Shown piece by piece: positions 1 through 64,000 of a stretch of 64,000 nt of DNA. The DNA comes from Candidatus Peribacteria bacterium (GTDB lineage: Bacteria; Patescibacteriota; Gracilibacteria; Peribacterales; Peribacteraceae). The position numbers and the translations under genes are program-made. The stretch covers positions 31,688 to 95,687 of the forward strand of contig VGKY01000002.1 of the NCBI GenBank assembly GCA_016866875.1. Reading direction: 5' to 3'. Every line of letters begins with the position of its first letter. Within the stretch, counting starts at the first letter, position 1. The notes under the pieces were generated by a model. The model saw only the letters and a program-made list of their open reading frames with translations, was not told the DNA's origin and did not search any database.

Positions 1-91
1 TCGAGCACCCCCCAGGCAGCGATCTCCTCGACGTACGTGATATTGGCCGAATCAAGAAACAGTTTCACGAACTACAGTATACTGCATTCCT

Positions 92-889
92 ATGAAATTG
101 GCCACCGCAACCATGCTGCTTGGTGCCGCGCTAGCCACCGCTTGCGGCGAGAGAAGCGAGCCTGCTTTGAAAGGGCGCTGGCAGCAGCTCTCCTCGGCTT
201 TGCCTGCTTCCGCTCCGAGTACCCCACGTCGATCACCCGCCAGCACGCCACAGATGGGTGAAACCCCGCCGGCTACCCTTCCCCGCAACGAAAGTAGCAG
301 AGCTGCCCCCACGACGCTCCCGAGCACGCTCCTCCTCCCCGTCCCATTCATCGTGCAGGCTCCCCACGCCGATTGGGACGCACTCCACCAGGAGGCATGC
401 GAGGAAGCCTCCCTCCTCATGGTGCACCATGCCCTTCAGGGACATACCGCAGCCGTTGCTGCCTCTGATGCCGAGCGCGACCTGCAGGCACTCGTTGCCT
501 GGCAGCAACGCAATGGATTTTTTGACGACGTCTCCATTGCGGAGCTCGCCACTATCGCGCAGAGGTACTACGGGCACAGTGCGCACATTGAGGACGATGT
601 GAGTATCGAGCGCATCAAGCAGATCCTCGCATCGGGAAGGCTGATCATCGTTCCTGCTGCGGGTAGAGACCTCGGCAATCCCTACTTCTCCGGCGAAGGA
701 CCTTGGTACCACATGCTCGTGATCCGTGGGTATGACCGCAACGAATTCATCGTCAACGACCCCGGTACACGCCGCGGAGAAGCCTTCAAGTACCCTTACG
801 ACACCCTGATCGACGCCATCCACGACTGGACGGGCGTGAAGGAGAATATCCGCAGTGGGGCAAAGAGGATGCTGATCCTTGAAAGGTAA
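92..889 (+). CDS. lipoprotein with C39-like cysteine peptidase domain (putative)
   Basis: N-terminus MKLATATMLLGAALATAC is a lipoprotein-type signal with a lipobox Cys. A Pro/Ser-rich linker follows. The C-terminal part (VPFIVQAPHADWDALHQEACEEASLLM...) resembles Peptidase_C39_2/YvpB-like domains from memory. Confidence 0.5.
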   Translation: MKLATATMLLGAALATACGERSEPALKGRWQQLSSALPASAPSTPRRSPASTPQMGETPPATLPRNESSRAAPTTLPSTLLLPVPFIVQAPHADWDALHQEACEEASLLMVHHALQGHTAAVAASDAERDLQALVAWQQRNGFFDDVSIAELATIAQRYYGHSAHIEDDVSIERIKQILASGRLIIVPAAGRDLGNPYFSGEGPWYHMLVIRGYDRNEFIVNDPGTRRGEAFKYPYDTLIDAIHDWTGVKENIRSGAKRMLILER

Positions 890-1329
890 ATACTCGAAGA
901 TTGCTACCTCTCAAGAGAGCGAACGCCATTTTCCAGTAAACCCTCCAGTTCAAGAGAAGAAGCTGAAGAGCAGGGAATGTGAGATGGGCGTTCAGCACCC
1001 AATCCAAGAACACGACGTATGTCTCTTTCAGATGTTAAACCATCTAGGTGTACAGAAGATGCAGGTACTACATACCCTTTCTTTGGCATTCGTCGGGCCA
1101 GTTCTTTCTGCACCTGTTGGCGATGTTCATCGTTGTTGAACCCTTCAACCTGCGCAAGATCTAGTCTTCTGGACATTATCGGGGGGGAAAAGTTGCGCGC
1201 ATTATTCTCCTCGCTCTACGGATGTCAAACGTATACGCTCTTTTCCAAGTTCAGAAGTACATAGGGTGGTAATTTTTGGCTTTCTAGAGCCATCGAGAAA
1301 GTACAACGATGTACCGCTACACCGTTGCG

Positions 1330-1662
1330 TCAGTATAGCCTTCCCCCGATGGGCACATCGCCAGTGGGTCGAATAAGAATGACACGACCCTGAGCATCAG
1401 GGACTCCAAGCGTCAGTACTTCAGAGAGAAAGGTCCCGATCTGCCGCGGGGGGAAATTCACAACGCCGAGCACAAGGCTCCCTACGAGATCCTCCATGCG
1501 GTAGTTTTCCGTAATCTGTACTGACGATCGCTTCGTACCGATCTTTGCACCAAAATCGATCATGAGTTTGTATGCAGGCTTATGCGCCTCGGGAAAAGCA
1601 TCGCAAGAGAGAACGCGACCCACGCGAATGTCCAGCTTCTGAAAATCCTCAATGGTTGCCAT
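1330..1662 (-). CDS. tRNA-binding domain protein (CsaA/YgjH-like)
   Basis: 110-aa ORF. KLDIRVGRVL...IDFGAKIGTKRSSVQIT...LVLGVVNFPPRQIGTFLSEVLTLG matches the OB-fold tRNA_bind domain. Confidence 0.8.
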   Translation of the reverse strand: MATIEDFQKLDIRVGRVLSCDAFPEAHKPAYKLMIDFGAKIGTKRSSVQITENYRMEDLVGSLVLGVVNFPPRQIGTFLSEVLTLGVPDAQGRVILIRPTGDVPIGGRLY

Positions 1663-1968
1663 GCCAAAAACTTACGCTCCCGTCATGATCATGAAGAGCG
1701 TCAGTACGACGATAGCCGAGATGTTTAAGCGCAAGAGAGACGCACACGAGAAACGTTTCCGAAGAGGATGCATAGGGAGTGACGAAGCCGATAGAACAGT
1801 GACACCCTAAAAACCCCTTGCCGCCCGGTCAATGCAGTGAAGTCGACACGGTGAGTACACAAAGGAGTCATAACTAGATGTTTTGGCATATCCTTGAGCA
1901 GATTTCCGTTGACGTTCTTTAGTAGACAGGACGACTAGCCATGGTGGAAACGGCATACCAGACCACAG

Positions 1969-4416
1969 ATGCGTGCCGATGTCTCCCGTGGCAAGCTCTT
2001 TCTCCGAAGGGACACTATCTCTACACTCACCGACGACATGTCCAAGCGACCCGATATCAACGCTCTGAGAAAAAGTGATTCTGTTCCAGCTTCGTGTCGC
2101 CGCATCCTTGAAAGTAGCAAGGCCCCCGAGCCAGTCTGGATTGGGTCGAAGGAGGCATCGGCGCTCAATGCAAAAGATCGTGCAGCGTACGAAGCTGCGT
2201 GGACGCTGATGCGCCACCTGTGCGTGCAAGCGCCGACGGCGCATGCCTCCGGACATCCGGGTGGCCCCCTTTCCGCATTCACGTTTGCGTACTTCCTGAG
2301 CAAGAGACGTGATCCATCCATCGATGAGCCACTGCGCTACAGCGCGGGGCACCTCTCGCTCCTCGCGTACGGTCTTCAGTGGATGTTTGGGAGAGAGGGC
2401 AACGACAAGCGGCTCGCATCGCCTCAAGCGATCATTGATACCTTCCGTACCCCTTCGGGACTTCCCGGGCATGTCGAGGCGGGCATCGGCGACATTCCCT
2501 TTGGCACGGGCCCACTCGGCAAAGGCGTCAGCAACGCTCTCGGCGTTGCCTTCGGCTACCAGTACCGATTACGCTCCAAGCTCCAAGCTCCAAGCTCCAA
2601 GCTTCCTATCGTTGATGTCGTTCTCGCCGACGGAGACAGTCAGGAAGGGCAGGTGATGGAGGCCTTTCGCCTGGCATCCCACCTCAGGGTCGACAATCTC
2701 GTCGTCCATGGCGATTGGAACGACGTGCAACTTTCGGGGCTTCCGAGCAAAACGGTTGCGAGCGACTTCGCGCGCATCGCCGAGGCATGCGGCTGGCAAG
2801 TGATCGAGGTGGAGAATGGCAACGACCCTTCGCAAGTCGTTGCCGCACACGATGCAGCGGATCGCTGCATCGGCAAGGGTGCCCCCATCTTCATCTGCTA
2901 CTACACGACCATGGGGCACGGCATAGCCATGATGGAAGAGGGCAGCAACACCGGGATGCGGAATTTTCACGGCACACCCCTATCGAAAGAAGATGCTGCA
3001 AAGGTACTTGAGGAACTCCCCGACCTGGATGCGGCTATCGCTACTTATGAACCGCTACGCAAAGAGCAGAAACAGAGGTACGGACGTAGACGATCGCAAG
3101 CAGCTTCCCTCAGGTGGGATGTCGTCGATCTGCAAAAGAAGGGATACGCCCGGACCATCACGAAGGAAAAAGGTGCAGCAAGAAAAGACCTCGGAGCTGT
3201 GCACCTACTGCAACTGATGAAGGCCGATCCACGGATCGTCGTCTTGCATGCGGACCTGGCGGGTTCTGGAGGATTCGACATCGTTGAGAAAGCACTGCCC
3301 GATCGCGTGATCAACGTGGGCGTTGCCGAGGGGAACATGGCGATGATGGCGGCGGGCATGCGCCAGGCAGGGCTGCTGCCCGTGACGTACACATTCGCCG
3401 CATTCGCAACCAATGAAGCCAGAGCATCGGCGAGGCTCATCGACATCAACTGCAGTCACACCCCGTGTGCAGTCCTTTACGACGCAACCCACACGGGCCT
3501 CTCCGTCGGTGAAGATGGTGAGACGCATCAGGAACGCCACTACCTCAATGTCCCCTTCGACCACACCCAGGTATGGAACCTCGCCGACAGCAACCAAGCT
3601 GCAGCTGCAGCGGAAAAGTCGATGGAGCTCATCGCCGAAGGCCATACGAGCGTTTTTGCATTTTCCCCACGCAGCGGTCACCCGCAGATCGTGAAGGCAG
3701 ACGGCAGCCCGTTATATGGCACGGACTACCAGTTTGACGGAAGAGCCGACATCGTCGCGGGCCATGGAGATCTTCGCGACAATGTCACGATCATCGCTAC
3801 AGGCATCACCGTGCATGCGGCAATTGCTGCTGCTAACCAGCTGTCATCACCTGTAGAGACGTCCCGTCGGGACGTCTCAACAACGCCACACGTGCGAGTC
3901 CTCAACGTCGCGAGCATCCGCCCGCTCGATGCTTCGGCAATCATCCAAGCGGCGCTCGAAACACGGCATCTGATCGTCGTGGAGGATCACTGCTCCGAGG
4001 GTGGCCTTGCAACCCAAGTCGCAGATCTTGTTGCAGACTTCGGTCTCCCCTGCACTCTCCGCAGGCTCGGCGTGAATCAGTACTACCCGTCAGCGACCGA
4101 CAAGGATCTCTTTCTCATGGCCGGGATCGATAGTGAAAGTATTGCAGAGGCCGTCGAGGACGAAGTCCGCAGAGAGGTGCGCAGCGGCGAAGAAGCGCTC
4201 GTGGTAGCTCTCTACGAGATGGCTCACGCAAGCAGCAAGAGCAGATTCCAAAAGGCCGCTCGGCCCTACATTGCTCGGATCATGGAAGACGATACGTATC
4301 TAAGTACCCTTCGAACCGCATGGGCAAAGGGCGCGCTCCTCGCAGAGAGACTCCCCAACAATGCTCGAATCATTGAGCGATTGGGGGGGTGCACGACGAA
4401 CGATTGGGTCTGGTGA
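1969..4416 (+). CDS. tkt: transketolase (N-terminal, pyrimidine-binding and C-terminal domains fused)
   Basis: Motifs: GHPGGPLSAF (TPP-binding), ADGDSQEG...HGDWNDVQ, VAEGNMAMMAAG, GEDGETHQ. In-frame ATGs at 1969 and 2038, so the start is uncertain. About 85 aa at the C-terminus extend past the expected end of the fold. Carries two in-frame repeat insertions (listed separately). Confidence 0.85.
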   Translation: MRADVSRGKLFLRRDTISTLTDDMSKRPDINALRKSDSVPASCRRILESSKAPEPVWIGSKEASALNAKDRAAYEAAWTLMRHLCVQAPTAHASGHPGGPLSAFTFAYFLSKRRDPSIDEPLRYSAGHLSLLAYGLQWMFGREGNDKRLASPQAIIDTFRTPSGLPGHVEAGIGDIPFGTGPLGKGVSNALGVAFGYQYRLRSKLQAPSSKLPIVDVVLADGDSQEGQVMEAFRLASHLRVDNLVVHGDWNDVQLSGLPSKTVASDFARIAEACGWQVIEVENGNDPSQVVAAHDAADRCIGKGAPIFICYYTTMGHGIAMMEEGSNTGMRNFHGTPLSKEDAAKVLEELPDLDAAIATYEPLRKEQKQRYGRRRSQAASLRWDVVDLQKKGYARTITKEKGAARKDLGAVHLLQLMKADPRIVVLHADLAGSGGFDIVEKALPDRVINVGVAEGNMAMMAAGMRQAGLLPVTYTFAAFATNEARASARLIDINCSHTPCAVLYDATHTGLSVGEDGETHQERHYLNVPFDHTQVWNLADSNQAAAAAEKSMELIAEGHTSVFAFSPRSGHPQIVKADGSPLYGTDYQFDGRADIVAGHGDLRDNVTIIATGITVHAAIAAANQLSSPVETSRRDVSTTPHVRVLNVASIRPLDASAIIQAALETRHLIVVEDHCSEGGLATQVADLVADFGLPCTLRRLGVNQYYPSATDKDLFLMAGIDSESIAEAVEDEVRREVRSGEEALVVALYEMAHASSKSRFQKAARPYIARIMEDDTYLSTLRTAWAKGALLAERLPNNARIIERLGGCTTNDWVW
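2573..2600. repeat. heptanucleotide tandem repeat GCTCCAA x4 inside tkt
   Basis: Direct reading gives gctccaa gctccaa gctccaa gctccaa, followed by gcttcc. It translates as RSKLQAPSSKLP in a loop that is variable among transketolases. Confidence 0.9.
3856..3878. repeat. perfect 10-bp inverted repeat (GAGACGTCCC gtc GGGACGTCTC) inserted in frame in tkt
   Basis: Read directly from the sequence. It encodes ETSRRDVS on both strands (compare the antisense ORF 3726..3944). It sits between the conserved AAANQL and VRVLNVASIRPLD blocks. Confidence 0.85.
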
Positions 4417-4441
4417 AAGCCTTCTGCTATCCTCCGCGTAC

Positions 4442-4732
4442 GGAAGGGTGGCCGAGTGGTCTATGGCGCCCCGCACTTTTTGGTACGATTTCACGGGAGC
4501 GTGCCAGAGTAGCCTGCCACGAACCGGAGCGCAGCGACTGGTTCTTTGATCGAACAATGCCCAAAAATATTGTATAATCCGTACGGAAGCGTGCCAGAGT
4601 GGTCGATTGGGCCTGACTTGAAATCAGGTAGACCCGCAAGGGTCTCAGAGGTTCGAATCCTCTCGCTTCCGCCAAATAGTGCGGGGTAGGTCCGCAAGGG
4701 CCTCGGGGGTTCGAATCCCTCCCCTTCCGCCA
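4442..4732 (+). tRNA. interrupted tRNA-Ser-like gene (5-prime half 4442-4473, 3-prime half 4682-4732)
   Basis: 5-prime half: GGAAGGG TG GCC GAGTGGTCTAT GGC G CCCCG. 3-prime half: CGGGG, long variable arm TAGGTCCGCAAGGGCCTC, T-arm GGGGG TTCGAAT CCCTC, acceptor CCCTTCC, then G CCA. The acceptor and anticodon stems are complementary between the two halves. No 7-nt anticodon loop can be defined. The halves are separated by 208 bp containing another tRNA. Confidence 0.45.
4585..4674 (+). tRNA. tRNA-Ser (anticodon UGA), CCA encoded
   Basis: Hand-folded cloverleaf: GGAAGCG TG CCA GAGTGGTCGAT TGG G CCTGA CT-TGA-AA TCAGG, variable arm TAGACCCGCAAGGGTCTC, AGAGG TTCGAAT CCTCT, CGCTTCC G CCA. A TATAAT lies 7 nt upstream. 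Confidence 0.9.
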
Positions 4733-4843
4733 TTGGAGAAAGAATTCATGCATAAAGACACCATTCTTAGGGAAGTATTAATACAACATTCCTAGGATTT
4801 ATAAAGAAACAACAAAAGCAAATTTATGGTAAAATACTAGGAT

Positions 4844-7786
4844 TTGAGACAAAAAACGCCAATTTCGGCATTCTTCATCGTCGCTATCCTTCTGCAGCAC
4901 ATATCCGCATATGCGAGCAGCTGGAATCCGGGACTCCTCGTGAATACCGAAACCTTTCAGGTGATCGACGATGCCGACACAACATCGGATCTCTACGTTC
5001 GGTTTGGAGACACATTGAATAAACGTCTCACATTCGAGCGCACGCTCGATCGCTTCAATTTCAATGACGATGTCTACGTGTCTGGCGATCTGAATGTGAA
5101 GGGAACCGCATCAGGTAAGACAATCTTCGGTATGGAATCCGTACGGTCCTCAGGTTCCCTCGTCTGGGAAGGAGCTGCATCCGGTGCAAGCCTGTGGGTG
5201 TCGCAGTTCAGGGGAGCGGGACTCGTCACCTCCTGCAATGCCGACAACGAGACTCTCGCCTGGAATGCCACGACGCAGCGGTTTGAATGTGGGGATGACG
5301 ATGGTGGAGGAAGCTCCACCCTTCAGCAAGCGTATGACGCCGACGCAAACGGCAATGATGCAAAAATTGCCTTAACAAGCGACGATGACTCGCTCGTCTT
5401 TTACAATCCAGCATCTGGAGGCACAGATAGCGGCTTTGTGCTTACAGTTCGTCAGTTGGCGACGGCGGGATCGGGCATGTACGTCGATTCCAATGCAACA
5501 AACGGAGCTGTTCTTGCTCTGAACAATCGTCGCGATGGTGGACAACAGCGCTTGGCGCCGCACATTATGTTTGGATACAATGGCGCCTTCTCGACGCGTC
5601 TGTATCAATCAGGAAGTAACACGCTCGCAACGAATGCGCACATACTCCCCGAAACGAAAAATACCTACGACCTCGGTTCACAATCACTTCGATGGCGAAG
5701 CCTCTACCTCTCAGGGTCGAGCCTGCACATTGGTGCAACGGGCAATGAGGCAACCGTCGGGTACAACAGCGCACAGGACTTCTTCTACATTGACCCGGCG
5801 GGCAATGGCACGCCGAGCGTCAGCGTCAAAGATAATGGAAATATGGGTATTGGTACCATTGCTCCTGAAACAAAACTGGAGGTGGTGGGAACCGCATCGG
5901 GCCGCATCATCCACGCGAATGATAAGCTTACGAGTTCTGGAGGAGCCATCATCGATGGCGGAAGCCTGATCATTGGAGCGCGGCAAAACGCAACCGAGCA
6001 CACGTTCACATCGGGATGCAACTGTCTCGATAACCCCGCCGCGGGTACCTTTGGCAATGATGCAAGCCGTAATGGAGTCGTGTCATCGGTTGTGTACAAG
6101 GGCAAGCTCTTCGTTGCAACGAACGAAACAGATGCCGGCGGTGTGTACCGCTACGATGGCGGCACGACATGGACGCTCGTCACCTATGCCGTAGGAGAAG
6201 CGATCTCGACTGATTCGGCGAACATCGACTCGTACGTTCTCGCCGTATTCGATAACACCCTCTACATCGGAAGCCAGGGTACAGCTGACACTGCGGGTCT
6301 CTACTCCAGTACGACTGCGCATACAACCGCCAATTCCTTCACGCTCGTCAACTCCACACGCGGCAGTTTCGGTATGGGTGAAACGGGCATCGACGGTATC
6401 AGTAGCATGACCGTCTGGAACGGTAACCTCATTATCTCCACGCAGGAAGCCAACGACTGGGAACTCGGACGCTACGATGGTGGCACCACCTTCAGCCAAA
6501 TCAACACTACTGGTGGCAAGTTCGTCGCCGCAGATACAGCGGACATCGACGGCGCCGTTCTCGCAGTCTACGGCGGAAGACTCTTCATCGGCGCCGCCAC
6601 GGCCAGCACGACCGCGCGCGTCGGCGTCCATGACGGAGTAGGCACCACCATCACCGATCTCAATGCCACAAAAGGCACGTTCGGCGCCGATACATCTACC
6701 GTCAACGTGACATCCTTGGCCGTGCACAACGGGCAGCTCTACGTCGGAACGAGTAAGACGAATGCGGGCGCAGTGTACCGATGGCTCCCCGATTTCCTCT
6801 CGTCGAGCACCTCCGTAACCAACTTCGACCGGGTGAACTTCGGGCTGGGTGAGATGACCTCGGGAGAAACGGCAAACCTCATCGATTCGGTCATTCTCCG
6901 TGTATACAATGGCAGACTCTACGCAGGAACACAAACGGGAACCGATAACGCAGCAGCGATTTACGTGTACGACGACGTCCCAGATAGCTGGACGATGATA
7001 AACGGAACCAGAGGTACGTTCGGCACCAATACAGGCGTGAATGATGTAGTAAGCATGCAAGTGTTCAACGATGAACTCTACGTAGGAACGGAAGAGACCG
7101 ATGCCGGATCTGTCTACAGCTGGAATAAGAACGAAGAGAATTCCTACAGCCTCAAGTTTGAAAGCGAGAACAGTAACTTCGGCTCTATTTCATTTGTAGG
7201 CACCAATGCTCTCGACACGCATGACCGGCACGGAACCTTCCGCCTCTCGCATGGCGTCGCGCTCAATACTGGGGCTTTCGATTACGCCGAGGACTATCCG
7301 ACGAGCGATACGTCGCTCGAAGCCGGCGAGATCGTCGCAATCTCCGAAACTGGGGGGGGAGCCGTCATGCGTGCAAACTCCAATAACGACGCCGTTGGTG
7401 TCATCTCAGAAAACCCGGGCTTCCTTTTGCAGCCAACTGTGGAGCAGAGCGCAGTATCGCACTACGTTCCCGTTGCGCTGGTCGGCAGAGTGCCTGTAAA
7501 AGTGAGTGCCGAGAATGGACCCATCACTCCGGGAGATTCCCTCACGGTCTCTTCAAAGCCGGGAATCGCCATGAAGGCAAAGGCATCTGGTCGCATCATC
7601 GGTCGTGCGATGAGCTTCTTTGAGGGGCCAGGGGTAGGCAGCGTGCTTCTCTTCATCAACATCTCGCACCACGCTGCAGACGATGAGCTGGCATCGCTTT
7701 CTGCTTCAACGGTAGAAAAGCTCGAAGCCCAGGTCAGGCAATTGCAACGAAAGATCAATGGCCTGCAGCGCAAAGCAAGAGATTGA
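4844..7786 (+). CDS. giant secreted surface protein (paralog family; 7 Kelch-like blades; C-terminal coiled coil)
   Basis: TTG start. Signal peptide ISAFFIVAILLQHISAYA. Family N-terminal block SSWNPGLLVNTETFQVIDD and the RFNFNDDVYVSGDL motif. Seven repeats of the type V(Y/F)xGxL(Y/F)(V/I)G(T/S)...G.VY.(W/Y). The C-terminal block YVPVALVGRVPVKVSAENGPITPGDSL is followed by a heptad-like tail. Confidence 0.8.
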   Translation: MRQKTPISAFFIVAILLQHISAYASSWNPGLLVNTETFQVIDDADTTSDLYVRFGDTLNKRLTFERTLDRFNFNDDVYVSGDLNVKGTASGKTIFGMESVRSSGSLVWEGAASGASLWVSQFRGAGLVTSCNADNETLAWNATTQRFECGDDDGGGSSTLQQAYDADANGNDAKIALTSDDDSLVFYNPASGGTDSGFVLTVRQLATAGSGMYVDSNATNGAVLALNNRRDGGQQRLAPHIMFGYNGAFSTRLYQSGSNTLATNAHILPETKNTYDLGSQSLRWRSLYLSGSSLHIGATGNEATVGYNSAQDFFYIDPAGNGTPSVSVKDNGNMGIGTIAPETKLEVVGTASGRIIHANDKLTSSGGAIIDGGSLIIGARQNATEHTFTSGCNCLDNPAAGTFGNDASRNGVVSSVVYKGKLFVATNETDAGGVYRYDGGTTWTLVTYAVGEAISTDSANIDSYVLAVFDNTLYIGSQGTADTAGLYSSTTAHTTANSFTLVNSTRGSFGMGETGIDGISSMTVWNGNLIISTQEANDWELGRYDGGTTFSQINTTGGKFVAADTADIDGAVLAVYGGRLFIGAATASTTARVGVHDGVGTTITDLNATKGTFGADTSTVNVTSLAVHNGQLYVGTSKTNAGAVYRWLPDFLSSSTSVTNFDRVNFGLGEMTSGETANLIDSVILRVYNGRLYAGTQTGTDNAAAIYVYDDVPDSWTMINGTRGTFGTNTGVNDVVSMQVFNDELYVGTEETDAGSVYSWNKNEENSYSLKFESENSNFGSISFVGTNALDTHDRHGTFRLSHGVALNTGAFDYAEDYPTSDTSLEAGEIVAISETGGGAVMRANSNNDAVGVISENPGFLLQPTVEQSAVSHYVPVALVGRVPVKVSAENGPITPGDSLTVSSKPGIAMKAKASGRIIGRAMSFFEGPGVGSVLLFINISHHAADDELASLSASTVEKLEAQVRQLQRKINGLQRKARD

Positions 7787-7935
7787 GCTTGGGTATGGAT
7801 CCCGCTAGCAACATCTGCTCTGCCCCTCTAGGGGCATCATCAGCCTGATGACTCCTCGCTTATGCGTGGGATTCAAGTGTCCTCAAGCATGCTTGTACGA
7901 AGTGCGAGACACATGCATACCTGTACACTGCAGTT

Positions 7936-8484
7936 GTGCTGGAGACGGTACTAGCGGCGGTAGCCCTTGCCCTCCTTGAGTGGTGGGGATCCCCGTGGTC
8001 TGCGCCCGTCGCTCTCCTTCTGCTGATACTCTGCCTCCCAGGAATCTGGTACATGCGCGGTGCAGCCCCCTTTATCACAACCTCAAAGCGGACCATGCAA
8101 GCGATGCTGACGCTCGCAAACATCAAGCACGATGAGCGAGTGTACGACCTCGGCTGCGGCGATGGCAGACTGATCTTTGCAGCTGCCGCTCAGGGGGCAG
8201 ATGCCATCGGCTTCGAGATGTCCATGCCCGTATATCTCCTCGCAAAATCCTCTTCCCTGTTGCGGAGAAACACCTCGATCCGCTACGGCAACCTCTGGAG
8301 GCAGGACTATCGCGATGCCGACGTGATCTTCTGCTACTTCCTCAAAGATACCATGCAGGACTTTTACAAACGGATCTGGCCCACACTGAAGCCGGGGTGT
8401 CGCGTGGTATCGCATGCGTTCACCATCGACGGCAAGGAGGCAGCAGCGAGAGATGGGGATGCGGTGCTCTATGTGAAGGGGTAA
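7936..8484 (+). CDS. membrane-anchored class I SAM-dependent methyltransferase
   Basis: GTG start. Two N-terminal hydrophobic segments, then motif I VYDLGCGDGRL and ADVIFCYF. Confidence 0.65.
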   Translation: MLETVLAAVALALLEWWGSPWSAPVALLLLILCLPGIWYMRGAAPFITTSKRTMQAMLTLANIKHDERVYDLGCGDGRLIFAAAAQGADAIGFEMSMPVYLLAKSSSLLRRNTSIRYGNLWRQDYRDADVIFCYFLKDTMQDFYKRIWPTLKPGCRVVSHAFTIDGKEAAARDGDAVLYVKG

Positions 8485-8490
8485 CCTTAT

Positions 8491-8910
8491 CCAGCGTACG
8501 TTTCTACGTGCGCTTTATGTGAATGGATAGACCCTATCCAGCGCACGTTTCTACGTGCGCGTCCGCCGTACATCCATGGCATGTTTGTAGGTGTAACAAA
8601 TATTCCAGCGTACGTTTCTACGTGCGCGTCCCATCCATATATTGGGGGGTGTGTAAACACATCCACGTAACCCAACGTATGTTTCCCCGTGCGCGTCCCA
8701 TCCATAATGTTTGTGTTTGAACCCGTGTTCCAAAAATCCAGCGCACGTTTCTACGTGCGCGTCCCCCATACATCCATGGCACGTTTCTACGTGTAGCAAA
8801 TATTCCAGCGTACGTTTCTACGTGCGCTTTCATCCAAAATTAATTGCGCACGAAGAATCGTGCGCTGGGGGGCAAATAAAATCACACCCCACGCACGTTT
8901 GCACGCGCGT
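8491..8910. repeat. REP array, left of RAYT
   Basis: Copies of CCAGCG(T/C)ACGTTTCTACGTGCGC(G) at 8491-8513, 8538-8561, 8605-8628, 8738-8761 and 8805-8827. Degenerate copies near 8575-8597, 8671-8695, 8778-8793 and 8889-8909. Variant GCGCACGA-AGAA-TCGTGCGCTGG at 8846-8868. Confidence 0.9.
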
Positions 8911-9025
8911 TCCATCCTCAAAAGGAACCGAAATCTTCGCTTTCCTACAAGGAAAATACTCACATCAAAACGCAACGTCATGCGATCTGCAATCCCAAGC
9001 AATCTCGATGCCGTAGCATCGCATA

Positions 9026-9475
9026 GTGACGCAAAGACATTGGATGCAACATAGTGCCTGCATGCTCATCACATCGGTGACACTTCATCGCGCACCGGTA
9101 TTTGCATGCGAAACGTATGCACGGGCAGCTGTAGAAGGAATGTATTTCGTCCAACAACGTTACCCATTCTTTCTGTATGCATTCGTGGTGATGCCCGACC
9201 ACTGCCATATGCTTTTGTCTGTGCCGGAAAGCGGATCCATCTCGCGCATCATGCACACGTACAAGCGACACGTTAGTTTTGCGTGCGCCAAAGGTCCGCT
9301 GTGGCAGAAGAGATTTCATTGCCGCCTGATTGAAGATACCGCTACGGCTGTGGAGTACATTCACCTCAATCCCGTGCGCGCAGGCCTATCAGAACATCCG
9401 GAAGACTATCGGTGGTCTTCCGCATCCGGGAAATGGGATATCACGTATGTCGATGGCATGGGATGCCACACATAG
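9026..9475 (+). CDS. REP-associated tyrosine transposase (RAYT, IS200/IS605 Y1 family)
   Basis: 149 aa. HUH motif in FVVMPDHCHMLL. C-terminal YIHLNPVRAGL carries the catalytic Tyr, followed by DYRWSS. Size and motif order are typical of RayT/TnpA-REP. Confidence 0.8.
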   Translation: MTQRHWMQHSACMLITSVTLHRAPVFACETYARAAVEGMYFVQQRYPFFLYAFVVMPDHCHMLLSVPESGSISRIMHTYKRHVSFACAKGPLWQKRFHCRLIEDTATAVEYIHLNPVRAGLSEHPEDYRWSSASGKWDITYVDGMGCHT

Positions 9476-9499
9476 CCACCGCACGCGTTGTGAAATGAT

Positions 9500-9791
9500 C
9501 CATCGCACGCTTCTACGTGGGCGTTTAATTGCGCACCAAGAATGGTGTATTAAACGCACGAAGAATCGTGCGCTGGGGGGCGAAAAACACACCCCACGTA
9601 TGTTTCCCCGTGCCCGCCGCATCCATAATGTTTGTTACAAATCCAGCGTACGTTTCTACGTGCGCGTCCCATCCATATATTGGGGGGCGGGAAAACGCAT
9701 CCACGTAACCCAGCGTACGTTTCTACGTGCGCGTCCCACAATGTTTGAACCCGTGTTCCAAAAATCCAGCGCACGATTCTTCGTGCGCTGG
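9500..9791. repeat. REP array, right of RAYT
   Basis: Core copies at 9643-9666 and 9710-9733. Degenerate copies at 9500-9523 and 9592-9615. Variant copies at 9554-9576 and a fully palindromic CCAGCGCACGA-TTCT-TCGTGCGCTGG at 9766-9791. The composite unit 9550-9617 is a direct repeat of 8843-8910. Confidence 0.9.
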
Positions 9792-9821
9792 AGATGGACT
9801 ACGCAGTAGTCATGCGATCAC

Positions 9822-12041
9822 CTACGGATTCTTCGTTTCCCAGTTCAGGGTGATGAACCCAGCGTTTGCCTGTCCTGAACTGTTGGCCGCGAGCTTCACG
9901 AGGATAGTGATGAAACCGCCCGGTGTGTACGTACCTGCACCCTGCGGTCCGGTAATGTTCGCCGTCGTGAAGGACGTATTGGCAAGGGTTGCGCCACCCG
10001 TGAGAGCAACGGCAGCACCTGTCGTGTCGAGCAGCTTCACGGTGATGTGGTTTTGGCTCGTGGTACCCGTCTTCGTACGGTAGCGAAGCTGCAGTGCTTT
10101 TACCGGATCCCAACGGACGAAGTTATCCGGAATCCGCACGCGCGTCGAGACCCAGTAGTCCTGGATGGCGCTCTTCGTGGATGACCACTGGTAGGTATTC
10201 TCGAATCCAGAGTTCAGACCTCCAGAACCCACAAGCTGACCGATGTATGTAGAACCAGATTGGTAGTAGATGGCATTCGGGTACTCCGGATGGATGGAGA
10301 GGATATCGCCGCTTCCCTCGTTAATGCCCGTAGACCAGCTCAGCACCCCTGCCCCATTTGTCCTCAGAACGGCGCCGGATACGCCGGCGTTGCCCGGAAA
10401 GGTCATGGCCTGGCCGCGGATGGTGATCGTCCCATCAACCGTGAGCGTGGAGCCCGAGAGATACCCGGTGGCCTTCACGTCGTCATCAAAGACGAATCGC
10501 GGATTGGCGTCGTTACTGAACGTCAGGGATGCCGTATCCGCATCGTTGCCGAAGGTCAGGACGGCGGCGGAATCGCCGTTGTCCTCGTTGATTGTAAGAT
10601 CAGCATCTGTCGTAATGTTCCCCGTCGTGTTGACCGTTCCCGTGACATCAAGGTCATCGCTGAAGGAAAAGTTGTTCGTCGTGTCGTTGAAGCGAATCGT
10701 CTCGACTCCACCGTCGTTACCGAAGGTGAGGATGGCATCCGCTCCCGTGTTATCCTCGTTGATCGTGAAGTTGCCGTCACCGGAAACCGTACCCGTTGCA
10801 TCAACGTTCCCCGTGACGTCAATGTCGTCGCTAATCGCAAAGTTATTGGTCGTGTCGTTGAAGCGCAGGGTCTCCGCGCCTCCATCATTGCCGAAGGTCA
10901 ATATGGCATCCGCACCACCGTTGTCACTGTTGATCGTCAGGTTGGTTTTGATGGACGCAGACCCGTCCAAGATCAAGGAACCCGAGGACTGGATCTTGTC
11001 ATTGGCATGCAAGATGCGACCGGAAGCGGTTCCAAGAATTTCCAAAGCAGTTCCGGAGAAACTCGGACTGAGGCTAAAGACTGTGCTCGTAAGCGTTAGT
11101 CCCTGACCCGCACTGTAGGTCGTGCCACTATCCGTTCCACAGACGAAGCGTTGCGTGGTTGCGTCCCATGTGAGTTTGCCCGTTGTGGAATCACAGGTGG
11201 AGACGAGTCCTGGTCCCTTGAACTGCGAAACCCACAAGCTTGCGCCGGAGGCAGCGCCTTCCCACACGAGTGTGCCGGAAGATGAGAGGCCGGTCGAAGC
11301 GTGAATGCTTCCCACCGTATCCAATTCATATGCAGGAGCAGCAGTTCCGATACCGACGCGATTGGCTGTGGCATCGATGCTGAGCGTATTGGAGTCAAAG
11401 TTGATACCGTTGACACCTCCAGTGAGAGCGACCGACGTATCGTTGGCAAACGTCCACGTAGAGCTGTTCACGGTTACGGCATCACCACCGGCATCACCGA
11501 TGGTCAGCGTACCGCCATCGAACTGCGCATTGCCATCAACCTCGAGGGTGTTTTGTACGTAGACATCATCGCTGAAATCAAAGCGGCCGGCAGAGTTACT
11601 GAAGGTTAGAGTCTCATTCGTTGATGGTTGTCCGAACGTGAGCACGGCATCCGCTGCCGTCTGATCGCTGTTGATCGTGAGATTGGCCTTTGTGGAGATG
11701 GCACCATCGGCAATGATCGTGCCCGTTGCCGTGAGGTTCCCTTGCACATGCACGTCGTCGGTAAACTCGAATCGACTCGTCTCGTAGTCCCAGAAGATCT
11801 TTTCATTGAGCGTACCGCCGAACCGGAGTTCGATGTCCGTCGTAGAGTCCCCATCATCGATCGTCTGGAAGGATTCTGTATTCACCAGGAGTCCCGGACT
11901 CCACGAAGAGGCAGCGAGGGCAACAGGTGTATGAGAAAGTAAAAGCCCAAGCATCGCTGCGACAGACACTGCCTTCATTGCGGTATGTGTGTATGCGTGT
12001 TTCATGAAATCCCACCATTGTAGCGCAAAACGGACTCTCAT
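9822..12041 (-). CDS. giant secreted surface protein (paralog family; tandem about 45-aa beta-helix-like modules)
   Basis: Signal peptide ...LLLSHTPVALA. Same N-terminal block SSWSPGLLVNTESFQTIDD. Five or more modules ending xF(x)F(S/T)DD(V/I/L)xV(T/Q)G. Shares the SSGTLVWEGAASGASLWVSQFKGPGLV..C....W.ATTQRF.CG block with the 4844 gene and its C-terminal domain with the 12153 gene. Confidence 0.8.
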   Translation of the reverse strand: MRVRFALQWWDFMKHAYTHTAMKAVSVAAMLGLLLSHTPVALAASSWSPGLLVNTESFQTIDDGDSTTDIELRFGGTLNEKIFWDYETSRFEFTDDVHVQGNLTATGTIIADGAISTKANLTINSDQTAADAVLTFGQPSTNETLTFSNSAGRFDFSDDVYVQNTLEVDGNAQFDGGTLTIGDAGGDAVTVNSSTWTFANDTSVALTGGVNGINFDSNTLSIDATANRVGIGTAAPAYELDTVGSIHASTGLSSSGTLVWEGAASGASLWVSQFKGPGLVSTCDSTTGKLTWDATTQRFVCGTDSGTTYSAGQGLTLTSTVFSLSPSFSGTALEILGTASGRILHANDKIQSSGSLILDGSASIKTNLTINSDNGGADAILTFGNDGGAETLRFNDTTNNFAISDDIDVTGNVDATGTVSGDGNFTINEDNTGADAILTFGNDGGVETIRFNDTTNNFSFSDDLDVTGTVNTTGNITTDADLTINEDNGDSAAVLTFGNDADTASLTFSNDANPRFVFDDDVKATGYLSGSTLTVDGTITIRGQAMTFPGNAGVSGAVLRTNGAGVLSWSTGINEGSGDILSIHPEYPNAIYYQSGSTYIGQLVGSGGLNSGFENTYQWSSTKSAIQDYWVSTRVRIPDNFVRWDPVKALQLRYRTKTGTTSQNHITVKLLDTTGAAVALTGGATLANTSFTTANITGPQGAGTYTPGGFITILVKLAANSSGQANAGFITLNWETKNP

Positions 12042-12152
12042 CCAACGCGAAAGATATTGCTGTATTTGACAAATAATGCTTTGGTATATAAGCGCTCTTC
12101 ATCGCATCATGGAGCGGTTCTCTGCCGCAATTTTGCAAGATTTGTCAATACC

Positions 12153-14525
12153 CTACTGCAGGAGCTCGCGCATCTGCACCTTCATGCTGGCAAGATGCAC
12201 CTCCGCGTTGCTCTTAGCGGCCAATGTGAACTTGATGAGGATATCCTGCCCTGCAGTGAAGGTTGGCGCACCGGAGAACTCGACCTGCGTCGTGGCCCAC
12301 GATGTACTTGCAAGGCTCGTCGTGGATCCCGAGAGGGTAACCGCATTTCCCGCAGTATCGTAGACCGCGACACCCAGGGTATTGGCGCTCGTTGATCCAC
12401 TGCTCGTGCGGTACGTCACCTGCAAGGGATTATCCACCCACCCGACGAAATCGCTTCCGAGAGACACACGCACGTAGACATCGTAGTCCTGAAGGGTGCT
12501 TCTGGTGCTCGTCCACAGATAGTAATTGCGCTTGCTTGTCGCATCGTGACTCACGCTGAGCTGCCCGACGTTGTTGCTGCCGTCCGCTTTCAATGCCACA
12601 CGCGAAAATGCCGCGTGCAAAAAATCCTCTACGGTTCTCTCGCGATCATCGCTGCTCGTTACGCGGCGGTCGGAAACCGAAGTAATTGCGCCACCGGAGG
12701 TGACCACCTGAGCAAGGCGGATGACACTTTCGTCCGACGGGAATCCGATCGTCGAAACCGCGAGCCCGCCGGAACCGAAGAAGACGTAATTCGACGCATT
12801 GTTGCTCACTGTCGTCGAGCTGCCGCCGTAGTTGGTGACGGAGCCATTGAGCCTGTATGAGCCAGCATTGATGGTGATATTGAGTCCCGCGCCACTGCTG
12901 ACTTTAAGAGGCGCGTTCCCGGCAAGCGTCGTCAGGTTGATACCGTTGATGACGCCGGTCACGGTGAGGTCACCCTGGATTTGGACATCATCATTGAAGT
13001 TAAACCTTCCATTGGACCCATCGTACGAAAGCTGACGTGTGACGGAATTCCCAAACTGCAGTGCAGTTGTGCTATCCGAGCCGTCGCGGTCGATGACGAA
13101 GGTTCCCGAGTTGGTGCCGCCAGGAATGCGGGCAGGGTGAAAGACCCCCCCCGAACCGAGAATGGCAATGTTGCCGCTGCCGGTTCCAATATCGCGCTGG
13201 TCGAGCAAATCGGCGTTGAGCGCAAACGGGACGGAGCGCAACGGAGAGCGATCTGATGTAGTGCTCGAGGTATCGAAATCCAAAAGCTCGTAGCTCGTAT
13301 CTGCTGAGGATCCGGCCTTCACCTCGACCTGAAGGTACAGACTCAGCAGAGTCGCAGTACTCATGGAACTGAAGTTCGGGAGAGACGTCACAGAGCCCAT
13401 TTCCAGGGAGAAGTACCCTTGGCTATTGGGCGTCACGCTGTGCACCTCGTTCCATGACGCGTAGGTACTTGCGGCGGTGTTCACTGCTCCTGTACCTGTC
13501 ACATCGCCACTCACGTAGTCACCGGAGTTCCAGAAACTGAAGCGAACCTTCACAGCACTAGTCACGGCAGTCCCCGAGTTATCAAGCAGGTGACCGTTAT
13601 AGACGATGCGCTGCGGAGCAGTTGTCGCAGCTCGTACGGTGATACCGTGGAGCACCATCCCCGGAAGAATCAGCATGAGCGCTAAGAATTTTCCGACCCG
13701 ACGCTTGTGAGCATGTGTCGCCTTCCACACGCGCTTCTTTTTCTCTTGATCCATGAGCCACCCACCGAAGAAGAACCGGCGCAGTAGGCGGCGATTGGCT
13801 ATACATGTACCCAGAGAGCAACCCGAAGTCAGAGACGCGATGCCCGCTAAGGTCACGACAAAGAGTGAGGCGAAAACAAAACTGATTGCGGAAACGGTTG
13901 AATATCCAAAGATTCCAGTGGACGCGACAGGTTCCGGAGGAGCGGTATGAAATGCAGAGGCAATGGTGCTCGAGGATTGCACCGAGCGAATAGGAAACCT
14001 GCTCTTCTGGAACTCTGATGGTGACGCCGCCTGTACAGGAAGCATGAACTCGCTTGTCGGTAATGACTGTTTTGTGAAGAACTCCAAATTCGAGGGGCCA
14101 GGTTCCACGATAAGTTCTGGGGTTGACCACGTAGATCTGCTCTGCAGCGAAGACGAAGCTGACTCCTCAGGGAGTTCAAAGATCGGATCGCGGTCTTGCC
14201 CCCTCCTCCCTCCACCGCTACGCTCGCCACCACTCGTCCCATCCGACGTCCCTGCTACGGAAGCGCTACTCGATGAACTGCTACTCGTCGCGTGAGGCGC
14301 GAGTACAACCTGATAGCTCGTCGATATGCCGGGCAGAGCTCTCCACGTGACCGTGTCACTATTCATGGTGTAGCTCAGGGATACCATCGGGCCCGTTGCT
14401 ACAGCATTGCCCGGATCTGCGTAGAGCTTGTACGACGTACTCTCCGCAGCGATTCCCCCACTCGGAAGAGCCGTGGCAATGCAGACCGCAAGAGCGCCGA
14501 GGAGCAAGCGAAAATTGATGTGCAT
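12153..14525 (-). CDS. surface protein (paralog family), apparently a two-part ORF
   Basis: 790-aa ORF. The N-terminal 257 aa have their own signal peptide, a poly-Ser tract, then a TM segment plus an Arg-rich tail. A second Met (13754) is followed by a second signal-like segment, then GRFNFNDDVQIQGDLTVTG and the family C-terminal domain. Confidence 0.7.
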   Translation of the reverse strand: MHINFRLLLGALAVCIATALPSGGIAAESTSYKLYADPGNAVATGPMVSLSYTMNSDTVTWRALPGISTSYQVVLAPHATSSSSSSSASVAGTSDGTSGGERSGGGRRGQDRDPIFELPEESASSSLQSRSTWSTPELIVEPGPSNLEFFTKQSLPTSEFMLPVQAASPSEFQKSRFPIRSVQSSSTIASAFHTAPPEPVASTGIFGYSTVSAISFVFASLFVVTLAGIASLTSGCSLGTCIANRRLLRRFFFGGWLMDQEKKKRVWKATHAHKRRVGKFLALMLILPGMVLHGITVRAATTAPQRIVYNGHLLDNSGTAVTSAVKVRFSFWNSGDYVSGDVTGTGAVNTAASTYASWNEVHSVTPNSQGYFSLEMGSVTSLPNFSSMSTATLLSLYLQVEVKAGSSADTSYELLDFDTSSTTSDRSPLRSVPFALNADLLDQRDIGTGSGNIAILGSGGVFHPARIPGGTNSGTFVIDRDGSDSTTALQFGNSVTRQLSYDGSNGRFNFNDDVQIQGDLTVTGVINGINLTTLAGNAPLKVSSGAGLNITINAGSYRLNGSVTNYGGSSTTVSNNASNYVFFGSGGLAVSTIGFPSDESVIRLAQVVTSGGAITSVSDRRVTSSDDRERTVEDFLHAAFSRVALKADGSNNVGQLSVSHDATSKRNYYLWTSTRSTLQDYDVYVRVSLGSDFVGWVDNPLQVTYRTSSGSTSANTLGVAVYDTAGNAVTLSGSTTSLASTSWATTQVEFSGAPTFTAGQDILIKFTLAAKSNAEVHLASMKVQMRELLQ

Positions 14526-14631
14526 TTCGTACTATTTTAACATTTATTTGCTATTTTGTCCATATATGCTCCAATGAAAGATATAGGCCGAATTTGTAAT
14601 TCCATGGGTCGTTTGCTAGCATTCTGTTCTA

Positions 14632-15669
14632 ATGCGGAATTCCTTTTGGAAGTTTCAGGCGGGTTGTACGGTTCTTGCTCTCTCCTTCGGGCTTTTGTCT
14701 GCTAGAGCTCACGCGCAAACAGCATCGTTTACCGATCTTTCTCCGGATCACCCGGTATATGCAGCGGGCGAGTACCTGAAATCCAAAGGCATCATCTCCG
14801 GCTACAGCGACGGTTCGTTCAAGCCGGATAAAGGCGTGATCCGCGCTGAGGCCATCAAGATCATCGTTGCTCCTCTTTTGGACTCCGCTTCGCTGGCCCA
14901 GATCACCACATCTCCTTTTTCCGATGTGAAGCAGGGGGATTGGTTCCTTGGCTACGTCGAAGCGGCGCGCCAGAATGGCATCGTCGACGGGCCGCCGGAG
15001 AAAACGGCATTCAACGGAGGCAACCCCGTGCTCAAAGCGGAATTCTTCAAGATGCTCCAGCAAGCACACAGCGCGAAACCGCTCGAGACCTTGAGTGAGA
15101 TCCAGCTCCCGCTTGCGCCGGATGTCGGAAGTCCCAGCGACTGGTTCTACCCCTACATGCGCTACGCCATCGCCTCGTCGATGACCATGATCGGTGCGGA
15201 CGGCTTGCTCCGTCCCGATCGACCGCTTACCCGGGGCGACTGCGCTCTGATCCTCCACCGCTTCCTCATGTACAAGGAAGGGCGCAGGACGCAGGCGCTT
15301 CTTTCCGAAGCCGAAAGCGAAATCATCATCATCCTCGGAGCACTCGACAAAAACGACATCGTCACAGCGGAGCACGCTTCTGCACGTGGACTGCTCGCCG
15401 CTCGTGGCGCTCACCTCATCAAGCCCGACGAGCCGATTGTCCAGGGAGCACTGAAGACAGCCGAGGCCTTTCGCGCTCTCGTGCGTGCGTACCGCGCAGG
15501 GCTGAACAAGGATTATGAGCAGGTAACGAAGCTTGCGGGCGACGCCTGGAACCTCTCTACTCGCGCCAAGGAGCTCGCCCCAAACCTTGCGGGGATCTCT
15601 GATCAGGTCCAGAAGATCGCCAAGGGCATGGCCGACAGCGCTCGCACGCTCATGCAGACGCCCCAGTGA
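14632..15669 (+). CDS. S-layer homology (SLH) domain protein
   Basis: Signal peptide. Three SLH-type repeats: FTDLSPDHPVYAAGEYLKSKGIISGYSDGSFKPD, FSDVKQGDWFLGYVEAARQNGIVDG, DWFYPYMRYAIASSMTMIGADGLLRPDRPLTRGD. Confidence 0.75.
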   Translation: MRNSFWKFQAGCTVLALSFGLLSARAHAQTASFTDLSPDHPVYAAGEYLKSKGIISGYSDGSFKPDKGVIRAEAIKIIVAPLLDSASLAQITTSPFSDVKQGDWFLGYVEAARQNGIVDGPPEKTAFNGGNPVLKAEFFKMLQQAHSAKPLETLSEIQLPLAPDVGSPSDWFYPYMRYAIASSMTMIGADGLLRPDRPLTRGDCALILHRFLMYKEGRRTQALLSEAESEIIIILGALDKNDIVTAEHASARGLLAARGAHLIKPDEPIVQGALKTAEAFRALVRAYRAGLNKDYEQVTKLAGDAWNLSTRAKELAPNLAGISDQVQKIAKGMADSARTLMQTPQ

Positions 15670-15703
15670 AGACACGGAGATCGGCTTGCCCTATGCTTGC
15701 GGC

Positions 15704-16090
15704 ATGCGGTTTTTAGCTCATGTTATCTCCGGATCCGGAGTCGCTCGACAGCAGAATGTCCCAACGCTGAACCTTGCCCTAAACGATGTTCCAGAGTCTT
15801 TAGAGCAAGGCATTTACGCTTGCCGAGTGAGGTTCGAACAAGAGAGCCCGTCTAAGCCGGATGCTAGATGGGCGGGCGCAGTCATGCACCATGGTCCACG
15901 CTTCGTTCATAGACTGCCTGTATCCTGTGAGGTACACCTGATCGAACGCATGCCTCCGGAAACACCTGCAGTCCTGAACGTGGAGATCGTACAGCGCCTG
16001 CGCAACGTCCAGGATTTCAACACACCGCAGGAACTACAAGACGCAATTGAAGCCGATATCGCCGCCGCGCGTGCTATCCTCGGTGCATGA
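15704..16090 (+). CDS. riboflavin kinase (monofunctional flavokinase domain)
   Basis: GSGVARQQNVPTLNL fits the G-x-G..R..G-PT-N flavokinase motif. CEVHLI...LNVEIVQRLRNVQDFNTPQELQDAIEADI fits the C-terminal part. Overlaps the next gene by ATGA. Confidence 0.6.
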   Translation: MRFLAHVISGSGVARQQNVPTLNLALNDVPESLEQGIYACRVRFEQESPSKPDARWAGAVMHHGPRFVHRLPVSCEVHLIERMPPETPAVLNVEIVQRLRNVQDFNTPQELQDAIEADIAAARAILGA

Positions 16091-17319
16091 TCCCGTGGTT
16101 GAAGCAGGCAATCGGCCAGCGCAGCGCTTTACGGATGTCGTACCATGCCGCAAAAGCATTGCTGGCTGCCGCAGCCTACGGGTTTCCTGCGCGGAATCTC
16201 ACCGTCATCGGCCTCACAGGAACGGATGGTAAGACCACCACCTGCTCGATGATTCGTCATGTGCTTACGAAAGCCCATTACCGTGTAGGCCTTGCGTCCA
16301 CTGCTTTCTTTGACGACGGGACAGGGCTCCAGGCAAATCCCTCTCATCTCACATCCATCAGTCCGTTTGTGTTGCAGAAATTGCTGCGCACGATGATGCG
16401 CAACGGCTGCACCCATGCGATCCTCGAGTGCTCCAGTCACGGTCTCGTCCAGCACCGCCTCGACTGGACGTTTCCGAAGGTGGCCGCCATCACCAATACC
16501 GCACCGGAGCACCTCGACTACCACGGCACTATGGAACTGTACCGTAAGGACAAGGGCATCCTCTTTCGGATGCTGCATGGACGAGGAACGAAGGTGCTGA
16601 ATGGCAACGATGAAACCTTCGCGATGTACTGCCGTATCGCGTCGACTGTAACCTTAGACTGGAATTCGCCTGAGGCTCGAGAGAATGCCGCTGCACTTTC
16701 CCTGCAGATCCCGGGCGCATTCAATCGCGACAATGCGCTCTGTGCGATGAGTGTGTGTAGCGCTCTCGGGCTCGATGTGGAGGCGTGCAAGAAGGCTCTG
16801 GCAACATTTCCCGGGGTTCCGGGTCGCATGGAACGCATCGACGAGGGGCAGCCCTTCGCCGTGTTTGTGGATTTTGCCGTTTCACCGCAGTCCTATGAAA
16901 AGGCATTGCAGACCCTCAGAGAGATGGTCGGGGAATCCGGAAACGTCATCGTCCTGTGCTCAAGCTGCGGCAATCGCATGCGCGAGAAGCGACCGGAGAT
17001 CGGCAGGATCTGCTCTGTGCTAGCAGACATCGTCATAGCAACCGAGGATGAAACGTACGGAGAAGATCCGCACGCGGTTCTGGAGGAGCTCTGGGCCGGC
17101 ATCGACCAAGCTCAGTGCGAAGCACACAACATCTTCGACCGAAGGGAAGCGATCATCTTCGCTTTGAAAAGTGCAAAGCCCGGAGACGCCGTCGTTTTTT
17201 GCGGCATGGGCCCCTTCACGACGATGACGAAGCTTACAGGGAGAGTGCCGTGGGACGAGCGGGCGATCGTGCGGGAGGAATTGGCAGCCATGGGATATGC
17301 ATCCTCCCCTCTCCCATAG
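16087..17319 (+). CDS. Mur ligase family protein (MurE-like UDP-MurNAc-peptide ligase)
   Basis: P-loop GLTGTDGKTTT. Also AITNTAPEHLDYHG, NRDNALCA, GRMERI, and TEDETYGEDP at the position of the MurE DNPR block. Confidence 0.7.
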   Translation: MIPWLKQAIGQRSALRMSYHAAKALLAAAAYGFPARNLTVIGLTGTDGKTTTCSMIRHVLTKAHYRVGLASTAFFDDGTGLQANPSHLTSISPFVLQKLLRTMMRNGCTHAILECSSHGLVQHRLDWTFPKVAAITNTAPEHLDYHGTMELYRKDKGILFRMLHGRGTKVLNGNDETFAMYCRIASTVTLDWNSPEARENAAALSLQIPGAFNRDNALCAMSVCSALGLDVEACKKALATFPGVPGRMERIDEGQPFAVFVDFAVSPQSYEKALQTLREMVGESGNVIVLCSSCGNRMREKRPEIGRICSVLADIVIATEDETYGEDPHAVLEELWAGIDQAQCEAHNIFDRREAIIFALKSAKPGDAVVFCGMGPFTTMTKLTGRVPWDERAIVREELAAMGYASSPLP

Positions 17320-17339
17320 GGAGAGGGGGTCTGTGTGTG

Positions 17340-17722
17340 TAACACCACTGATTGCAGGGTCTCTAATTGTGCGAATGTCATTCTGTGTTTTCTATGGGTT
17401 TGCCATTTCTTTGGCGCAAAGAAATGGCAGAAAGAAACAGTGTCGCTATCGGGATGATGCCTATGCATATCAGCTCACGCAGCGGAAAATGCGAACTCCT
17501 CGCTCGTCCGCTTCGGCGGACTCACTCGTCAAACATGCGCATTTTCTTGCGCTGCGCTCACTGTATGCATGACGGCATCATCCCGGAAGCGACCAAACCC
17601 TGTTTGTATCGCACATATTCTTCTATCGCTTGCGAATCGCATTTCCCTCTCCTCCCAGAGAGCCTGCCTGCGGCAGACAGGCCTACCTGCCGGTAGGCAG
17701 GGGTTAGGGAGAGGGGTCGTAT
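17340..17722. repeat. intergenic stack of short palindromes
   Basis: 12-bp perfect stem GCCATTTCTTTG gcg CAAAGAAATGGC at 17402-17428. GTCCGC TTCG GCGGAC at 17506-17521. Nested CCCTCTCC...GGAGAGGG (17645-17715) encloses CTGCC tgc GGCAG and CCTGCC ggta GGCAGG. Confidence 0.8.
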
Positions 17723-17728
17723 AGCAAA

Positions 17729-17754
17729 CCGGCGTTCCCAAAGGGGAACGCCGG
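17729..17754 (-). terminator. intrinsic terminator candidate for the small minus-strand ORFs
   Basis: 11-bp stem CCGGCGTTCCC / GGGAACGCCGG with a 4-nt loop. On the minus strand it is followed by TTTGCT. Confidence 0.5.
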
Positions 17755-17907
17755 AAATCTTTCAATCCTCTCCTAAGCAGTCGCCCTGCTGGCGAAGTCG
17801 TCGTCGCTCACGCCTGGAATCATTGATCCGAATCCAAGCGATCACGATGATTCCCAGCAAGGCCGCGCCAATGCGGATTGCTAAATGAAGAACCAAAAAG
17901 TCGGGCA

Positions 17908-18132
17908 TCATGAATGCACCTCCCATTCTTTCTTCATTCGCGCATCATCGCGCTTCCACTTCCGGTCGAGTGACCAGAGATAGAGCGCTACCGCCAAGAG
18001 AAAGAAAGCGTAGAGTGACGCCAGCACCGGGAAAAATCCCAGAAAGTCCAGCATCCACTCAACGCAATCATCCTCGGGTGGTCGGTTGTGAAACAAACCG
18101 TTCCACCACTGACACCACGTTGAAGGTTTCAT
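17908..18132 (-). CDS. small membrane protein (hypothetical)
   Basis: 74-aa ORF with one clear TM (FLGFFPVLASLYAFFLLAVALYLW). Its stop overlaps (ATGA) the start of a 47-aa second TM ORF at 17765..17908. Confidence 0.35.
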   Translation of the reverse strand: MKPSTWCQWWNGLFHNRPPEDDCVEWMLDFLGFFPVLASLYAFFLLAVALYLWSLDRKWKRDDARMKKEWEVHS

Positions 18133-18350
18133 ACCTTCCTCCTCCTCCTTGAAAGACAGCTACGTCCCCAGACAAGCGGCTCTGCCGCTAAAAGATCTGG
18201 AGACAGTCGCTGCCTCATGCGTATGATGTGAAGGAGCTGGGTATTAGTACTATTTTATAACTATTACATATTTTGTCAAATAGTGGATTTACGGCTCTTT
18301 GTGGGCATTTGTACACTTGAACGTTCAACTTCATCAGGATAGTACAAGGG

Positions 18351-18589
18351 ATGCTCCCCTATGACGTCTATATCGTGAATGCTCCGACGGGTCTTACTAC
18401 ACGGGAGTGAACAATGATGTGGAGCGTAGAGTTGGAGAGCACAACGAAGGCACAGACCCGAAGGCGTACACCTTCAAACGTCGACCGGTGACATTGGTCT
18501 ACGTATCGGACTTCGGGGACATATGGCAAGCCATCGATTATTATCTCAATGCATCAACCAGACACATTACGATCTCTACCGCAACATAG
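18351..18589 (+). pseudogene. GIY-YIG nuclease family gene, frameshifted
   Basis: Frame a: MLPYDVYIVNAPTGLTTRE-stop carries the GIY-like block. Another frame continues ECSDGSYYTGVNNDVERRVGEHNEG...RRPVTLVY (YIG block and conserved Arg/Glu). The usual C-terminal block is absent. Confidence 0.6.
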
Positions 18590-18591
18590 CA

Positions 18592-18664
18592 TGTCATGCT
18601 GAGCGTAGTCGAAGCAAGACACGCTACATTCTGCGACGTCCCTCGACTACGCTCGGGATGACAC
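18592..18664. repeat. palindromic element family A, copy 1
   Basis: TGTCATGCTGAGCGTAGTCGAAGC...CCTCGACTACGCTCGGGATGACA. The arms are reverse complements. Confidence 0.9.
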
Positions 18665-18667
18665 AGA

Positions 18668-19243
18668 ATGTACAGTAGCACTATGCCTTCCATCACTGCC
18701 GGCATCGACGAAGCGGGTAGAGGGCCTCTTGCAGGCCCTGTCGTTGCTGCTGCCTGTATCCTTCCCACTGGCACCACTGCCCCCTCCTTCATTCGTGACA
18801 GCAAAGCTCTCGAAGCAAACCAGAGGGAAGAGGCGTTTGCGTGGGTGCAGGAGCACTGCTGTGTGGGCATCGGTCTCAGTAGCGCATCCTTTATCGACCG
18901 CTTCGGGATCCTCGCCGCAACCGAGCGCGCGATGCAGCAGGCAGTTTCTATGCTTGCACTCGCAAAACGGCCGACGTACCTCCTCGTCGATGGCAGAGAC
19001 AAGTTTTGGTTTGATTACCCGCATAGCTCTATCATCAAGGGCGATATGCTCGAGCCCTGCATCTCAGCAGCCTCCATCATCGCGAAAGTCACCCGCGACC
19101 ATATGATGCGCGAGGCCGATAAGGCGTTTCCAGGATATGGCTTTGTGAGACACAAGGGGTATGGGTCAGAGGAGCATTATGCGATGCTCCGTAAGCTCGG
19201 AATGTGTGCAATCCATAGGAAAAGCTTTACTCGGCTGAGATGA
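18668..19243 (+). CDS. rnhB: ribonuclease HII
   Basis: AGIDEAGRGPLAGPVVAAA, LVDG, ASIIAKVTRD, GYGS. Confidence 0.85.
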   Translation: MYSSTMPSITAGIDEAGRGPLAGPVVAAACILPTGTTAPSFIRDSKALEANQREEAFAWVQEHCCVGIGLSSASFIDRFGILAATERAMQQAVSMLALAKRPTYLLVDGRDKFWFDYPHSSIIKGDMLEPCISAASIIAKVTRDHMMREADKAFPGYGFVRHKGYGSEEHYAMLRKLGMCAIHRKSFTRLR

Positions 19244-19266
19244 AACTCAAGCTTTCCATGTAACAA

Positions 19267-20052
19267 TCATTGTACTCTCGGTTTTCTGCCAAAATACAAG
19301 ACAAAGAGTCCTCCAATCACAATCGGCACCGAGTACACCTGCCCTCTGGTGAGGATCATCGGACCGATGATGAGCGCTGTGTGCGTCGGCTCTCGGAGGA
19401 ATTCCAATGCGAAGCGCAGCACTCCGTACAGTATCAGAAAGATTCCCGCAGTCTGTCCTTGGGACTTCATTGGCAATCGCAAATGAAGGAAGCAGACCCC
19501 TGCAATGAAGAGATCCTTCAACACGGCATAGAGCTGGGTAGGGTGCCGTAGTCCTTCTACGCCGGGGATCGCAATACCCCACGGGAGTGTAGTAGGAATG
19601 CCGTACAACTCCTGATTGATAAAGTTTCCCAGTCTCCCCAGAGCGAGTCCGATCGCCACCGGAACGACGACGATATCCCCGAGGGCAAGCAAGGAAATCT
19701 TGTGCTTCCGTGCCGAGAAGATGAGCGACAGGATCACGCCGATGAATCCTCCATGACTCGCCATGCCTCCTTTCCACACGGCAAGCACCTCTAGAGGATG
19801 CATGAGATAGTATCCAGGATCGTAGAAGAGCACATAGCCAAGGCGCCCTCCGAGAAGCACGCCCAGCACGCCCCACGCGAGGATATCTCCCCAGGCATCG
19901 CTATCGAGGCTGAGGCCACGGTACTTCTGCAGTCGGGGAAGGAGCAGGTAGGCAACGAGAAATCCTGCAAGGTACAGGAGTCCGTACCAGTGCACGTCGA
20001 AGCCAAAAACAGAAATTGCGACGGCGCGGGAGGGGAAGAGCGAAAGCATCAC
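19267..20052 (-). CDS. lgt: prolipoprotein diacylglyceryl transferase
   Basis: HWYGLLYLAGFLVAY, GGRLGYVLFY, WKGGMASHGG, GRLGNFINQELYG, HPTQLY. Confidence 0.9.
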   Translation of the reverse strand: MMLSLFPSRAVAISVFGFDVHWYGLLYLAGFLVAYLLLPRLQKYRGLSLDSDAWGDILAWGVLGVLLGGRLGYVLFYDPGYYLMHPLEVLAVWKGGMASHGGFIGVILSLIFSARKHKISLLALGDIVVVPVAIGLALGRLGNFINQELYGIPTTLPWGIAIPGVEGLRHPTQLYAVLKDLFIAGVCFLHLRLPMKSQGQTAGIFLILYGVLRFALEFLREPTHTALIIGPMILTRGQVYSVPIVIGGLFVLYFGRKPRVQ

Positions 20053-20075
20053 TATGGATCATAGCATTCATTGCA

Positions 20076-20174
20076 TGTCACGCTGAGCGTAGTCGAAGCG
20101 CGGCATGCAATGATCACGTGTCTCCTTCGACCCGTCCGAGTCGTCGGCCGAGGCGGGCTACGCTCAGGATGACA
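20076..20174. repeat. palindromic element family A, copy 2 (longer, right arm interrupted)
   Basis: TGTCACGCTGAGCGTAGTCGAAGCG...GGCTACGCTCAGGATGACA, located between lgt and the upstream membrane protein gene. Confidence 0.85.
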
Positions 20175-20187
20175 CACATTGAATGTG

Positions 20188-21642
20188 CTAATTCCCGCAC
20201 ATCGACTCCATCACCCACTCCCCTCTCTTCTGCAGACAAGGATCACCGTAGAAGCCTTTTACATACTCCCCGTAGTGATCGGTGAAGAGCGGTGTGAGGA
20301 CGAAGAGTGTTCCTTGGGGAAGACCGAAGAGGAGCAATCTGCGTTCCTCATGTGTGCCGTAGAGAAACTGCCCCCACTGGTCCTTGGTCCAACCGGGGAG
20401 ATCAAAGATGCCCGGACCACCGATAGTGCGCTCAGGAAGCCAGCCGAGGAGCCACGGCGCTCCGGCATTGTCGAGAGCAATCACTGGTGCAGACCCGGTA
20501 GAAACCTCGAGGGCGGAGGACTGAATCGCCCAGTAGGTATCCATATTGATGACGGGCACGCGCTCCCACGCGACACGGAAAGATATCGCCCCCTGAGCGA
20601 TGAGGAGCACTACGAGTGCGGCACGCAGTGCCGGCAAGCGCAAGCGCCTCCAGAGATCCTGCATGGCAATCGCAGCAAAGGGCAGGAGGAAGAAATCGCA
20701 CTGGAGAAAAAAGCGGCGATAGAACACGAGGCGAAAGATGATGAAGGGAAGTGTCCAGAGGACGGCAAGCTGCCACAGACTCCCCTTCTCCTTGCGCAGA
20801 GAAAGGAGAAATCCCCAGACACCGAGAGACAGAAGAATACCCGTCGTGCGAAGGTAGAAAACAGGATCGGGGAAAGAGCCACCCGGTGCGAGATCGCCGC
20901 GCAACTTGTAGATACTTGTGAAGGGATCGCGCACCGCCGCCGTCCAGTGCGGAAGGTAGAGGAGCAAGCTGAGGAGTGCGATCACTGCAAGAAATCCTCC
21001 CGTCATCCAGAGGCGACGGTCATACGGGCGAGAGCGCAGAGAGATCAGCCACCAAGAGCCGATGGTCAAGCCGAGGAGGAGCCCTGTCTGATGGTGGATG
21101 ATGAGCGCAAGGAATGCGAAGAGCGGCGCAAGCTTCGAGCGCCTCTCGAGAGCTCCGAAGGTGAAGATGGTGAAGAGCAGTGCGGCGTACGTCTTCCAGT
21201 ACATACCGACGAAACCATCGTAAAAGGGTAGCGAAAGGGCAGCTGCGAGAAGCACGAAGATACCAACGGCTCTCTCCTCCCTTCGGGAAAATTCCGCAGC
21301 AAGGGCAAGAGCGAGAACAATGGGGACAAAGTTCCACATCCAACCGAGGAGCCACTCAACCGGTGCACCGATCCTGAGGAGTGGTGCAGCAAGCAAAAAG
21401 AGTCCGGGAGGGTGCTCCCCTGCCCACCGCGGCAAGTCCGGAAGCAACGGAAAGCTCTCTGCGTACTTCAGAAAGAGGAAACGATAGATGCCCGGGTCAT
21501 ACCCGAGAGGGATGGGAAAGCGGAAAAAGGGCGTGAAAAACTTGATCGTGAGAAGCGCAAGAAGCACGTACCAAGCAATGACCGGCATGACCTTACGCAT
21601 GTTCGAGGAATGTAGCGGCATCCCCGATATGATAGAGGGCAA
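20188..21642 (-). CDS. polytopic membrane protein, GT-C/ArnT-PMT-like glycosyltransferase (putative)
   Basis: More than 10 hydrophobic segments, with a soluble C-terminal about 120 aa. No sharp motif recognised. An alternative start at MRKVMPVIAW is possible. Confidence 0.4.
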   Translation of the reverse strand: MPSIISGMPLHSSNMRKVMPVIAWYVLLALLTIKFFTPFFRFPIPLGYDPGIYRFLFLKYAESFPLLPDLPRWAGEHPPGLFLLAAPLLRIGAPVEWLLGWMWNFVPIVLALALAAEFSRREERAVGIFVLLAAALSLPFYDGFVGMYWKTYAALLFTIFTFGALERRSKLAPLFAFLALIIHHQTGLLLGLTIGSWWLISLRSRPYDRRLWMTGGFLAVIALLSLLLYLPHWTAAVRDPFTSIYKLRGDLAPGGSFPDPVFYLRTTGILLSLGVWGFLLSLRKEKGSLWQLAVLWTLPFIIFRLVFYRRFFLQCDFFLLPFAAIAMQDLWRRLRLPALRAALVVLLIAQGAISFRVAWERVPVINMDTYWAIQSSALEVSTGSAPVIALDNAGAPWLLGWLPERTIGGPGIFDLPGWTKDQWGQFLYGTHEERRLLLFGLPQGTLFVLTPLFTDHYGEYVKGFYGDPCLQKRGEWVMESMCGN

Positions 21643-21678
21643 TGAGAAACGAGCAACTGGAGCGCCCGACGCCTGTGC

Positions 21679-22425
21679 TCACGAAGCACTCTGCAGGAGC
21701 TTCGCACGCACCACAAAACGCTCTTTCGTGGTCCCGACGGGATAGCACGTGATGACCGTGAGCGTATCATCATCCATCTCCTTCAGATCGAGGATGGAGG
21801 TGTCTGACGAGGAAACGATGAAGGTATCGGTGACGGAGTACCGGTAGGGGGATCCTGCAACAGTCAACACAATCTCCTGACCGATGCCGATCGTCGGGAG
21901 ACGTGCGAAGACCGATCCGAACCTGCTCCCTTGCGATTCCTGCGTTGGAGGACTGCTGTGACCTGCAATCACCAGAGGTCCATGTCCGGGAAAGGACGAG
22001 TGCGGATACGCAACGGTCCCCCGCAGGAGCGCGGCCTGCATCTGTTGCTCGAGGAGGCTCCAGTAAGCGCGATCCCAGTATTGACGCGACGGCAGGATCA
22101 CCGGTGCACGAACCGCAAGGTCCGGAACGGAAATGGTGTACGCCGTACGCAGGCCCCACTGATCCATCTCCCGTTCATCTTTCGAAACTTCGGATGTCGA
22201 GGTGGCACGAGGCGATGGGGCAACCGCTGCAGGTTGAGGGGGTGCGGCATGAAGGAGGACATTTGGTGTTGGCTCGGGATCAAGGGAACGCTCTTGTGCC
22301 GGAGACGCAACGACCACGTCTGCAGGCATATTTCCAAAGACGAGGTGCATAGTTATCGCCGAGATAGTGGCCGAGCACAGCAAAGCTATGGCAAAGGCGT
22401 AAAGGATCCTCTTTTGTTTGTGCAT
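21679..22425 (-). CDS. sortase family transpeptidase
   Basis: N-terminal TM anchor, LVIAGHSS (catalytic His region), TLTVITCYP (TLxTC Cys motif), RFVVRA (Arg). Confidence 0.75.
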   Translation of the reverse strand: MHKQKRILYAFAIALLCSATISAITMHLVFGNMPADVVVASPAQERSLDPEPTPNVLLHAAPPQPAAVAPSPRATSTSEVSKDEREMDQWGLRTAYTISVPDLAVRAPVILPSRQYWDRAYWSLLEQQMQAALLRGTVAYPHSSFPGHGPLVIAGHSSPPTQESQGSRFGSVFARLPTIGIGQEIVLTVAGSPYRYSVTDTFIVSSSDTSILDLKEMDDDTLTVITCYPVGTTKERFVVRAKLLQSAS

Positions 22426-22446
22426 TATTGTTATTTTATACTACTT

Positions 22447-22474
22447 TTGACAATTTGTCTATTAATCGTATAAC
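22447..22474 (+). promoter_or_regulatory. sigma-70-like promoter candidate upstream of tsaD
   Basis: TTGACA (22447-22452), 16-nt spacer, TATAAC (22469-22474). About 90 nt upstream of the tsaD ATG. Confidence 0.4.
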
Positions 22475-22565
22475 AAATATTATACGGCCTACACCCTACG
22501 CCCTACCCCCTATTCCCTACCTCTTCCCCCTACTCCCTCCTTCCTTCATCACCTATCCTGCCCGC

Positions 22566-23639
22566 ATGCGAATCCTCGGTATAGAGACATCCTGCGACGA
22601 AACCTCTGCGGCAATCGTTGAGGGTGGCACCCTTGTCCGAAGTTGCGTCATCACATCGCAGCGAGCACTCTTCGCATCGACTGGAGGCGTGATCCCTGAA
22701 CAGGCGGCACGCGAGCAGGTGCAATGCATGCAACCGGTGCTCGCGGCTTGTCTACAGGAAGCAAGGCTGACGATACCGGAGATTGACGCCATCGCCGTGA
22801 CAAGCGGCCCCGGACTCATGGGATCACTGCTCGTGGGTACAGTATCCGCACGTGCGCTCGCGGCACTGCATAGAAAACCGCTCATCGGCGTCCACCACAC
22901 GCTCGGCCACTTAAGCTCCACGTGGCTCCTTGCGGATCATGATGACAAGCAAAATATCAAAGATGCACCGTGCCCTGAGCCCCTCTCCTCCTGCTCGTTT
23001 CCGATGCTGACTCTCTCCGCTTCCGGCGGTCATACCGACCTGTGGTACAGGACGAAGCATACCCGGGGAATACTCCTCGGCTCGACGCGCGACGATGCCG
23101 CGGGCGAGGCCTTCGATAAAGGCGCGTCGCTGCTTGGACTCCCCTACCCCGGCGGCCCCTCGATTGCGAAAGCTGCTGAGCACGGTAACCCACAGGAGTT
23201 TGCCTTCCCCCTTCCGCTACACGATGACCCGTCGCTCGACTTCAGCTTCTCCGGGCTCAAGACCGCACTGCGGTACACGCTCGAAGATCAGCAGGAGAAT
23301 GCCTTGCGATTATCCGACCTTGCCGCCTCCTACCAGCACGCAATATGCGCGCACCTCGTTGACCGCATCACGCGCGCTCTCCACCGCCACCCCGACAGCA
23401 GAGAGGTTCACATCGTCGGCGGAGTTTCGGCAAACACGTACCTCCGCAACATGCTTCGAGCATCGCTTGGGCGCCGCATCGTAGTCCGCTGGCCGGAGAA
23501 GCTCCTCTACTGCACAGATAACGCGGCGATGATCGCGGCTGCAGGAGAGTTCCTCGTCCAAGAACGTGGAGAAGACGCATACGAACCATTTGAGACAGTA
23601 GCATCGCTACCGCTCTCCACGGCGATACATCACCACTAG
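22566..23639 (+). CDS. tsaD: tRNA N6-adenosine threonylcarbamoyltransferase
   Basis: MRILGIETSCDETSAAIV, GVHHTLGHL, SGGHT, GEAFDK, GGVSAN. The start was moved to the conserved MRILGIETSCDE. The longer ORF 22428 begins in a CT-rich leader. Confidence 0.9.
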   Translation: MRILGIETSCDETSAAIVEGGTLVRSCVITSQRALFASTGGVIPEQAAREQVQCMQPVLAACLQEARLTIPEIDAIAVTSGPGLMGSLLVGTVSARALAALHRKPLIGVHHTLGHLSSTWLLADHDDKQNIKDAPCPEPLSSCSFPMLTLSASGGHTDLWYRTKHTRGILLGSTRDDAAGEAFDKGASLLGLPYPGGPSIAKAAEHGNPQEFAFPLPLHDDPSLDFSFSGLKTALRYTLEDQQENALRLSDLAASYQHAICAHLVDRITRALHRHPDSREVHIVGGVSANTYLRNMLRASLGRRIVVRWPEKLLYCTDNAAMIAAAGEFLVQERGEDAYEPFETVASLPLSTAIHHH

Positions 23640-23734
23640 GCGAATGCCGGAAGGATAGCGCCGAGAAGGATACCAACGAGTCCGAATATCGCGAGGATTT
23701 TCACGGGAGTGGATTTCTTCATGAGGGAAAAGGG

Positions 23735-25771
23735 TTAGGGCTCGATGGAAATTTGCTGCGACGTCGTGCTGCGTGCCCCTGTCGAGTCCTGCACCGTCAG
23801 GGTAACGTCATAGACTCCAGGTTGCTCGAAGACGTGCACAACACGGGTGGCAAGATCATCGCTCTGGGAGCCGTCATCGAAATCCCAGACAATCTTTTCA
23901 AGGTACCCCGAACTACAGGAACGATCGAAGGAAACACCGAAGGGTTTCCCCCCCATCTTGCCGACTTTGCGGCTCGGGATGAAGCATGCATCAAGGCGAG
24001 GGGGCAGAACGACGACGGTGCTAGAGGATTCATAGGTTTCGTCCGTCGTCGTGTAGACAATGAGCTTCACCGGGTACTTTCCCGGCTTCTCGAATGTGTT
24101 CTCCTCAATGGCAATTCCCTGCTTGCGGGTAATGCCCGTCGACTGATCCCCGAAGATCCATTCAAAGCCAGAAATAGTCTTTCCGGGGATGACGGTCTGC
24201 GATGCATCGAAGCGAACTTTGAAGGGCGCCACGCCGCTCTTCTTGTCCATCTGGAACGTCACAACAGAGGATGGAGGTTTGACCTCGACCGCGATGGGCA
24301 GGCGCATGGCCTTACCCTCGGGATCACTGCCCAGAAGCGTCAGCCTATACGTACCCGGGTATCGGTAGATCGCTTGGAGGGCATTTTCGGCAGATCCGAC
24401 ACTTGTGGCACCCGGGGCCTCCCAGGAGAAGTCGATGAGCGGCAATGTCGTGTTCGGAGTGATGCTGATACTCAAGGGGGCCTCACCGGTGATCTTGTTT
24501 CCTACAACAGCGGGAAACCCATCGAAGGTGAGATCGGGAATGCGCAGGATCTCGACGATCTGAACCAAGGCAGATGCCTCCGCAGTATCACCGGTCTTCG
24601 ATCTCGCTCGCGCAGTCACGCGAAACGACCCTATAACGTCAAACGTGTGACCCACCCTGTGCTGATCAACCGTTTTGACGATAGGAGATTTATCGGCAAA
24701 GTCCCACTCGACCTCACGGAGAGGCTCATCGGTCGTGAGCGTAAAGATCGTGCCGAATGGAGGCGGGCTGAGCAGTTTTTTGGGCTCCGAGACGAGGAGG
24801 ATATCGAAAGGCTGCGGTGGGGGATCCCGCACTTCAATGTCACGACGAAAGGTCTGCTGGGTCTGATTTTCCTGCAGTACGACAGCAGATACACGGTGCA
24901 CTCCCGTACGCGAGAAGATGTGGGTGACCTTGGAATCGGTCCGAATCTCGTCGACTTTGCCGTCATCGTCAAAATCCCAGCGGACCTCACGGATCATTTC
25001 CGTGTCCGCAACGAGATTCTCAACGCTGAAGGTCACAGGCTGATCCACAATCGGCTCTACGGGATCTACAGAATAGACTGCCTTCGGGATCACCACCCTT
25101 CTCGCAACGCGACGGGCCGATCCATCGACAAGAGTGATATCAACGGAAACCCCATATGCACCCGATCGGCCGAAGTAGGCCGTAATCTGTGGATCCAACG
25201 TTTCTTCGTTGGTCTTCCCGTCACCATCGAGATCCCAGAAGTAGCTGATGGGCTGGAGTCCCTTTCGCGCGAGGACGGCAAGCGCGCGGTCGACGCTGAA
25301 AGTGATCGCCACGGGAGCAACGAGATCCACGCCATCTTCCGGACTGAACTTTACGATATCGAGCGGCAGCGCAGGCTCGCGGACAATCATCACCGGAGTT
25401 GCAAGACTGAGGAGAAATGCAGGGGTGAGAAAAAGCGTAATTCTGCCAATAGCATTGGCCTTGCCGTAGCGCGTGGCCGTGCGATCCTTGAGTGCATGAC
25501 GGGACGTAGTCGCCATCATCCCCACAATGAGGAGCAGCACCATCCCGGAGGAGGCAAACGTCAGGGGAATCAGATTCTGATGTGTACCGGCGATATTGGG
25601 AAGGACGGAAAGGACGTACAGACACCAAGCAAGGTACGCGAAGTAGGGAATCAGGGCGCAGACAAAGATCGCGCGCACAGCGCGCATGCGGACATGCGGT
25701 GGCACCATCTGGGGCTGCGGCACCGGCGGCGTGGGACTCACGGCATCGACATTCTGTGGGGACTCGGTCAC
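23735..25771 (-). CDS. membrane-anchored PKD-repeat protein
   Basis: N-terminal TM segments, then repeated PKD-type modules with WDLDGDGKTNE, WDFDDDGKVD, WDFADKS, WIFGDQS, WDFDDGSQSDD. Confidence 0.7.
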   Translation of the reverse strand: MTESPQNVDAVSPTPPVPQPQMVPPHVRMRAVRAIFVCALIPYFAYLAWCLYVLSVLPNIAGTHQNLIPLTFASSGMVLLLIVGMMATTSRHALKDRTATRYGKANAIGRITLFLTPAFLLSLATPVMIVREPALPLDIVKFSPEDGVDLVAPVAITFSVDRALAVLARKGLQPISYFWDLDGDGKTNEETLDPQITAYFGRSGAYGVSVDITLVDGSARRVARRVVIPKAVYSVDPVEPIVDQPVTFSVENLVADTEMIREVRWDFDDDGKVDEIRTDSKVTHIFSRTGVHRVSAVVLQENQTQQTFRRDIEVRDPPPQPFDILLVSEPKKLLSPPPFGTIFTLTTDEPLREVEWDFADKSPIVKTVDQHRVGHTFDVIGSFRVTARARSKTGDTAEASALVQIVEILRIPDLTFDGFPAVVGNKITGEAPLSISITPNTTLPLIDFSWEAPGATSVGSAENALQAIYRYPGTYRLTLLGSDPEGKAMRLPIAVEVKPPSSVVTFQMDKKSGVAPFKVRFDASQTVIPGKTISGFEWIFGDQSTGITRKQGIAIEENTFEKPGKYPVKLIVYTTTDETYESSSTVVVLPPRLDACFIPSRKVGKMGGKPFGVSFDRSCSSGYLEKIVWDFDDGSQSDDLATRVVHVFEQPGVYDVTLTVQDSTGARSTTSQQISIEP

Positions 25772-26757
25772 TCGCTGGGGGGGGAGATAGCAGTGCGAGC
25801 GTGCTCATCGATCGCGGAGCGGATATCGCTCTCGGGTATGGGCAAGACCCCATCCTTCGCCTGAGCAGCGGGAACCAGTGTAGCACCACTTGGGAAGGGC
25901 CGGGCATCGGGGGGAATCTCTACGGGGGCAGCAGACCCAAATTGCGAGAGCTTTACAGAGATCTCTGCGCGCGCAACGGAACCCTCGGGCAGAGTGAGAG
26001 AAGGTATTTCCCACCGCACCTGCATCACCCGGAAATCTTTTGCAGAGATCCAGAGCTCACCCGTAGCCTGGAGCAAATGGATCTCCCTTCGAACTTTCTG
26101 CTCTTCAAACGGGTCACCCCGCTCCTCTGCCAAATCCCGGAGATACACAATGAGACGCTCCGGATCGAGTGCCACGCCGTAGTGGTAAGTCGGCTCACCA
26201 GAGAGACGCTCGACCCCTAACTCCCGCGTGACGCGGACAACGCTGGCTTGGGACTGCAAGAGTCGCGCGCTCGGTGCGACGGAGATTTCATCGCCACCAT
26301 CTTCCTTGGCAATCATCCACCACGCACCGGCAATTGACTGTATGACCGCAGGATCGAGGAGTCCGGCATCAGCGGGATCCGTCTGTAGGGCGCGCACGAA
26401 GAAGTAGAAGCGCTGAGCGGCGATGGAGACCGTATCGACGATGGCGTGGAGCGACTGCTCCGCACCCTCTGCATCACGATACCGCACAGTGGTGTCGATA
26501 GCGGCGCTCACGATTCTTCCGCCGTCATTGAGTGCACCCTCTATACGCATCACGCCGCCACCGTTACCAAATAGTCCGCCTCCGTACGCAAACGTGACAT
26601 CCGCCTGGTACGCAGCGGAAGTGAGCACCGCGCCTGCCGTAACAGCGTTCTGCAATACCTGCTCCGCGGGAAACGCCGGCACATCTGCCCTGCAAGCAAC
26701 GAGTGCGAGGGCGACGAGAGGGAACAGGGTTCTCCTGCGCGACATGGCCCCAAGCAT
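25768..26757 (-). CDS. lipoprotein, hypothetical
   Basis: Signal with lipobox LVAC. 4-nt overlap with the PKD gene, suggesting an operon. Confidence 0.55.
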   Translation of the reverse strand: MLGAMSRRRTLFPLVALALVACRADVPAFPAEQVLQNAVTAGAVLTSAAYQADVTFAYGGGLFGNGGGVMRIEGALNDGGRIVSAAIDTTVRYRDAEGAEQSLHAIVDTVSIAAQRFYFFVRALQTDPADAGLLDPAVIQSIAGAWWMIAKEDGGDEISVAPSARLLQSQASVVRVTRELGVERLSGEPTYHYGVALDPERLIVYLRDLAEERGDPFEEQKVRREIHLLQATGELWISAKDFRVMQVRWEIPSLTLPEGSVARAEISVKLSQFGSAAPVEIPPDARPFPSGATLVPAAQAKDGVLPIPESDIRSAIDEHARTAISPPSE

Positions 26758-26793
26758 ACTGCAGAACTCGCCCGACGCGAAGGCCTACCTCCT

Positions 26794-27648
26794 TCAGGAG
26801 GCATCCCGCGCCCGGAGATCAGAGGCTTCCTCGACAGTGAAGCGAATCGTGCGCCTTCGAGACGCCCGTACATCGGCGTGAAGTTCAAATATCCGTGAAG
26901 AACCGCGCGAAATCAGCACGGGAGGGTTCAGGCTGAGGCTGACCTTATCCCCTGTCATACGAGGAGCGATAGAAGAGACACGTTGAGCCCTGTTATCGTG
27001 CAGAGAGATATTCTGCAAGTCCGCATTGCGGGCCGATCCCTGGTTGGTGAAAACGACGTGCGTGACTTCTTGGTCCTCCGTACCGCTTGCCGTGAGGCGC
27101 AGGCGGGCAACGACACGATCTGCACCGTACGAGATACGTCGCAGAGCACTCAGAAGGTCGACACTGACGGACCCCACGCTGTAGGGAGCGGTGCGGACCT
27201 TCGTCTGCAGAGACGGAAGCACTGTTATGTTGATAAAAGCGCCCGGGGAGACGATCGGATCGCGATCAACGAGGGAAATCCGGTGCTCCGAAGCGACTTC
27301 TGCGGAAGAAGCGACGTCAGCCAGTATCGAGAGTTCTATCGCTTTACATGCAGGCACCGTGAGTGCCTGGAACCGCAAGGGGATCTCTCCCCGGCGATCC
27401 GGGACAGAAACGCGCGAGACGCGAACGCCGTCCATCTCCGCATAGACTGCTGCGATGTCTGTCGACAGACCGGGACCGGAACGCTTCAGGAGGATCTCCT
27501 CGATAGGAGCGTCCGCCGAACAATCGGCGCGCATGTGAAGAGCAAGTACCGGTACACGTTGGGCTCCGCGAGGAAGTGACCCAACAGCCAATTCCCGGGA
27601 AGTGACCGTCAGTGACGCCAGAGCAGAAAGCAGTAGGACAGGAAGCAC
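26794..27648 (-). CDS. secreted hypothetical protein
   Basis: Signal-like N-terminus MLPVLLLSALASLTVT. Same strand as, and close to, the two downstream genes. Confidence 0.5.
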   Translation of the reverse strand: MLPVLLLSALASLTVTSRELAVGSLPRGAQRVPVLALHMRADCSADAPIEEILLKRSGPGLSTDIAAVYAEMDGVRVSRVSVPDRRGEIPLRFQALTVPACKAIELSILADVASSAEVASEHRISLVDRDPIVSPGAFINITVLPSLQTKVRTAPYSVGSVSVDLLSALRRISYGADRVVARLRLTASGTEDQEVTHVVFTNQGSARNADLQNISLHDNRAQRVSSIAPRMTGDKVSLSLNPPVLISRGSSRIFELHADVRASRRRTIRFTVEEASDLRARDAS

Positions 27649-27703
27649 GGAGGGAGTGTAGCACGCTTACCGACAATGCGGATTTGAGGTATAGTAAACA
27701 GAT

Positions 27704-27907
27704 ATGTCCGGTCCAGAAATGCCTCACGGCCCAGAATGCATTCCTCAAGTATGTAATCCTGCAGAGGCAGCGACCCAGAGGATCGCGCAGCTGAATAGCA
27801 ACATCCTCGGGACTGCACTGGATCTTGCGCCTGCAGTGCTGGGCGTGGGATTGCTCGTGTACGGATTCCGTCAAATGTACAAGTCTACATTTCAGAAGAT
27901 CTCCTGA
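27704..27907 (+). CDS. small membrane protein (hypothetical)
   Basis: 67 aa with one C-terminal TM (ILGTALDLAPAVLGVGLLVYGF). No family recognised. Confidence 0.3.
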   Translation: MSGPEMPHGPECIPQVCNPAEAATQRIAQLNSNILGTALDLAPAVLGVGLLVYGFRQMYKSTFQKIS

Positions 27908-27931
27908 ACTTGGAGTAACGCTCACGGAGGA

Positions 27932-28855
27932 CTACCACTTTCCTCCTCCTCCCCCACCCCCAAACGAGCCTCCACCAAAGCCTCCAAATCCTCCGCCTCC
28001 TCCACCCATCCCGGAGCCGCCATACCAGATTCCCCTTCTGTGTCGTCGCACACCTCCGTTTCTGGAAACGAGATAGTCAAAGAGCAGGCCAAGACCCGCA
28101 AGCACGGGAATGCTCCACCACCAGACGAGCGATACGGCAAGAACAACACCGATAAGTCCTCCCACAACCCCCCCGAGCCACCAGGACTTGGTGCGCCCAA
28201 AGAGCGCGACGAGAAAATCGAATCCAACAAACAGGAGGAAGAAGAAAAATTGACCCAAGCCAGATGATCCACGGGATTCTGAGGCATAGCGATCGGCTGC
28301 ATACTCGCCGCCAATGTGCTTCATCAGCGACTCAATGCCGGTCTGCACCCCCTGCGCATACTTCCCCTCACGAAACGAAGGAGCAAAGTCCGTCTCCACG
28401 ATTCCTGCAGCAACGATGTCGGGAACGGCGCCCTCAAGACCATATCCTGTTGCGATAAACGACTGACGCTCTTCGTAGGCGATGAGGATGAGAATGCCAT
28501 TGTGATACTCCTTTGAACCAATGCCCCATTTGCGACCGATGGCAACTGCGACATCGGCGATAGGCTCGCCATCCAGGGTCGAAACAATGAGAATCGCAAT
28601 TTCATTGCTTGTCTGAGTGCGATACTCCCGCAGGGTCGATTCCAGGGACGCTTCCTCGTCTTCGGAAAGGACCGCCGCTGTATCTGTCACGTATCCATCA
28701 TTTGGCGGTACGGAATAGGCAAAAGCAACGGCAGGAAAGAGCAAAGAGCATAAGACGAGAACGAATAATCGTTTTTTGGTTTTTTGGTTTTTTCGTTCGC
28801 CGTACACCGCGCAGAGACGAGGAAATGAGCAAACGGGAAAACGCATAGCACGCAT
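27932..28855 (-). CDS. TPM-domain protein (YgcG-like) with Gly-rich tail
   Basis: GYVTDTAAVLSEDEEASLESTLREYRTQTSNEIAILIV...NGILILIAYEERQSFIATGYGLEG is a TPM fold signature. TM segments and a GGGGGGFGGFGGG tail follow. Confidence 0.8.
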   Translation of the reverse strand: MRAMRFPVCSFPRLCAVYGERKNQKTKKRLFVLVLCSLLFPAVAFAYSVPPNDGYVTDTAAVLSEDEEASLESTLREYRTQTSNEIAILIVSTLDGEPIADVAVAIGRKWGIGSKEYHNGILILIAYEERQSFIATGYGLEGAVPDIVAAGIVETDFAPSFREGKYAQGVQTGIESLMKHIGGEYAADRYASESRGSSGLGQFFFFLLFVGFDFLVALFGRTKSWWLGGVVGGLIGVVLAVSLVWWWSIPVLAGLGLLFDYLVSRNGGVRRHRRGIWYGGSGMGGGGGGFGGFGGGSFGGGGGGGKW

Positions 28856-28864
28856 AACGTCATA

Positions 28865-29422
28865 CTACTCAAAATCCACCGCAGGCGCGACATCGCTTCC
28901 CTGCTGCGCTTCGAAGAATGCTTCGGCGTCAAACCCGAACATGCCGGCAAGCACATTGCTCGGGAACCGCTTCACGCGGAGATTGTATCTGCGAACTTCC
29001 TCATTGTAATCGCGCCGCGCGACGGCAATACGGTTTTCGGTTCCTTCGAGCTGCGTCATGAGATCGCGGTACGCCTGTGTGGCCTGAAGCTGAGGGTAGT
29101 TCTCCACAGCCACGAGAAGGCGCGAGAGAGCAGACTCCACCTCACCTGCGGCCGCAATGCGATCGCTGCGCGTCGGTGCGGTCTGCCAACGACTCCTCGC
29201 CTCGGTGATCGCCATGAAAGTCTCCTGCTCAAAGGAAGCAGCTCCTTGAACGGTGCTCACCAAGTTCGGGATGAGATCAACCCTCCGTTGGTACTGCGTC
29301 TCCACCTGTGCCCACGATGCGGCAACCGACTCGCTCCCCGTGATGAGTCCGTTGTAACCAGACCAGAGCCAGAGTGCGAGAACTCCGACGATGCCGATGA
29401 GAATCCAATGGATGCGCTTCAT
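28865..29422 (-). CDS. LemA family protein
   Basis: N-terminal TM, then YNGLI..ESV...WAQVETQYQRRVDLIPNLV...TEAR...YPQL...L..LEGTENRIAVARRDYN. Forms the classical pairing with the downstream TPM gene. Confidence 0.85.
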   Translation of the reverse strand: MKRIHWILIGIVGVLALWLWSGYNGLITGSESVAASWAQVETQYQRRVDLIPNLVSTVQGAASFEQETFMAITEARSRWQTAPTRSDRIAAAGEVESALSRLLVAVENYPQLQATQAYRDLMTQLEGTENRIAVARRDYNEEVRRYNLRVKRFPSNVLAGMFGFDAEAFFEAQQGSDVAPAVDFE

Positions 29423-29474
29423 GCGTAGAGCATAGGGAAAAATTCTGCAAAAAAGAAGAGTGGTGATCGCGCGA

Positions 29475-30023
29475 TCATTGGACCTCTTTAGCCCTCTCGT
29501 AGACAGACGTTATCTTCGCGATCGCCAAGACCTTGCCCTTCATACGTTGCTCCAGTGCAGATCGCGTCGCCTCGTGCGAAAGGCCTATGGCATCATTCAC
29601 CGCGTAGAGCGAAAAGACGTAGTGATGAAGCCCGGATCCTGCTGGTGGACACGGCGGCTCGAAGCCCGTCGTTCCCGCACTCGTCGTGCCTTGCACCGCG
29701 GCCCCGGGAAGCGTGCTCTCATTGATCTCTACGACATCCACAGGGATATCCCAAACGACCCAGTGCACAAAGTGCCCGGACGGAGCATCGAGATCATCGA
29801 GGACGAGGGCAAGAGACTTCGTCCCAGGCGGAACGCCAGAGATCCGTAGCGCAGGGGCCATACCAAGACCATCGCAGGTGTACTGCGCCTGGAGCGCCTC
29901 ACCATCGGCGAAGGCGCTGGAAGATAGGCTAAATGGAAGTTGCTGCGCTACCTTTGCGGAGTTGCCGCACGCCGCGAGTATCAGTGTACTCAGGAGGATG
30001 ATGGAGGCTCTGAAACGGATCAC
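29475..30023 (-). CDS. YbhB/YbcL (PEBP, Raf-kinase-inhibitor-like) family lipoprotein
   Basis: GTG start chosen at 30023 ahead of the signal IILLSTLILAAC. YTCDGLGMAPALRISG, LDDLDAPSGHFVHWVVWDIP, PPCPPAGSGLHHYVFSLYA. The longer ORF to 30299 runs through a repeat element. Confidence 0.8.
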   Translation of the reverse strand: MIRFRASIILLSTLILAACGNSAKVAQQLPFSLSSSAFADGEALQAQYTCDGLGMAPALRISGVPPGTKSLALVLDDLDAPSGHFVHWVVWDIPVDVVEINESTLPGAAVQGTTSAGTTGFEPPCPPAGSGLHHYVFSLYAVNDAIGLSHEATRSALEQRMKGKVLAIAKITSVYERAKEVQ

Positions 30024-30324
30024 CGTACCATTGTACCTGAGAAGGCAAGGATTGATGATCGTACGTATGAGAATGAAATGTCTGCCCTGCCTAGCGGAAG
30101 GTGCTGGGTTGGGTGGAGTGCCGCGTGCGGCACGAGCAAGGGAAGAGACGCCTCGCTCTAGCTCAGATCCTGGGCGTTGAGTAGCATGAGCCTGATCGGG
30201 ACGTAGCTCTGCCTGCCGGTAGGTAGGTCGGTTGGGCTCGGCATCTCTCAAGATGCCGGCAAACATAAAGACGCACATGCGCTCTAGCTCCCGATGCATG
30301 CATTCCTATAGCATTCACCACAGT

Positions 30325-30401
30325 CGGGACGTAGCTCAGTTGGCTAGAGCGCACGGTTCGGGACCGTGAGGCCGGAGGTTCGAGTCCTCTCGTCCCGACC
30401 A
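30325..30401 (+). tRNA. tRNA-Pro (anticodon CGG), CCA encoded
   Basis: CGGGACG TA GCTC AGTTGGCTA GAGC G CACGG TT-CGG-GA CCGTG AGGCC GGAGG TTCGAGT CCTCT CGTCCCG A CCA. Confidence 0.9.
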
Positions 30402-30488
30402 CATTCCCACACATTGATTTGACTGGAGACCTTTTTCGCTTAGGATTGCCACAGATGCAGCGATCTCGCTCCATCATCAGCATTATCA

Positions 30489-30926
30489 TTATTCCGACGC
30501 TAGGCGCCCGGAGGTGATGTGCTGACTGACTGCTTCTCCCCGCGCCAAGGAAGGCGCGTTTTTTGTATTCACTACTCCCCTTCCCATGGACTCCACCGAC
30601 CGCACGCCGGATTTCGATGGCCTTGTACATGTACAGGGGCATCCCGTACGCCTGAGGCTTCGCCTCTCAAGCCACCACGCGGCCGCTTGCCAGCTCTTAT
30701 CCGAGGCTTTGAGGATCGTTTGGATGCGAGCGACCTTGCACTCGGCCTCTGCCTTTTTTATAGCCACAGAAAACACCGATTTCTCGGTCTGCCATGTGCG
30801 GAAGGTTTCGTAGCTGATTCCCTCCATGGCACAGGCATCTTTGAAGCTACAGCCTTTTTTGAGCCATTTGCAGAGAGCAGCCTGCATCTCAGGGCTGAAT
30901 TTCGAGTTTCTTCCCATCAGATACAT
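30489..30926 (-). CDS. phage terminase-small-subunit-like HTH protein
   Basis: GRNSKFSPEMQAALCKWLKKGCSFKDACAMEGISYETFRTWQ...AAAWWLERR resembles TerS-like HTH proteins (recalled pattern GRPSKxTPE ... W.AAAW.LERR). The last about 55 aa are GC-rich and probably not native. Confidence 0.35.
   Translation of the reverse strand: MYLMGRNSKFSPEMQAALCKWLKKGCSFKDACAMEGISYETFRTWQTEKSVFSVAIKKAEAECKVARIQTILKASDKSWQAAAWWLERRSLRRTGCPCTCTRPSKSGVRSVESMGRGVVNTKNAPSLARGEAVSQHITSGRLASE
30541..30564 (+). terminator. intrinsic terminator downstream of tRNA-Pro
   Basis: CGCGCC aaggaa GGCGCG followed by TTTTTT. Confidence 0.6.
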
Positions 30927-30961
30927 TTTACAGCATCTTCTGTGTACAACTTTGCATTAGA

Positions 30962-31711
30962 ATGCGCTCATGTGCGAAACATACCGACAATGTGACTATG
31001 AACTTCGACACAGCAATTTATGTCTTGAATGAACGTCTTCGGAAAGAGCAACCTGAGGAGATCAGCAGCTCGTGGATTTCCTCTCGGCTTCCTGCCGTCT
31101 ACCAATTCATCTGGCGCACTATTAGAACGCCACTCGGGGACATCAATTGGGATTGGGTCATTTCCCATCTGGAGTGGGAGCTGCAAAAGCTCTGGCATCC
31201 ACAGCGCTTCAGAAGGAAAGCAGAGTACACCGATGCTGTAGAGGTGCAGATCGCACTCGGAAACTACTACGACAAACGCTACGTGTTTTTCTCTGCACCA
31301 ACGGAAGTGGAGTGGGATATTCGGAGAAGAATCTGCGCCATCTTCGCTCGTCTTGCACAGCGTGGAAATAAAACGGCTGAGGAGGAATTCTTGGAACTCC
31401 TGCGCTTCATGGTGCAGAAGTGGATGGAGTACCGCCCGATGCTCTGGCGGTGGAAGGGATACCCTGAAGATTTGGATAAGGCTCTACGCCGTTGCATTCA
31501 CTGTTACCGCTACACGGGCAATTTCACTTCCTATCTGTATATTTCTCTCATCAAAGCAGGCAGAGGGCTGCCGAAATTCTACGTGTCATCGCTTGATAAG
31601 GTTCTATTCGATGACAGTAGAACGGAAGTGAGGCGACTGGATAGTGTTGTTCAAGACCCCGAAACAGGAGACATCAAGCTCTTTGAGAGAGCGGATTATG
31701 TAGCGGTGTAA
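30962..31711 (+). CDS. hypothetical protein, weak sigma-70 region-2-like segment
   Basis: FLELLRFMVQKWMEY...DLDKALRRCIHCYRYTGNFTSYLYISLIKA...SSLDKVLFDD is reminiscent of sigma region 2. Weak by-eye call. An alternative start at MNFDTAIY is possible. Confidence 0.25.
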   Translation: MRSCAKHTDNVTMNFDTAIYVLNERLRKEQPEEISSSWISSRLPAVYQFIWRTIRTPLGDINWDWVISHLEWELQKLWHPQRFRRKAEYTDAVEVQIALGNYYDKRYVFFSAPTEVEWDIRRRICAIFARLAQRGNKTAEEEFLELLRFMVQKWMEYRPMLWRWKGYPEDLDKALRRCIHCYRYTGNFTSYLYISLIKAGRGLPKFYVSSLDKVLFDDSRTEVRRLDSVVQDPETGDIKLFERADYVAV

Positions 31712-31719
31712 ATGAGATG

Positions 31720-34700
31720 CTATGCTCTCTGAATTCTCATTACCTCCTCAGGCTTTATCTGCATGGGAAGGAACTGTAGCAGTTGTGGGGTAAGTTCTCC
31801 TGTAGCCAGCGAGTGGCGCACAGCAGGCTCAATCTGCTGCCTATAAGGCTCCCTAAACGGCTCAGGCACCCTTGCAGCTACAGCTTCAAGTAAGGCGGTT
31901 TGCATGTGGGGGTGCATGCCATTCAAAAGTGCAGAAATGACGACACGCATTAGGTCATTCTTTTCCAAGAATTGCGTGTACTCGCCATCGGTCAGCAATC
32001 CCTTCTGAACTTCTGTTACAAACGGGTCAATTGAGCTTCCTGCACTCTGTAATCTTTCTCGTAGCAAACGCTCCTGCTCCACAAGGTCATTGAAGAATTG
32101 TTTCACAGTCTTCTCTCCATTAAGCGTACTGAGCAGAAGACCCGCAAACTGACGGTAGCCTTCCTCAGTCCAGCCATTCACAGGCATACATTTGAAATCA
32201 AAGTGTCCGATTTTATGTAGCTGCGGCTGCACCTTTACGTTTCCTCCATGCCTATCACAATCAAACCGTCCGCGTAGTTTGTTATTCAATTCAAAAGCCA
32301 AGATAGCCATTGCTTGTCTCTTCTTGGATGTTTTCTCTGCATCATTATTTTCAGGCAGTTCAATGAAATGTTGTCCCTGAATCTTGGACATTAAGAAGAA
32401 TTTTTCACCAGCAACGATGACATCAGCTGAGTCGAAATAAAACTGCTCGCCATCAACTGCAATGCTGGCTCCCCTGTATATTTCCCTTGCCGCGCCGTAC
32501 TGCTGCTTTGCAAGAGGACAATCTACTTCTAATCCCAAACGCTGGTTCGCTTGGTCAATAAGCTCACGAGTCGTCTGAACTATTGAATGGCCGCTATCCA
32601 ATTCTAAATTGTCAGACATGCGACGCATCGTTTCAAATCCTGCGCGTCCTCTGTTCTCAACGTCAGGACGCAGCAATGAAAGCATGTAGGAATTCCCATC
32701 ACTCATCTCAACTTCCACGACAACGTAGATTGAGCCTGAACCAACAACGTCCCCTATACGGCTGACTTTCGCAGCTTCTTGACTTCCCTGAACAGCATTA
32801 TATTCACGCTCAAGTTCAGAACGCGCACTTTCCACCCATTGTGTTACATCCCATCGTGCAGGTTCGCTTGCATGGAATTTAAGCCGCTTCAGGTCTTCAC
32901 GTATGTTCGTCGGAACCAATGGATGACTTTGTGCTGCCTGTCCAAATTTTGTTTCTGCTGGACCCATGTTTTCGAGGAAGTACGCAAGAGCTTCGCCAAG
33001 ACGCATATCGGATGAACCGCGTTTTTCTGCTGCTGCCATCATTGCACCTAAACAAAGATGCTTCTGATAGTGCGGCAAGGCATCAACATATCCTCTGAGG
33101 AAGAATCTGGCCTCCTCCTCATACAAGCTCCCACCTTTGAAGACTTTTGAAACGGTATAATCGAATGTTTCCTTATCCACCTGATTTACTACCTCCTCAG
33201 GGGAGACGAGCAATTCGCGCACAAGTACGGCTCGCGCCTCAATGGGGGAAGACCAGAAATTTTCATAGAAGTAACGCAGGAATTTGAGTGCGACCTGCTT
33301 CCTGTAAGCGAGAAGCATAGCCTTATCGCTCCCTTCTTCGTAATCTTCTTCCTTCAAGGTAAACCCACCCGACATTAGGTTGTATTTATCCACGAATTCC
33401 AAAGCCTCTTTTCCGCTATCCAGATAACGCTCACAGAAGTCATCGGATAGCGGAGTCGTAAGGAAATCCAGTGTCGCTTTGCGGTGGTCAGGCGACCTGC
33501 GAATGTTGTCTATCGTCGCGTCGGTGAACACTCCGTACAAAGACGACTGAGTGAATGTTTCTTCTGTGACTTCGTAAGCTCTCTTCTGTAGTTCGCAACT
33601 CAAATGATTCTGAGTTTCTAATTTCTTCGCCAAAGAACCTAGTATTTCTGCATGGTCAACGCGGTTCATAGTGGCTCTCACTCTGTCCGCAATGGCAATG
33701 ATGGCAGTTGCATATTCAGCGTCGCCTTTATCCATTCCATAAAGTTTCTTCGCGCTATCAGTCCAAGCATCAATCAGGCGAGTTCTTAGCTTCGGGTCTT
33801 GAATTCTCGCACCACCAAGAAGTTCCTCGCACATCTGCATACATTGCCTGTTTGCATCTGCTGAACCATTATTCAATTCAACAGACCTATCAACCAAAAT
33901 TCTTAGGATTTCATCTGATGTTTCAGGGAAAAGTAATTCAGCCTTAGAGAGGAGTTTCCATTGACGTACAGCACTGGGAAGGTCGGCTGTCTTTGCATTG
34001 TTTGTAGCGTAATTCTTTACTCTCTGTTTTAGCTTTTCTCGTAGGTGTCTTTGAAAATGGGAGTTTGCTACAAGGTCAGCCGTCATACGCTCAACGAAAT
34101 CAGCTGCCTGAGCCAAGGTAGGGATTTTGGTTTCGATAAGTTGTATCGCTTCACAATACAAGCATGACCTTGCTAGGGTCATCTCTTCGGAAAAACCGTT
34201 CACTTCCTGAATCAGTGACAGGAGCTTATTCCATGTGAGGGGTTTGAATTCATATCCATGACCTGTCTTATCGAGCTGCGGCTTTATCAAATTCACATAT
34301 TTTTCTCCAAGTTTGGCATCGTAGAGATCTACGTTTGCAACAAAGTGCGATTGAGGAGTTGATACATAGGAGAATTTCTCTTTCAGAAGCCATTTATCGC
34401 AAAAGGAAATTTTCTCCTCATCACTGAGAGCTTTACACTTCTCATCCAAGAGATAATCAAAGTAGGGATTAGTTCTAATTTCTTTTTTCCTTCCGCCGCT
34501 TCTAGCCGCGAGTCCCTCATCAATACCTGCTAGTGGCATTGTTGAAACGAGCGACTGAAGAATGATTTGCTCTCCACTCTTGGAGGTCAGGAAGTACCTG
34601 AATAACTCAGTGCCTTTCTCACCAAGACTTTCTAACTTTGAAATCAACATTCTCGCTGCGCGTCTGTCATCTTGTAGTGCAAACCAGTTCAGCTCTAGGA

Positions 34701-36747
34701 ATAGCTGGAAATTCTTTTCGCATACATCAAGACAAAGAAGTCCAAGTTTTTGACCTGACTTTGCATTAGAAAGACCCGCCCATGATTCGGAAATCTTTGA
34801 CAAGCGTCTTGCAGCTTCCTCATCTTGTTCTGCTAAAAGAAAATCATGTTCCGCCCAACCACTTAGGTATTGCTCGAATATCGCCTGTATCTTCTCTTCA
34901 TTCTCTATGTTATCACCAATATCAACATCCTTTACAGTGCCGTCTTCATTGAAAGTGAGGGCGTCTACAGTGGTGCCACCATCCCGTGGCCCCTGAGAAA
35001 TTGTGGCAATACTTCCCACTATGTCTCCCAAGGCTTGTGTCCGCATCCTAGCTGTTAAAGTCAGCGCCAAGTCTAAATGATTACAAAGAGCACGCATCAT
35101 AAAGGGGTCTCTTACCAGACCTAAGTACGCAGCTGCCTTTGCGACTTCAGGATGTTCTATAGCAATACTTCTGAGTTCTTCCCAAGCAACATGAACGCCA
35201 CCATCACGCCTTCGTAGGCGACGAATTTTCTCTGTGTCTGGAAAGTCAAATTGCGGCCAATCTATCTTATTCAAGAAATGCAAACCATCTGAACTCTCTA
35301 AGAAAGGCTCTCCTTTTTGTTCTTCCGAACCTTCCAGTAATTCGTTTACAGCTATTGCTGCCTCAATAACTGTTTCCTCATCCCCCTCATACTCCTCTAT
35401 TGATTGAACGAAAGTCTTCACTGCCTTACCTAGTCGCCTGAGCCTTCCTAAGGGCGGTGTACCAAGTGCACTGTAAAGTGTTCCAGCAAGTGCGCTATAT
35501 AGCGTGGACATCTTTGTGATGCTATCCCGCTCGCCAAACTGTAGTACGTGGTTTGCGAAGCTATGAACTGCCTTTCTGTCTTCTGGCGTCTGTACTTCAG
35601 GGCCAAGCTTTCTGATTTCCGCTGCCAAATCACCTATACGTACTTCCCATGTCGTCTTATCCATGTCATCCAGAACGCTCCTTAGAATTTCAATCTTCTC
35701 TATACACGTAGCTCCTGCATATTCAGGGTGTCTGCTCAGATCAGCCTGAACATACGATGTATGGGATGCGCCTTTCACAACTCTTATAATTTCATCATTA
35801 TCTGAATACTTTCCGACCTCTGGGACATCGGGTGCGAGAGTACCTTTTTCCTTCCGAAGATACGCAAGAGTGTCACTGACGATTGAATGGATGTTGTTAG
35901 TTGAGGGATGAACGTCCATGTACTCAAACCATGGGCTAGTGCCTTTGGATTGTTCCTTCATGGCATTGAATAAGCCTTCTCTACCATCTTCGCCAAGTAC
36001 TCTTTCTGGATTAAGCCCTAGCTGCTTGCCCTTCTCACACATCAGAATGAGAGGGAAGGAATACGCAAAGCCTTCCTCTATCTTGGAATTCGGAATGTTC
36101 CCATACACCTGTCTCATCTTCAGATGTGTCATCTCGTGACTCAGTATCGCTACGAAATCATTTGGGGTGCTTACTAAGGGTTGGCCTTTCTTTGCACTGA
36201 ATAGACATTCTGTGAAAACTATAATCGGAGGATTACTATGACGCACAAACCAAGCGTTAGGTTTAGGATCTTTCGATAACAGAAAACGCACGGGCTGTTT
36301 CTTGAAGTCATGTTGTCTAAATGCATGGTGGGGAAGATGTTCGCCGCCTTTTACTTCTGCATATAAATGTTCTCCTAATCCTTGGGCGATTTCCTGAAAC
36401 CTACGTCCTTCCATAGAGTCTGGACTGACGAGCCGCCATGCCTCTGCAAGTTGTGGGGGTATTTCACCTCGTTCCAATTGTTCTTTCATAATCGCTTTTT
36501 CATCTTTCTCTGTCTCTGACGTTTCTTCGTCAGCTTCTTCATCTTCAACAGCAGAAATTTTCTGGTTGTAGTCTCTCCTCATTCGTTGAGTTCGTTTTCT
36601 CACTCCCTTCGCAGCCATTGTCCTATCCTCCATTCCCTCACGTACTTCACCTTGTACGGCTCGCTGCGAGCGTTCCACTTCTAGATCAGGAACGCTAAAT
36701 TCCCTCGCTTCGCCTAATTCAAGCCGCTCCTTTGGGTCATTGACCAT
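31720..36747 (-). CDS. giant (1675 aa) protein: zincin HExxH metallopeptidase-like module plus C-terminal ABC1/UbiB-type kinase-like module
   Basis: No signal peptide. PNAWF...IIVFTECLF...FVAILSHEMTHL (HExxH at 36124-36138). C-terminus: LENMGPAETKFGQAAQSHPLVP, VGSGSIYVVVEV, DCDRHGGNVKV, IGHFDFK. Confidence 0.7.
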   Translation of the reverse strand: MVNDPKERLELGEAREFSVPDLEVERSQRAVQGEVREGMEDRTMAAKGVRKRTQRMRRDYNQKISAVEDEEADEETSETEKDEKAIMKEQLERGEIPPQLAEAWRLVSPDSMEGRRFQEIAQGLGEHLYAEVKGGEHLPHHAFRQHDFKKQPVRFLLSKDPKPNAWFVRHSNPPIIVFTECLFSAKKGQPLVSTPNDFVAILSHEMTHLKMRQVYGNIPNSKIEEGFAYSFPLILMCEKGKQLGLNPERVLGEDGREGLFNAMKEQSKGTSPWFEYMDVHPSTNNIHSIVSDTLAYLRKEKGTLAPDVPEVGKYSDNDEIIRVVKGASHTSYVQADLSRHPEYAGATCIEKIEILRSVLDDMDKTTWEVRIGDLAAEIRKLGPEVQTPEDRKAVHSFANHVLQFGERDSITKMSTLYSALAGTLYSALGTPPLGRLRRLGKAVKTFVQSIEEYEGDEETVIEAAIAVNELLEGSEEQKGEPFLESSDGLHFLNKIDWPQFDFPDTEKIRRLRRRDGGVHVAWEELRSIAIEHPEVAKAAAYLGLVRDPFMMRALCNHLDLALTLTARMRTQALGDIVGSIATISQGPRDGGTTVDALTFNEDGTVKDVDIGDNIENEEKIQAIFEQYLSGWAEHDFLLAEQDEEAARRLSKISESWAGLSNAKSGQKLGLLCLDVCEKNFQLFLELNWFALQDDRRAARMLISKLESLGEKGTELFRYFLTSKSGEQIILQSLVSTMPLAGIDEGLAARSGGRKKEIRTNPYFDYLLDEKCKALSDEEKISFCDKWLLKEKFSYVSTPQSHFVANVDLYDAKLGEKYVNLIKPQLDKTGHGYEFKPLTWNKLLSLIQEVNGFSEEMTLARSCLYCEAIQLIETKIPTLAQAADFVERMTADLVANSHFQRHLREKLKQRVKNYATNNAKTADLPSAVRQWKLLSKAELLFPETSDEILRILVDRSVELNNGSADANRQCMQMCEELLGGARIQDPKLRTRLIDAWTDSAKKLYGMDKGDAEYATAIIAIADRVRATMNRVDHAEILGSLAKKLETQNHLSCELQKRAYEVTEETFTQSSLYGVFTDATIDNIRRSPDHRKATLDFLTTPLSDDFCERYLDSGKEALEFVDKYNLMSGGFTLKEEDYEEGSDKAMLLAYRKQVALKFLRYFYENFWSSPIEARAVLVRELLVSPEEVVNQVDKETFDYTVSKVFKGGSLYEEEARFFLRGYVDALPHYQKHLCLGAMMAAAEKRGSSDMRLGEALAYFLENMGPAETKFGQAAQSHPLVPTNIREDLKRLKFHASEPARWDVTQWVESARSELEREYNAVQGSQEAAKVSRIGDVVGSGSIYVVVEVEMSDGNSYMLSLLRPDVENRGRAGFETMRRMSDNLELDSGHSIVQTTRELIDQANQRLGLEVDCPLAKQQYGAAREIYRGASIAVDGEQFYFDSADVIVAGEKFFLMSKIQGQHFIELPENNDAEKTSKKRQAMAILAFELNNKLRGRFDCDRHGGNVKVQPQLHKIGHFDFKCMPVNGWTEEGYRQFAGLLLSTLNGEKTVKQFFNDLVEQERLLRERLQSAGSSIDPFVTEVQKGLLTDGEYTQFLEKNDLMRVVISALLNGMHPHMQTALLEAVAARVPEPFREPYRQQIEPAVRHSLATGELTPQLLQFLPMQIKPEEVMRIQRA

Positions 36748-36913
36748 ATATACATTTTACAATATAAATATATAATAGTCCACATTATTCCGAGGGAACT
36801 AAACATCAAGAATTCCGTTTCCAGCAAATTTTGACGCGACTTTTTGTGTCACAGAATGTCTATTATGTTCAACACCTCAAGACAAAGAACACAGAAAATC
36901 GGTACTCAGGTCA

Positions 36914-37834
36914 TCAGTCTACTCGAATCGGCTGCAACATGACCGCGCTGTTCTTTAAGCGCTCTAGATTATGAAAATAGCGCTGCGTCGTATTGGGATT
37001 TGAATGACGGGCAAAGTCAGCGGCAGCTATGAGGCTCGCTCCTCCGTTGATCAGGTGAGTGATACTGCTATGTCGTAGGCTGTGCACAGAGATGTTTGGC
37101 CTGTTGATACCTATTCTTTTCAATCTCAGTCGTACCATGTGCTGAATCGTCCTTCTAGCGATTCTATCTTTTGCAGTGTGATTTGTTCCGATGAATAACG
37201 GGTCTGATGTTTTCAAACTACTTCGTGTTTTTAGGTATGACTGAATTACAGCATACACATCGTCTCTCATGCGCGTATCAATGTTCTTCCCGCCCTTACC
37301 TCTAATTCTCAGCACCTTAAGTCCATTCACTTCCGAAAGATCACCTATATTTGCACGAGCTACTTCACAAAGTCGAATGCCGTTAATAAGCAGCAATGCA
37401 CAAATTGCTTTATCTCTCTTTCCAAGGTTCGTTGAGGCATCAATTGAGGAGAGAAATTGGTTGCACTCAGCGAGGGTCAAAATACCTCTCACAGTTTCAT
37501 TACTGACCTTTGGTAGCTTTATTCCTGCACTTGGGTTTGTAGGGATGACTCCCTGCTCATACAGAAAGGTAAATAGCCTTCTAAGTACCGTAAGTTTCTT
37601 CGCAATCGTAGCAGCCTTTAATCCTCGTACCGTCAGGCTTTCCTTGTAGTTCAAAAGATCATGCAAAGTCACTTCATCTGCTCGTTTTCGTATTTTTCTA
37701 TAGAACAAACTGATTTCTTGGGCATACGTCTGCTTAGAGTTTTCACAGCTTTGGTTTGAAATAAATGATTTTGCGTATTCTGCTAATGGGTCACGAAGAG
37801 CTATTGCCTGTGGTGTTTGGGGAATCAATTGCAT
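36914..37834 (-). CDS. tyrosine recombinase / phage-type integrase
   Basis: N-terminal SAM-like domain. Catalytic region: LLINGIRLCEV (Arg), HSLRHSSITHLI (HxxR), ARHSNPNTTQRYFH (His, Tyr). Confidence 0.85.
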   Translation of the reverse strand: MQLIPQTPQAIALRDPLAEYAKSFISNQSCENSKQTYAQEISLFYRKIRKRADEVTLHDLLNYKESLTVRGLKAATIAKKLTVLRRLFTFLYEQGVIPTNPSAGIKLPKVSNETVRGILTLAECNQFLSSIDASTNLGKRDKAICALLLINGIRLCEVARANIGDLSEVNGLKVLRIRGKGGKNIDTRMRDDVYAVIQSYLKTRSSLKTSDPLFIGTNHTAKDRIARRTIQHMVRLRLKRIGINRPNISVHSLRHSSITHLINGGASLIAAADFARHSNPNTTQRYFHNLERLKNSAVMLQPIRVD

Positions 37835-37940
37835 GTCTGTATCCTAATAAATATATTTCTATTAGACAACTAATTATCAGTTGACTAACAGACAAACAAT
37901 TTCTTCCCAAAGTACACTCCCAAACACTATAATTTCTTTT

Positions 37941-38156
37941 ATGAAGAAACGTCCTAAAGCAATGGGAAGGATTGATGTAGCTTCCTATCTCAACATCACC
38001 CCTCAATACGTAGATGTTCTTGCTTCAAAAGGAAAACTCGAATTCCAAGAAACTACATCAGGAAAAATCTTCTTCGAAGATGACGTAAAGAAATATGAGC
38101 TAGAAAGAATAAAGAAAAGAGCAGGAGATAAGAGATTCAAGACAAAGAACTCTTAA
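37941..38156 (+). CDS. excisionase/MerR-like helix-turn-helix protein
   Basis: IDVASYLNITPQYVDVLASKGKLEF...IFFEDDVKKY is typical of small HTH_17/excisionase proteins. Divergent from the integrase. Confidence 0.5.
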   Translation: MKKRPKAMGRIDVASYLNITPQYVDVLASKGKLEFQETTSGKIFFEDDVKKYELERIKKRAGDKRFKTKNS

Positions 38157-38235
38157 AAGAAGAATTAAACGTACTCTACCTACTCCTATAGGCTCTTCTA
38201 CCTCTATTACTATAGTTCGAGGTACAGCAGGGCTA

Positions 38236-38604
38236 TTATGACAGGACTGCGTAACTGGCTTCATTCTGCCATGCGTGTTTTCTGCCGTACTCGAATGACG
38301 GGTCAAAGATGCGAATGACCTCAGCGTACCGTTTGCCAAGATGACCGTGTTCCCTGTGGTGATTCCTGATGCGTTCGACCAACAGACGCTCGATGAAGCC
38401 GATGGGCTGATGTTCCTCGTACAGTTGCCGCAGATAGCCGTCGTACACGTTGTCCTCGTAGGTAGTACGCAGCACACCGAGGATGCCGTGTTTCTTCGCG
38501 TTCCAGCGAACGACGGATTTCCCGCGCTCTGTCTTCACGCCGCCGCGCTTGGCATTGCTTTTGTTCGCGGCGATTTTGGCGGGAGAGGTGACGGCCATAA
38601 ACAA
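38236..38604 (-). CDS. hypothetical protein
   Basis: 122-aa ORF with GC like the host. A truncated paralog lies at 39352..39567. Confidence 0.4.
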   Translation of the reverse strand: MFMAVTSPAKIAANKSNAKRGGVKTERGKSVVRWNAKKHGILGVLRTTYEDNVYDGYLRQLYEEHQPIGFIERLLVERIRNHHREHGHLGKRYAEVIRIFDPSFEYGRKHAWQNEASYAVLS

Positions 38605-38737
38605 CTATAAGGATACAGCAATATAGTAGTTTCCGTGAATCCACTGCCTCATTGCCCATAGAGGGCTCAAAAATAGGATTTGACACTCTGAAATAAAGAG
38701 TGTATTATGTACATATTATCTTTTACCACAGTCTACT

Positions 38738-39274
38738 ATGGAAGCAAAGAAAGACCGCATACAACAGGCACGGGAAACGTATGCAGACAATCCTCTCACG
38801 GCGGCGGAGCTCGCAGTCTTTGAGGCTTTTAGTTCTTTGCCCGAAGATCAGTGGCAGCCCGAAGAAATTCCTACATACTATGCAGGAAAAAAAAAGGGAA
38901 CATTCAAGGTTTTGAATACTGAACTCGATCTAGGCGGCGGGAAAGTCGTTACCTTCAAGAATGTTGTAGTGGACGGATACGGTACGTGGTGGAGGGCTGG
39001 CAACGGTGGAACAATCGAAGTAAAAAAGGAAAATGACACCTTGAAGATTCAACAGGACGATGGAATCTATTTTTCATTCAATGGCGTGCCGCTCGACTAC
39101 CATAGTGGCACGGAAAACTCCGCAACTCTCACGCAGAAGATTTTCGATGTCGTCGAAGGCGTGAAGGCCGTCGGTGAGAAAATGAAGCAGGACATTGAGG
39201 ATCAGCGCAACGGTGAAGTAGACGCACGCAGAAGGGAGATGGCAGAAAAGCTCGAAGGACTTGCTGATTTTTGA
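38738..39274 (+). CDS. hypothetical protein
   Basis: 178-aa ORF followed by a clean intrinsic terminator. No family recognised. Confidence 0.45.
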   Translation: MEAKKDRIQQARETYADNPLTAAELAVFEAFSSLPEDQWQPEEIPTYYAGKKKGTFKVLNTELDLGGGKVVTFKNVVVDGYGTWWRAGNGGTIEVKKENDTLKIQQDDGIYFSFNGVPLDYHSGTENSATLTQKIFDVVEGVKAVGEKMKQDIEDQRNGEVDARRREMAEKLEGLADF

Positions 39275-39300
39275 GCGCCATACCAGCTTCGAGTTTCAGG

Positions 39301-39327
39301 AACCCCGCTCATGCGGGGTTTCTTTGA
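39301..39327 (+). terminator. intrinsic terminator
   Basis: AACCCCGC tcat GCGGGGTT followed by TCTTTG. Confidence 0.7.
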
Positions 39328-39351
39328 ATCATGTCTACGTGCGAGAAAGGG

Positions 39352-39567
39352 TCAGCTTATAATAAGACTGGGTATTTTTTGGCTGATGGATGCCAACTCT
39401 TTTTCAGTCCGAGGATGATAGTTCGGGATGAACATGCGAATGACCTCCACGTACCTTTTGCCGAGATTACCGTGTTCCCTGTGGTAGGATTGTAGGCGTT
39501 CGAGTTGGGCTGCTACTGCCCGACCATCGTCAGTTTTCTCCCGTTTCGCCCACTCCTCAGTCGACTC
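39352..39567 (-). pseudogene. truncated paralog of 38236..38604 (C-terminal fragment, no start codon)
   Basis: Translates ...ERLQSYHREHGNLGKRYVEVIRMFIPNY, versus ERIRNHHREHGHLGKRYAEVIRIFDPSF in the intact copy. An in-frame stop lies immediately upstream. Confidence 0.55.
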
Positions 39568-40287
39568 TCAGAGAAAACGGCAGCAAAATGTATGCTGGAA
39601 ATGTTTCCATAAAATATTTCCGCGTTAAGACAATGTGTTATTATAAAACATTTCTGTTCGCTTTGTGACCAACCATACCGCGAAAATCGAGAAAATGGCG
39701 AAAGAAGAGAACGCTCTCTTTGTGCAAATTTTAGGCCATTTCGGCAATTTTGCTGTAATTTGAACCGAGCGAATACAAGTTTAGTTCACCTGCATCTAGA
39801 CAATACATTGAGTATCAGTACACTGCCGCACTCCCCTTCGGGAGGCTACTATGAAGATCGTGGAGCTCATGCTTCGCAAAGCTTCACTGGAGCCCGTGGC
39901 GACCCACGTGCTGCTCATCACCCTCCTCTCTGTCGTCTTGGTGGTGAGCCTCCCTGCGCATCCGTAAGGGGGTCTAGTGAACAACACGGCAGAAATCTCC
40001 GCCTCAAGCGGAGATACACACACCTTCCCCCGTCTCGAAAGAGACCACCGGACAGTGGGGGTGTTGAACCGTGTGTGGTTTTCCGGAGCCCATCCAATGG
40101 CGAATCGGAAGAGAACGTGTATGCCGCATCATGGTATAGACGAAAAGCAATGCTTGCAGCGGGAGCAGACCGAGCCTAGTCTTACATCGTGATTGGCGCT
40201 TACATCCTCTTCTGCTCCCCCTCCTCCTCCTGCTCTTCGAGCCTGTGGGTGGGTTGCGCGTAGCAGAAAAGGATCCGCGCATACTCC

Positions 40288-40311
40288 ACCCGCACGGAGC
40301 GGGTTCTTTTT
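40288..40311 (+). terminator. intrinsic terminator ending an ORF-poor, hairpin-rich stretch
   Basis: ACCCGC acgga GCGGGT followed by TCTTTTT. Confidence 0.5.
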
Positions 40312-40567
40312 ATTCGCCATACTTCCTCCCCACCCATGCAACCACACTCTCCAAAACAATACCATCCCCAAAGCATCCCAAGGCTGCAGAAATGGCTCAA
40401 GGGCTTCGATCGCTACAGCGAACCGAGTGTCGACGCGCAACGAGCGATCGGCGGATTTCGCGAGGAACTTGTGAGAGCGCTCAGCACCAACCCTCAAGAT
40501 CACGCGGTCATCTCTCACATGCTCAGCGAACTTCTGCGGGAAGAGCAGCGCATCATGGGTACGACAA

Positions 40568-41083
40568 CTACCTCCGCTTCGTCGGCTTGAGCGTTGCGGT
40601 TGCTACGATGTGTGTAGACGCCTCGGTGTTGCCGTCGTCCTTCTCGAGGGTGACGCGCACATCGAGGTACCTGCGTAGATCCTCTGAAGACTCGAGCTTG
40701 AACCCATGGCGCGCGTCGCCGAAGTGATTGACGAGGTGACCTGCAGAGACGCCTTGCTGAGTCTCGAGATCACGGATCCAGACTTCATAGAACGTTCCCT
40801 CCTTCGCCGGCTCCACATTGACTTGGCCCGTGACGATCGTCGCACCGTCTTCAAACACATGACTGGTGACAACCCCGTTGGCGGGAGTCCACTGATTTCC
40901 TGCGACAGCGCCATAGGCAAACCACTTCTCTTCACCATGCCCCGGGACCTCCACTCTGCCGTTGACGGGCATGATCTGCTCGAGGGACTGACCGCCGATG
41001 GGAGGGTCTTCGATGGTCGTGGTCTCAGGGCCACAGGCGACAAGGGAGAGTCCGAGGACGAAAACGATAGGCAATGTCTTCAT
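40568..41083 (-). CDS. lipoprotein, hypothetical
   Basis: MKTLPIVFVLGLSLVAC signal with a lipobox. All-beta-looking sequence with a YEVWIRD motif. Confidence 0.55.
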   Translation of the reverse strand: MKTLPIVFVLGLSLVACGPETTTIEDPPIGGQSLEQIMPVNGRVEVPGHGEEKWFAYGAVAGNQWTPANGVVTSHVFEDGATIVTGQVNVEPAKEGTFYEVWIRDLETQQGVSAGHLVNHFGDARHGFKLESSEDLRRYLDVRVTLEKDDGNTEASTHIVATATLKPTKRR

Positions 41084-41143
41084 AGGGGTCTAAGGGTAGA
41101 CAGATTTTCCCTGGCAGAAAAGGGGGGAACCCAAGAAAGACGA

Positions 41144-43147
41144 TCACCAGAGATACCCCGGAGGCCTGCTACGCGCGAGCAGTCGCTCGCGGCGCATAGC
41201 GAAATCCGCGCGGGCAGCGAGAACATCGTAGCGCGGCGCATCCTTGGGATACTCGTCTTTCAGAAGTGCCGTGAGTGCAATGGCATCCTCAGCATTGTGG
41301 GAGAGGGCGATGAAGTGCGCATTGCGCGTGATGGCTTCGACGAAGGCCTGAAGGAGCGCATCGATCTCGGGCTTGAGCGCGAAGAGTTCCTCGGTGTGGC
41401 CGCCGATGCGCAACGCTTCGGCCAGAGCATAGGTGATGCTGAGGTCATTCCAGCGACCGCGATGGTAGGCCTCGGTGTAGGCATCCCGTGCCTCATCCAG
41501 ATCACCGCGCAGCATCGCCGCGTCACCGCGCAGGCGCCAACCACGAGGATCCTCTGCATTCACGAGCGCATAGCGACGTACCGAGTCTTCTGCACGAAGG
41601 GTGTCGTCACTGAGCGTCGCAAGCAGTGCGCGGCTGAGGAGGAGATCGCGGCTGAACCACTCCGAGAGACTGCGGTCATACCATCGCAGTGCAACCGCAT
41701 GATCGCTACGCACTTCAGCGTGGCGACCGAGAGACGACGTGACGAGATACCCTCCCTCTCTCAAGGCAACGAGAAGGAGGATAATAGCTATAGATAAATC
41801 TAATAATTGAACACTTTTTTTACTCGTACTTGTCGCGCTGAGCGTGGTTGATGGCGCGAGCTTCAGAGGGGGCATCGATCGGTGTGCGAGTAATCCCAAA
41901 GCAATCCAGAAAGGCAGGGCTATGCCGACGAATTGGAGATTGTAATCGATGAGGTTATGGGCGAGGACACCGAGGATGACGACGGCGAGGAGGCAAGTCC
42001 GTTGGTCCACCGCTCCTGCGGAATTGTGCCGATACCTAAACAACGCGAACACCGACCTGCCGGTGGGCAAGAGAACAATCACGAACATCGCAACGAGCAA
42101 CAGAGCCGCCGCCACCCCGCGCTCGACGGCGATCTTCAGGAAAAGATTGTGCGGATGATCAGAGGTTTGGAGCACCCCAGTCTGCAGCTTCTGATGCACG
42201 AAGCGGAAACTATACGGCCCCCATCCAAGCACGGGACGTTCAGCAGAGAGATGCAGCGACTGGCTCCAAAACGCCTTACGTTCGCTCACCGAGGAAGCAC
42301 CCTCGTCCGCCGTAAAGGTCACCTTCTCCGCAACGCTCTCTACGGGGTGAAACTGTGCGCGCAGCGCATTGACCCCGAAAAACATGCTAGAAGCAATGAG
42401 GACGGTCAGAGCGACCATGCACGCATCGGATTGTGTATATCGCCGTTGCTGACCTCTCCTGCACCATGCAAGCAACGCCAACTGTCCCACGCAGGCAATG
42501 AGCGCTCCACGGGAGTAGCTCAGGAGCAAGGCTCCGAAGAGCAAGCCCAAAAGAACGGGAATCGTCCGCCTCGCCCTCCCTGCCGCATCCAAAGCAAGCA
42601 GGAGAATCATCGGCCAGCTAAGGAGCAGGTACTGCGCCCATGCATTGGGCCAGTAGTCCGTGTGAAAACGGTAATCGAAGAAGCTCCCCACGAAGCGGTT
42701 CACGGGCTGCAGAGCATAGACGAGTACCCCGAGGAGGACGGCGAGGAGAGCGGCAAGGACGACGCAGAAGGCAAACCTCCGAATGAAGGCGGCATCGGGA
42801 GAACGCCTCACATAGCGCATCGTCCACAGGAAGATGAGGACGAGGGCACCATCACGGAGCAACTCATCGAGGCCATAGTTTTTCGTGGAAGACGTGAGGT
42901 AACTACCCAACGTCCAGACGAGAAATCCAAACGCACAGATGCGAAGCCCCTTGTCAGACGCCTGCATAGAGCCGGTGGGACGAAGATGCTGCGCACGTAC
43001 CTCGATAACGAGCAAAGCAGCGGCAAGGGCGACGAGCATCCACGTGACCTCAAGGCTTTTTCCCCCCCGGAGCAAAGTAGCAAGCAACAGGAAACCGAGC
43101 AGAACATGCTCACTGAGCGGGGCACGCGAAAGGGATCGCGAAAGCAT
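41144..43147 (-). CDS. O-antigen ligase/polymerase-like (Wzy_C) membrane protein with C-terminal TPR region
   Basis: SYSRGALIA and HPHNLFLKIAVERG are typical Wzy_C blocks. More than 10 TM segments. The C-terminal about 200 aa are TPR-like. Confidence 0.65.
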   Translation of the reverse strand: MLSRSLSRAPLSEHVLLGFLLLATLLRGGKSLEVTWMLVALAAALLVIEVRAQHLRPTGSMQASDKGLRICAFGFLVWTLGSYLTSSTKNYGLDELLRDGALVLIFLWTMRYVRRSPDAAFIRRFAFCVVLAALLAVLLGVLVYALQPVNRFVGSFFDYRFHTDYWPNAWAQYLLLSWPMILLLALDAAGRARRTIPVLLGLLFGALLLSYSRGALIACVGQLALLAWCRRGQQRRYTQSDACMVALTVLIASSMFFGVNALRAQFHPVESVAEKVTFTADEGASSVSERKAFWSQSLHLSAERPVLGWGPYSFRFVHQKLQTGVLQTSDHPHNLFLKIAVERGVAAALLLVAMFVIVLLPTGRSVFALFRYRHNSAGAVDQRTCLLAVVILGVLAHNLIDYNLQFVGIALPFWIALGLLAHRSMPPLKLAPSTTLSATSTSKKSVQLLDLSIAIILLLVALREGGYLVTSSLGRHAEVRSDHAVALRWYDRSLSEWFSRDLLLSRALLATLSDDTLRAEDSVRRYALVNAEDPRGWRLRGDAAMLRGDLDEARDAYTEAYHRGRWNDLSITYALAEALRIGGHTEELFALKPEIDALLQAFVEAITRNAHFIALSHNAEDAIALTALLKDEYPKDAPRYDVLAARADFAMRRERLLARSRPPGYLW

Positions 43148-43200
43148 CGAGCGCAGTATGCAGGAGGATACTGAGAAGCAGAAGAGGCCGTGGGATCTTT

Positions 43201-43623
43201 TTGCAGAATGGGCTTTGTGCTAGAATACTTCGAAACATGCACATCGCCCCCGAGTCACCACAGCATACCGAACGCGTCTTAGCTCTGCAGATGATCTTCC
43301 TGGGTCTCTCGGTGCTCCTCGGACTCGTCGTCCTGATCCAGTTCGGATCCCCAAGCCACCGCATGAATGCGGACGGGGTCTACTCCACCGCTCCGAGCTA
43401 CGGCGTTCCACGCTATCCTCGTCCGATTGAGGAGTACATTGAAGAGGATGATAACGATCACGAGGGAGGGTCTGCATCATCGGTGAGAAGCAGTGCATCA
43501 AGTGCAAGTGCACGGAGCACCGAGTATAACCGCAAGACCCGCCGTGCACGGGGGGGACTGCGCGCCCGCGTCTCAGGCGGCGATGAAGACAGAGCATTCG
43601 CTCCGGGGTGGTTCAGGCGATAG
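43201..43623 (+). CDS. hypothetical membrane protein
   Basis: One TM (LALQMIFLGLSVLLGLVVLIQF) and a Ser/Arg-rich tail. The start may be MHIAPES. Confidence 0.3.
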   Translation: MQNGLCARILRNMHIAPESPQHTERVLALQMIFLGLSVLLGLVVLIQFGSPSHRMNADGVYSTAPSYGVPRYPRPIEEYIEEDDNDHEGGSASSVRSSASSASARSTEYNRKTRRARGGLRARVSGGDEDRAFAPGWFRR

Positions 43624-43792
43624 GCTCGTACGATCAATCCCTGCCGTCCACCTCAGCGGTTTCGATGTGTGCGGTGTCGGGCAAGAGGAGCATCGCAAGG
43701 TCCGCGAGGCGTTCACTTCCTGCGATGCTCCAGATCAACAACAAGCCTTTCGCTCGGCACGGCAGAGGGAATGTGATAAGGTTGTGGTGCTT

Positions 43793-43879
43793 GCCGACGT
43801 GGCGGAATTGGTAGACGCGCACGCTTCAGGAGCGTGTGGGAGTAATCCTGTGAGAGTTCGAGTCTCTCCGTCGGCACCA
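43793..43879 (+). tRNA. tRNA-Leu (anticodon CAG), CCA encoded
   Basis: GCCGACG TG GCGGAATTGGTAGACGC G CACGC TT-CAG-GA GCGTG, variable arm, GAGAG TTCGAGT CTCTC CGTCGGC A CCA. Confidence 0.9.
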
Positions 43880-44120
43880 TTCGATTCGGCGCTTCGCGCC
43901 TCACTCATGGTCCTCGGCCATCGGCCTCGGGCCATTCAACATGCCGAATCGAATGACAGTGAGCGAGGCCGCAGCCGAGTCCAACTGCCCAAAATCCATG
44001 CATCATCACCTTTGACAAATATGCGATTTGTACAGATTGATAGAGCTCACCTTCACGCTGTGAACGTGGCAATTCGCTCGTTCACAGGATTGGCAGTTTG
44101 ATGTAGGCGAGGATTATCAT

Positions 44121-44552
44121 GTGCGTATGCACGTGCCGCATCTGGGAAAAAAGTTACGGGTGTTAGCAGCAACGCTAACCGTCATGCTCCTGGCGGGCAT
44201 CGCTGCAGGCTTACGCGCTCGATCCGCAGGCGCGTCACAGATTGAATTCTTCGACGTGGAGCAACGAGACTTCGTAGCGGAGTCTCACAACATCCGTCGT
44301 ATGGAAGTATGGCTCGTGCCCCAGGGCGCGCAAAGTGAAACGCAGTGGAAGACCCTTGGCCTGATGAAGGGCAGATCGCACTGGTTTTCCTGGGCAGCTT
44401 GGACGCTGCCTATCCCCGAAAAGCCACTCGATGTGCTGCAGATCATGGTACGAGGGTACGATAAAACCGGAACGGAAGTGGACAGAGTGTCGCTTCCCTG
44501 GCTTGGACCGGAAACACTGAAGAGAGAGGTCTGGGGAATGGAAATCAATTAG
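44121..44552 (+). CDS. hypothetical membrane-anchored protein
   Basis: N-terminal TM (LRVLAATLTVMLLAGIAAGL). No family recognised. Confidence 0.4.
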   Translation: MRMHVPHLGKKLRVLAATLTVMLLAGIAAGLRARSAGASQIEFFDVEQRDFVAESHNIRRMEVWLVPQGAQSETQWKTLGLMKGRSHWFSWAAWTLPIPEKPLDVLQIMVRGYDKTGTEVDRVSLPWLGPETLKREVWGMEIN

Positions 44553-44559
44553 TGGAGCG

Positions 44560-44628
44560 TGTCACGCTGAGCGTAGTCGAAGCGCGACACGAAAAATGTT
44601 ATGTCCCTCGACTACGCTCGGGATGACA
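44560..44628. repeat. palindromic element family A, copy 3
   Basis: TGTCACGCTGAGCGTAGTCGAAGCG...CCCTCGACTACGCTCGGGATGACA, between two convergent genes. Confidence 0.9.
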
Positions 44629-44644
44629 CATTTTACTTCATTAT

Positions 44645-46264
44645 TCATTCATCATTATTCATTCTTAATTCCTCTAGGGCTCTCTTCGCATCCACCTCCA
44701 GCGGACTACTCTCCACAGCTCGTTCATAGGCCTGCCGAGCAAGGTCCTTTTTTCCCTGTGCACGCAAAATCTGCCCGACGTTGTACCACGTTGTCGCATC
44801 ATCGCGGATCTGGAGTGCCTTGGTGTACGCACGCAATCCTTCATGCAAGTTGCCGCGTCGCACCTCGTCTGTGCCGATGTTGCTCCAGGCTACGTAGGAA
44901 TGCGGTTGCACATGGGCAACGTGGGAAAAGAGCGTGTGTGTGTCCTTCCAAAATAATGATTGACGGTAGGAAAGGTTGGAGAAGACGAAGAGAACGAAAA
45001 AGACGCAGAGGGACAAAAGCTTCGGGAATCGGTCGGCAGCATTCGCAATCATCCAACCGACAACCAGCAACAAACCGATCGAAGGAAGATAGGCATAGCG
45101 ATCGGACGTGATGTAGATATCCAATAGTTCATTGTGACCTTTGGTGATGTTGGAGAATGACGGCGCAAGGAACAGCAAGAACCACCCCCATGCAAAAAGA
45201 GGCAACCGCACTCCCCTTCTTACTGCGAGCCAGAGAGCGAACACCGAGACGCAGAGGACGAAAAGGACGGAGAAGAGTAGTTCCGGCGAGAAGAGAGAAA
45301 TGGGTTTCGTAAAAGGGTAGAGCGCAGACAAGCCTGTAGGCCAGAAGAACTTCTGGAGAAGCAGGGTGACTGCGCGGCAACCCATCAGGAATTTTTCCAA
45401 GAGGAATCCCGTGTTGGCGATTTTTCCTCCAAGCGCGACTATGCCGAAGATGATGGAAAGGATGAAAAAGGGCACAGCCCTCAATAATGACAACTGCGTT
45501 GTCATCCTGAGCGTAGTCGAAGGAGACAATGCAGGACGTGCCATGGTTCGACTACGCTCACCATGACTCTCATGCTGCACTGCAGCATTTCCCTGGTACC
45601 AATCCATGAGTACCATCAATACCGGCCACGTGAGAACGGAGACCTTGGAGAGAAGTGCGAGGAGAAACATCCCAACACTTGCCCAGTACCATCTTCTCCC
45701 TGTGCCATCCCGAGCGTAGTCGAGGGATGTTTCATGCAAAGAGGCTTCGACTACGCTCAGCCTGACTCGCGATTTCATATACAAAAGCATCGTCCACAGA
45801 AAGAAGAACACCGAGAGCACATCCTTTCTCGCAGCAGCCCACACGACTGCTTCCGTGTGAAGAGGATGCAGTGCAAAGATTAGGCTCGTGAAAATACTGC
45901 AGAATGAAGAATGAAGAATGAAGAATTGTTCTCCAGTCTTCTGTAGCAGCTTTTGCACGATCATCCCCACCATTACCGCATTGGCAATGTGCAACAGAAG
46001 ATTCCCAAGGTGATACCCAAACGGCTCCAATCCTCCTACGACGTAATTGATCTGATAACTGACAAAAGTGAGCGGGATATAGAGCTCCGGATCGTACGAT
46101 GTAAATGCAAGCCAGAGATTGTGAAAAGAAAGTCCGCGAATGATCGGATTTTCCGTAATCAGCAGTCCGTCATCCCACGTCACAAAACCATTGCCAAGCG
46201 ACTGGGCATAGAGAGCGATCGGCAACAACATGCATAAGCCAAGGACAGCATGACGACGAAGCAT
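44645..46264 (-). CDS. TPR-containing polytopic membrane protein (TMTC/PMT_2-like glycosyltransferase, putative)
   Basis: Start set at MLRRHAVLGLCMLL. WDDGLLITENP, TSYDPELYIPLTFVSYQINY, FGYHLGNLLLH. C-terminal TPRs (WSNIGTDEVRRGNLHEGLRAYTKAL..., WYNVGQILRAQGKKDLARQAYERAV). Carries two family-A elements and a heptamer array in frame. Confidence 0.6.
   Translation of the reverse strand: MLRRHAVLGLCMLLPIALYAQSLGNGFVTWDDGLLITENPIIRGLSFHNLWLAFTSYDPELYIPLTFVSYQINYVVGGLEPFGYHLGNLLLHIANAVMVGMIVQKLLQKTGEQFFILHSSFCSIFTSLIFALHPLHTEAVVWAAARKDVLSVFFFLWTMLLYMKSRVRLSVVEASLHETSLDYARDGTGRRWYWASVGMFLLALLSKVSVLTWPVLMVLMDWYQGNAAVQHESHGERSRTMARPALSPSTTLRMTTQLSLLRAVPFFILSIIFGIVALGGKIANTGFLLEKFLMGCRAVTLLLQKFFWPTGLSALYPFTKPISLFSPELLFSVLFVLCVSVFALWLAVRRGVRLPLFAWGWFLLFLAPSFSNITKGHNELLDIYITSDRYAYLPSIGLLLVVGWMIANAADRFPKLLSLCVFFVLFVFSNLSYRQSLFWKDTHTLFSHVAHVQPHSYVAWSNIGTDEVRRGNLHEGLRAYTKALQIRDDATTWYNVGQILRAQGKKDLARQAYERAVESSPLEVDAKRALEELRMNNDE
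45500..45567. repeat. palindromic element family A, copy 4 (inside CDS, in frame)
   Basis: TGTCATCCTGAGCGTAGTCGAAGGA...GGTTCGACTACGCTCACCATGAC. Translated on the minus strand as SHGERSRTMARPALSPSTTLRMT. Confidence 0.85.
45703..45766. repeat. palindromic element family A, copy 5 (inside CDS, in frame)
   Basis: TGCCATCCCGAGCGTAGTCGAGGGA...GCTTCGACTACGCTCAGCCTGAC. Translated on the minus strand as VRLSVVEASLHETSLDYARDG, a different element phase from copy 4. Confidence 0.85.
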
Positions 46265-46425
46265 CCTCAATACTCTATAAGTAGGTGGGGCTCCGCCGCC
46301 ACGGGGGGTGTTGCGGCAAGCGGAGGAGCTTTGGAGGCGGTGCGTTTTTCTTTCTCCACTTTCTTTTGTCGGGGAGACAAAAGAAAGTGGAATCTGCAAT
46401 AAGCAGCAACCCTTGTACCTAACTC

Positions 46426-46465
46426 TTGACGCCAGAAATTAGCACTCTATAATTCCGACTGCTAA
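46426..46465 (+). promoter_or_regulatory. groESL promoter with CIRCE-like operator
   Basis: TTGACG (46426-46431), 16-nt spacer, TATAAT (46448-46453). TTAGCACTC-N9-GACTGCTAA (46439-46465) has one mismatch to the CIRCE consensus TTAGCACTC-N9-GAGTGCTAA. Confidence 0.7.
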
Positions 46466-46533
46466 CGCAGGTATATACCCTGCGCCACGGCATTTTCCAT
46501 CGCTTTCTCTACTTCCCTTCCCTTACTACACCT

Positions 46534-46866
46534 ATGGCAAAAGATGATGTGCAGCTTGCCACGCATTTAGAACCCATCGGCGACCGCGTGGTGGTCCGCC
46601 CCCTTGAAAAGGAACAGGTCACGGCCTCGGGTATCGTGATCCCCGATACGGCTTCCGGCGAGAAGCCTCAAGAAGGCGTGGTGATCGCCCTCGGGAAGGG
46701 CGGCGTGGGCAAGGACTGCTCGAACCCCAAAGACTTCCTCAAAGTCGGCGACAAAGTGCTCTTTGGCAAGTACGCCGGCGACGACGTGAAGCTCAAAGAC
46801 AAGTCCGGCAAGGACATCGAAGTGAAGATCCTTCATCTCGACTCTGTCCTCGCCATCGTAAAATAA
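46534..46866 (+). CDS. groES: co-chaperonin GroES
   Basis: PIGDRVVVRPLE..., SGIVIPDTA..KPQEGVVIALG, G..V.FGKYAG. Confidence 0.95.
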   Translation: MAKDDVQLATHLEPIGDRVVVRPLEKEQVTASGIVIPDTASGEKPQEGVVIALGKGGVGKDCSNPKDFLKVGDKVLFGKYAGDDVKLKDKSGKDIEVKILHLDSVLAIVK

Positions 46867-46887
46867 TTCTTCACTCTTCATTCATAA

Positions 46888-48534
<1,647 letters not shown>

Positions 48535-48554
48535 ATGCCCATACAATCGATTCT

Positions 48555-48582
48555 GCAGCGGAGGTTCATGAACCTCCGCTGC
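48555..48582 (+). terminator. palindromic element family B, copy 1, positioned as the groEL terminator
   Basis: GCAGCGGAGG ttcatgaa CCTCCGCTGC followed by GGTTTCTG, 20 nt after the groEL stop. Confidence 0.6.
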
Positions 48583-48632
48583 GGTTTCTGTAAAGATGCC
48601 CCTCGTGCATCCACAACTGCTACAATTTTTGC

Positions 48633-49205
48633 ATGCCTCTCATCGTCCTCGAAGGCCCCGACGGCGCAGGAACCACAAAGCACAGCAAGCTTCTTGCTGA
48701 GCGCCTGAAGCAGGAGGGACACGATGTCGTGCTCACGGCCGAGCCAACGGACGGGCCGATTGGCACGCAGATCCGCACGATGCTCAAGGGTGATCGCCTC
48801 CCGGATCCCAAGGCAGTACAGCTGCTCTTCTGCGCCGACCGCGCCGATCACGTTGCAGGGGTGATCCTGCCCGCACTCGCTGCAGGAAAAACGGTCATCA
48901 CCGACCGCTATACGCTCTCGACGATCGTCTACGGCGCGGCACAAGGACTCGACGCTTCGTGGCTGCTCGCCATCAATGATGCATTTCCAAGGCCCGATCA
49001 GACCTTTCTCCTGCTCCCTCCCTACAAAGTCTGCGCGAAGCGCGTTTGGAGACGTGCAGCGAAGGATCAGTTTGAAGTCGATGCCTTTCAGAGAAAAGTC
49101 TACGGTCTCTACGAACAAGCATGTCAGCCGGATGTCCTGAGGATCGATTCCTCAGGAAAAATGGAGGAAGTTGCGGAGAAGATCTGGATGATGACTAGAA
49201 GCTGA
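48633..49205 (+). CDS. tmk: thymidylate kinase
   Basis: IVLEGPDGAGTTKHSKLL, EPTDGPIG, DRY..S..VYG. Confidence 0.85.
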   Translation: MPLIVLEGPDGAGTTKHSKLLAERLKQEGHDVVLTAEPTDGPIGTQIRTMLKGDRLPDPKAVQLLFCADRADHVAGVILPALAAGKTVITDRYTLSTIVYGAAQGLDASWLLAINDAFPRPDQTFLLLPPYKVCAKRVWRRAAKDQFEVDAFQRKVYGLYEQACQPDVLRIDSSGKMEEVAEKIWMMTRS

Positions 49206-49230
49206 AAGCTGAAAGCTCTACGCTATATCC

Positions 49231-50082
49231 ATGTCCGCCCTCCTCCTCTCCGGCCGCGAGGCAGCTGCAGCGATACTCGCCGACTTGAAACCAAAGATTG
49301 CACATCTCGACCCCAAGCTCGTTGTCGTGCAAGTGGGAGATGATCCGGGAAGCTCAAGCTACATCCTGCAGAAGATGAAGAGCTGTGCCGAGGTTGGGAT
49401 GCGCTCCGAGCACCGACACCTTCCAAAAGCAGTGACGCTCGAGGAGCTGCTTGCGGAAATCGATCGACTCAATGCCGATGCCGATGTGACGGGCTTCATC
49501 ATCCAGCTCCCCCTGCCAGCCCACCTCCAATCGCACGTCCCAAGTATCATTCGAGCAATCGATCCCAAGAAAGACGTCGATGGATTTGGGGCCTACAACC
49601 TCGGAAAGATGTTCCTCTCAACGGAATTCGAGCACCTTCCTCCGGCAACCCCGGCAGGCATCGTCATGCTTCTTGAGCACTTCGAGATTCCCGTTGCAGG
49701 CAAGCACGCCGTGATCGTCGGAAGGAGCAACATCGTAGGAAAACCCCTTTCGATGATGCTCCTCAATCGCGATGCAACCGTCAGCGTCTGCCATAGCAAG
49801 ACCAAGCAGCTCGCTTCCATCACCAAGCAGGGCGATATCCTCATTGCTGCTGTCGGCAAACCCGGGATGATCACGGCAGACATGGTGAAGCGCGGGGCAG
49901 TGGTGATCGACGTAGGCACAAACCGTGTCGGCGGAAAGCTTGTTGGGGACGTGGACTTCGATGGCGTACAGGACGTGGCATCGGCGATTACCCCCGTACC
50001 GGGAGGGGTAGGACCGATGACCGTTTGTTCTTTGATCAAAAATTGTGTTCAAGCAAAGCAGCGGCAGCTCGCAAAGATCTGA
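49231..50082 (+). CDS. folD: bifunctional methylenetetrahydrofolate dehydrogenase/cyclohydrolase
   Basis: VVQVGDDPGSSSYI, KDVDGF, TPAGI, VIVGRSNIVGKPLSMMLL, PVPGGVGPMT. Confidence 0.92.
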   Translation: MSALLLSGREAAAAILADLKPKIAHLDPKLVVVQVGDDPGSSSYILQKMKSCAEVGMRSEHRHLPKAVTLEELLAEIDRLNADADVTGFIIQLPLPAHLQSHVPSIIRAIDPKKDVDGFGAYNLGKMFLSTEFEHLPPATPAGIVMLLEHFEIPVAGKHAVIVGRSNIVGKPLSMMLLNRDATVSVCHSKTKQLASITKQGDILIAAVGKPGMITADMVKRGAVVIDVGTNRVGGKLVGDVDFDGVQDVASAITPVPGGVGPMTVCSLIKNCVQAKQRQLAKI

Positions 50083-50114
50083 GTCCCAGTCCCTGAGATG
50101 ATCGGAGCGCTTTT

Positions 50115-51041
50115 CTAGGCAGTTTTTTCCTTCCTCGCGGCTATCCTCCTCTCCTGGAAACCCGCTGATCCTTTCACGCTATGGCATTGATCTGTCGGCT
50201 TGCGCACGATGCGCTTGATGTTGGAGAGGATACGATCCACGCGCTCTCGCAGAGCTCTTCTGGCACTCCGTACATCGGATTGATCGAGCATTTCATGGCT
50301 ACGCATCTTCGGGGCGAGCACGCGCCACACCGTATCGCGGAGGCAACCCATGTACACGTCACCGACGCGGAAGCGTTCCTCAAGAACGTTAATGGCAATG
50401 CACATGAGGTACTCCTTCTGCTGCTGCTGAGAAAACTTCCTAATGCAATCCTCGGGGATGCAATCTTGGAGGCGCGTGTCGCGAGCTTCCATCTGCCCGT
50501 GGCCATTGCCGTTCTGACCATCATCCGCATTGGCGGCGATCGCCTCCTCCTGGTTGTAAGGAATCGCATCCAGAGGCGCATCCGCGACAGTAGCGTCTGT
50601 ATCCCCATGCAAGCGCTCAGTCGATGACGAGGCAGCGGGAGTTTTCGGGCGACGACGCGCCGGCACTTGACGAGGTTGAGGGGGTGGGAACTCGGAGAGC
50701 ACCCCCGTGCTAATGAGTACGCGTCGAAGCCCCTGCGTGACCTGCTCTGCAATATCATCCGGGGGAAGGACGCGGTGGTTGAAGGTCTCAAGGACGCATG
50801 CGACCTCAGTCATCAGGAGTTCTTTGTGATCAGGCGCAAGTCGAAAAGCATCGCGGATCGCTCCGGCAACGTGGGCATTTGCGAAATAGAGCTGTCCATT
50901 CTTAAGCCACTGCGGAGGGTAGTGCTCTGGGAGAATCTCGTGCCAGCGGCTGCCCCACTGGACATCGTCTCCGAGATCCATTGCCGGAGCATTGCGCGTT
51001 TCCATGTCAATGCATTGTGCTGAAAATCCACAGGATTTCAA
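50115..51041 (-). CDS. hypothetical protein
   Basis: 308-aa ORF with no recognised motif and a Pro/Arg-rich linker in the middle. The start may be METRNAP (51005). Confidence 0.4.
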   Translation of the reverse strand: MKSCGFSAQCIDMETRNAPAMDLGDDVQWGSRWHEILPEHYPPQWLKNGQLYFANAHVAGAIRDAFRLAPDHKELLMTEVACVLETFNHRVLPPDDIAEQVTQGLRRVLISTGVLSEFPPPQPRQVPARRRPKTPAASSSTERLHGDTDATVADAPLDAIPYNQEEAIAANADDGQNGNGHGQMEARDTRLQDCIPEDCIRKFSQQQQKEYLMCIAINVLEERFRVGDVYMGCLRDTVWRVLAPKMRSHEMLDQSDVRSARRALRERVDRILSNIKRIVRKPTDQCHSVKGSAGFQERRIAARKEKTA

Positions 51042-51202
51042 GTGTACTCGGCGCGAATATCACGCTTGCGGCGAAGAAAATCCTCTGTAGAATTCTTGCG
51101 TGGAGGATCACTTCCCTTCCGTTTCGACGCTCCGGACACCCGTCCGCAGGGTCTTCTTGAGCGTGCCTACAACCTACGCCCTACCCCCAACGCCCTAAGT
51201 CC

Positions 51203-52714
51203 ATGTGCGGCATCATTGCTGTCTCCGGCTTCCGCGACGTCATCCAAGATCTCTATGACGGTCTCATCGTCCTCCAACACCGCGGACAGGACGCCGCGGG
51301 CATCGTCACCTGTAACGACCAGTTCCATCTCAAGAAGAGCAATGGCATGGTCCGCGACGTCTTCCATGCCAAGTCCCTGCAGCGTCTTCAAGGCCCCATG
51401 GGCATAGGGCACGTGCGCTACCCGACCGCAGGTTGCAGCAGTGAGTTTGAGGCACAGCCCTTCTTCATCTCCACACCCTTCGGCATCGCCCTTGCCCACA
51501 ACGGCAACCTCACCAATGCTGCAGACCTCCGAAGAAGACTGATGGAGAAGGAGTACCACCACCTCAATACCAATTCGGATTCTGAAGTCCTTCTCAACGT
51601 CTTTGCCGTAGGACTCAGACACCAGCATCCAAAGAAACTGACGCCCGACCATGTCTTCGGCGCGGTGAAAACGGTCATGGGAAAGTGCAAGGGTGCGTAC
51701 TCGGCAGTTGCGCTCATCGGAGGCCAGGGCATCCTCGGTTTCCGCGATCCACACGGCATCCGCCCGCTGCAGCTAGGCAAGCGTCGCTACGGCATGAAGG
51801 AGGAGTACATGATCACCTCGGAGAATACGGTCTTCCACGCTCTCGACTTCGAATTCGTCCGCGACATCCGCCCCGGAGAAGCGGTTTTCATCGACCACAA
51901 GAACCGACTGCATAGCAGGCAGATCGCGAAGGGTCACTTAAGCCCCTGCATGTTCGAGTGGGTCTACCTCGCGGCACCGGACTCAACAATCGACGGCGTG
52001 AACGTGTACAAGGCCCGCGTGCGCATGGGAGAAGCCCTCGCCCAACAGATCAAGAAAGCAGGCGTGAAGATCGACTCGGTCATTCCCATTCCCGATACCG
52101 GACGCCCAGCCGCTGCCGGCCTCGCGGACAAACTCAAGGTGCGCTACCGAGAAGGGTTTGTGAAGAACCGCTACATCGGGCGAACCTTCATCATGCCAGG
52201 GCAATCCATGCGTAAGCGTTCCCTAAAGTTCAAGCTGCACCCCATCGACCTCGAGTTTAAAAACCAGAATGTCCTCCTTGTGGACGACTCCATCGTGAGA
52301 GGCAATACCAGCAAGAAGATCGTCGAGATCGCGCGCGAAGCGGGAGCCAAAAAAGTCTACTTCGCCTCGGCATCCCCACCGATCATCAGTCCAGATCCCT
52401 ACGGCATCGATCTCCCGACGACAAACGAGCTCATCGCTGCCAACATGAGCATCGAGCAAATTCGCAAGTACATCGGAGCTGACGGTCTCTTCTATAACTC
52501 CATCGAAGACATTCGTTCTGCCGTCCGGTATGGAAACCCGCAGATCAAGAAATTCTCCGAGGGCTGCTTCACCGGAAAGTATCCGACTCCCGAAGTAAGT
52601 AAGAAGCTCCTCAGAGATCTCGGCTCTGGCCGCAATGAGACGCGCGAAGCTTTCGATGCAGAGCAGATGGCTGAGGACAATAGTGGGGATCAGAAGATGA
52701 TGGCGTTGGTGTAA
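51203..52714 (+). CDS. purF: amidophosphoribosyltransferase
   Basis: MCGIIAV (Ntn Cys), LQHRGQDAAGI, HVRYPT, PRTase motif LLVDDSIVRGNTS. Confidence 0.93.
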   Translation: MCGIIAVSGFRDVIQDLYDGLIVLQHRGQDAAGIVTCNDQFHLKKSNGMVRDVFHAKSLQRLQGPMGIGHVRYPTAGCSSEFEAQPFFISTPFGIALAHNGNLTNAADLRRRLMEKEYHHLNTNSDSEVLLNVFAVGLRHQHPKKLTPDHVFGAVKTVMGKCKGAYSAVALIGGQGILGFRDPHGIRPLQLGKRRYGMKEEYMITSENTVFHALDFEFVRDIRPGEAVFIDHKNRLHSRQIAKGHLSPCMFEWVYLAAPDSTIDGVNVYKARVRMGEALAQQIKKAGVKIDSVIPIPDTGRPAAAGLADKLKVRYREGFVKNRYIGRTFIMPGQSMRKRSLKFKLHPIDLEFKNQNVLLVDDSIVRGNTSKKIVEIAREAGAKKVYFASASPPIISPDPYGIDLPTTNELIAANMSIEQIRKYIGADGLFYNSIEDIRSAVRYGNPQIKKFSEGCFTGKYPTPEVSKKLLRDLGSGRNETREAFDAEQMAEDNSGDQKMMALV

Positions 52715-52800
52715 GGATAAAAGGACGAAGAAGGCGAAGGGGACTCAAAAGACAGAGAAGACATGCTATCCTTGGATTACCTTTCATCATTGTCCGTTCC

Positions 52801-54126
52801 ATGAAGATTCTCCTCGTTTCCTCCTCCGCTCGTGGGCACGCCATCGCCGAGGCGCTCATGCGCAGTCGCCATAAGCCCCGTCTCGTCGCACTCAGTCCCA
52901 ATGACAACGTGGGGATCGCAAAAATCGCGGAGTATCACCAAGCGGTCGACATCATGGATTTTTCAAAGGTGCTCAGTATCGCTCAGGAGCACAAGCCGGA
53001 CTTTGCCCTCATCGGACCCGATGATCCGATTGGCGGGGGTCTTGCTGATGCGCTCGAAGAGATCGGCATACCCTGCATCGCGCCGAGGAAATCCCTTGCA
53101 CGCATCGAGAGCTCGAAGGCATTTGCGAGAGAGTTGATGCACAAGAACGGCATCGAGTCGTATCCTAAGTTTATGGCTTTCCAAAGGGCTGACCCCGAAT
53201 TGATGAATGCATTCGTCGAGAGGTGCGATGGTGAATTCGTCGTGAAGTACGACGCTCTCAAGGGAGGAAAAGGCGTGAAAGTCAGCGGAGAGCATTTTCA
53301 GAAGCGCGAGGAAGGTATTGCCTACGCAGAGGAGTGCATTGCAGAGTGCGGCACCGTCGTTCTCGAGGAAAAACTCGTTGGCGTAGAGTTCAGTCTCATG
53401 AGTTTTGTCTCGGGAACATCCGTCGTCGATATGCCTGCTGTGCAAGATCACAAGAGAGCCTACGAGGGAGATACAGGACCCAATACAGGGGGCATGGGAA
53501 CGTACTCCTGCGTAGATCATGCACTCCCCTTCCTCACAAATGCCGATCTCGCTGAGGCAAAGAGGATCAATCGCAGCATTGCACAGGCGCTGATCAAAGA
53601 ATGCGGACATCCCTACCGCGGCATCCTGTACGGCGGCTTCATAGCGGTAAGAGATGGAGTACGCGTGATCGAATACAATGCGCGGTTTGGTGATCCGGAG
53701 GCACTCAACGTACTACCGATCCTTGAGTCGGACTTTGTAGATCTCTGCCTTGGGATGATCGAAGGCTCGATCGATGATGGGATGGCGCGCTTCCAAAAGA
53801 AGGCAACTGTCTGCAAGTACGTGACGCCAGCAAGCTACCCGAGTGCAAAGCTTGAGGTGGGAAAGCCTATAGATATTCCCAAGGGTGATACTACCAATGC
53901 GCGCGTGTACCTCGGCGATGTTTCACAGGATTCCCACGGAAGACTCCTGCTTGGAGGCTCACGATCTATAGGAGTTGTGGGAATAGGTTCAACCCTAGAG
54001 GAAGCGGAGGAAATTGCGCAAAAAATGTGCTCAGGTATTCAGGGTCCTGTGCGATTTCGTAGAGACATCGGCACGCAAACTCTGATCCAGAAGCGCATCG
54101 ATACCATGCAATCGCTCCGTAACTGA
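52801..54126 (+). CDS. purD: phosphoribosylamine-glycine ligase
   Basis: MKILLVSSSARGHAIAEAL, ATP-grasp blocks FVVKYDALKGGKGV, EEKLVGVEFS, GPNTGGMG, IEYNARFGDPE. Confidence 0.9.
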   Translation: MKILLVSSSARGHAIAEALMRSRHKPRLVALSPNDNVGIAKIAEYHQAVDIMDFSKVLSIAQEHKPDFALIGPDDPIGGGLADALEEIGIPCIAPRKSLARIESSKAFARELMHKNGIESYPKFMAFQRADPELMNAFVERCDGEFVVKYDALKGGKGVKVSGEHFQKREEGIAYAEECIAECGTVVLEEKLVGVEFSLMSFVSGTSVVDMPAVQDHKRAYEGDTGPNTGGMGTYSCVDHALPFLTNADLAEAKRINRSIAQALIKECGHPYRGILYGGFIAVRDGVRVIEYNARFGDPEALNVLPILESDFVDLCLGMIEGSIDDGMARFQKKATVCKYVTPASYPSAKLEVGKPIDIPKGDTTNARVYLGDVSQDSHGRLLLGGSRSIGVVGIGSTLEEAEEIAQKMCSGIQGPVRFRRDIGTQTLIQKRIDTMQSLRN

Positions 54127-54216
54127 CGTGAAGCGCATCGATCTCTCGACGGCGCTGATCCCATTTGTCACCTTCACCCTTCGACACGCTCAGGGTGAAC
54201 TACACACTGCGACAGT

Positions 54217-55530
54217 ATGAAGAAGTTCGATCTCTCATTAGCATTAATTCCCTTCGTGTATTTCATCGCGGGAGCATCGAGTCTCGCCGGTGTTGCCACA
54301 ACGTTTTTCTACAAAGACGAGCTAGGTCTGAGCTTAGAGCAGCTCGGGATCCTCGGATCGATTGCGATCATGCCCTGGAGCATCAAGCCTCTCTACGGGC
54401 TGATCTCCGATCGCGTTCCCCTACGGGGACTTCGCAGAAAGCCGTACCTGATATTGAGCGGCATGCTTGGGAGCATCGGTTACCTCTCCCTGGCAACCTG
54501 GGTGAAGGACTTTTCCGGCGTCCTCTTTGCTGAGACTATTTCCGCTCTTGGATTTGCGCTCGCGGATGTGATCGTCGATGGGATCGTAGCGGAGCGAAGC
54601 AAATCGCATGCCGCCGCAGGAAAGCTCCAGAGCATCTGCAGAGCAGCAATCATGTTTGGCGGACTCACCGTTGCCTACGCGTCTGGAGTGCTCACAGAAT
54701 CCATTGGTGCGCGCAGAGTGTTTCTCCTGACGGCAATGCTGCCGCTGCTCACGTCGCTCGTTGCCGTATTTCTCCACGAGTCACCGGCTGATCGAGTGAC
54801 GTGGAACATCCGAGATACATGGAGGAAATTTCGAGAGGCGCTGACGCCCGCGATCCTCTGGTCGGCACTCTTCCTCTTCGTGTGGCGTGCAACCCCCAGT
54901 AGCGGAGGTGCACTTGGGTACTACATGATCGACGAGCTGCACTTTGATCCGGAGTTCTTCGGCAGGCTTTCTGTTCTCAGCAGGCTCATGGGCATCATCG
55001 GCGTGCTGATCTTCCGCAAATGGCTGATCGCTATTCCCATGAAAAAGCTCCTCTTTGGGATCGTACTTGCAAGCGTGATCCTCAGTCTTCCAACCCTTGG
55101 GCTCGTGTACCGATGGTACGAACTCCTCGGCGTCAGCCCCAAGCTCTTTGCCATGGCTGATACGCTGATCTCTGCGCCACTCACCGAGATCGGCTTCCTC
55201 CCGCTCCTCGTGCTCGTCGCACGCGTGTGCCCGAAGGGAGTGGAGGCAACGGTCTTTGCGGTGCTCGCGAGCATCATGAATATCGGACTCGCGCTCAGTG
55301 ACATCGGGGGAGCTGCTCTCGTAAACCTCTTCGATGTACACCAAGCCACAGAGACGCTCGCGGCGAACTACACCCATCTCGACAAAGTGTTGTGGATCGC
55401 GATCCTGAGTAGCTTCCTCCCCCTCCCCCTCCTACCGCTTCTCCCGGAAACGCGAACATCGGAGGAACTGCCGAGGGACATATCCCCCTCGAGAATGGCT
55501 TCTCAAAGCGAGGGGAAGGAGGTTGTGTAG
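54217..55530 (+). CDS. folate/biopterin transporter family (BT1) MFS protein
   Basis: About 12 TM segments. MPWSIKPLYGLISDRVPLRGLRRKPY is the characteristic BT1 block. Confidence 0.7.
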   Translation: MKKFDLSLALIPFVYFIAGASSLAGVATTFFYKDELGLSLEQLGILGSIAIMPWSIKPLYGLISDRVPLRGLRRKPYLILSGMLGSIGYLSLATWVKDFSGVLFAETISALGFALADVIVDGIVAERSKSHAAAGKLQSICRAAIMFGGLTVAYASGVLTESIGARRVFLLTAMLPLLTSLVAVFLHESPADRVTWNIRDTWRKFREALTPAILWSALFLFVWRATPSSGGALGYYMIDELHFDPEFFGRLSVLSRLMGIIGVLIFRKWLIAIPMKKLLFGIVLASVILSLPTLGLVYRWYELLGVSPKLFAMADTLISAPLTEIGFLPLLVLVARVCPKGVEATVFAVLASIMNIGLALSDIGGAALVNLFDVHQATETLAANYTHLDKVLWIAILSSFLPLPLLPLLPETRTSEELPRDISPSRMASQSEGKEVV

Positions 55531-55659
55531 GTCAGCCGTAGGACTTGCTTATTTTGTATGTAGTTGTACTATATAATTAAGTCTGAGCCAATTCGGCTGG
55601 GAATTGTGGCGCAGCCGTCCCTCAGACTAGGACGCTGCTCTTTAAATCATGGGGGCATC

Positions 55660-55995
55660 ATGTTACGGGAAATTGCGGGAATTCTGCTTGTCGCCAGCGT
55701 TGTGGCGATCTTCAGCGCGGTGTCTGCAAAAAGAGGTCAGATTGCCGAGAGTCTCTGGGCTGTCGCAGCAATGACGGTCATCACTCTGGGGATTTACTTC
55801 TTTGGCATCGTGTACGACATGTACCGAGTGACCAGTGACCAGGTGATGGGAGCATTGGCTTTCGGGCTCATCATCGCAGGTCTCTGCCTGCACTATGCAC
55901 GATCCCGCAAGTGGAAAATGATCACGGGATCCGTGGCTTGCGGCATTATCGTCGCCCAGGGATTTATCGCGGTCTGTGCTCAGCCATGGCGATAG
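55660..55995 (+). CDS. small membrane protein (hypothetical)
   Basis: Four hydrophobic segments. Start set at MLREIAGILLV. Confidence 0.4.
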   Translation: MLREIAGILLVASVVAIFSAVSAKRGQIAESLWAVAAMTVITLGIYFFGIVYDMYRVTSDQVMGALAFGLIIAGLCLHYARSRKWKMITGSVACGIIVAQGFIAVCAQPWR

Positions 55996-56047
55996 CGTTC
56001 TTCCACAAAGTCCCGGCTCTCCTCTGGAGCCGGGCAATTTTGATTGT

Positions 56048-57106
56048 TCACGACTTTGCCTTCATACGCTCAGCGGTATCGGCCTCGCCGAGTGCTGTGA
56101 CAATGTCACCGAGATCGCCATCCATCACTGCCGGGATATTGCTGAAGTTTTCGTTGATGCGGTGATCGGTGATGCGGTCTTGGGGAAAGTTATACGTGCG
56201 GATCTTCTCGCTCCTGTCTCCTGTGCCGATCTGGCTGCTACGGAGATCTCCTCGTTCCTTCGCCTTGCGCTCCTGCTCAGCGGCGTAGAGACGGCTGCGG
56301 AGAAGCGACATCGCATTCATCCTATTTTGGAGCTGCGAGCGCTCCGTCTGGCATGCCACCACTACACCCGTGGGAATGTGCGTGATACGGATCGCAGACT
56401 CGACTTTGTTGACGTTCTGACCTCCTGCGCCACCGCTGCGGAAGGTATCGATCCGCAGATCATTGGGGTTGATGACGATATCGACCTCCTCCACTTCCGG
56501 AAGGATGGCAACGGTGACGGTAGAGGTGTGCACGCGACCCTTGGCTTCCGTCTCGGGGATGCGCTGGACACGGTGCACGCCGGACTCAAACTTCAGTGCC
56601 CCGTACACACCATCACCCGTGATGCGCGCAGTCGCGTTTTTGATTCCACCCGCATCGGCATGGGAACTGTCGACAAGCTCAGACTTCCATCCCTGGTTTT
56701 CGCTGTAGCGAAGGTACATCTTGAGAAGTTCAGCGGCAAAGAGTCCTGCCTCGTCTCCCCCAGCACCCGAGCGCACTTCGAGGATGACGGAACGATCGTC
56801 GTCCGGATCCTTCGGCACCATGCGCTTACGGATTTCCTCTTCAAGGGCAGGCAGGCGCTTCTGGGCATCTGCTGCTTCAGCGAGAGCAATGTCTTTGAGT
56901 TCGGCGTCTCCCTCAAACTCCTCTGCAGATGCGATGGCGCGTAGCGCCGCATCGCGCTCATCGGCAAGCTTCATGATGGGCTCGAGCTCCTTGCGACGCT
57001 TGCTGAGGGCTTTGAGCTTCTGCACATCACTAAACACGGCAGGATCCTCGAGGGACACATTGACCTCTGCAAATTCCTTCCGAAGAGCGACGATGCGTTC
57101 GTCCAT
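56048..57106 (-). CDS. prfA: peptide chain release factor 1
   Basis: GGQ motif in SGGAGGQNVNKVESAIRITHIPTG. RF1-type tripeptide position RIPETE (PxT class). Confidence 0.93.
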   Translation of the reverse strand: MDERIVALRKEFAEVNVSLEDPAVFSDVQKLKALSKRRKELEPIMKLADERDAALRAIASAEEFEGDAELKDIALAEAADAQKRLPALEEEIRKRMVPKDPDDDRSVILEVRSGAGGDEAGLFAAELLKMYLRYSENQGWKSELVDSSHADAGGIKNATARITGDGVYGALKFESGVHRVQRIPETEAKGRVHTSTVTVAILPEVEEVDIVINPNDLRIDTFRSGGAGGQNVNKVESAIRITHIPTGVVVACQTERSQLQNRMNAMSLLRSRLYAAEQERKAKERGDLRSSQIGTGDRSEKIRTYNFPQDRITDHRINENFSNIPAVMDGDLGDIVTALGEADTAERMKAKS

Positions 57107-57148
57107 GGCAATATGATAAAGGAAAACAAGGACGAAGAAGACGAAAAA

Positions 57149-57172
57149 GACGAAGAGGAATTCCTCTTCGTC
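57149..57172 (-). terminator. perfect 24-nt palindrome, terminator for 57205..58293
   Basis: GACGAAGAGGAATTCCTCTTCGTC. On the minus strand it is followed by TTTTTCG. Confidence 0.6.
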
Positions 57173-57204
57173 CTCGTAGTCCTTTTCGACTTTTTCTTCC
57201 TATC

Positions 57205-58293
57205 CTAAGGCAGATTCATCACTGCCGCGTCAAACGTGTAGCAGTGCTTTCCTGCGGGGTGATCCCAGAATGGCGCGTACTGCTCGCGATTCTCGAAGGA
57301 GAACACCGCACAGACAGAGAAGTGCGTGCGATCGACAACGGAGTAGACGTACGGGGCTCCTGTGCCGTCACTGAGGGGAACGCGCTGGCGCTCACTTCCC
57401 TGAGCGATGTCCTCTAAGGATTTGGGGAGAGACTTGATCGGGCCAGAGGACACCGGTCTGCTCCAGCGATCGGTACCGTGCACGACATCGAGCGTTGCTT
57501 CAGCGATCGTACGAATGTCATTCACGCGCTGAGCGTCGATCTTCCGCAGACGTTCCGTACCGGGTGAGCCCACGAGCACCAGTCCGTAGATAAACGAGGC
57601 GAGGACAGCGACGGTTGTTACCGAACCGTACTTCTTATTGAGAGCACTAAGCGCACCAGGATCGATGCGCAGGGACTGGAAGTAGTAGAGGAACACCGAT
57701 CCGGTCACCACAAACACCACGAGAGCCTTGAGGAAGAACCTCAGCGTGATCTCACCATTGAGCAGCGAGAAGATCAGTGCGATGACGTCTCCCATCAGCA
57801 CAGAGGCCGCGACAAAGAGCGTGAGGTACGTCAGCCACCTGCGCACACCTCCACTGACTTTTTCGGGATGTGCTTTGAGCTCGGAAAGGAGAATCCTTGA
57901 GATCCACACAAAGACCGGATACGCGACGATGATCGCCGAAAGCGACCAGCGAATCGACATGCGGAAACCCTCCTCAGTTGCGTACGGCTCGAGCGCGACA
58001 TCCGGAAGCCAGCGGTTGATGTAGGCGTAGGCAAGGATGAGGAAACTGATGACGACGGCATAGAGTCCTGCAAAGGTAAGTAGATGATAAAAAGCATCAC
58101 GCGCACCTCCAGCATCGGCGGGGATGGGCACGGGCATATCGAGCCCCTGCTCCGCAGTCGCCGCAGCGATGTCTCGCTCCTTCCATCCTGCAGAAAGCAG
58201 AAGCATGCGGATCGTCTGGTGGTCCATGCCTTTCTGACGTGCATGAGCGATGAAAGATTCGAGTGATGAAGAAGATTTAGACATGGAACCCAT
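57205..58293 (-). CDS. membrane protein (DUF5671-like)
   Basis: N-terminal soluble helix bundle FIAHARQKGMDHQTIRMLLLSAGW, then 6 or more TM segments and a C-terminal soluble domain. This architecture is recalled as DUF5671. Confidence 0.5.
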   Translation of the reverse strand: MGSMSKSSSSLESFIAHARQKGMDHQTIRMLLLSAGWKERDIAAATAEQGLDMPVPIPADAGGARDAFYHLLTFAGLYAVVISFLILAYAYINRWLPDVALEPYATEEGFRMSIRWSLSAIIVAYPVFVWISRILLSELKAHPEKVSGGVRRWLTYLTLFVAASVLMGDVIALIFSLLNGEITLRFFLKALVVFVVTGSVFLYYFQSLRIDPGALSALNKKYGSVTTVAVLASFIYGLVLVGSPGTERLRKIDAQRVNDIRTIAEATLDVVHGTDRWSRPVSSGPIKSLPKSLEDIAQGSERQRVPLSDGTGAPYVYSVVDRTHFSVCAVFSFENREQYAPFWDHPAGKHCYTFDAAVMNLP

Positions 58294-58456
58294 TGTAATG
58301 GTTATCCTTACAATGGAAATAGAAAAAGGGGCGTTTGCTCGGTTCTTCGCCTACCGGACAGGTAGGTTTGTTGGTTTGTTTGTTTGTTTGAATAGCATCC
58401 ACGAAAAAATGAAAAAACGTTTTCAGCGACATTCGGAGCATCGTACCATCAAAGCT

Positions 58457-59572
58457 ATGCGCGTACTCGTGGCCCTCTCCGGTGGCATAGATAGCTCCGT
58501 CGTAGCGTATCTGCTCAAAAGAGCAGGCCACGAACTGGTTGCTGTACGCTTTCTCCTCTGGACTGATCCGCTCGCGCCAGCACTAGCCGAGATCCTTCCG
58601 AGCAAGTGCTGCACAACCCAAAATGCCATGCGTGCGCAGAAGGTCGCCGAGACGCTGAGTATCCCCTATCACATCGTCGACCTGAGCGAGGAATTCAAAA
58701 GCAGTGTCGTCGATCCGTACCTCGAGAGTCATAGAAAAGGCCTGACGCCCAATCCCTGTATCGGCTGCAACCGCACGATCAAGTTTGGAAAACTCATCGA
58801 GCTCATGAGGGAGTACGGCTGTGAAAAACTTGCAACGGGACACTACGCGCGCGTTGCGGTTGAGGAATCAGCCTCCGCAGCGGAGGTTCATGAAGCTCCG
58901 CTGCGGAGGTGTCTGCTCCTTGAGGCTGTCGACAAAACCAAAGATCAAAGCTACTACCTCTACGGTCTTTCGCAGGAGCAACTATCCCATTGCTTATTTC
59001 CCCTGGGGGCAATGCAGAAGTCCCAGGTCTATGGTCTCGCCAAAGAATTCGGTGTGCCATTTGATGACATTTCCTACCGGGAGAGCCAGGATCTCTGCTT
59101 CTTTCCCGAGAAGACTCCCGAGGAATTTCTCAAGAGGCACCTCAGCGATGCGCTCAAGCCAGGCCCGATTGTGCGCAGGGACGGCACGGTGATGGGCACT
59201 CACGAGGGACTTGCGCTCTACACCCTGGGGCAGCGCAAAGGTCTCGGAATCGGTGGCCTCAAGATCCCCCTCGAGGTCGTAGAAAAGCGCACTCAGGAAA
59301 ACGCACTCGTCGTTGCCGACCGCGGCAGCGAGCAAGTGAACGACGTGACCATCGGAGACATCGCTTGGGTATCGTGGAAACCCGAGGAATCGCTGGAAGC
59401 ACCCTTCGAGTGCCGTACGCGATCACTCTCCACAAAGCACCGCGGCGTGCTCAGCTACAGTGGTACAAAAGGGGTATTTCGGCTCACTACACCCCTTCCA
59501 CCGCAAAGTCCCGGTCAAGCGCTGGTGCTGTACCGCGGCGAGGAGATCGTCGGAGGGGGCATCATCCAGTGA
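58457..59572 (+). CDS. mnmA: tRNA 2-thiouridine(34) synthase
   Basis: MRVLVALSGGIDSSV (PP-loop), NPCIGCNR, ATGHYAR, KDQSYYLY. Carries an in-frame family-B palindrome. Confidence 0.9.
   Translation: MRVLVALSGGIDSSVVAYLLKRAGHELVAVRFLLWTDPLAPALAEILPSKCCTTQNAMRAQKVAETLSIPYHIVDLSEEFKSSVVDPYLESHRKGLTPNPCIGCNRTIKFGKLIELMREYGCEKLATGHYARVAVEESASAAEVHEAPLRRCLLLEAVDKTKDQSYYLYGLSQEQLSHCLFPLGAMQKSQVYGLAKEFGVPFDDISYRESQDLCFFPEKTPEEFLKRHLSDALKPGPIVRRDGTVMGTHEGLALYTLGQRKGLGIGGLKIPLEVVEKRTQENALVVADRGSEQVNDVTIGDIAWVSWKPEESLEAPFECRTRSLSTKHRGVLSYSGTKGVFRLTTPLPPQSPGQALVLYRGEEIVGGGIIQ
58872..58909. repeat. palindromic element family B, copy 2 (inside mnmA, in frame)
   Basis: CCTCCGCAGCGGAG gttcatgaag CTCCGCTGCGGAGG. 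Shares an identical 18-mer GCAGCGGAGGTTCATGAA with 48555-48572. Encodes ASAAEVHEAPLRR. Confidence 0.9.
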
Positions 59573-59656
59573 TATGCGCGTATATAATTGGCATTTCTCA
59601 AAGCCTAGATTCCGGCTTACACTAGTGCATCCCAAGGCATTTTCCTGTATACTTCC

Positions 59657-60973
59657 GTGATACCTCTCGACCCCCGCCAACACCGTGCCCAGATCCTCCC
59701 CGATGGCAGCATCGTGCTTCCGTCTGAGGATATGAGTGAGCAAGCATCGAGCGATCAGATGGATCCTTCATGCCAAGCCTGCAAAGAGTCCACCCAGCAA
59801 GAGCATGAAGAGCAATCCACAGCAACCGGAGAGGAGACAGTGGTATGGGAAGTAACGTCAAAACAGCAGGAGGATTCCCAGGCACAGGAAGCGACCGTCG
59901 ACGAAGCTCCGCATGGTAGCGCTCCTCAGCGCAGATGCTTGCGACCGAAGGAGGCGATCGCACTCCTGCAATCGGGAAAGCTGGCGGCATACCGCACGGC
60001 GATGAGCGCTATGGAGGAGAGTGCCAGACAGTACAAAATGAGTGCCGCAGACCTCGTCGCAGCTCTGCGCAGCGCACGCTCATCGTGCGGACGCATGCAT
60101 GAAGCGTGCTGGGGATTTCTGAGCCAACCGGTCTGGATCATCCGGAAGAACGCGGAGCCGAAGCGCTACAGCCGCGGAACGCTCTTCGTCCTCGACACCG
60201 TGCGATTTGGCTGCACGTTCGCAGCGCTCTTCACCGCGATTTTCCTCACGCTGAACTACCAGAGCTTCTGGGAGATCGTCCGCAGCAACGCTCGCCCGAT
60301 TCAGTCGATCCAAAGCGCCCAGGATCTCGCTTCGACGGTCGACGAAGCCCTCAGAGACAAGCTCCTGAAGAGCCCGTCACTGGCGGTTGCCGGGAGAGCC
60401 GCAGGGGATCTGCTGAGCTTCCTTCCTGAGGTGGGACCTCCCGATAACCGCGTGATCATCCCGAAGCTCAACCTCAACGTCCCGCTCGTTACGCCCTCCT
60501 ACCAAAATCTCCTGCAGGAAAACTGGGTGGGAGTGGAGACAGACATCCAAGACGCGCTGCAGCACGGCATCGTCCACTACCCGGGAACCGCGCGACCGGG
60601 TCAGGCGGGAAACTTCTTCGTCACGGGCCATAGCTCCTACTACCCATGGGCACCCGGGCACTACAAAAACGTCTTTGCTAGGCTCCATGAGCTTGCTGTC
60701 GGCGACGAGTACTGGGTGTTTTTCGGAGGCGACAGGCACCGCTACCGCATCGTGCAGAAGAAGGAGGTGAAGTCCAGTGATGTCACTGTGCTCGACCAAC
60801 CTGTGGATCGTCGCACGGCAACACTCATGACCTGCACGCCCGTCGGCACGACCTTACGACGCCTCATCGTCACCGCAGAGGAGATCGACCCGATCACCGG
60901 AGAGTCCCTCGCTGTTGGAGAGCACGGCGGACACTCCCCGCCAAAACTCAACGTCGAGCAGCTGCCGATCTAA
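59657..60973 (+). CDS. sortase family transpeptidase with long N-terminal extension
   Basis: GTG start. TM FGCTFAALFTAIFLTL. FFVTGHSS (His), TLMTCTP (Cys), RRLIVTA (Arg). Confidence 0.75.
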   Translation: MIPLDPRQHRAQILPDGSIVLPSEDMSEQASSDQMDPSCQACKESTQQEHEEQSTATGEETVVWEVTSKQQEDSQAQEATVDEAPHGSAPQRRCLRPKEAIALLQSGKLAAYRTAMSAMEESARQYKMSAADLVAALRSARSSCGRMHEACWGFLSQPVWIIRKNAEPKRYSRGTLFVLDTVRFGCTFAALFTAIFLTLNYQSFWEIVRSNARPIQSIQSAQDLASTVDEALRDKLLKSPSLAVAGRAAGDLLSFLPEVGPPDNRVIIPKLNLNVPLVTPSYQNLLQENWVGVETDIQDALQHGIVHYPGTARPGQAGNFFVTGHSSYYPWAPGHYKNVFARLHELAVGDEYWVFFGGDRHRYRIVQKKEVKSSDVTVLDQPVDRRTATLMTCTPVGTTLRRLIVTAEEIDPITGESLAVGEHGGHSPPKLNVEQLPI

Positions 60974-60989
60974 GGTACAATGGTGCTAT

Positions 60990-61079
60990 GCCGCCGTGGT
61001 GAAATGGTATACACGGGGGACTTAAAATCCCCTGCCTCCTTACCGGGGCATGCTGGTTCAAGTCCAGCCGGCGGCACCA
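60990..61079 (+). tRNA. tRNA-Leu (anticodon UAA), CCA encoded
   Basis: GCCGCCG TG GTGAAATGGTATACAC GGGGA CT-TAA-AA TCCCC, long variable arm, GCTGG TTCAAGT CCAGC CGGCGGC A CCA. Confidence 0.9.
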
Positions 61080-61581
61080 TTATGGTTCACTAGAGTTATT
61101 GAAATTCCCCATTGTAAGAGTTAATTATTTATGTTATAATAAACACACTAGAAAACACCAGAACACCAGTTCTTTGATGTCGCTCCAGTATCTAATCCAA
61201 CGGATGAGATTAAAAATTGTATTGTTATTCGGCAAGGAACAAGACCTCAGTTAGAAGAGATTATGAGAGCCGCTAAGGAAAATGATGCATTTGATAGCAC
61301 ATTTTTGGTGGACGATGCAGGGGACGACTATTTTAGTGTCCAATTTCCTGGTTGTGAGCAGGAGACTCTTGATCCCGATTTTCTCAGAATCAGATTGCGA
61401 AGGCATTTGGGCCTTGATGTGGACGAAGACGAATAACACATGATGGAACATCGACCACCAGAAGACAAAATGCCTGGTTTCCCATCCCAGCATGCCTTCA
61501 TTGAGAAAGTGCATCGGTCATCAATCAACGACCCCTGAGGCAAATTGTCCGAAGAAAGATATGATGATATAATGCTTTGAT

Positions 61582-62580
61582 ATGTCTCTTCGCGCACTTC
61601 GCGTACCACTCCGTGTCTTGCATCGCCCCAAAACCTCAACCGCTGTGGGGTGGAGCGCCCTCGGCATCGCAATCCTCGCCGGATCGACATCCGTGACGTT
61701 TGCCGCAGCCCTTGCGGGAGCTCTTTCGCCGCTCTCGATGCTCTTCATCAGCGAATCGCTGATGATGCTCTTCACCATACTCTCGTTCGGAGTCATTCCG
61801 ATCACTCAACGCCTGATGCGCCTGAACCGCGGAACATGGATGGCGATCATCACTGTGGCGCTCAGTAACAGTGTCATTGCCCCGCTGCTTGTATTCACCG
61901 GAATTCGCATGACGGGGCCGGTCAACGCCGAGCTCTTCATTCGCTTCGAAAACATCGTTCTCGTGATTCTCGCGGTACTCCTCTTGCGGGAACGGATGAT
62001 GTGGAACCAGACGCTTGGAGCACTCTGCATTTTCGCCGGAGTCGCCATTGTCGCCTTGCGAGGCTTCTCGCAAGGCATAGCTCTTTCCATGGGGGACGCG
62101 TACATCTTGCTCGCATCGATCTTCTACGGCTGTGGCGGCATTGTCTTTAGGCGGCATCTGCACAAGGTACCCCCGGAACTCGTGATGTTCTGTCGCGCCT
62201 GTGCCGGCATGGGGGTCTTCTTCCTCTTATCGCCCTTTATGCTCCAAACGCTTCTTAAGGAACTCCGAGCCTTTCCCATGGAACTCATCGTCGCGCTTAT
62301 CGGATACGGATTTTTTTCTCGGTTCCTCAACCTCTTCTGCTTCTACGAGGCTATGGAGCGGTTGCCGGTGTATCGAGTATCGCTGCTGCTCAATCTCACC
62401 ATCATCGCAAGTTTGGCATTTGCTAACGCGTACTTAGGAAGCCCCATCAAGCCATATCATATTGCCGGTGCCGGATTCATCCTCATGGGATCGGTGCTCA
62501 TGGAAATCAACATGCTTCACTCGCACAAATCCAAACTCATTGCCGCGAGCCTCAAGCAGAGACACCGAAGCCACGTCTAG
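61582..62580 (+). CDS. EamA/DMT family transporter
   Basis: About 10 TM segments in two similar halves, each ending in a short Gly/Ala-rich helix (FAGVAIVAL, GAGFILMGSVLM). Confidence 0.6.
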   Translation: MSLRALRVPLRVLHRPKTSTAVGWSALGIAILAGSTSVTFAAALAGALSPLSMLFISESLMMLFTILSFGVIPITQRLMRLNRGTWMAIITVALSNSVIAPLLVFTGIRMTGPVNAELFIRFENIVLVILAVLLLRERMMWNQTLGALCIFAGVAIVALRGFSQGIALSMGDAYILLASIFYGCGGIVFRRHLHKVPPELVMFCRACAGMGVFFLLSPFMLQTLLKELRAFPMELIVALIGYGFFSRFLNLFCFYEAMERLPVYRVSLLLNLTIIASLAFANAYLGSPIKPYHIAGAGFILMGSVLMEINMLHSHKSKLIAASLKQRHRSHV

Positions 62581-62605
62581 TCGGGGACTGGTGAGAGGGC
62601 GGGCA

Positions 62606-63462
62606 TCACAATCCTCCGTACAGCTCTCTCGCGAGTATGACGATCATGGCGACCTCTGCTAGATTGACCGCATCGAGTGGGCCGAAGCGGCCCGTGGGAT
62701 TTCCCTCTGCATCCGCATACCCCGAAACGATGCGATCCTCGTGTGCGCGCAAGATCGCTGACCGAAATTCGGTCGAACTGTCGATATCGGCGAAGGGTGT
62801 GGCATCGATGGCAACAAGCTCTACCCCGAATGCCTGGAGGAGAGTCACCACCACTTCAGCGCGTGTTGCCGGTCGCAAAAGATCCACAGATCCATCGGCA
62901 TACACAGCCCACTGGAGGCGCTCGGCGCAGGAAATGAATAACTCTGACCACCGCGTGCGCGCTGCTGCCTTGAGGGGGAATCCCGAACACGACACCGCAT
63001 CTATGCCTGCAGCCAGGAGCGCGATCTTCGCAAGCTGCTCGATGGTAACCGAATCCGAAGGGCCGTACCTCCCGAGCGGCAACCCTGTAGGCCCCGATAC
63101 CCCGAGACTATTCCCAGATCGGCCGCAGAGCGTACATAGGGAGCGAACCAGCTCCTGGACGGAACATCTTCGAGATCCACGGGAACGCCATCCACTCGGA
63201 TCTGCACGAGGCCCTGCTCCGTACTCTCCTCAAGTTTGCCTGTGCGCCTCTCTTCGTCGAGAGACCACACATCTTGTGATTCTTGATCCCGCTCATCGCG
63301 TTCGCTCCAGCCTGACTGCTCCCGCAGCATCTGAAGATCACGCTCGATATCTTCGGCATCGTTGAGCAGATAATCGCGAGGTCCCGCTGCAGATACGTAT
63401 AGCGGCACGGAGAGGAAAACGGAGAACCATGCGATACGGTGCATGGATATCGGTATTCCCAC
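62606..63462 (-). pseudogene. SLH-domain protein interrupted by a frameshift at a C4/G4 run
   Basis: ORF 63001..63462 has a signal peptide and ...SWFAPYVRSAADLGIVSGYRG. The sequence continues in another frame in ORF 62606..63082 as (G)PTGLPLGRYGPSDSVTIEQLAKI plus a second SLH repeat. The frames switch at GCCCC (63091-63095). Confidence 0.6.
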
Positions 63463-63525
63463 TGGAGAAATTTTTTTTCGTTTTCACTTTCCCACGTTCC
63501 CATTTTCGCCTACGCTCCACCGGAC

Positions 63526-64000
63526 ATGATCGCGAACAAGGACGTCGGCTCCTCCGGCGCCCATACGGGCGGGAGGGGGGCGTTTTCCTCAATTAAAACA
63601 GTTTTACTCCTAGGATCCGGTGCATTGAAGATCGGAGAAGCCGGCGAATTTGACTACTCCGGAAGCCAGGCGATCAAAGCCTTCAAGGAAGAGGGGCTAC
63701 GCGTGGTGCTCATCAACCCCAATATCGCTACCAACCAAACGAGTTGGGGACTCGCTGATCGTGTGTACTTTGAGCCGGTGACTCCCGGCTTCGTGGAGAG
63801 GATCATCGGAATCGAGAAGCCTCAGGCGATCGCGCTGAGCTTCGGTGGACAGACGGCCCTAAACTGCGGTGTGGCCCTCGACGATCAGGGAATCCTCAAG
63901 AAACATGACGTTACGGTGCTCGGAACGCCCGTGGAGAGCATTCGCAAAACGGAGGATCGAGCGCTCTTCAATGCCGAACTGAATTCCATCGGCGTGGATG
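63526..64000 (+). CDS. carB: carbamoyl-phosphate synthase large subunit (5-prime partial, runs off the window)
   Basis: [44 protein letters not shown]...GGQTALN. Open to the window end. Confidence 0.85.

Follow-up and report, generated by a model that had tools for sequence, protein, structure and literature searches.

The host gene and the repeats in the window

The 64-kb window (the whole stretch of DNA analysed) holds five hairpin copies of a palindromic repeat, here termed family A. All five are inverted dimers, and two of them lie within a membrane glycosyltransferase-like gene of Peregrinibacteria. TPR Pfam matches and a polytopic N-terminal part agree with the earlier description of the host as a membrane TPR protein. 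Its homologues carry PF13231/PF02366, under annotations as protein O-mannosyl-transferase or TPR protein of Peregrinibacteria, and the host gene is syntenic with groES-groEL. Searches of the PDB by sequence and by fold returned mainly TPR proteins, while the membrane part displays weak fold similarity to ArnT and AglB. Conserved motifs (invariant WDD, HPLHTEAV, NELLD, and TPR positions) are distributed along the full protein. The relevant features are as follows.

44645..46264, minus strand: host gene, 539 aa; N-terminal polytopic membrane part of PMT_2/GT-C type, C-terminal TPR repeats
18592..18664, no strand assigned: intergenic family-A copy, 3 nt past the stop of a truncated GIY-YIG ORF (18365..18589, plus strand) and immediately upstream of rnhB (18668..19243, plus strand)
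20076..20174, no strand assigned: intergenic family-A copy, 14 nt past the stop of a membrane-protein gene (20188..21642, minus strand) and 24 nt upstream of lgt
44560..44628, no strand assigned: intergenic family-A copy between convergent genes, 8 nt past the stop of 44121..44552 (plus strand) and 17 nt past the host-gene stop
45500..45567, no strand assigned: coding family-A copy, site 2; minus-strand reading HGERSRTMARPALSPSTTLRMT, residues 234-255, one phase off the site 1 copy
45703..45766, no strand assigned: coding family-A copy, site 1; minus-strand reading VRLSVVEASLHETSLDYARDG, residues 167-187
54172..54200, minus strand: solo variant unit GTTCA-CCCT-GAGCGTGTCGA-AGGG with a 2-nt loop, intergenic, 46 nt past the stop of 52801..54126 (plus strand)

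All five copies were located where the original prediction had placed them. The core CTGAGCGTAGTCGAAG has 12 matches in the window at up to three mismatches, compared with 0.6 expected from shuffles, and the exact 12-mer GAGCGTAGTCGA occurs nine times. A filters-off covariance-model scan of the whole window yielded one extra copy only, the solo unit at 54172-54200 (model R1, 29.6 bits, E 1.7e-6). Folding energies range from -41 to -61 kcal/mol for the intergenic copies (z between -5.2 and -6.6) and from -28 to -33 kcal/mol for the coding pair (z between -2.3 and -3.2). The copy at 20076..20174 is long (99 nt) because the core of its right arm is split by a nested hairpin of 26 nt (20132-20157).

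Structure of the repeating unit

The 65-100-bp palindrome had been taken as the element; it does form a hairpin, but the repeating unit is the single arm (~25-30 nt), a small stem-loop with a covarying stem, and not the whole palindrome. Each unit is composed of a 5' tag, a covarying stem of 4-5 bp, the core GAGC-N3-GTCGA, and the complementary stem strand, and two inverted units with a copy-specific spacer make up an element of 65-70 nt. The stem sequence varies from copy to copy with complementarity kept; the units of the site 1 copy are TGCCA-TCCC-GAGCGTAGTCGA-GGGA and, on the opposite strand, AGTCA-GGCT-GAGCGTAGTCGA-AGCC. The tag is TGTCA in Peregrinibacteria and Bacteroidota, and six of the nine intact units in the window carry it (the others read AGTCA, AGTCA, and TGCCA). 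T/C-GTCA precedes most Bacteroidota and CPR units, with GTTCG instead in sphingomonad units, and several units of Peregrinibacteria have a GACA downstream with which the tag pairs.

Among 289 units, to whose flanks no filter was applied, the four bases flanking the core on each side are paired in 85-99% of cases versus 29-51% in shuffled sequences, with several pair types at each of the four stem positions; from position 6 outwards pairing is at background level. The covariation score, calculated on an alignment pre-filtered for at most one stem mismatch, is 0.67 versus 0.21 for shuffles and 0.09-0.14 for slid partners. Triloops in 41 variant cores are mostly GAA, GGA, or GCA, and an orthologous pair of solo units is identical except for the loop (GTA vs CTC) and a single stem base. 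The core was also seen to be interrupted by nested insertions. By eye, the core fits neither a hammerhead nor a tRNA arm.

An isolated unit is a weak hairpin (-2 to -6 kcal/mol with nearest-neighbour DNA energies, z not significant), so the covarying stem would need non-canonical pairs or a protein in order to matter. Folding energy as the sole cause of the stem covariation was rejected, as single-unit energies are no better than those of shuffles. A candidate fold of the unit, d(TCCTGAGCGTAGTCGAAGGA), would comprise tandem G.A pairs, a bulged T, and a C-GNA-G triloop.

In-frame copies and their absence from most orthologues

The minus-strand ORF is intact over 539 codons and stays open through both copies, which are spaced exactly 135 nt apart, as had been stated. 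The two are indeed read in different phases: the arm appears as GAG CGT AGT CGA in one copy and as CTG AGC GTA GTC GAA in the other. These two stop-free phases encode LSVVE../..LDYA or ERSR../..STTL, and the third is closed, as it holds TGA and TAG. The inserts are presumably translated, each lengthening its loop by 21-22 hydrophilic residues. In the AlphaFold model of the host protein (pTM 0.77), they are located between helices 143-166/188-206 and 208-235/248-280 at pLDDT 45-61, i.e., in low-confidence loops between transmembrane helices, where such insertions were expected. Predicted insert-derived peptides include LSVVEASLHETSLDYAR and TMARPALSPSTTLR.

The two segments of about 22 residues are present in the two closest sequences only, and more than 15 other orthologues are without them; in protein and codon alignments both are missing from P0003, P0005, P0007-P0013, and more distant homologues. 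The closest orthologue (L001, ~75% amino-acid identity) has both copies at the same sites, both open, and with the copy-specific stems and spacers of the window. Absence from most orthologues, loop sites, and two open phases bear out the proposed likeness to the in-frame behavior of Rickettsia palindromic elements (RPEs). Solo units occur in frame, in opposite orientations, in loop A of other orthologues (FDYAQPD, CHSERSRG), and strong palindromes cluster at three loops among 67 orthologous genes.

Distribution beyond the window

Family A is not specific to the source genome and spans many phyla. The full hairpin occurs at no fewer than 120 loci, representing about a dozen phyla among the matches listed and including cyanobacteria, while its chance expectation is below 0.1 by our own estimate (24 specified bases, 596 Gb). 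Most copies are intergenic, mainly just downstream of genes, and some are situated inside the loops of other hairpins. In-frame dimers were found in other phyla in DnaE, a Mur ligase, PMT_2, and a giant Peribacteria protein. In the open-access literature searched, the exact cores and translated motifs had no match, and a search for palindromic repeats of Peregrinibacteria came back empty.

All independent coding insertions identified keep the frame and contain no stops, which excision would not require. This argues against the host being a pseudogene, or the inserts being removed before or after translation with the open frame incidental. A hairpin of -28 to -33 kcal/mol is unusual in coding sequence, and nothing more direct speaks for such readings; the ORF is intact with its motifs conserved over the full length, the closest orthologue also keeps both inserts open, and no intron or ribozyme family is matched. 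We consider them very improbable. Even harder to credit is that the segments are ancestral coding sequence lost elsewhere, or chance palindromes, the intergenic copies being unrelated or gene-derived. The loop regions of this protein family do vary in length, as such an origin would allow. The same 12-mer core with covarying stems, however, recurs in intergenic DNA of many phyla, the segments are confined to the two closest sequences, and the hairpin is expected by chance far less than once.

Age and constraint of the coding copies

Between the window and its closest orthologue, the site 1 copy is 91% and the site 2 copy 93% identical, compared with 73% for the rest of the gene. Third codon positions are identical at 43/46 sites in the elements versus 53% elsewhere in the gene (binomial P = 3e-9), and those of GroEL at 66%. 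Synonymous sites of this pair are near saturation, yet the arms and copy-specific stems are identical. Most of the few changes within the elements affect first or second codon positions of the spacers, so that the peptide is not the conserved entity. Occupation of the same sites and the higher identity of the elements than of the gene imply that the insertions are old and under nucleotide-level constraint, the comparison comprising one genome pair. The 130 nt separating the elements diverge at the gene-wide rate, and on these grounds a tract recently recombined between the two lineages was rejected as the source of the high identity.

The hairpins may have a present-day function. Selection might keep them mainly as a functional signal at the nucleic-acid level, which would make them more than selfish DNA, and the coding copies would then persist because the structure itself is useful; this is compatible with a mobile origin. 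Candidates are a structure that stabilises mRNA 3' ends or resembles a terminator, a site bound by a conserved host protein, and a translational pause site. Besides the identity of arms and stems at near-saturated divergence and the pattern of changes that leaves the peptide unconserved, such a role is favored by the core kept across phyla with covarying stems, by two dimers and one solo unit just past stop codons, and by a solo unit retained in the groES-groEL spacer of three related contigs. Insertion into unrelated genes of several phyla argues against a gene-specific role, Rfam gave no match at gathering thresholds (whole window) or at E up to 10 (44400-46000), and the constraint was seen in a single genome pair. 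On balance, we regard a mainly functional signal as possible but somewhat doubtful.

A terminator role is at odds with further observations. The intergenic copies had been said to sit where terminators are expected, which is correct only in part: two of the three lie 8-17 nt past stops, and the third is directly upstream of rnhB. A terminator scan of 17300-20400 called none at the copies at 18592 and 20076, with canonical-looking ones elsewhere in that region, and the hairpin at 44560, as read from the sequence, is followed by no T run toward either flanking gene. A role as intrinsic terminators was rejected, since no T runs stand behind the hairpins.

More speculatively, and in our opinion improbably, the unit (stem, GAGC-N3-GTCGA, stem) could constitute a pan-bacterial structured ssDNA/RNA motif, recognized by a factor conserved across phyla and under purifying selection even in coding sequence. 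If so, the coding copies would be functional signals in the gene and not tolerated junk, and there would exist a large REP superfamily with no name in the open literature searched and no known mobilising enzyme.

Comparison with known palindromic repeats

The kind of event is already known from RPEs and intragenic REPs; here it stems from an apparently unnamed repeat family of many phyla. RPE-1 to RPE-8 (Ogata et al. 2000, 2002) are dispersed palindromic repeats that are also found in frame in conserved genes, where they add 20-50 residues at tolerated positions with ORF and function apparently kept, and two inserts may occupy one gene (PMC3733652). Similarly, family A is a dispersed, hairpin-forming palindromic repeat whose in-frame inserts, two in one conserved gene, are absent from orthologues and lie at tolerated positions. 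It differs in its host (Peregrinibacteria/CPR, not Rickettsia), its unlike sequence, its length (shorter than RPE-1), and its spread across phyla. Its peptides (VILSVVEG, HPERSR, STTLRMT, LDYARDD) contrast with those of RPE-6/RPE-4 (VIPAKAGI, SFPRKRES, DSRFRGND, VIPWLDHGI), and none of its motifs occurs in the RPE table of the PMC3733652 supplement, the comparison covering RPE-4 and RPE-6.

The closest described relatives are the CGTC/TGTC-tagged REPs, although several of their defining features are lacking in family A. This superfamily (Di Nocera, De Gregorio, Rocco 2013) includes RPE-4, RPE-6, and Neisseria dRS3, and also forms intragenic in-frame dimers of 20-30 residues, sometimes two per ORF and including dnaE (PMC3733652). 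The 5' tag gives a mixed picture, with TGTC, followed by AT in many units, beside the other forms given above. Shared properties are a short stem-loop unit, a predominance of inverted dimers with 20-100 nt spacers, positions near ORF 3' ends between convergent or co-directional genes, in-frame dimers in genes such as dnaE, occurrence in several phyla, and the lack of a dedicated transposase. Placement in the window fits as well, with two of the three intergenic dimers and the solo unit 8-46 nt past stops. In contrast, family A has 4-5 canonical pairs around a 12-nt core, whereas tagged REPs have 8-9 pairs, starting with A-T, around a 4-5 nt loop; it has no CCA tail at the 3' end, has an unrelated core sequence, and in Peregrinibacteria carries a tag that can pair with a downstream GACA.

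In REPIN/RAYT systems, the replicating entity is a doublet of inverted REPs (Bertels and Rainey 2011, PMC3116915; Quentin et al. 2018, PMC6006769), and REPs are normally species-specific (PMC6006769). Family A likewise consists of inverted-unit doublets able to fold as one long hairpin, and a RAYT-type Y1/HUH transposase is encoded in the same window. Its hairpins, however, have no GTAG/GTGG at the foot (the upstream consensus is GTCA or GTTCG, and GTAG appears solely inside the GTA-loop core variant), its core is common to many phyla, unlike that of cognate REPs, and the RAYT-like gene is flanked by another repeat.

The small dispersed repeats of cyanobacteria, reportedly described by Elhai and colleagues in 2008, are said to nest in repeats or hairpins and to be able to sit in coding sequence. 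Going by description only, family A resembles them in being very small, nesting, and coding-capable.

Possible mobility and proposed origin of the insertions

The Y1_Tnp/RAYT-like gene of the window (9017..9472) is flanked by arrays of a different hairpin repeat, CCAGCGTACGTTTCTACGTGCGC, and no Y1 transposase/RAYT was found in the other ~125 loci searched; linkage of family A to RAYT was therefore rejected. The element termini are inverted (TGTCA...TGACA); as to other MITE features, the flanks show no evident direct duplication, and a parent IS was not encountered. Family A displayed no polymorphic empty sites, target-site duplications, or excision footprints, so that its mobility is deduced from distribution. 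It was also considered that the hairpins are emptied elements that once carried small genes (the four-helix bundle of a 23S rRNA IVP, or GIY-YIG), which was rejected as a general rule. In a phmmer search of all loci, IVP or GIY-YIG is found beside the hairpin in the window and L103 only; L003 has an IVP gene at the corresponding intergenic site, but flanked by another repeat.

Taken together, family A is probably a non-autonomous REP/REPIN-like palindromic repeat, two dimers of which were inserted in the host gene and tolerated in frame. The dimers would have landed there before the split of the window and L001 lineages, and may have survived because their net length left the frame intact, the arms are read by the host gene in one of their two stop-free phases, and both sites are loops between transmembrane helices. 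Movement may have proceeded via a single-stranded hairpin intermediate, handled by a RAYT-type Y1/HUH enzyme or some host factor. The conservation of the core across phyla is unusual for REPs and counts against this explanation.

The insertions extend in-frame colonisation of genes by palindromic repeats, the phenomenon known from RPEs, to the Candidate Phyla Radiation, and the same small element is in frame in five or more phyla (DnaE, Mur ligases, GT-C glycosyltransferases). They also provide a clean example of a repeat more conserved than the gene around it, which makes the long-standing question of the selfish or functional status of REP-like hairpins testable by comparative genomics. For annotation, the four family-A peptides named above, as well as spurious N-terminal extensions, flag translated repeats and not protein motifs.

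Family-A copies in the window

The core of this palindromic repeat, CTGAGCGTAGTCGAAG, matches the window 12 times at ≤3 mismatches, against 0.6 expected from shuffles, and the exact 12-mer GAGCGTAGTCGA occurs 9 times. An unfiltered search of the whole window with a covariance model, trained on units (single arms) taken from other genomes, recovered 9/9 intact units at 35-39 bits; its sole extra site was a variant unit at 54172-54200, and it detected no decayed copies in other genes of the window. All five copies of the original prediction are present as hairpin elements at the positions listed here; the finding is real, and its first interpretation essentially right.

Family-A copies in the window and their host gene
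18592-18664: dimer of inverted units, intergenic; 3 nt after a truncated GIY-YIG ORF, just before rnhB
20076-20174: dimer, intergenic; 14 nt after a stop codon, 24 nt before lgt
44560-44628: dimer between convergent genes, 8 and 17 nt past their stop codons
44645..46264 (-): host gene of the two coding copies
45500-45567: dimer, coding, site 2 of the host gene
45703-45766: dimer, coding, site 1 of the host gene
54172-54200: solo variant unit, 46 nt after a stop codon; covariance-model match

Copy 20076 is long because its right-arm core is interrupted by an inserted 26-nt hairpin (20132-20157). Folding energies are -41 to -61 kcal/mol (z -5.2 to -6.6) for the three intergenic copies and -28 to -33 kcal/mol (z -2.3 to -3.2) for the two coding ones. 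The suggestion that intergenic copies occupy terminator positions holds for location, copies 44560 and 20076 lying just past stop codons, but not for structure: T runs are absent 3' of the family-A hairpins, and a simple terminator scan of 17300-20400 called none at copies 18592 and 20076 (copy 44560, outside that range, was assessed by reading its sequence). The ORF preceding copy 18592 (18365-18589, +; PF01541, E 1.4e-7) has its N-terminal GIY part cut off by an in-frame stop; in another contig (L103), a GIY-YIG ORF lies ~120 nt from a family-A hairpin.

Unit structure and spread across phyla

Each arm is a separate unit. Among 289 units collected with no flank condition, which makes the pairing figure unbiased, the four positions preceding the core are paired with the four following it in 85-99% of cases, versus 29-51% when shuffled, and every stem position shows several Watson-Crick pair types. 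In a formal count, whose alignment was pre-filtered to ≤1 stem mismatch, 91.9% of cells are paired versus 68.8% shuffled, with a covariation score of 0.67 versus 0.21 for shuffles and 0.09-0.14 for slid partners. As the left- and right-arm stems of one element often differ, this covariation is within arms. The tag upstream of the stem is GTCA in CPR and Bacteroidota and GTTCG in sphingomonads; in Peregrinibacteria units, the stem can be extended to nine pairs, tag included. Variant cores retain GAGC and GTCGA, with the three middle bases altered, mostly to GAA, GGA or GCA. A solo unit in the groES-groEL spacer is common to three related contigs (L001 9293-9312, L125 9532-9551, and L127 4304-4323), between which only the triloop (GTA versus CTC) and one stem base vary, GAGC and GTCGA being constant; the 36-nt window spacer contains no family-A unit. 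A compact fold is proposed from these sequences, in which the stem would be followed by tandem G.A/A.G pairs, a G-C pair, a bulged T, and a C-G pair closing a GNA triloop. By nearest-neighbour energies, which ignore non-canonical pairs, a single unit is a weak hairpin.

With one genome taken per species, a search for GAGCGTAGTCGA-N15-45-TCGACTACGCTC found the pattern at at least 120 loci. Hosts among the matches listed include Bacteroidota, Sphingomonadales, other Proteobacteria, Cyanobacteria, Peregrinibacteria, Verrucomicrobia, Acidobacteriota, Chloroflexota, Actinomycetota, SAR324, Spirochaetota, Melainabacteria, Vulcanimicrobiota, and Clostridia. Such conservation of a core across phyla, with covarying stems, goes beyond the routine. 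The listed copies are mostly intergenic or near gene ends, about 10-13 being within long ORFs; the five of these that were checked are all in genuine genes. In-gene copies occur in a Verrucomicrobia DnaE (between the HHH_6 and OB domains), two Mur ligases (Bacteroidia, Chloroflexia), a Vulcanimicrobiota PMT_2 glycosyltransferase, and a giant Peribacteria protein.

In-frame insertions in the host gene

The host protein (539 aa) carries TPR repeats at its C-terminal end, and its gene adjoins groES-groEL in the window and related contigs. Its homologues are nearly all from Candidatus Peregrinibacteria/Peribacteria; many of them contain a PMT_2 or PMT domain, and their names are given as protein O-mannosyl-transferase or TPR protein. 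The AlphaFold model (mean pLDDT 74, pTM 0.77) comprises a polytopic helical N-terminal part followed by the TPRs, with weak fold similarity to the GT-C enzymes ArnT and AglB.

As originally predicted, the frame is intact through both copies, 135 nt apart, and the two are read in different phases: ..CTG AGC GTA GTC GAA.. / ..CTC GAC TAC GCT.. at site 1 and ..GAG CGT AGT CGA.. / ..TCG ACT ACG CTC.. at site 2. The third arm phase holds TGA and TAG, and therefore two of three phases are open on either strand; in agreement with this rule, never more than 4/6 frames are open per copy among ~120 listed copies from other genomes. In a 17-sequence protein alignment and a 5-sequence codon alignment, the orthologues P0003, P0005, and P0007-P0013, like more distant homologues, have nothing matching residues 167-187 and about 226-255, so that both segments are insertions relative to them, located in loops. 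In the model they lie between long hydrophobic helices (143-166 and 188-206; 208-235 and 248-280), and pLDDT falls to 45-61 in both. All independent coding insertions found are in frame and stop-free; since excision would not demand this, translation of the inserted segments is the economical reading.

Age and constraint of the insertions

The closest orthologue, P0002 (contig L001; about 75% amino-acid identity), carries both elements at the same sites, with identical copy-specific stems and nearly identical spacers, so the copies were inherited rather than inserted independently. Between the window and L001, the host gene outside the elements is 73% identical overall and 53% at third codon positions (GroEL, as calibration: 85.5% and 66%), whereas the two elements are 91-93% identical, with 43/46 third positions unchanged (binomial P = 3e-9 for the excess). 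A recent recombination tract would account for such identity, but is excluded by the 130 nt between the elements, which diverges at the gene-wide rate. The few differences within the elements are mostly non-synonymous and located in spacers. The conserved entity is DNA or RNA, not peptide, and the insertions are old and constrained as nucleic acid; what exceeds the routine is that, inside coding sequence, the element is better conserved than the gene itself. At site 1, L001 has an extra 24-nt solo unit (CCCT-TCGACTTCGCTC-AGGA), in frame within the right-arm core.

Recurrent insertion into the host gene

In 67 metagenomic orthologues of the gene, strong palindromes are concentrated in three loops, around residues 116, 160-185, and 243 of the window protein, which points to the host gene as a recurrent target. 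Each close orthologue has a palindrome of its own encoding loop A, and two more distant ones carry solo family-A units in this loop, with opposite orientations and different phases (FDYAQPD, CHSERSRG). Near site 1, P0004 contains a family-A-like element that is degenerate and nested, and several orthologues have a small hairpin at site 2 (CCGCAGGTG-AGGA-CACCTGCGG).

Other repeats accompany the gene. Loop A of the window protein (residues about 104-125; 45895-45940) is encoded by a second, AT-rich repeat (GAATGAAGAATGAAGAATTGTTC...), which recurs just past the stop codon (44640-44675); in orthologues, this loop holds unrelated perfect palindromes, e.g., CGTAGCGGAGAGCCG/CGGCTCTCCGCTACG in L001 and GAAAATTGAAAATTGAAAATGG... 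in L003. The palindrome family CCACTTTCTTTTGTC-GGGGA-GACAAAAGAAAGTGG lies upstream of the gene (window 46352-46392, L001 11598-11640) and is apparently translated as an N-terminal extension (..LSFVYRTKERRK..) in P0005 (L125) and P0007, probably a gene-calling artefact. In L156 (4958-4977), the first ATG of the frame entering the gene belongs to the ..GAATGACA end of a family-A unit (..STTLRMTLRF..), which may supply the start codon. At the intergenic site equivalent to 44560-44628, L003 carries a 23S rRNA IVP gene (11598-11960; four-helix-bundle, PF05635) bracketed by inverted GAGAATGGAGAATTGAGAAT repeats, which also provide the last host-gene codons (..ELRMEN) in several orthologues.

Relation to known elements and possible mobilization

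Family A behaves like Rickettsia palindromic elements, as was first proposed, and like intragenic REPs; dimers of those elements encode 20-30 residues, are sometimes present twice in one ORF, and are frequent in dnaE and repair genes (PMC3733652). Among described architectures, that of the CGTC/TGTC-tagged REP superfamily (including RPE-4, RPE-6, and Neisseria dRS3) comes nearest: family A shares with it inverted dimers, 3'-end location, multi-phylum spread, and lack of a transposase, and many of its units have the TGTC(AT) start; CGTC-tagged REPs have no known mobilizing enzyme (PMC3733652). Three features that define those REPs are absent from family A (a stem of 8-9 bp, a loop of 4-5 nt, and a CCA tail), and its peptides differ from theirs. 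Without a GTAG guide or cognate RAYT, family A does not qualify as a strict REPIN (PMC6006769). Rfam gave no match, and neither the family-A core sequences nor such repeats in Peregrinibacteria were found in the open literature searched. Family A is a further member of an already known kind of element.

Its observed traits are a structured repeated unit, inverted dimers, build-up past stop codons, nesting inside other units' cores, persistence in frame within loops, and nucleotide-level conservation over a long time. It is inferred to spread non-autonomously, with a single-stranded hairpin as the intermediate. A Y1_Tnp/RAYT-like ORF (9017..9472, +; Pfam E 6e-10; phmmer E 6e-14 to Koribacter TIRYT) has the motifs DHCH, WQ, and YIHLNP; it is bordered on either side by arrays of a non-family-A hairpin repeat, CCAGCGTACGTTTCTACGTGCGC (spacing about 67 nt; also GCGCACGAAGAATCGTGCGCTGG). 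No Y1 transposase was present in ~125 other loci examined, and the open literature searched yielded no account of RAYT/REP systems from CPR bacteria. The ORF and arrays form a REPtron-like locus (8484-9800).

Other repeats in the window

A 33-nt palindrome, TCTGCAGCGGAGGTTCATGAACCTCCGCTGCGG, has two copies (48552-48584, directly past the groEL stop codon, and 58875-58907; 94% complementary) and may be the real terminator-type hairpin family of the genome. The repeat table lists two adjacent tRNA-like 3' halves (4585-4732; 81% identical, 58 nt apart) in a region for which Rfam calls only a single tRNA (4585-4671). Long inverted repeats bracketing the REPtron region (4922-5292 versus 11137-11903; 102-146 nt, 73% complementary, about 6 kb apart) are probably diverged paralogous genes in opposite orientation.
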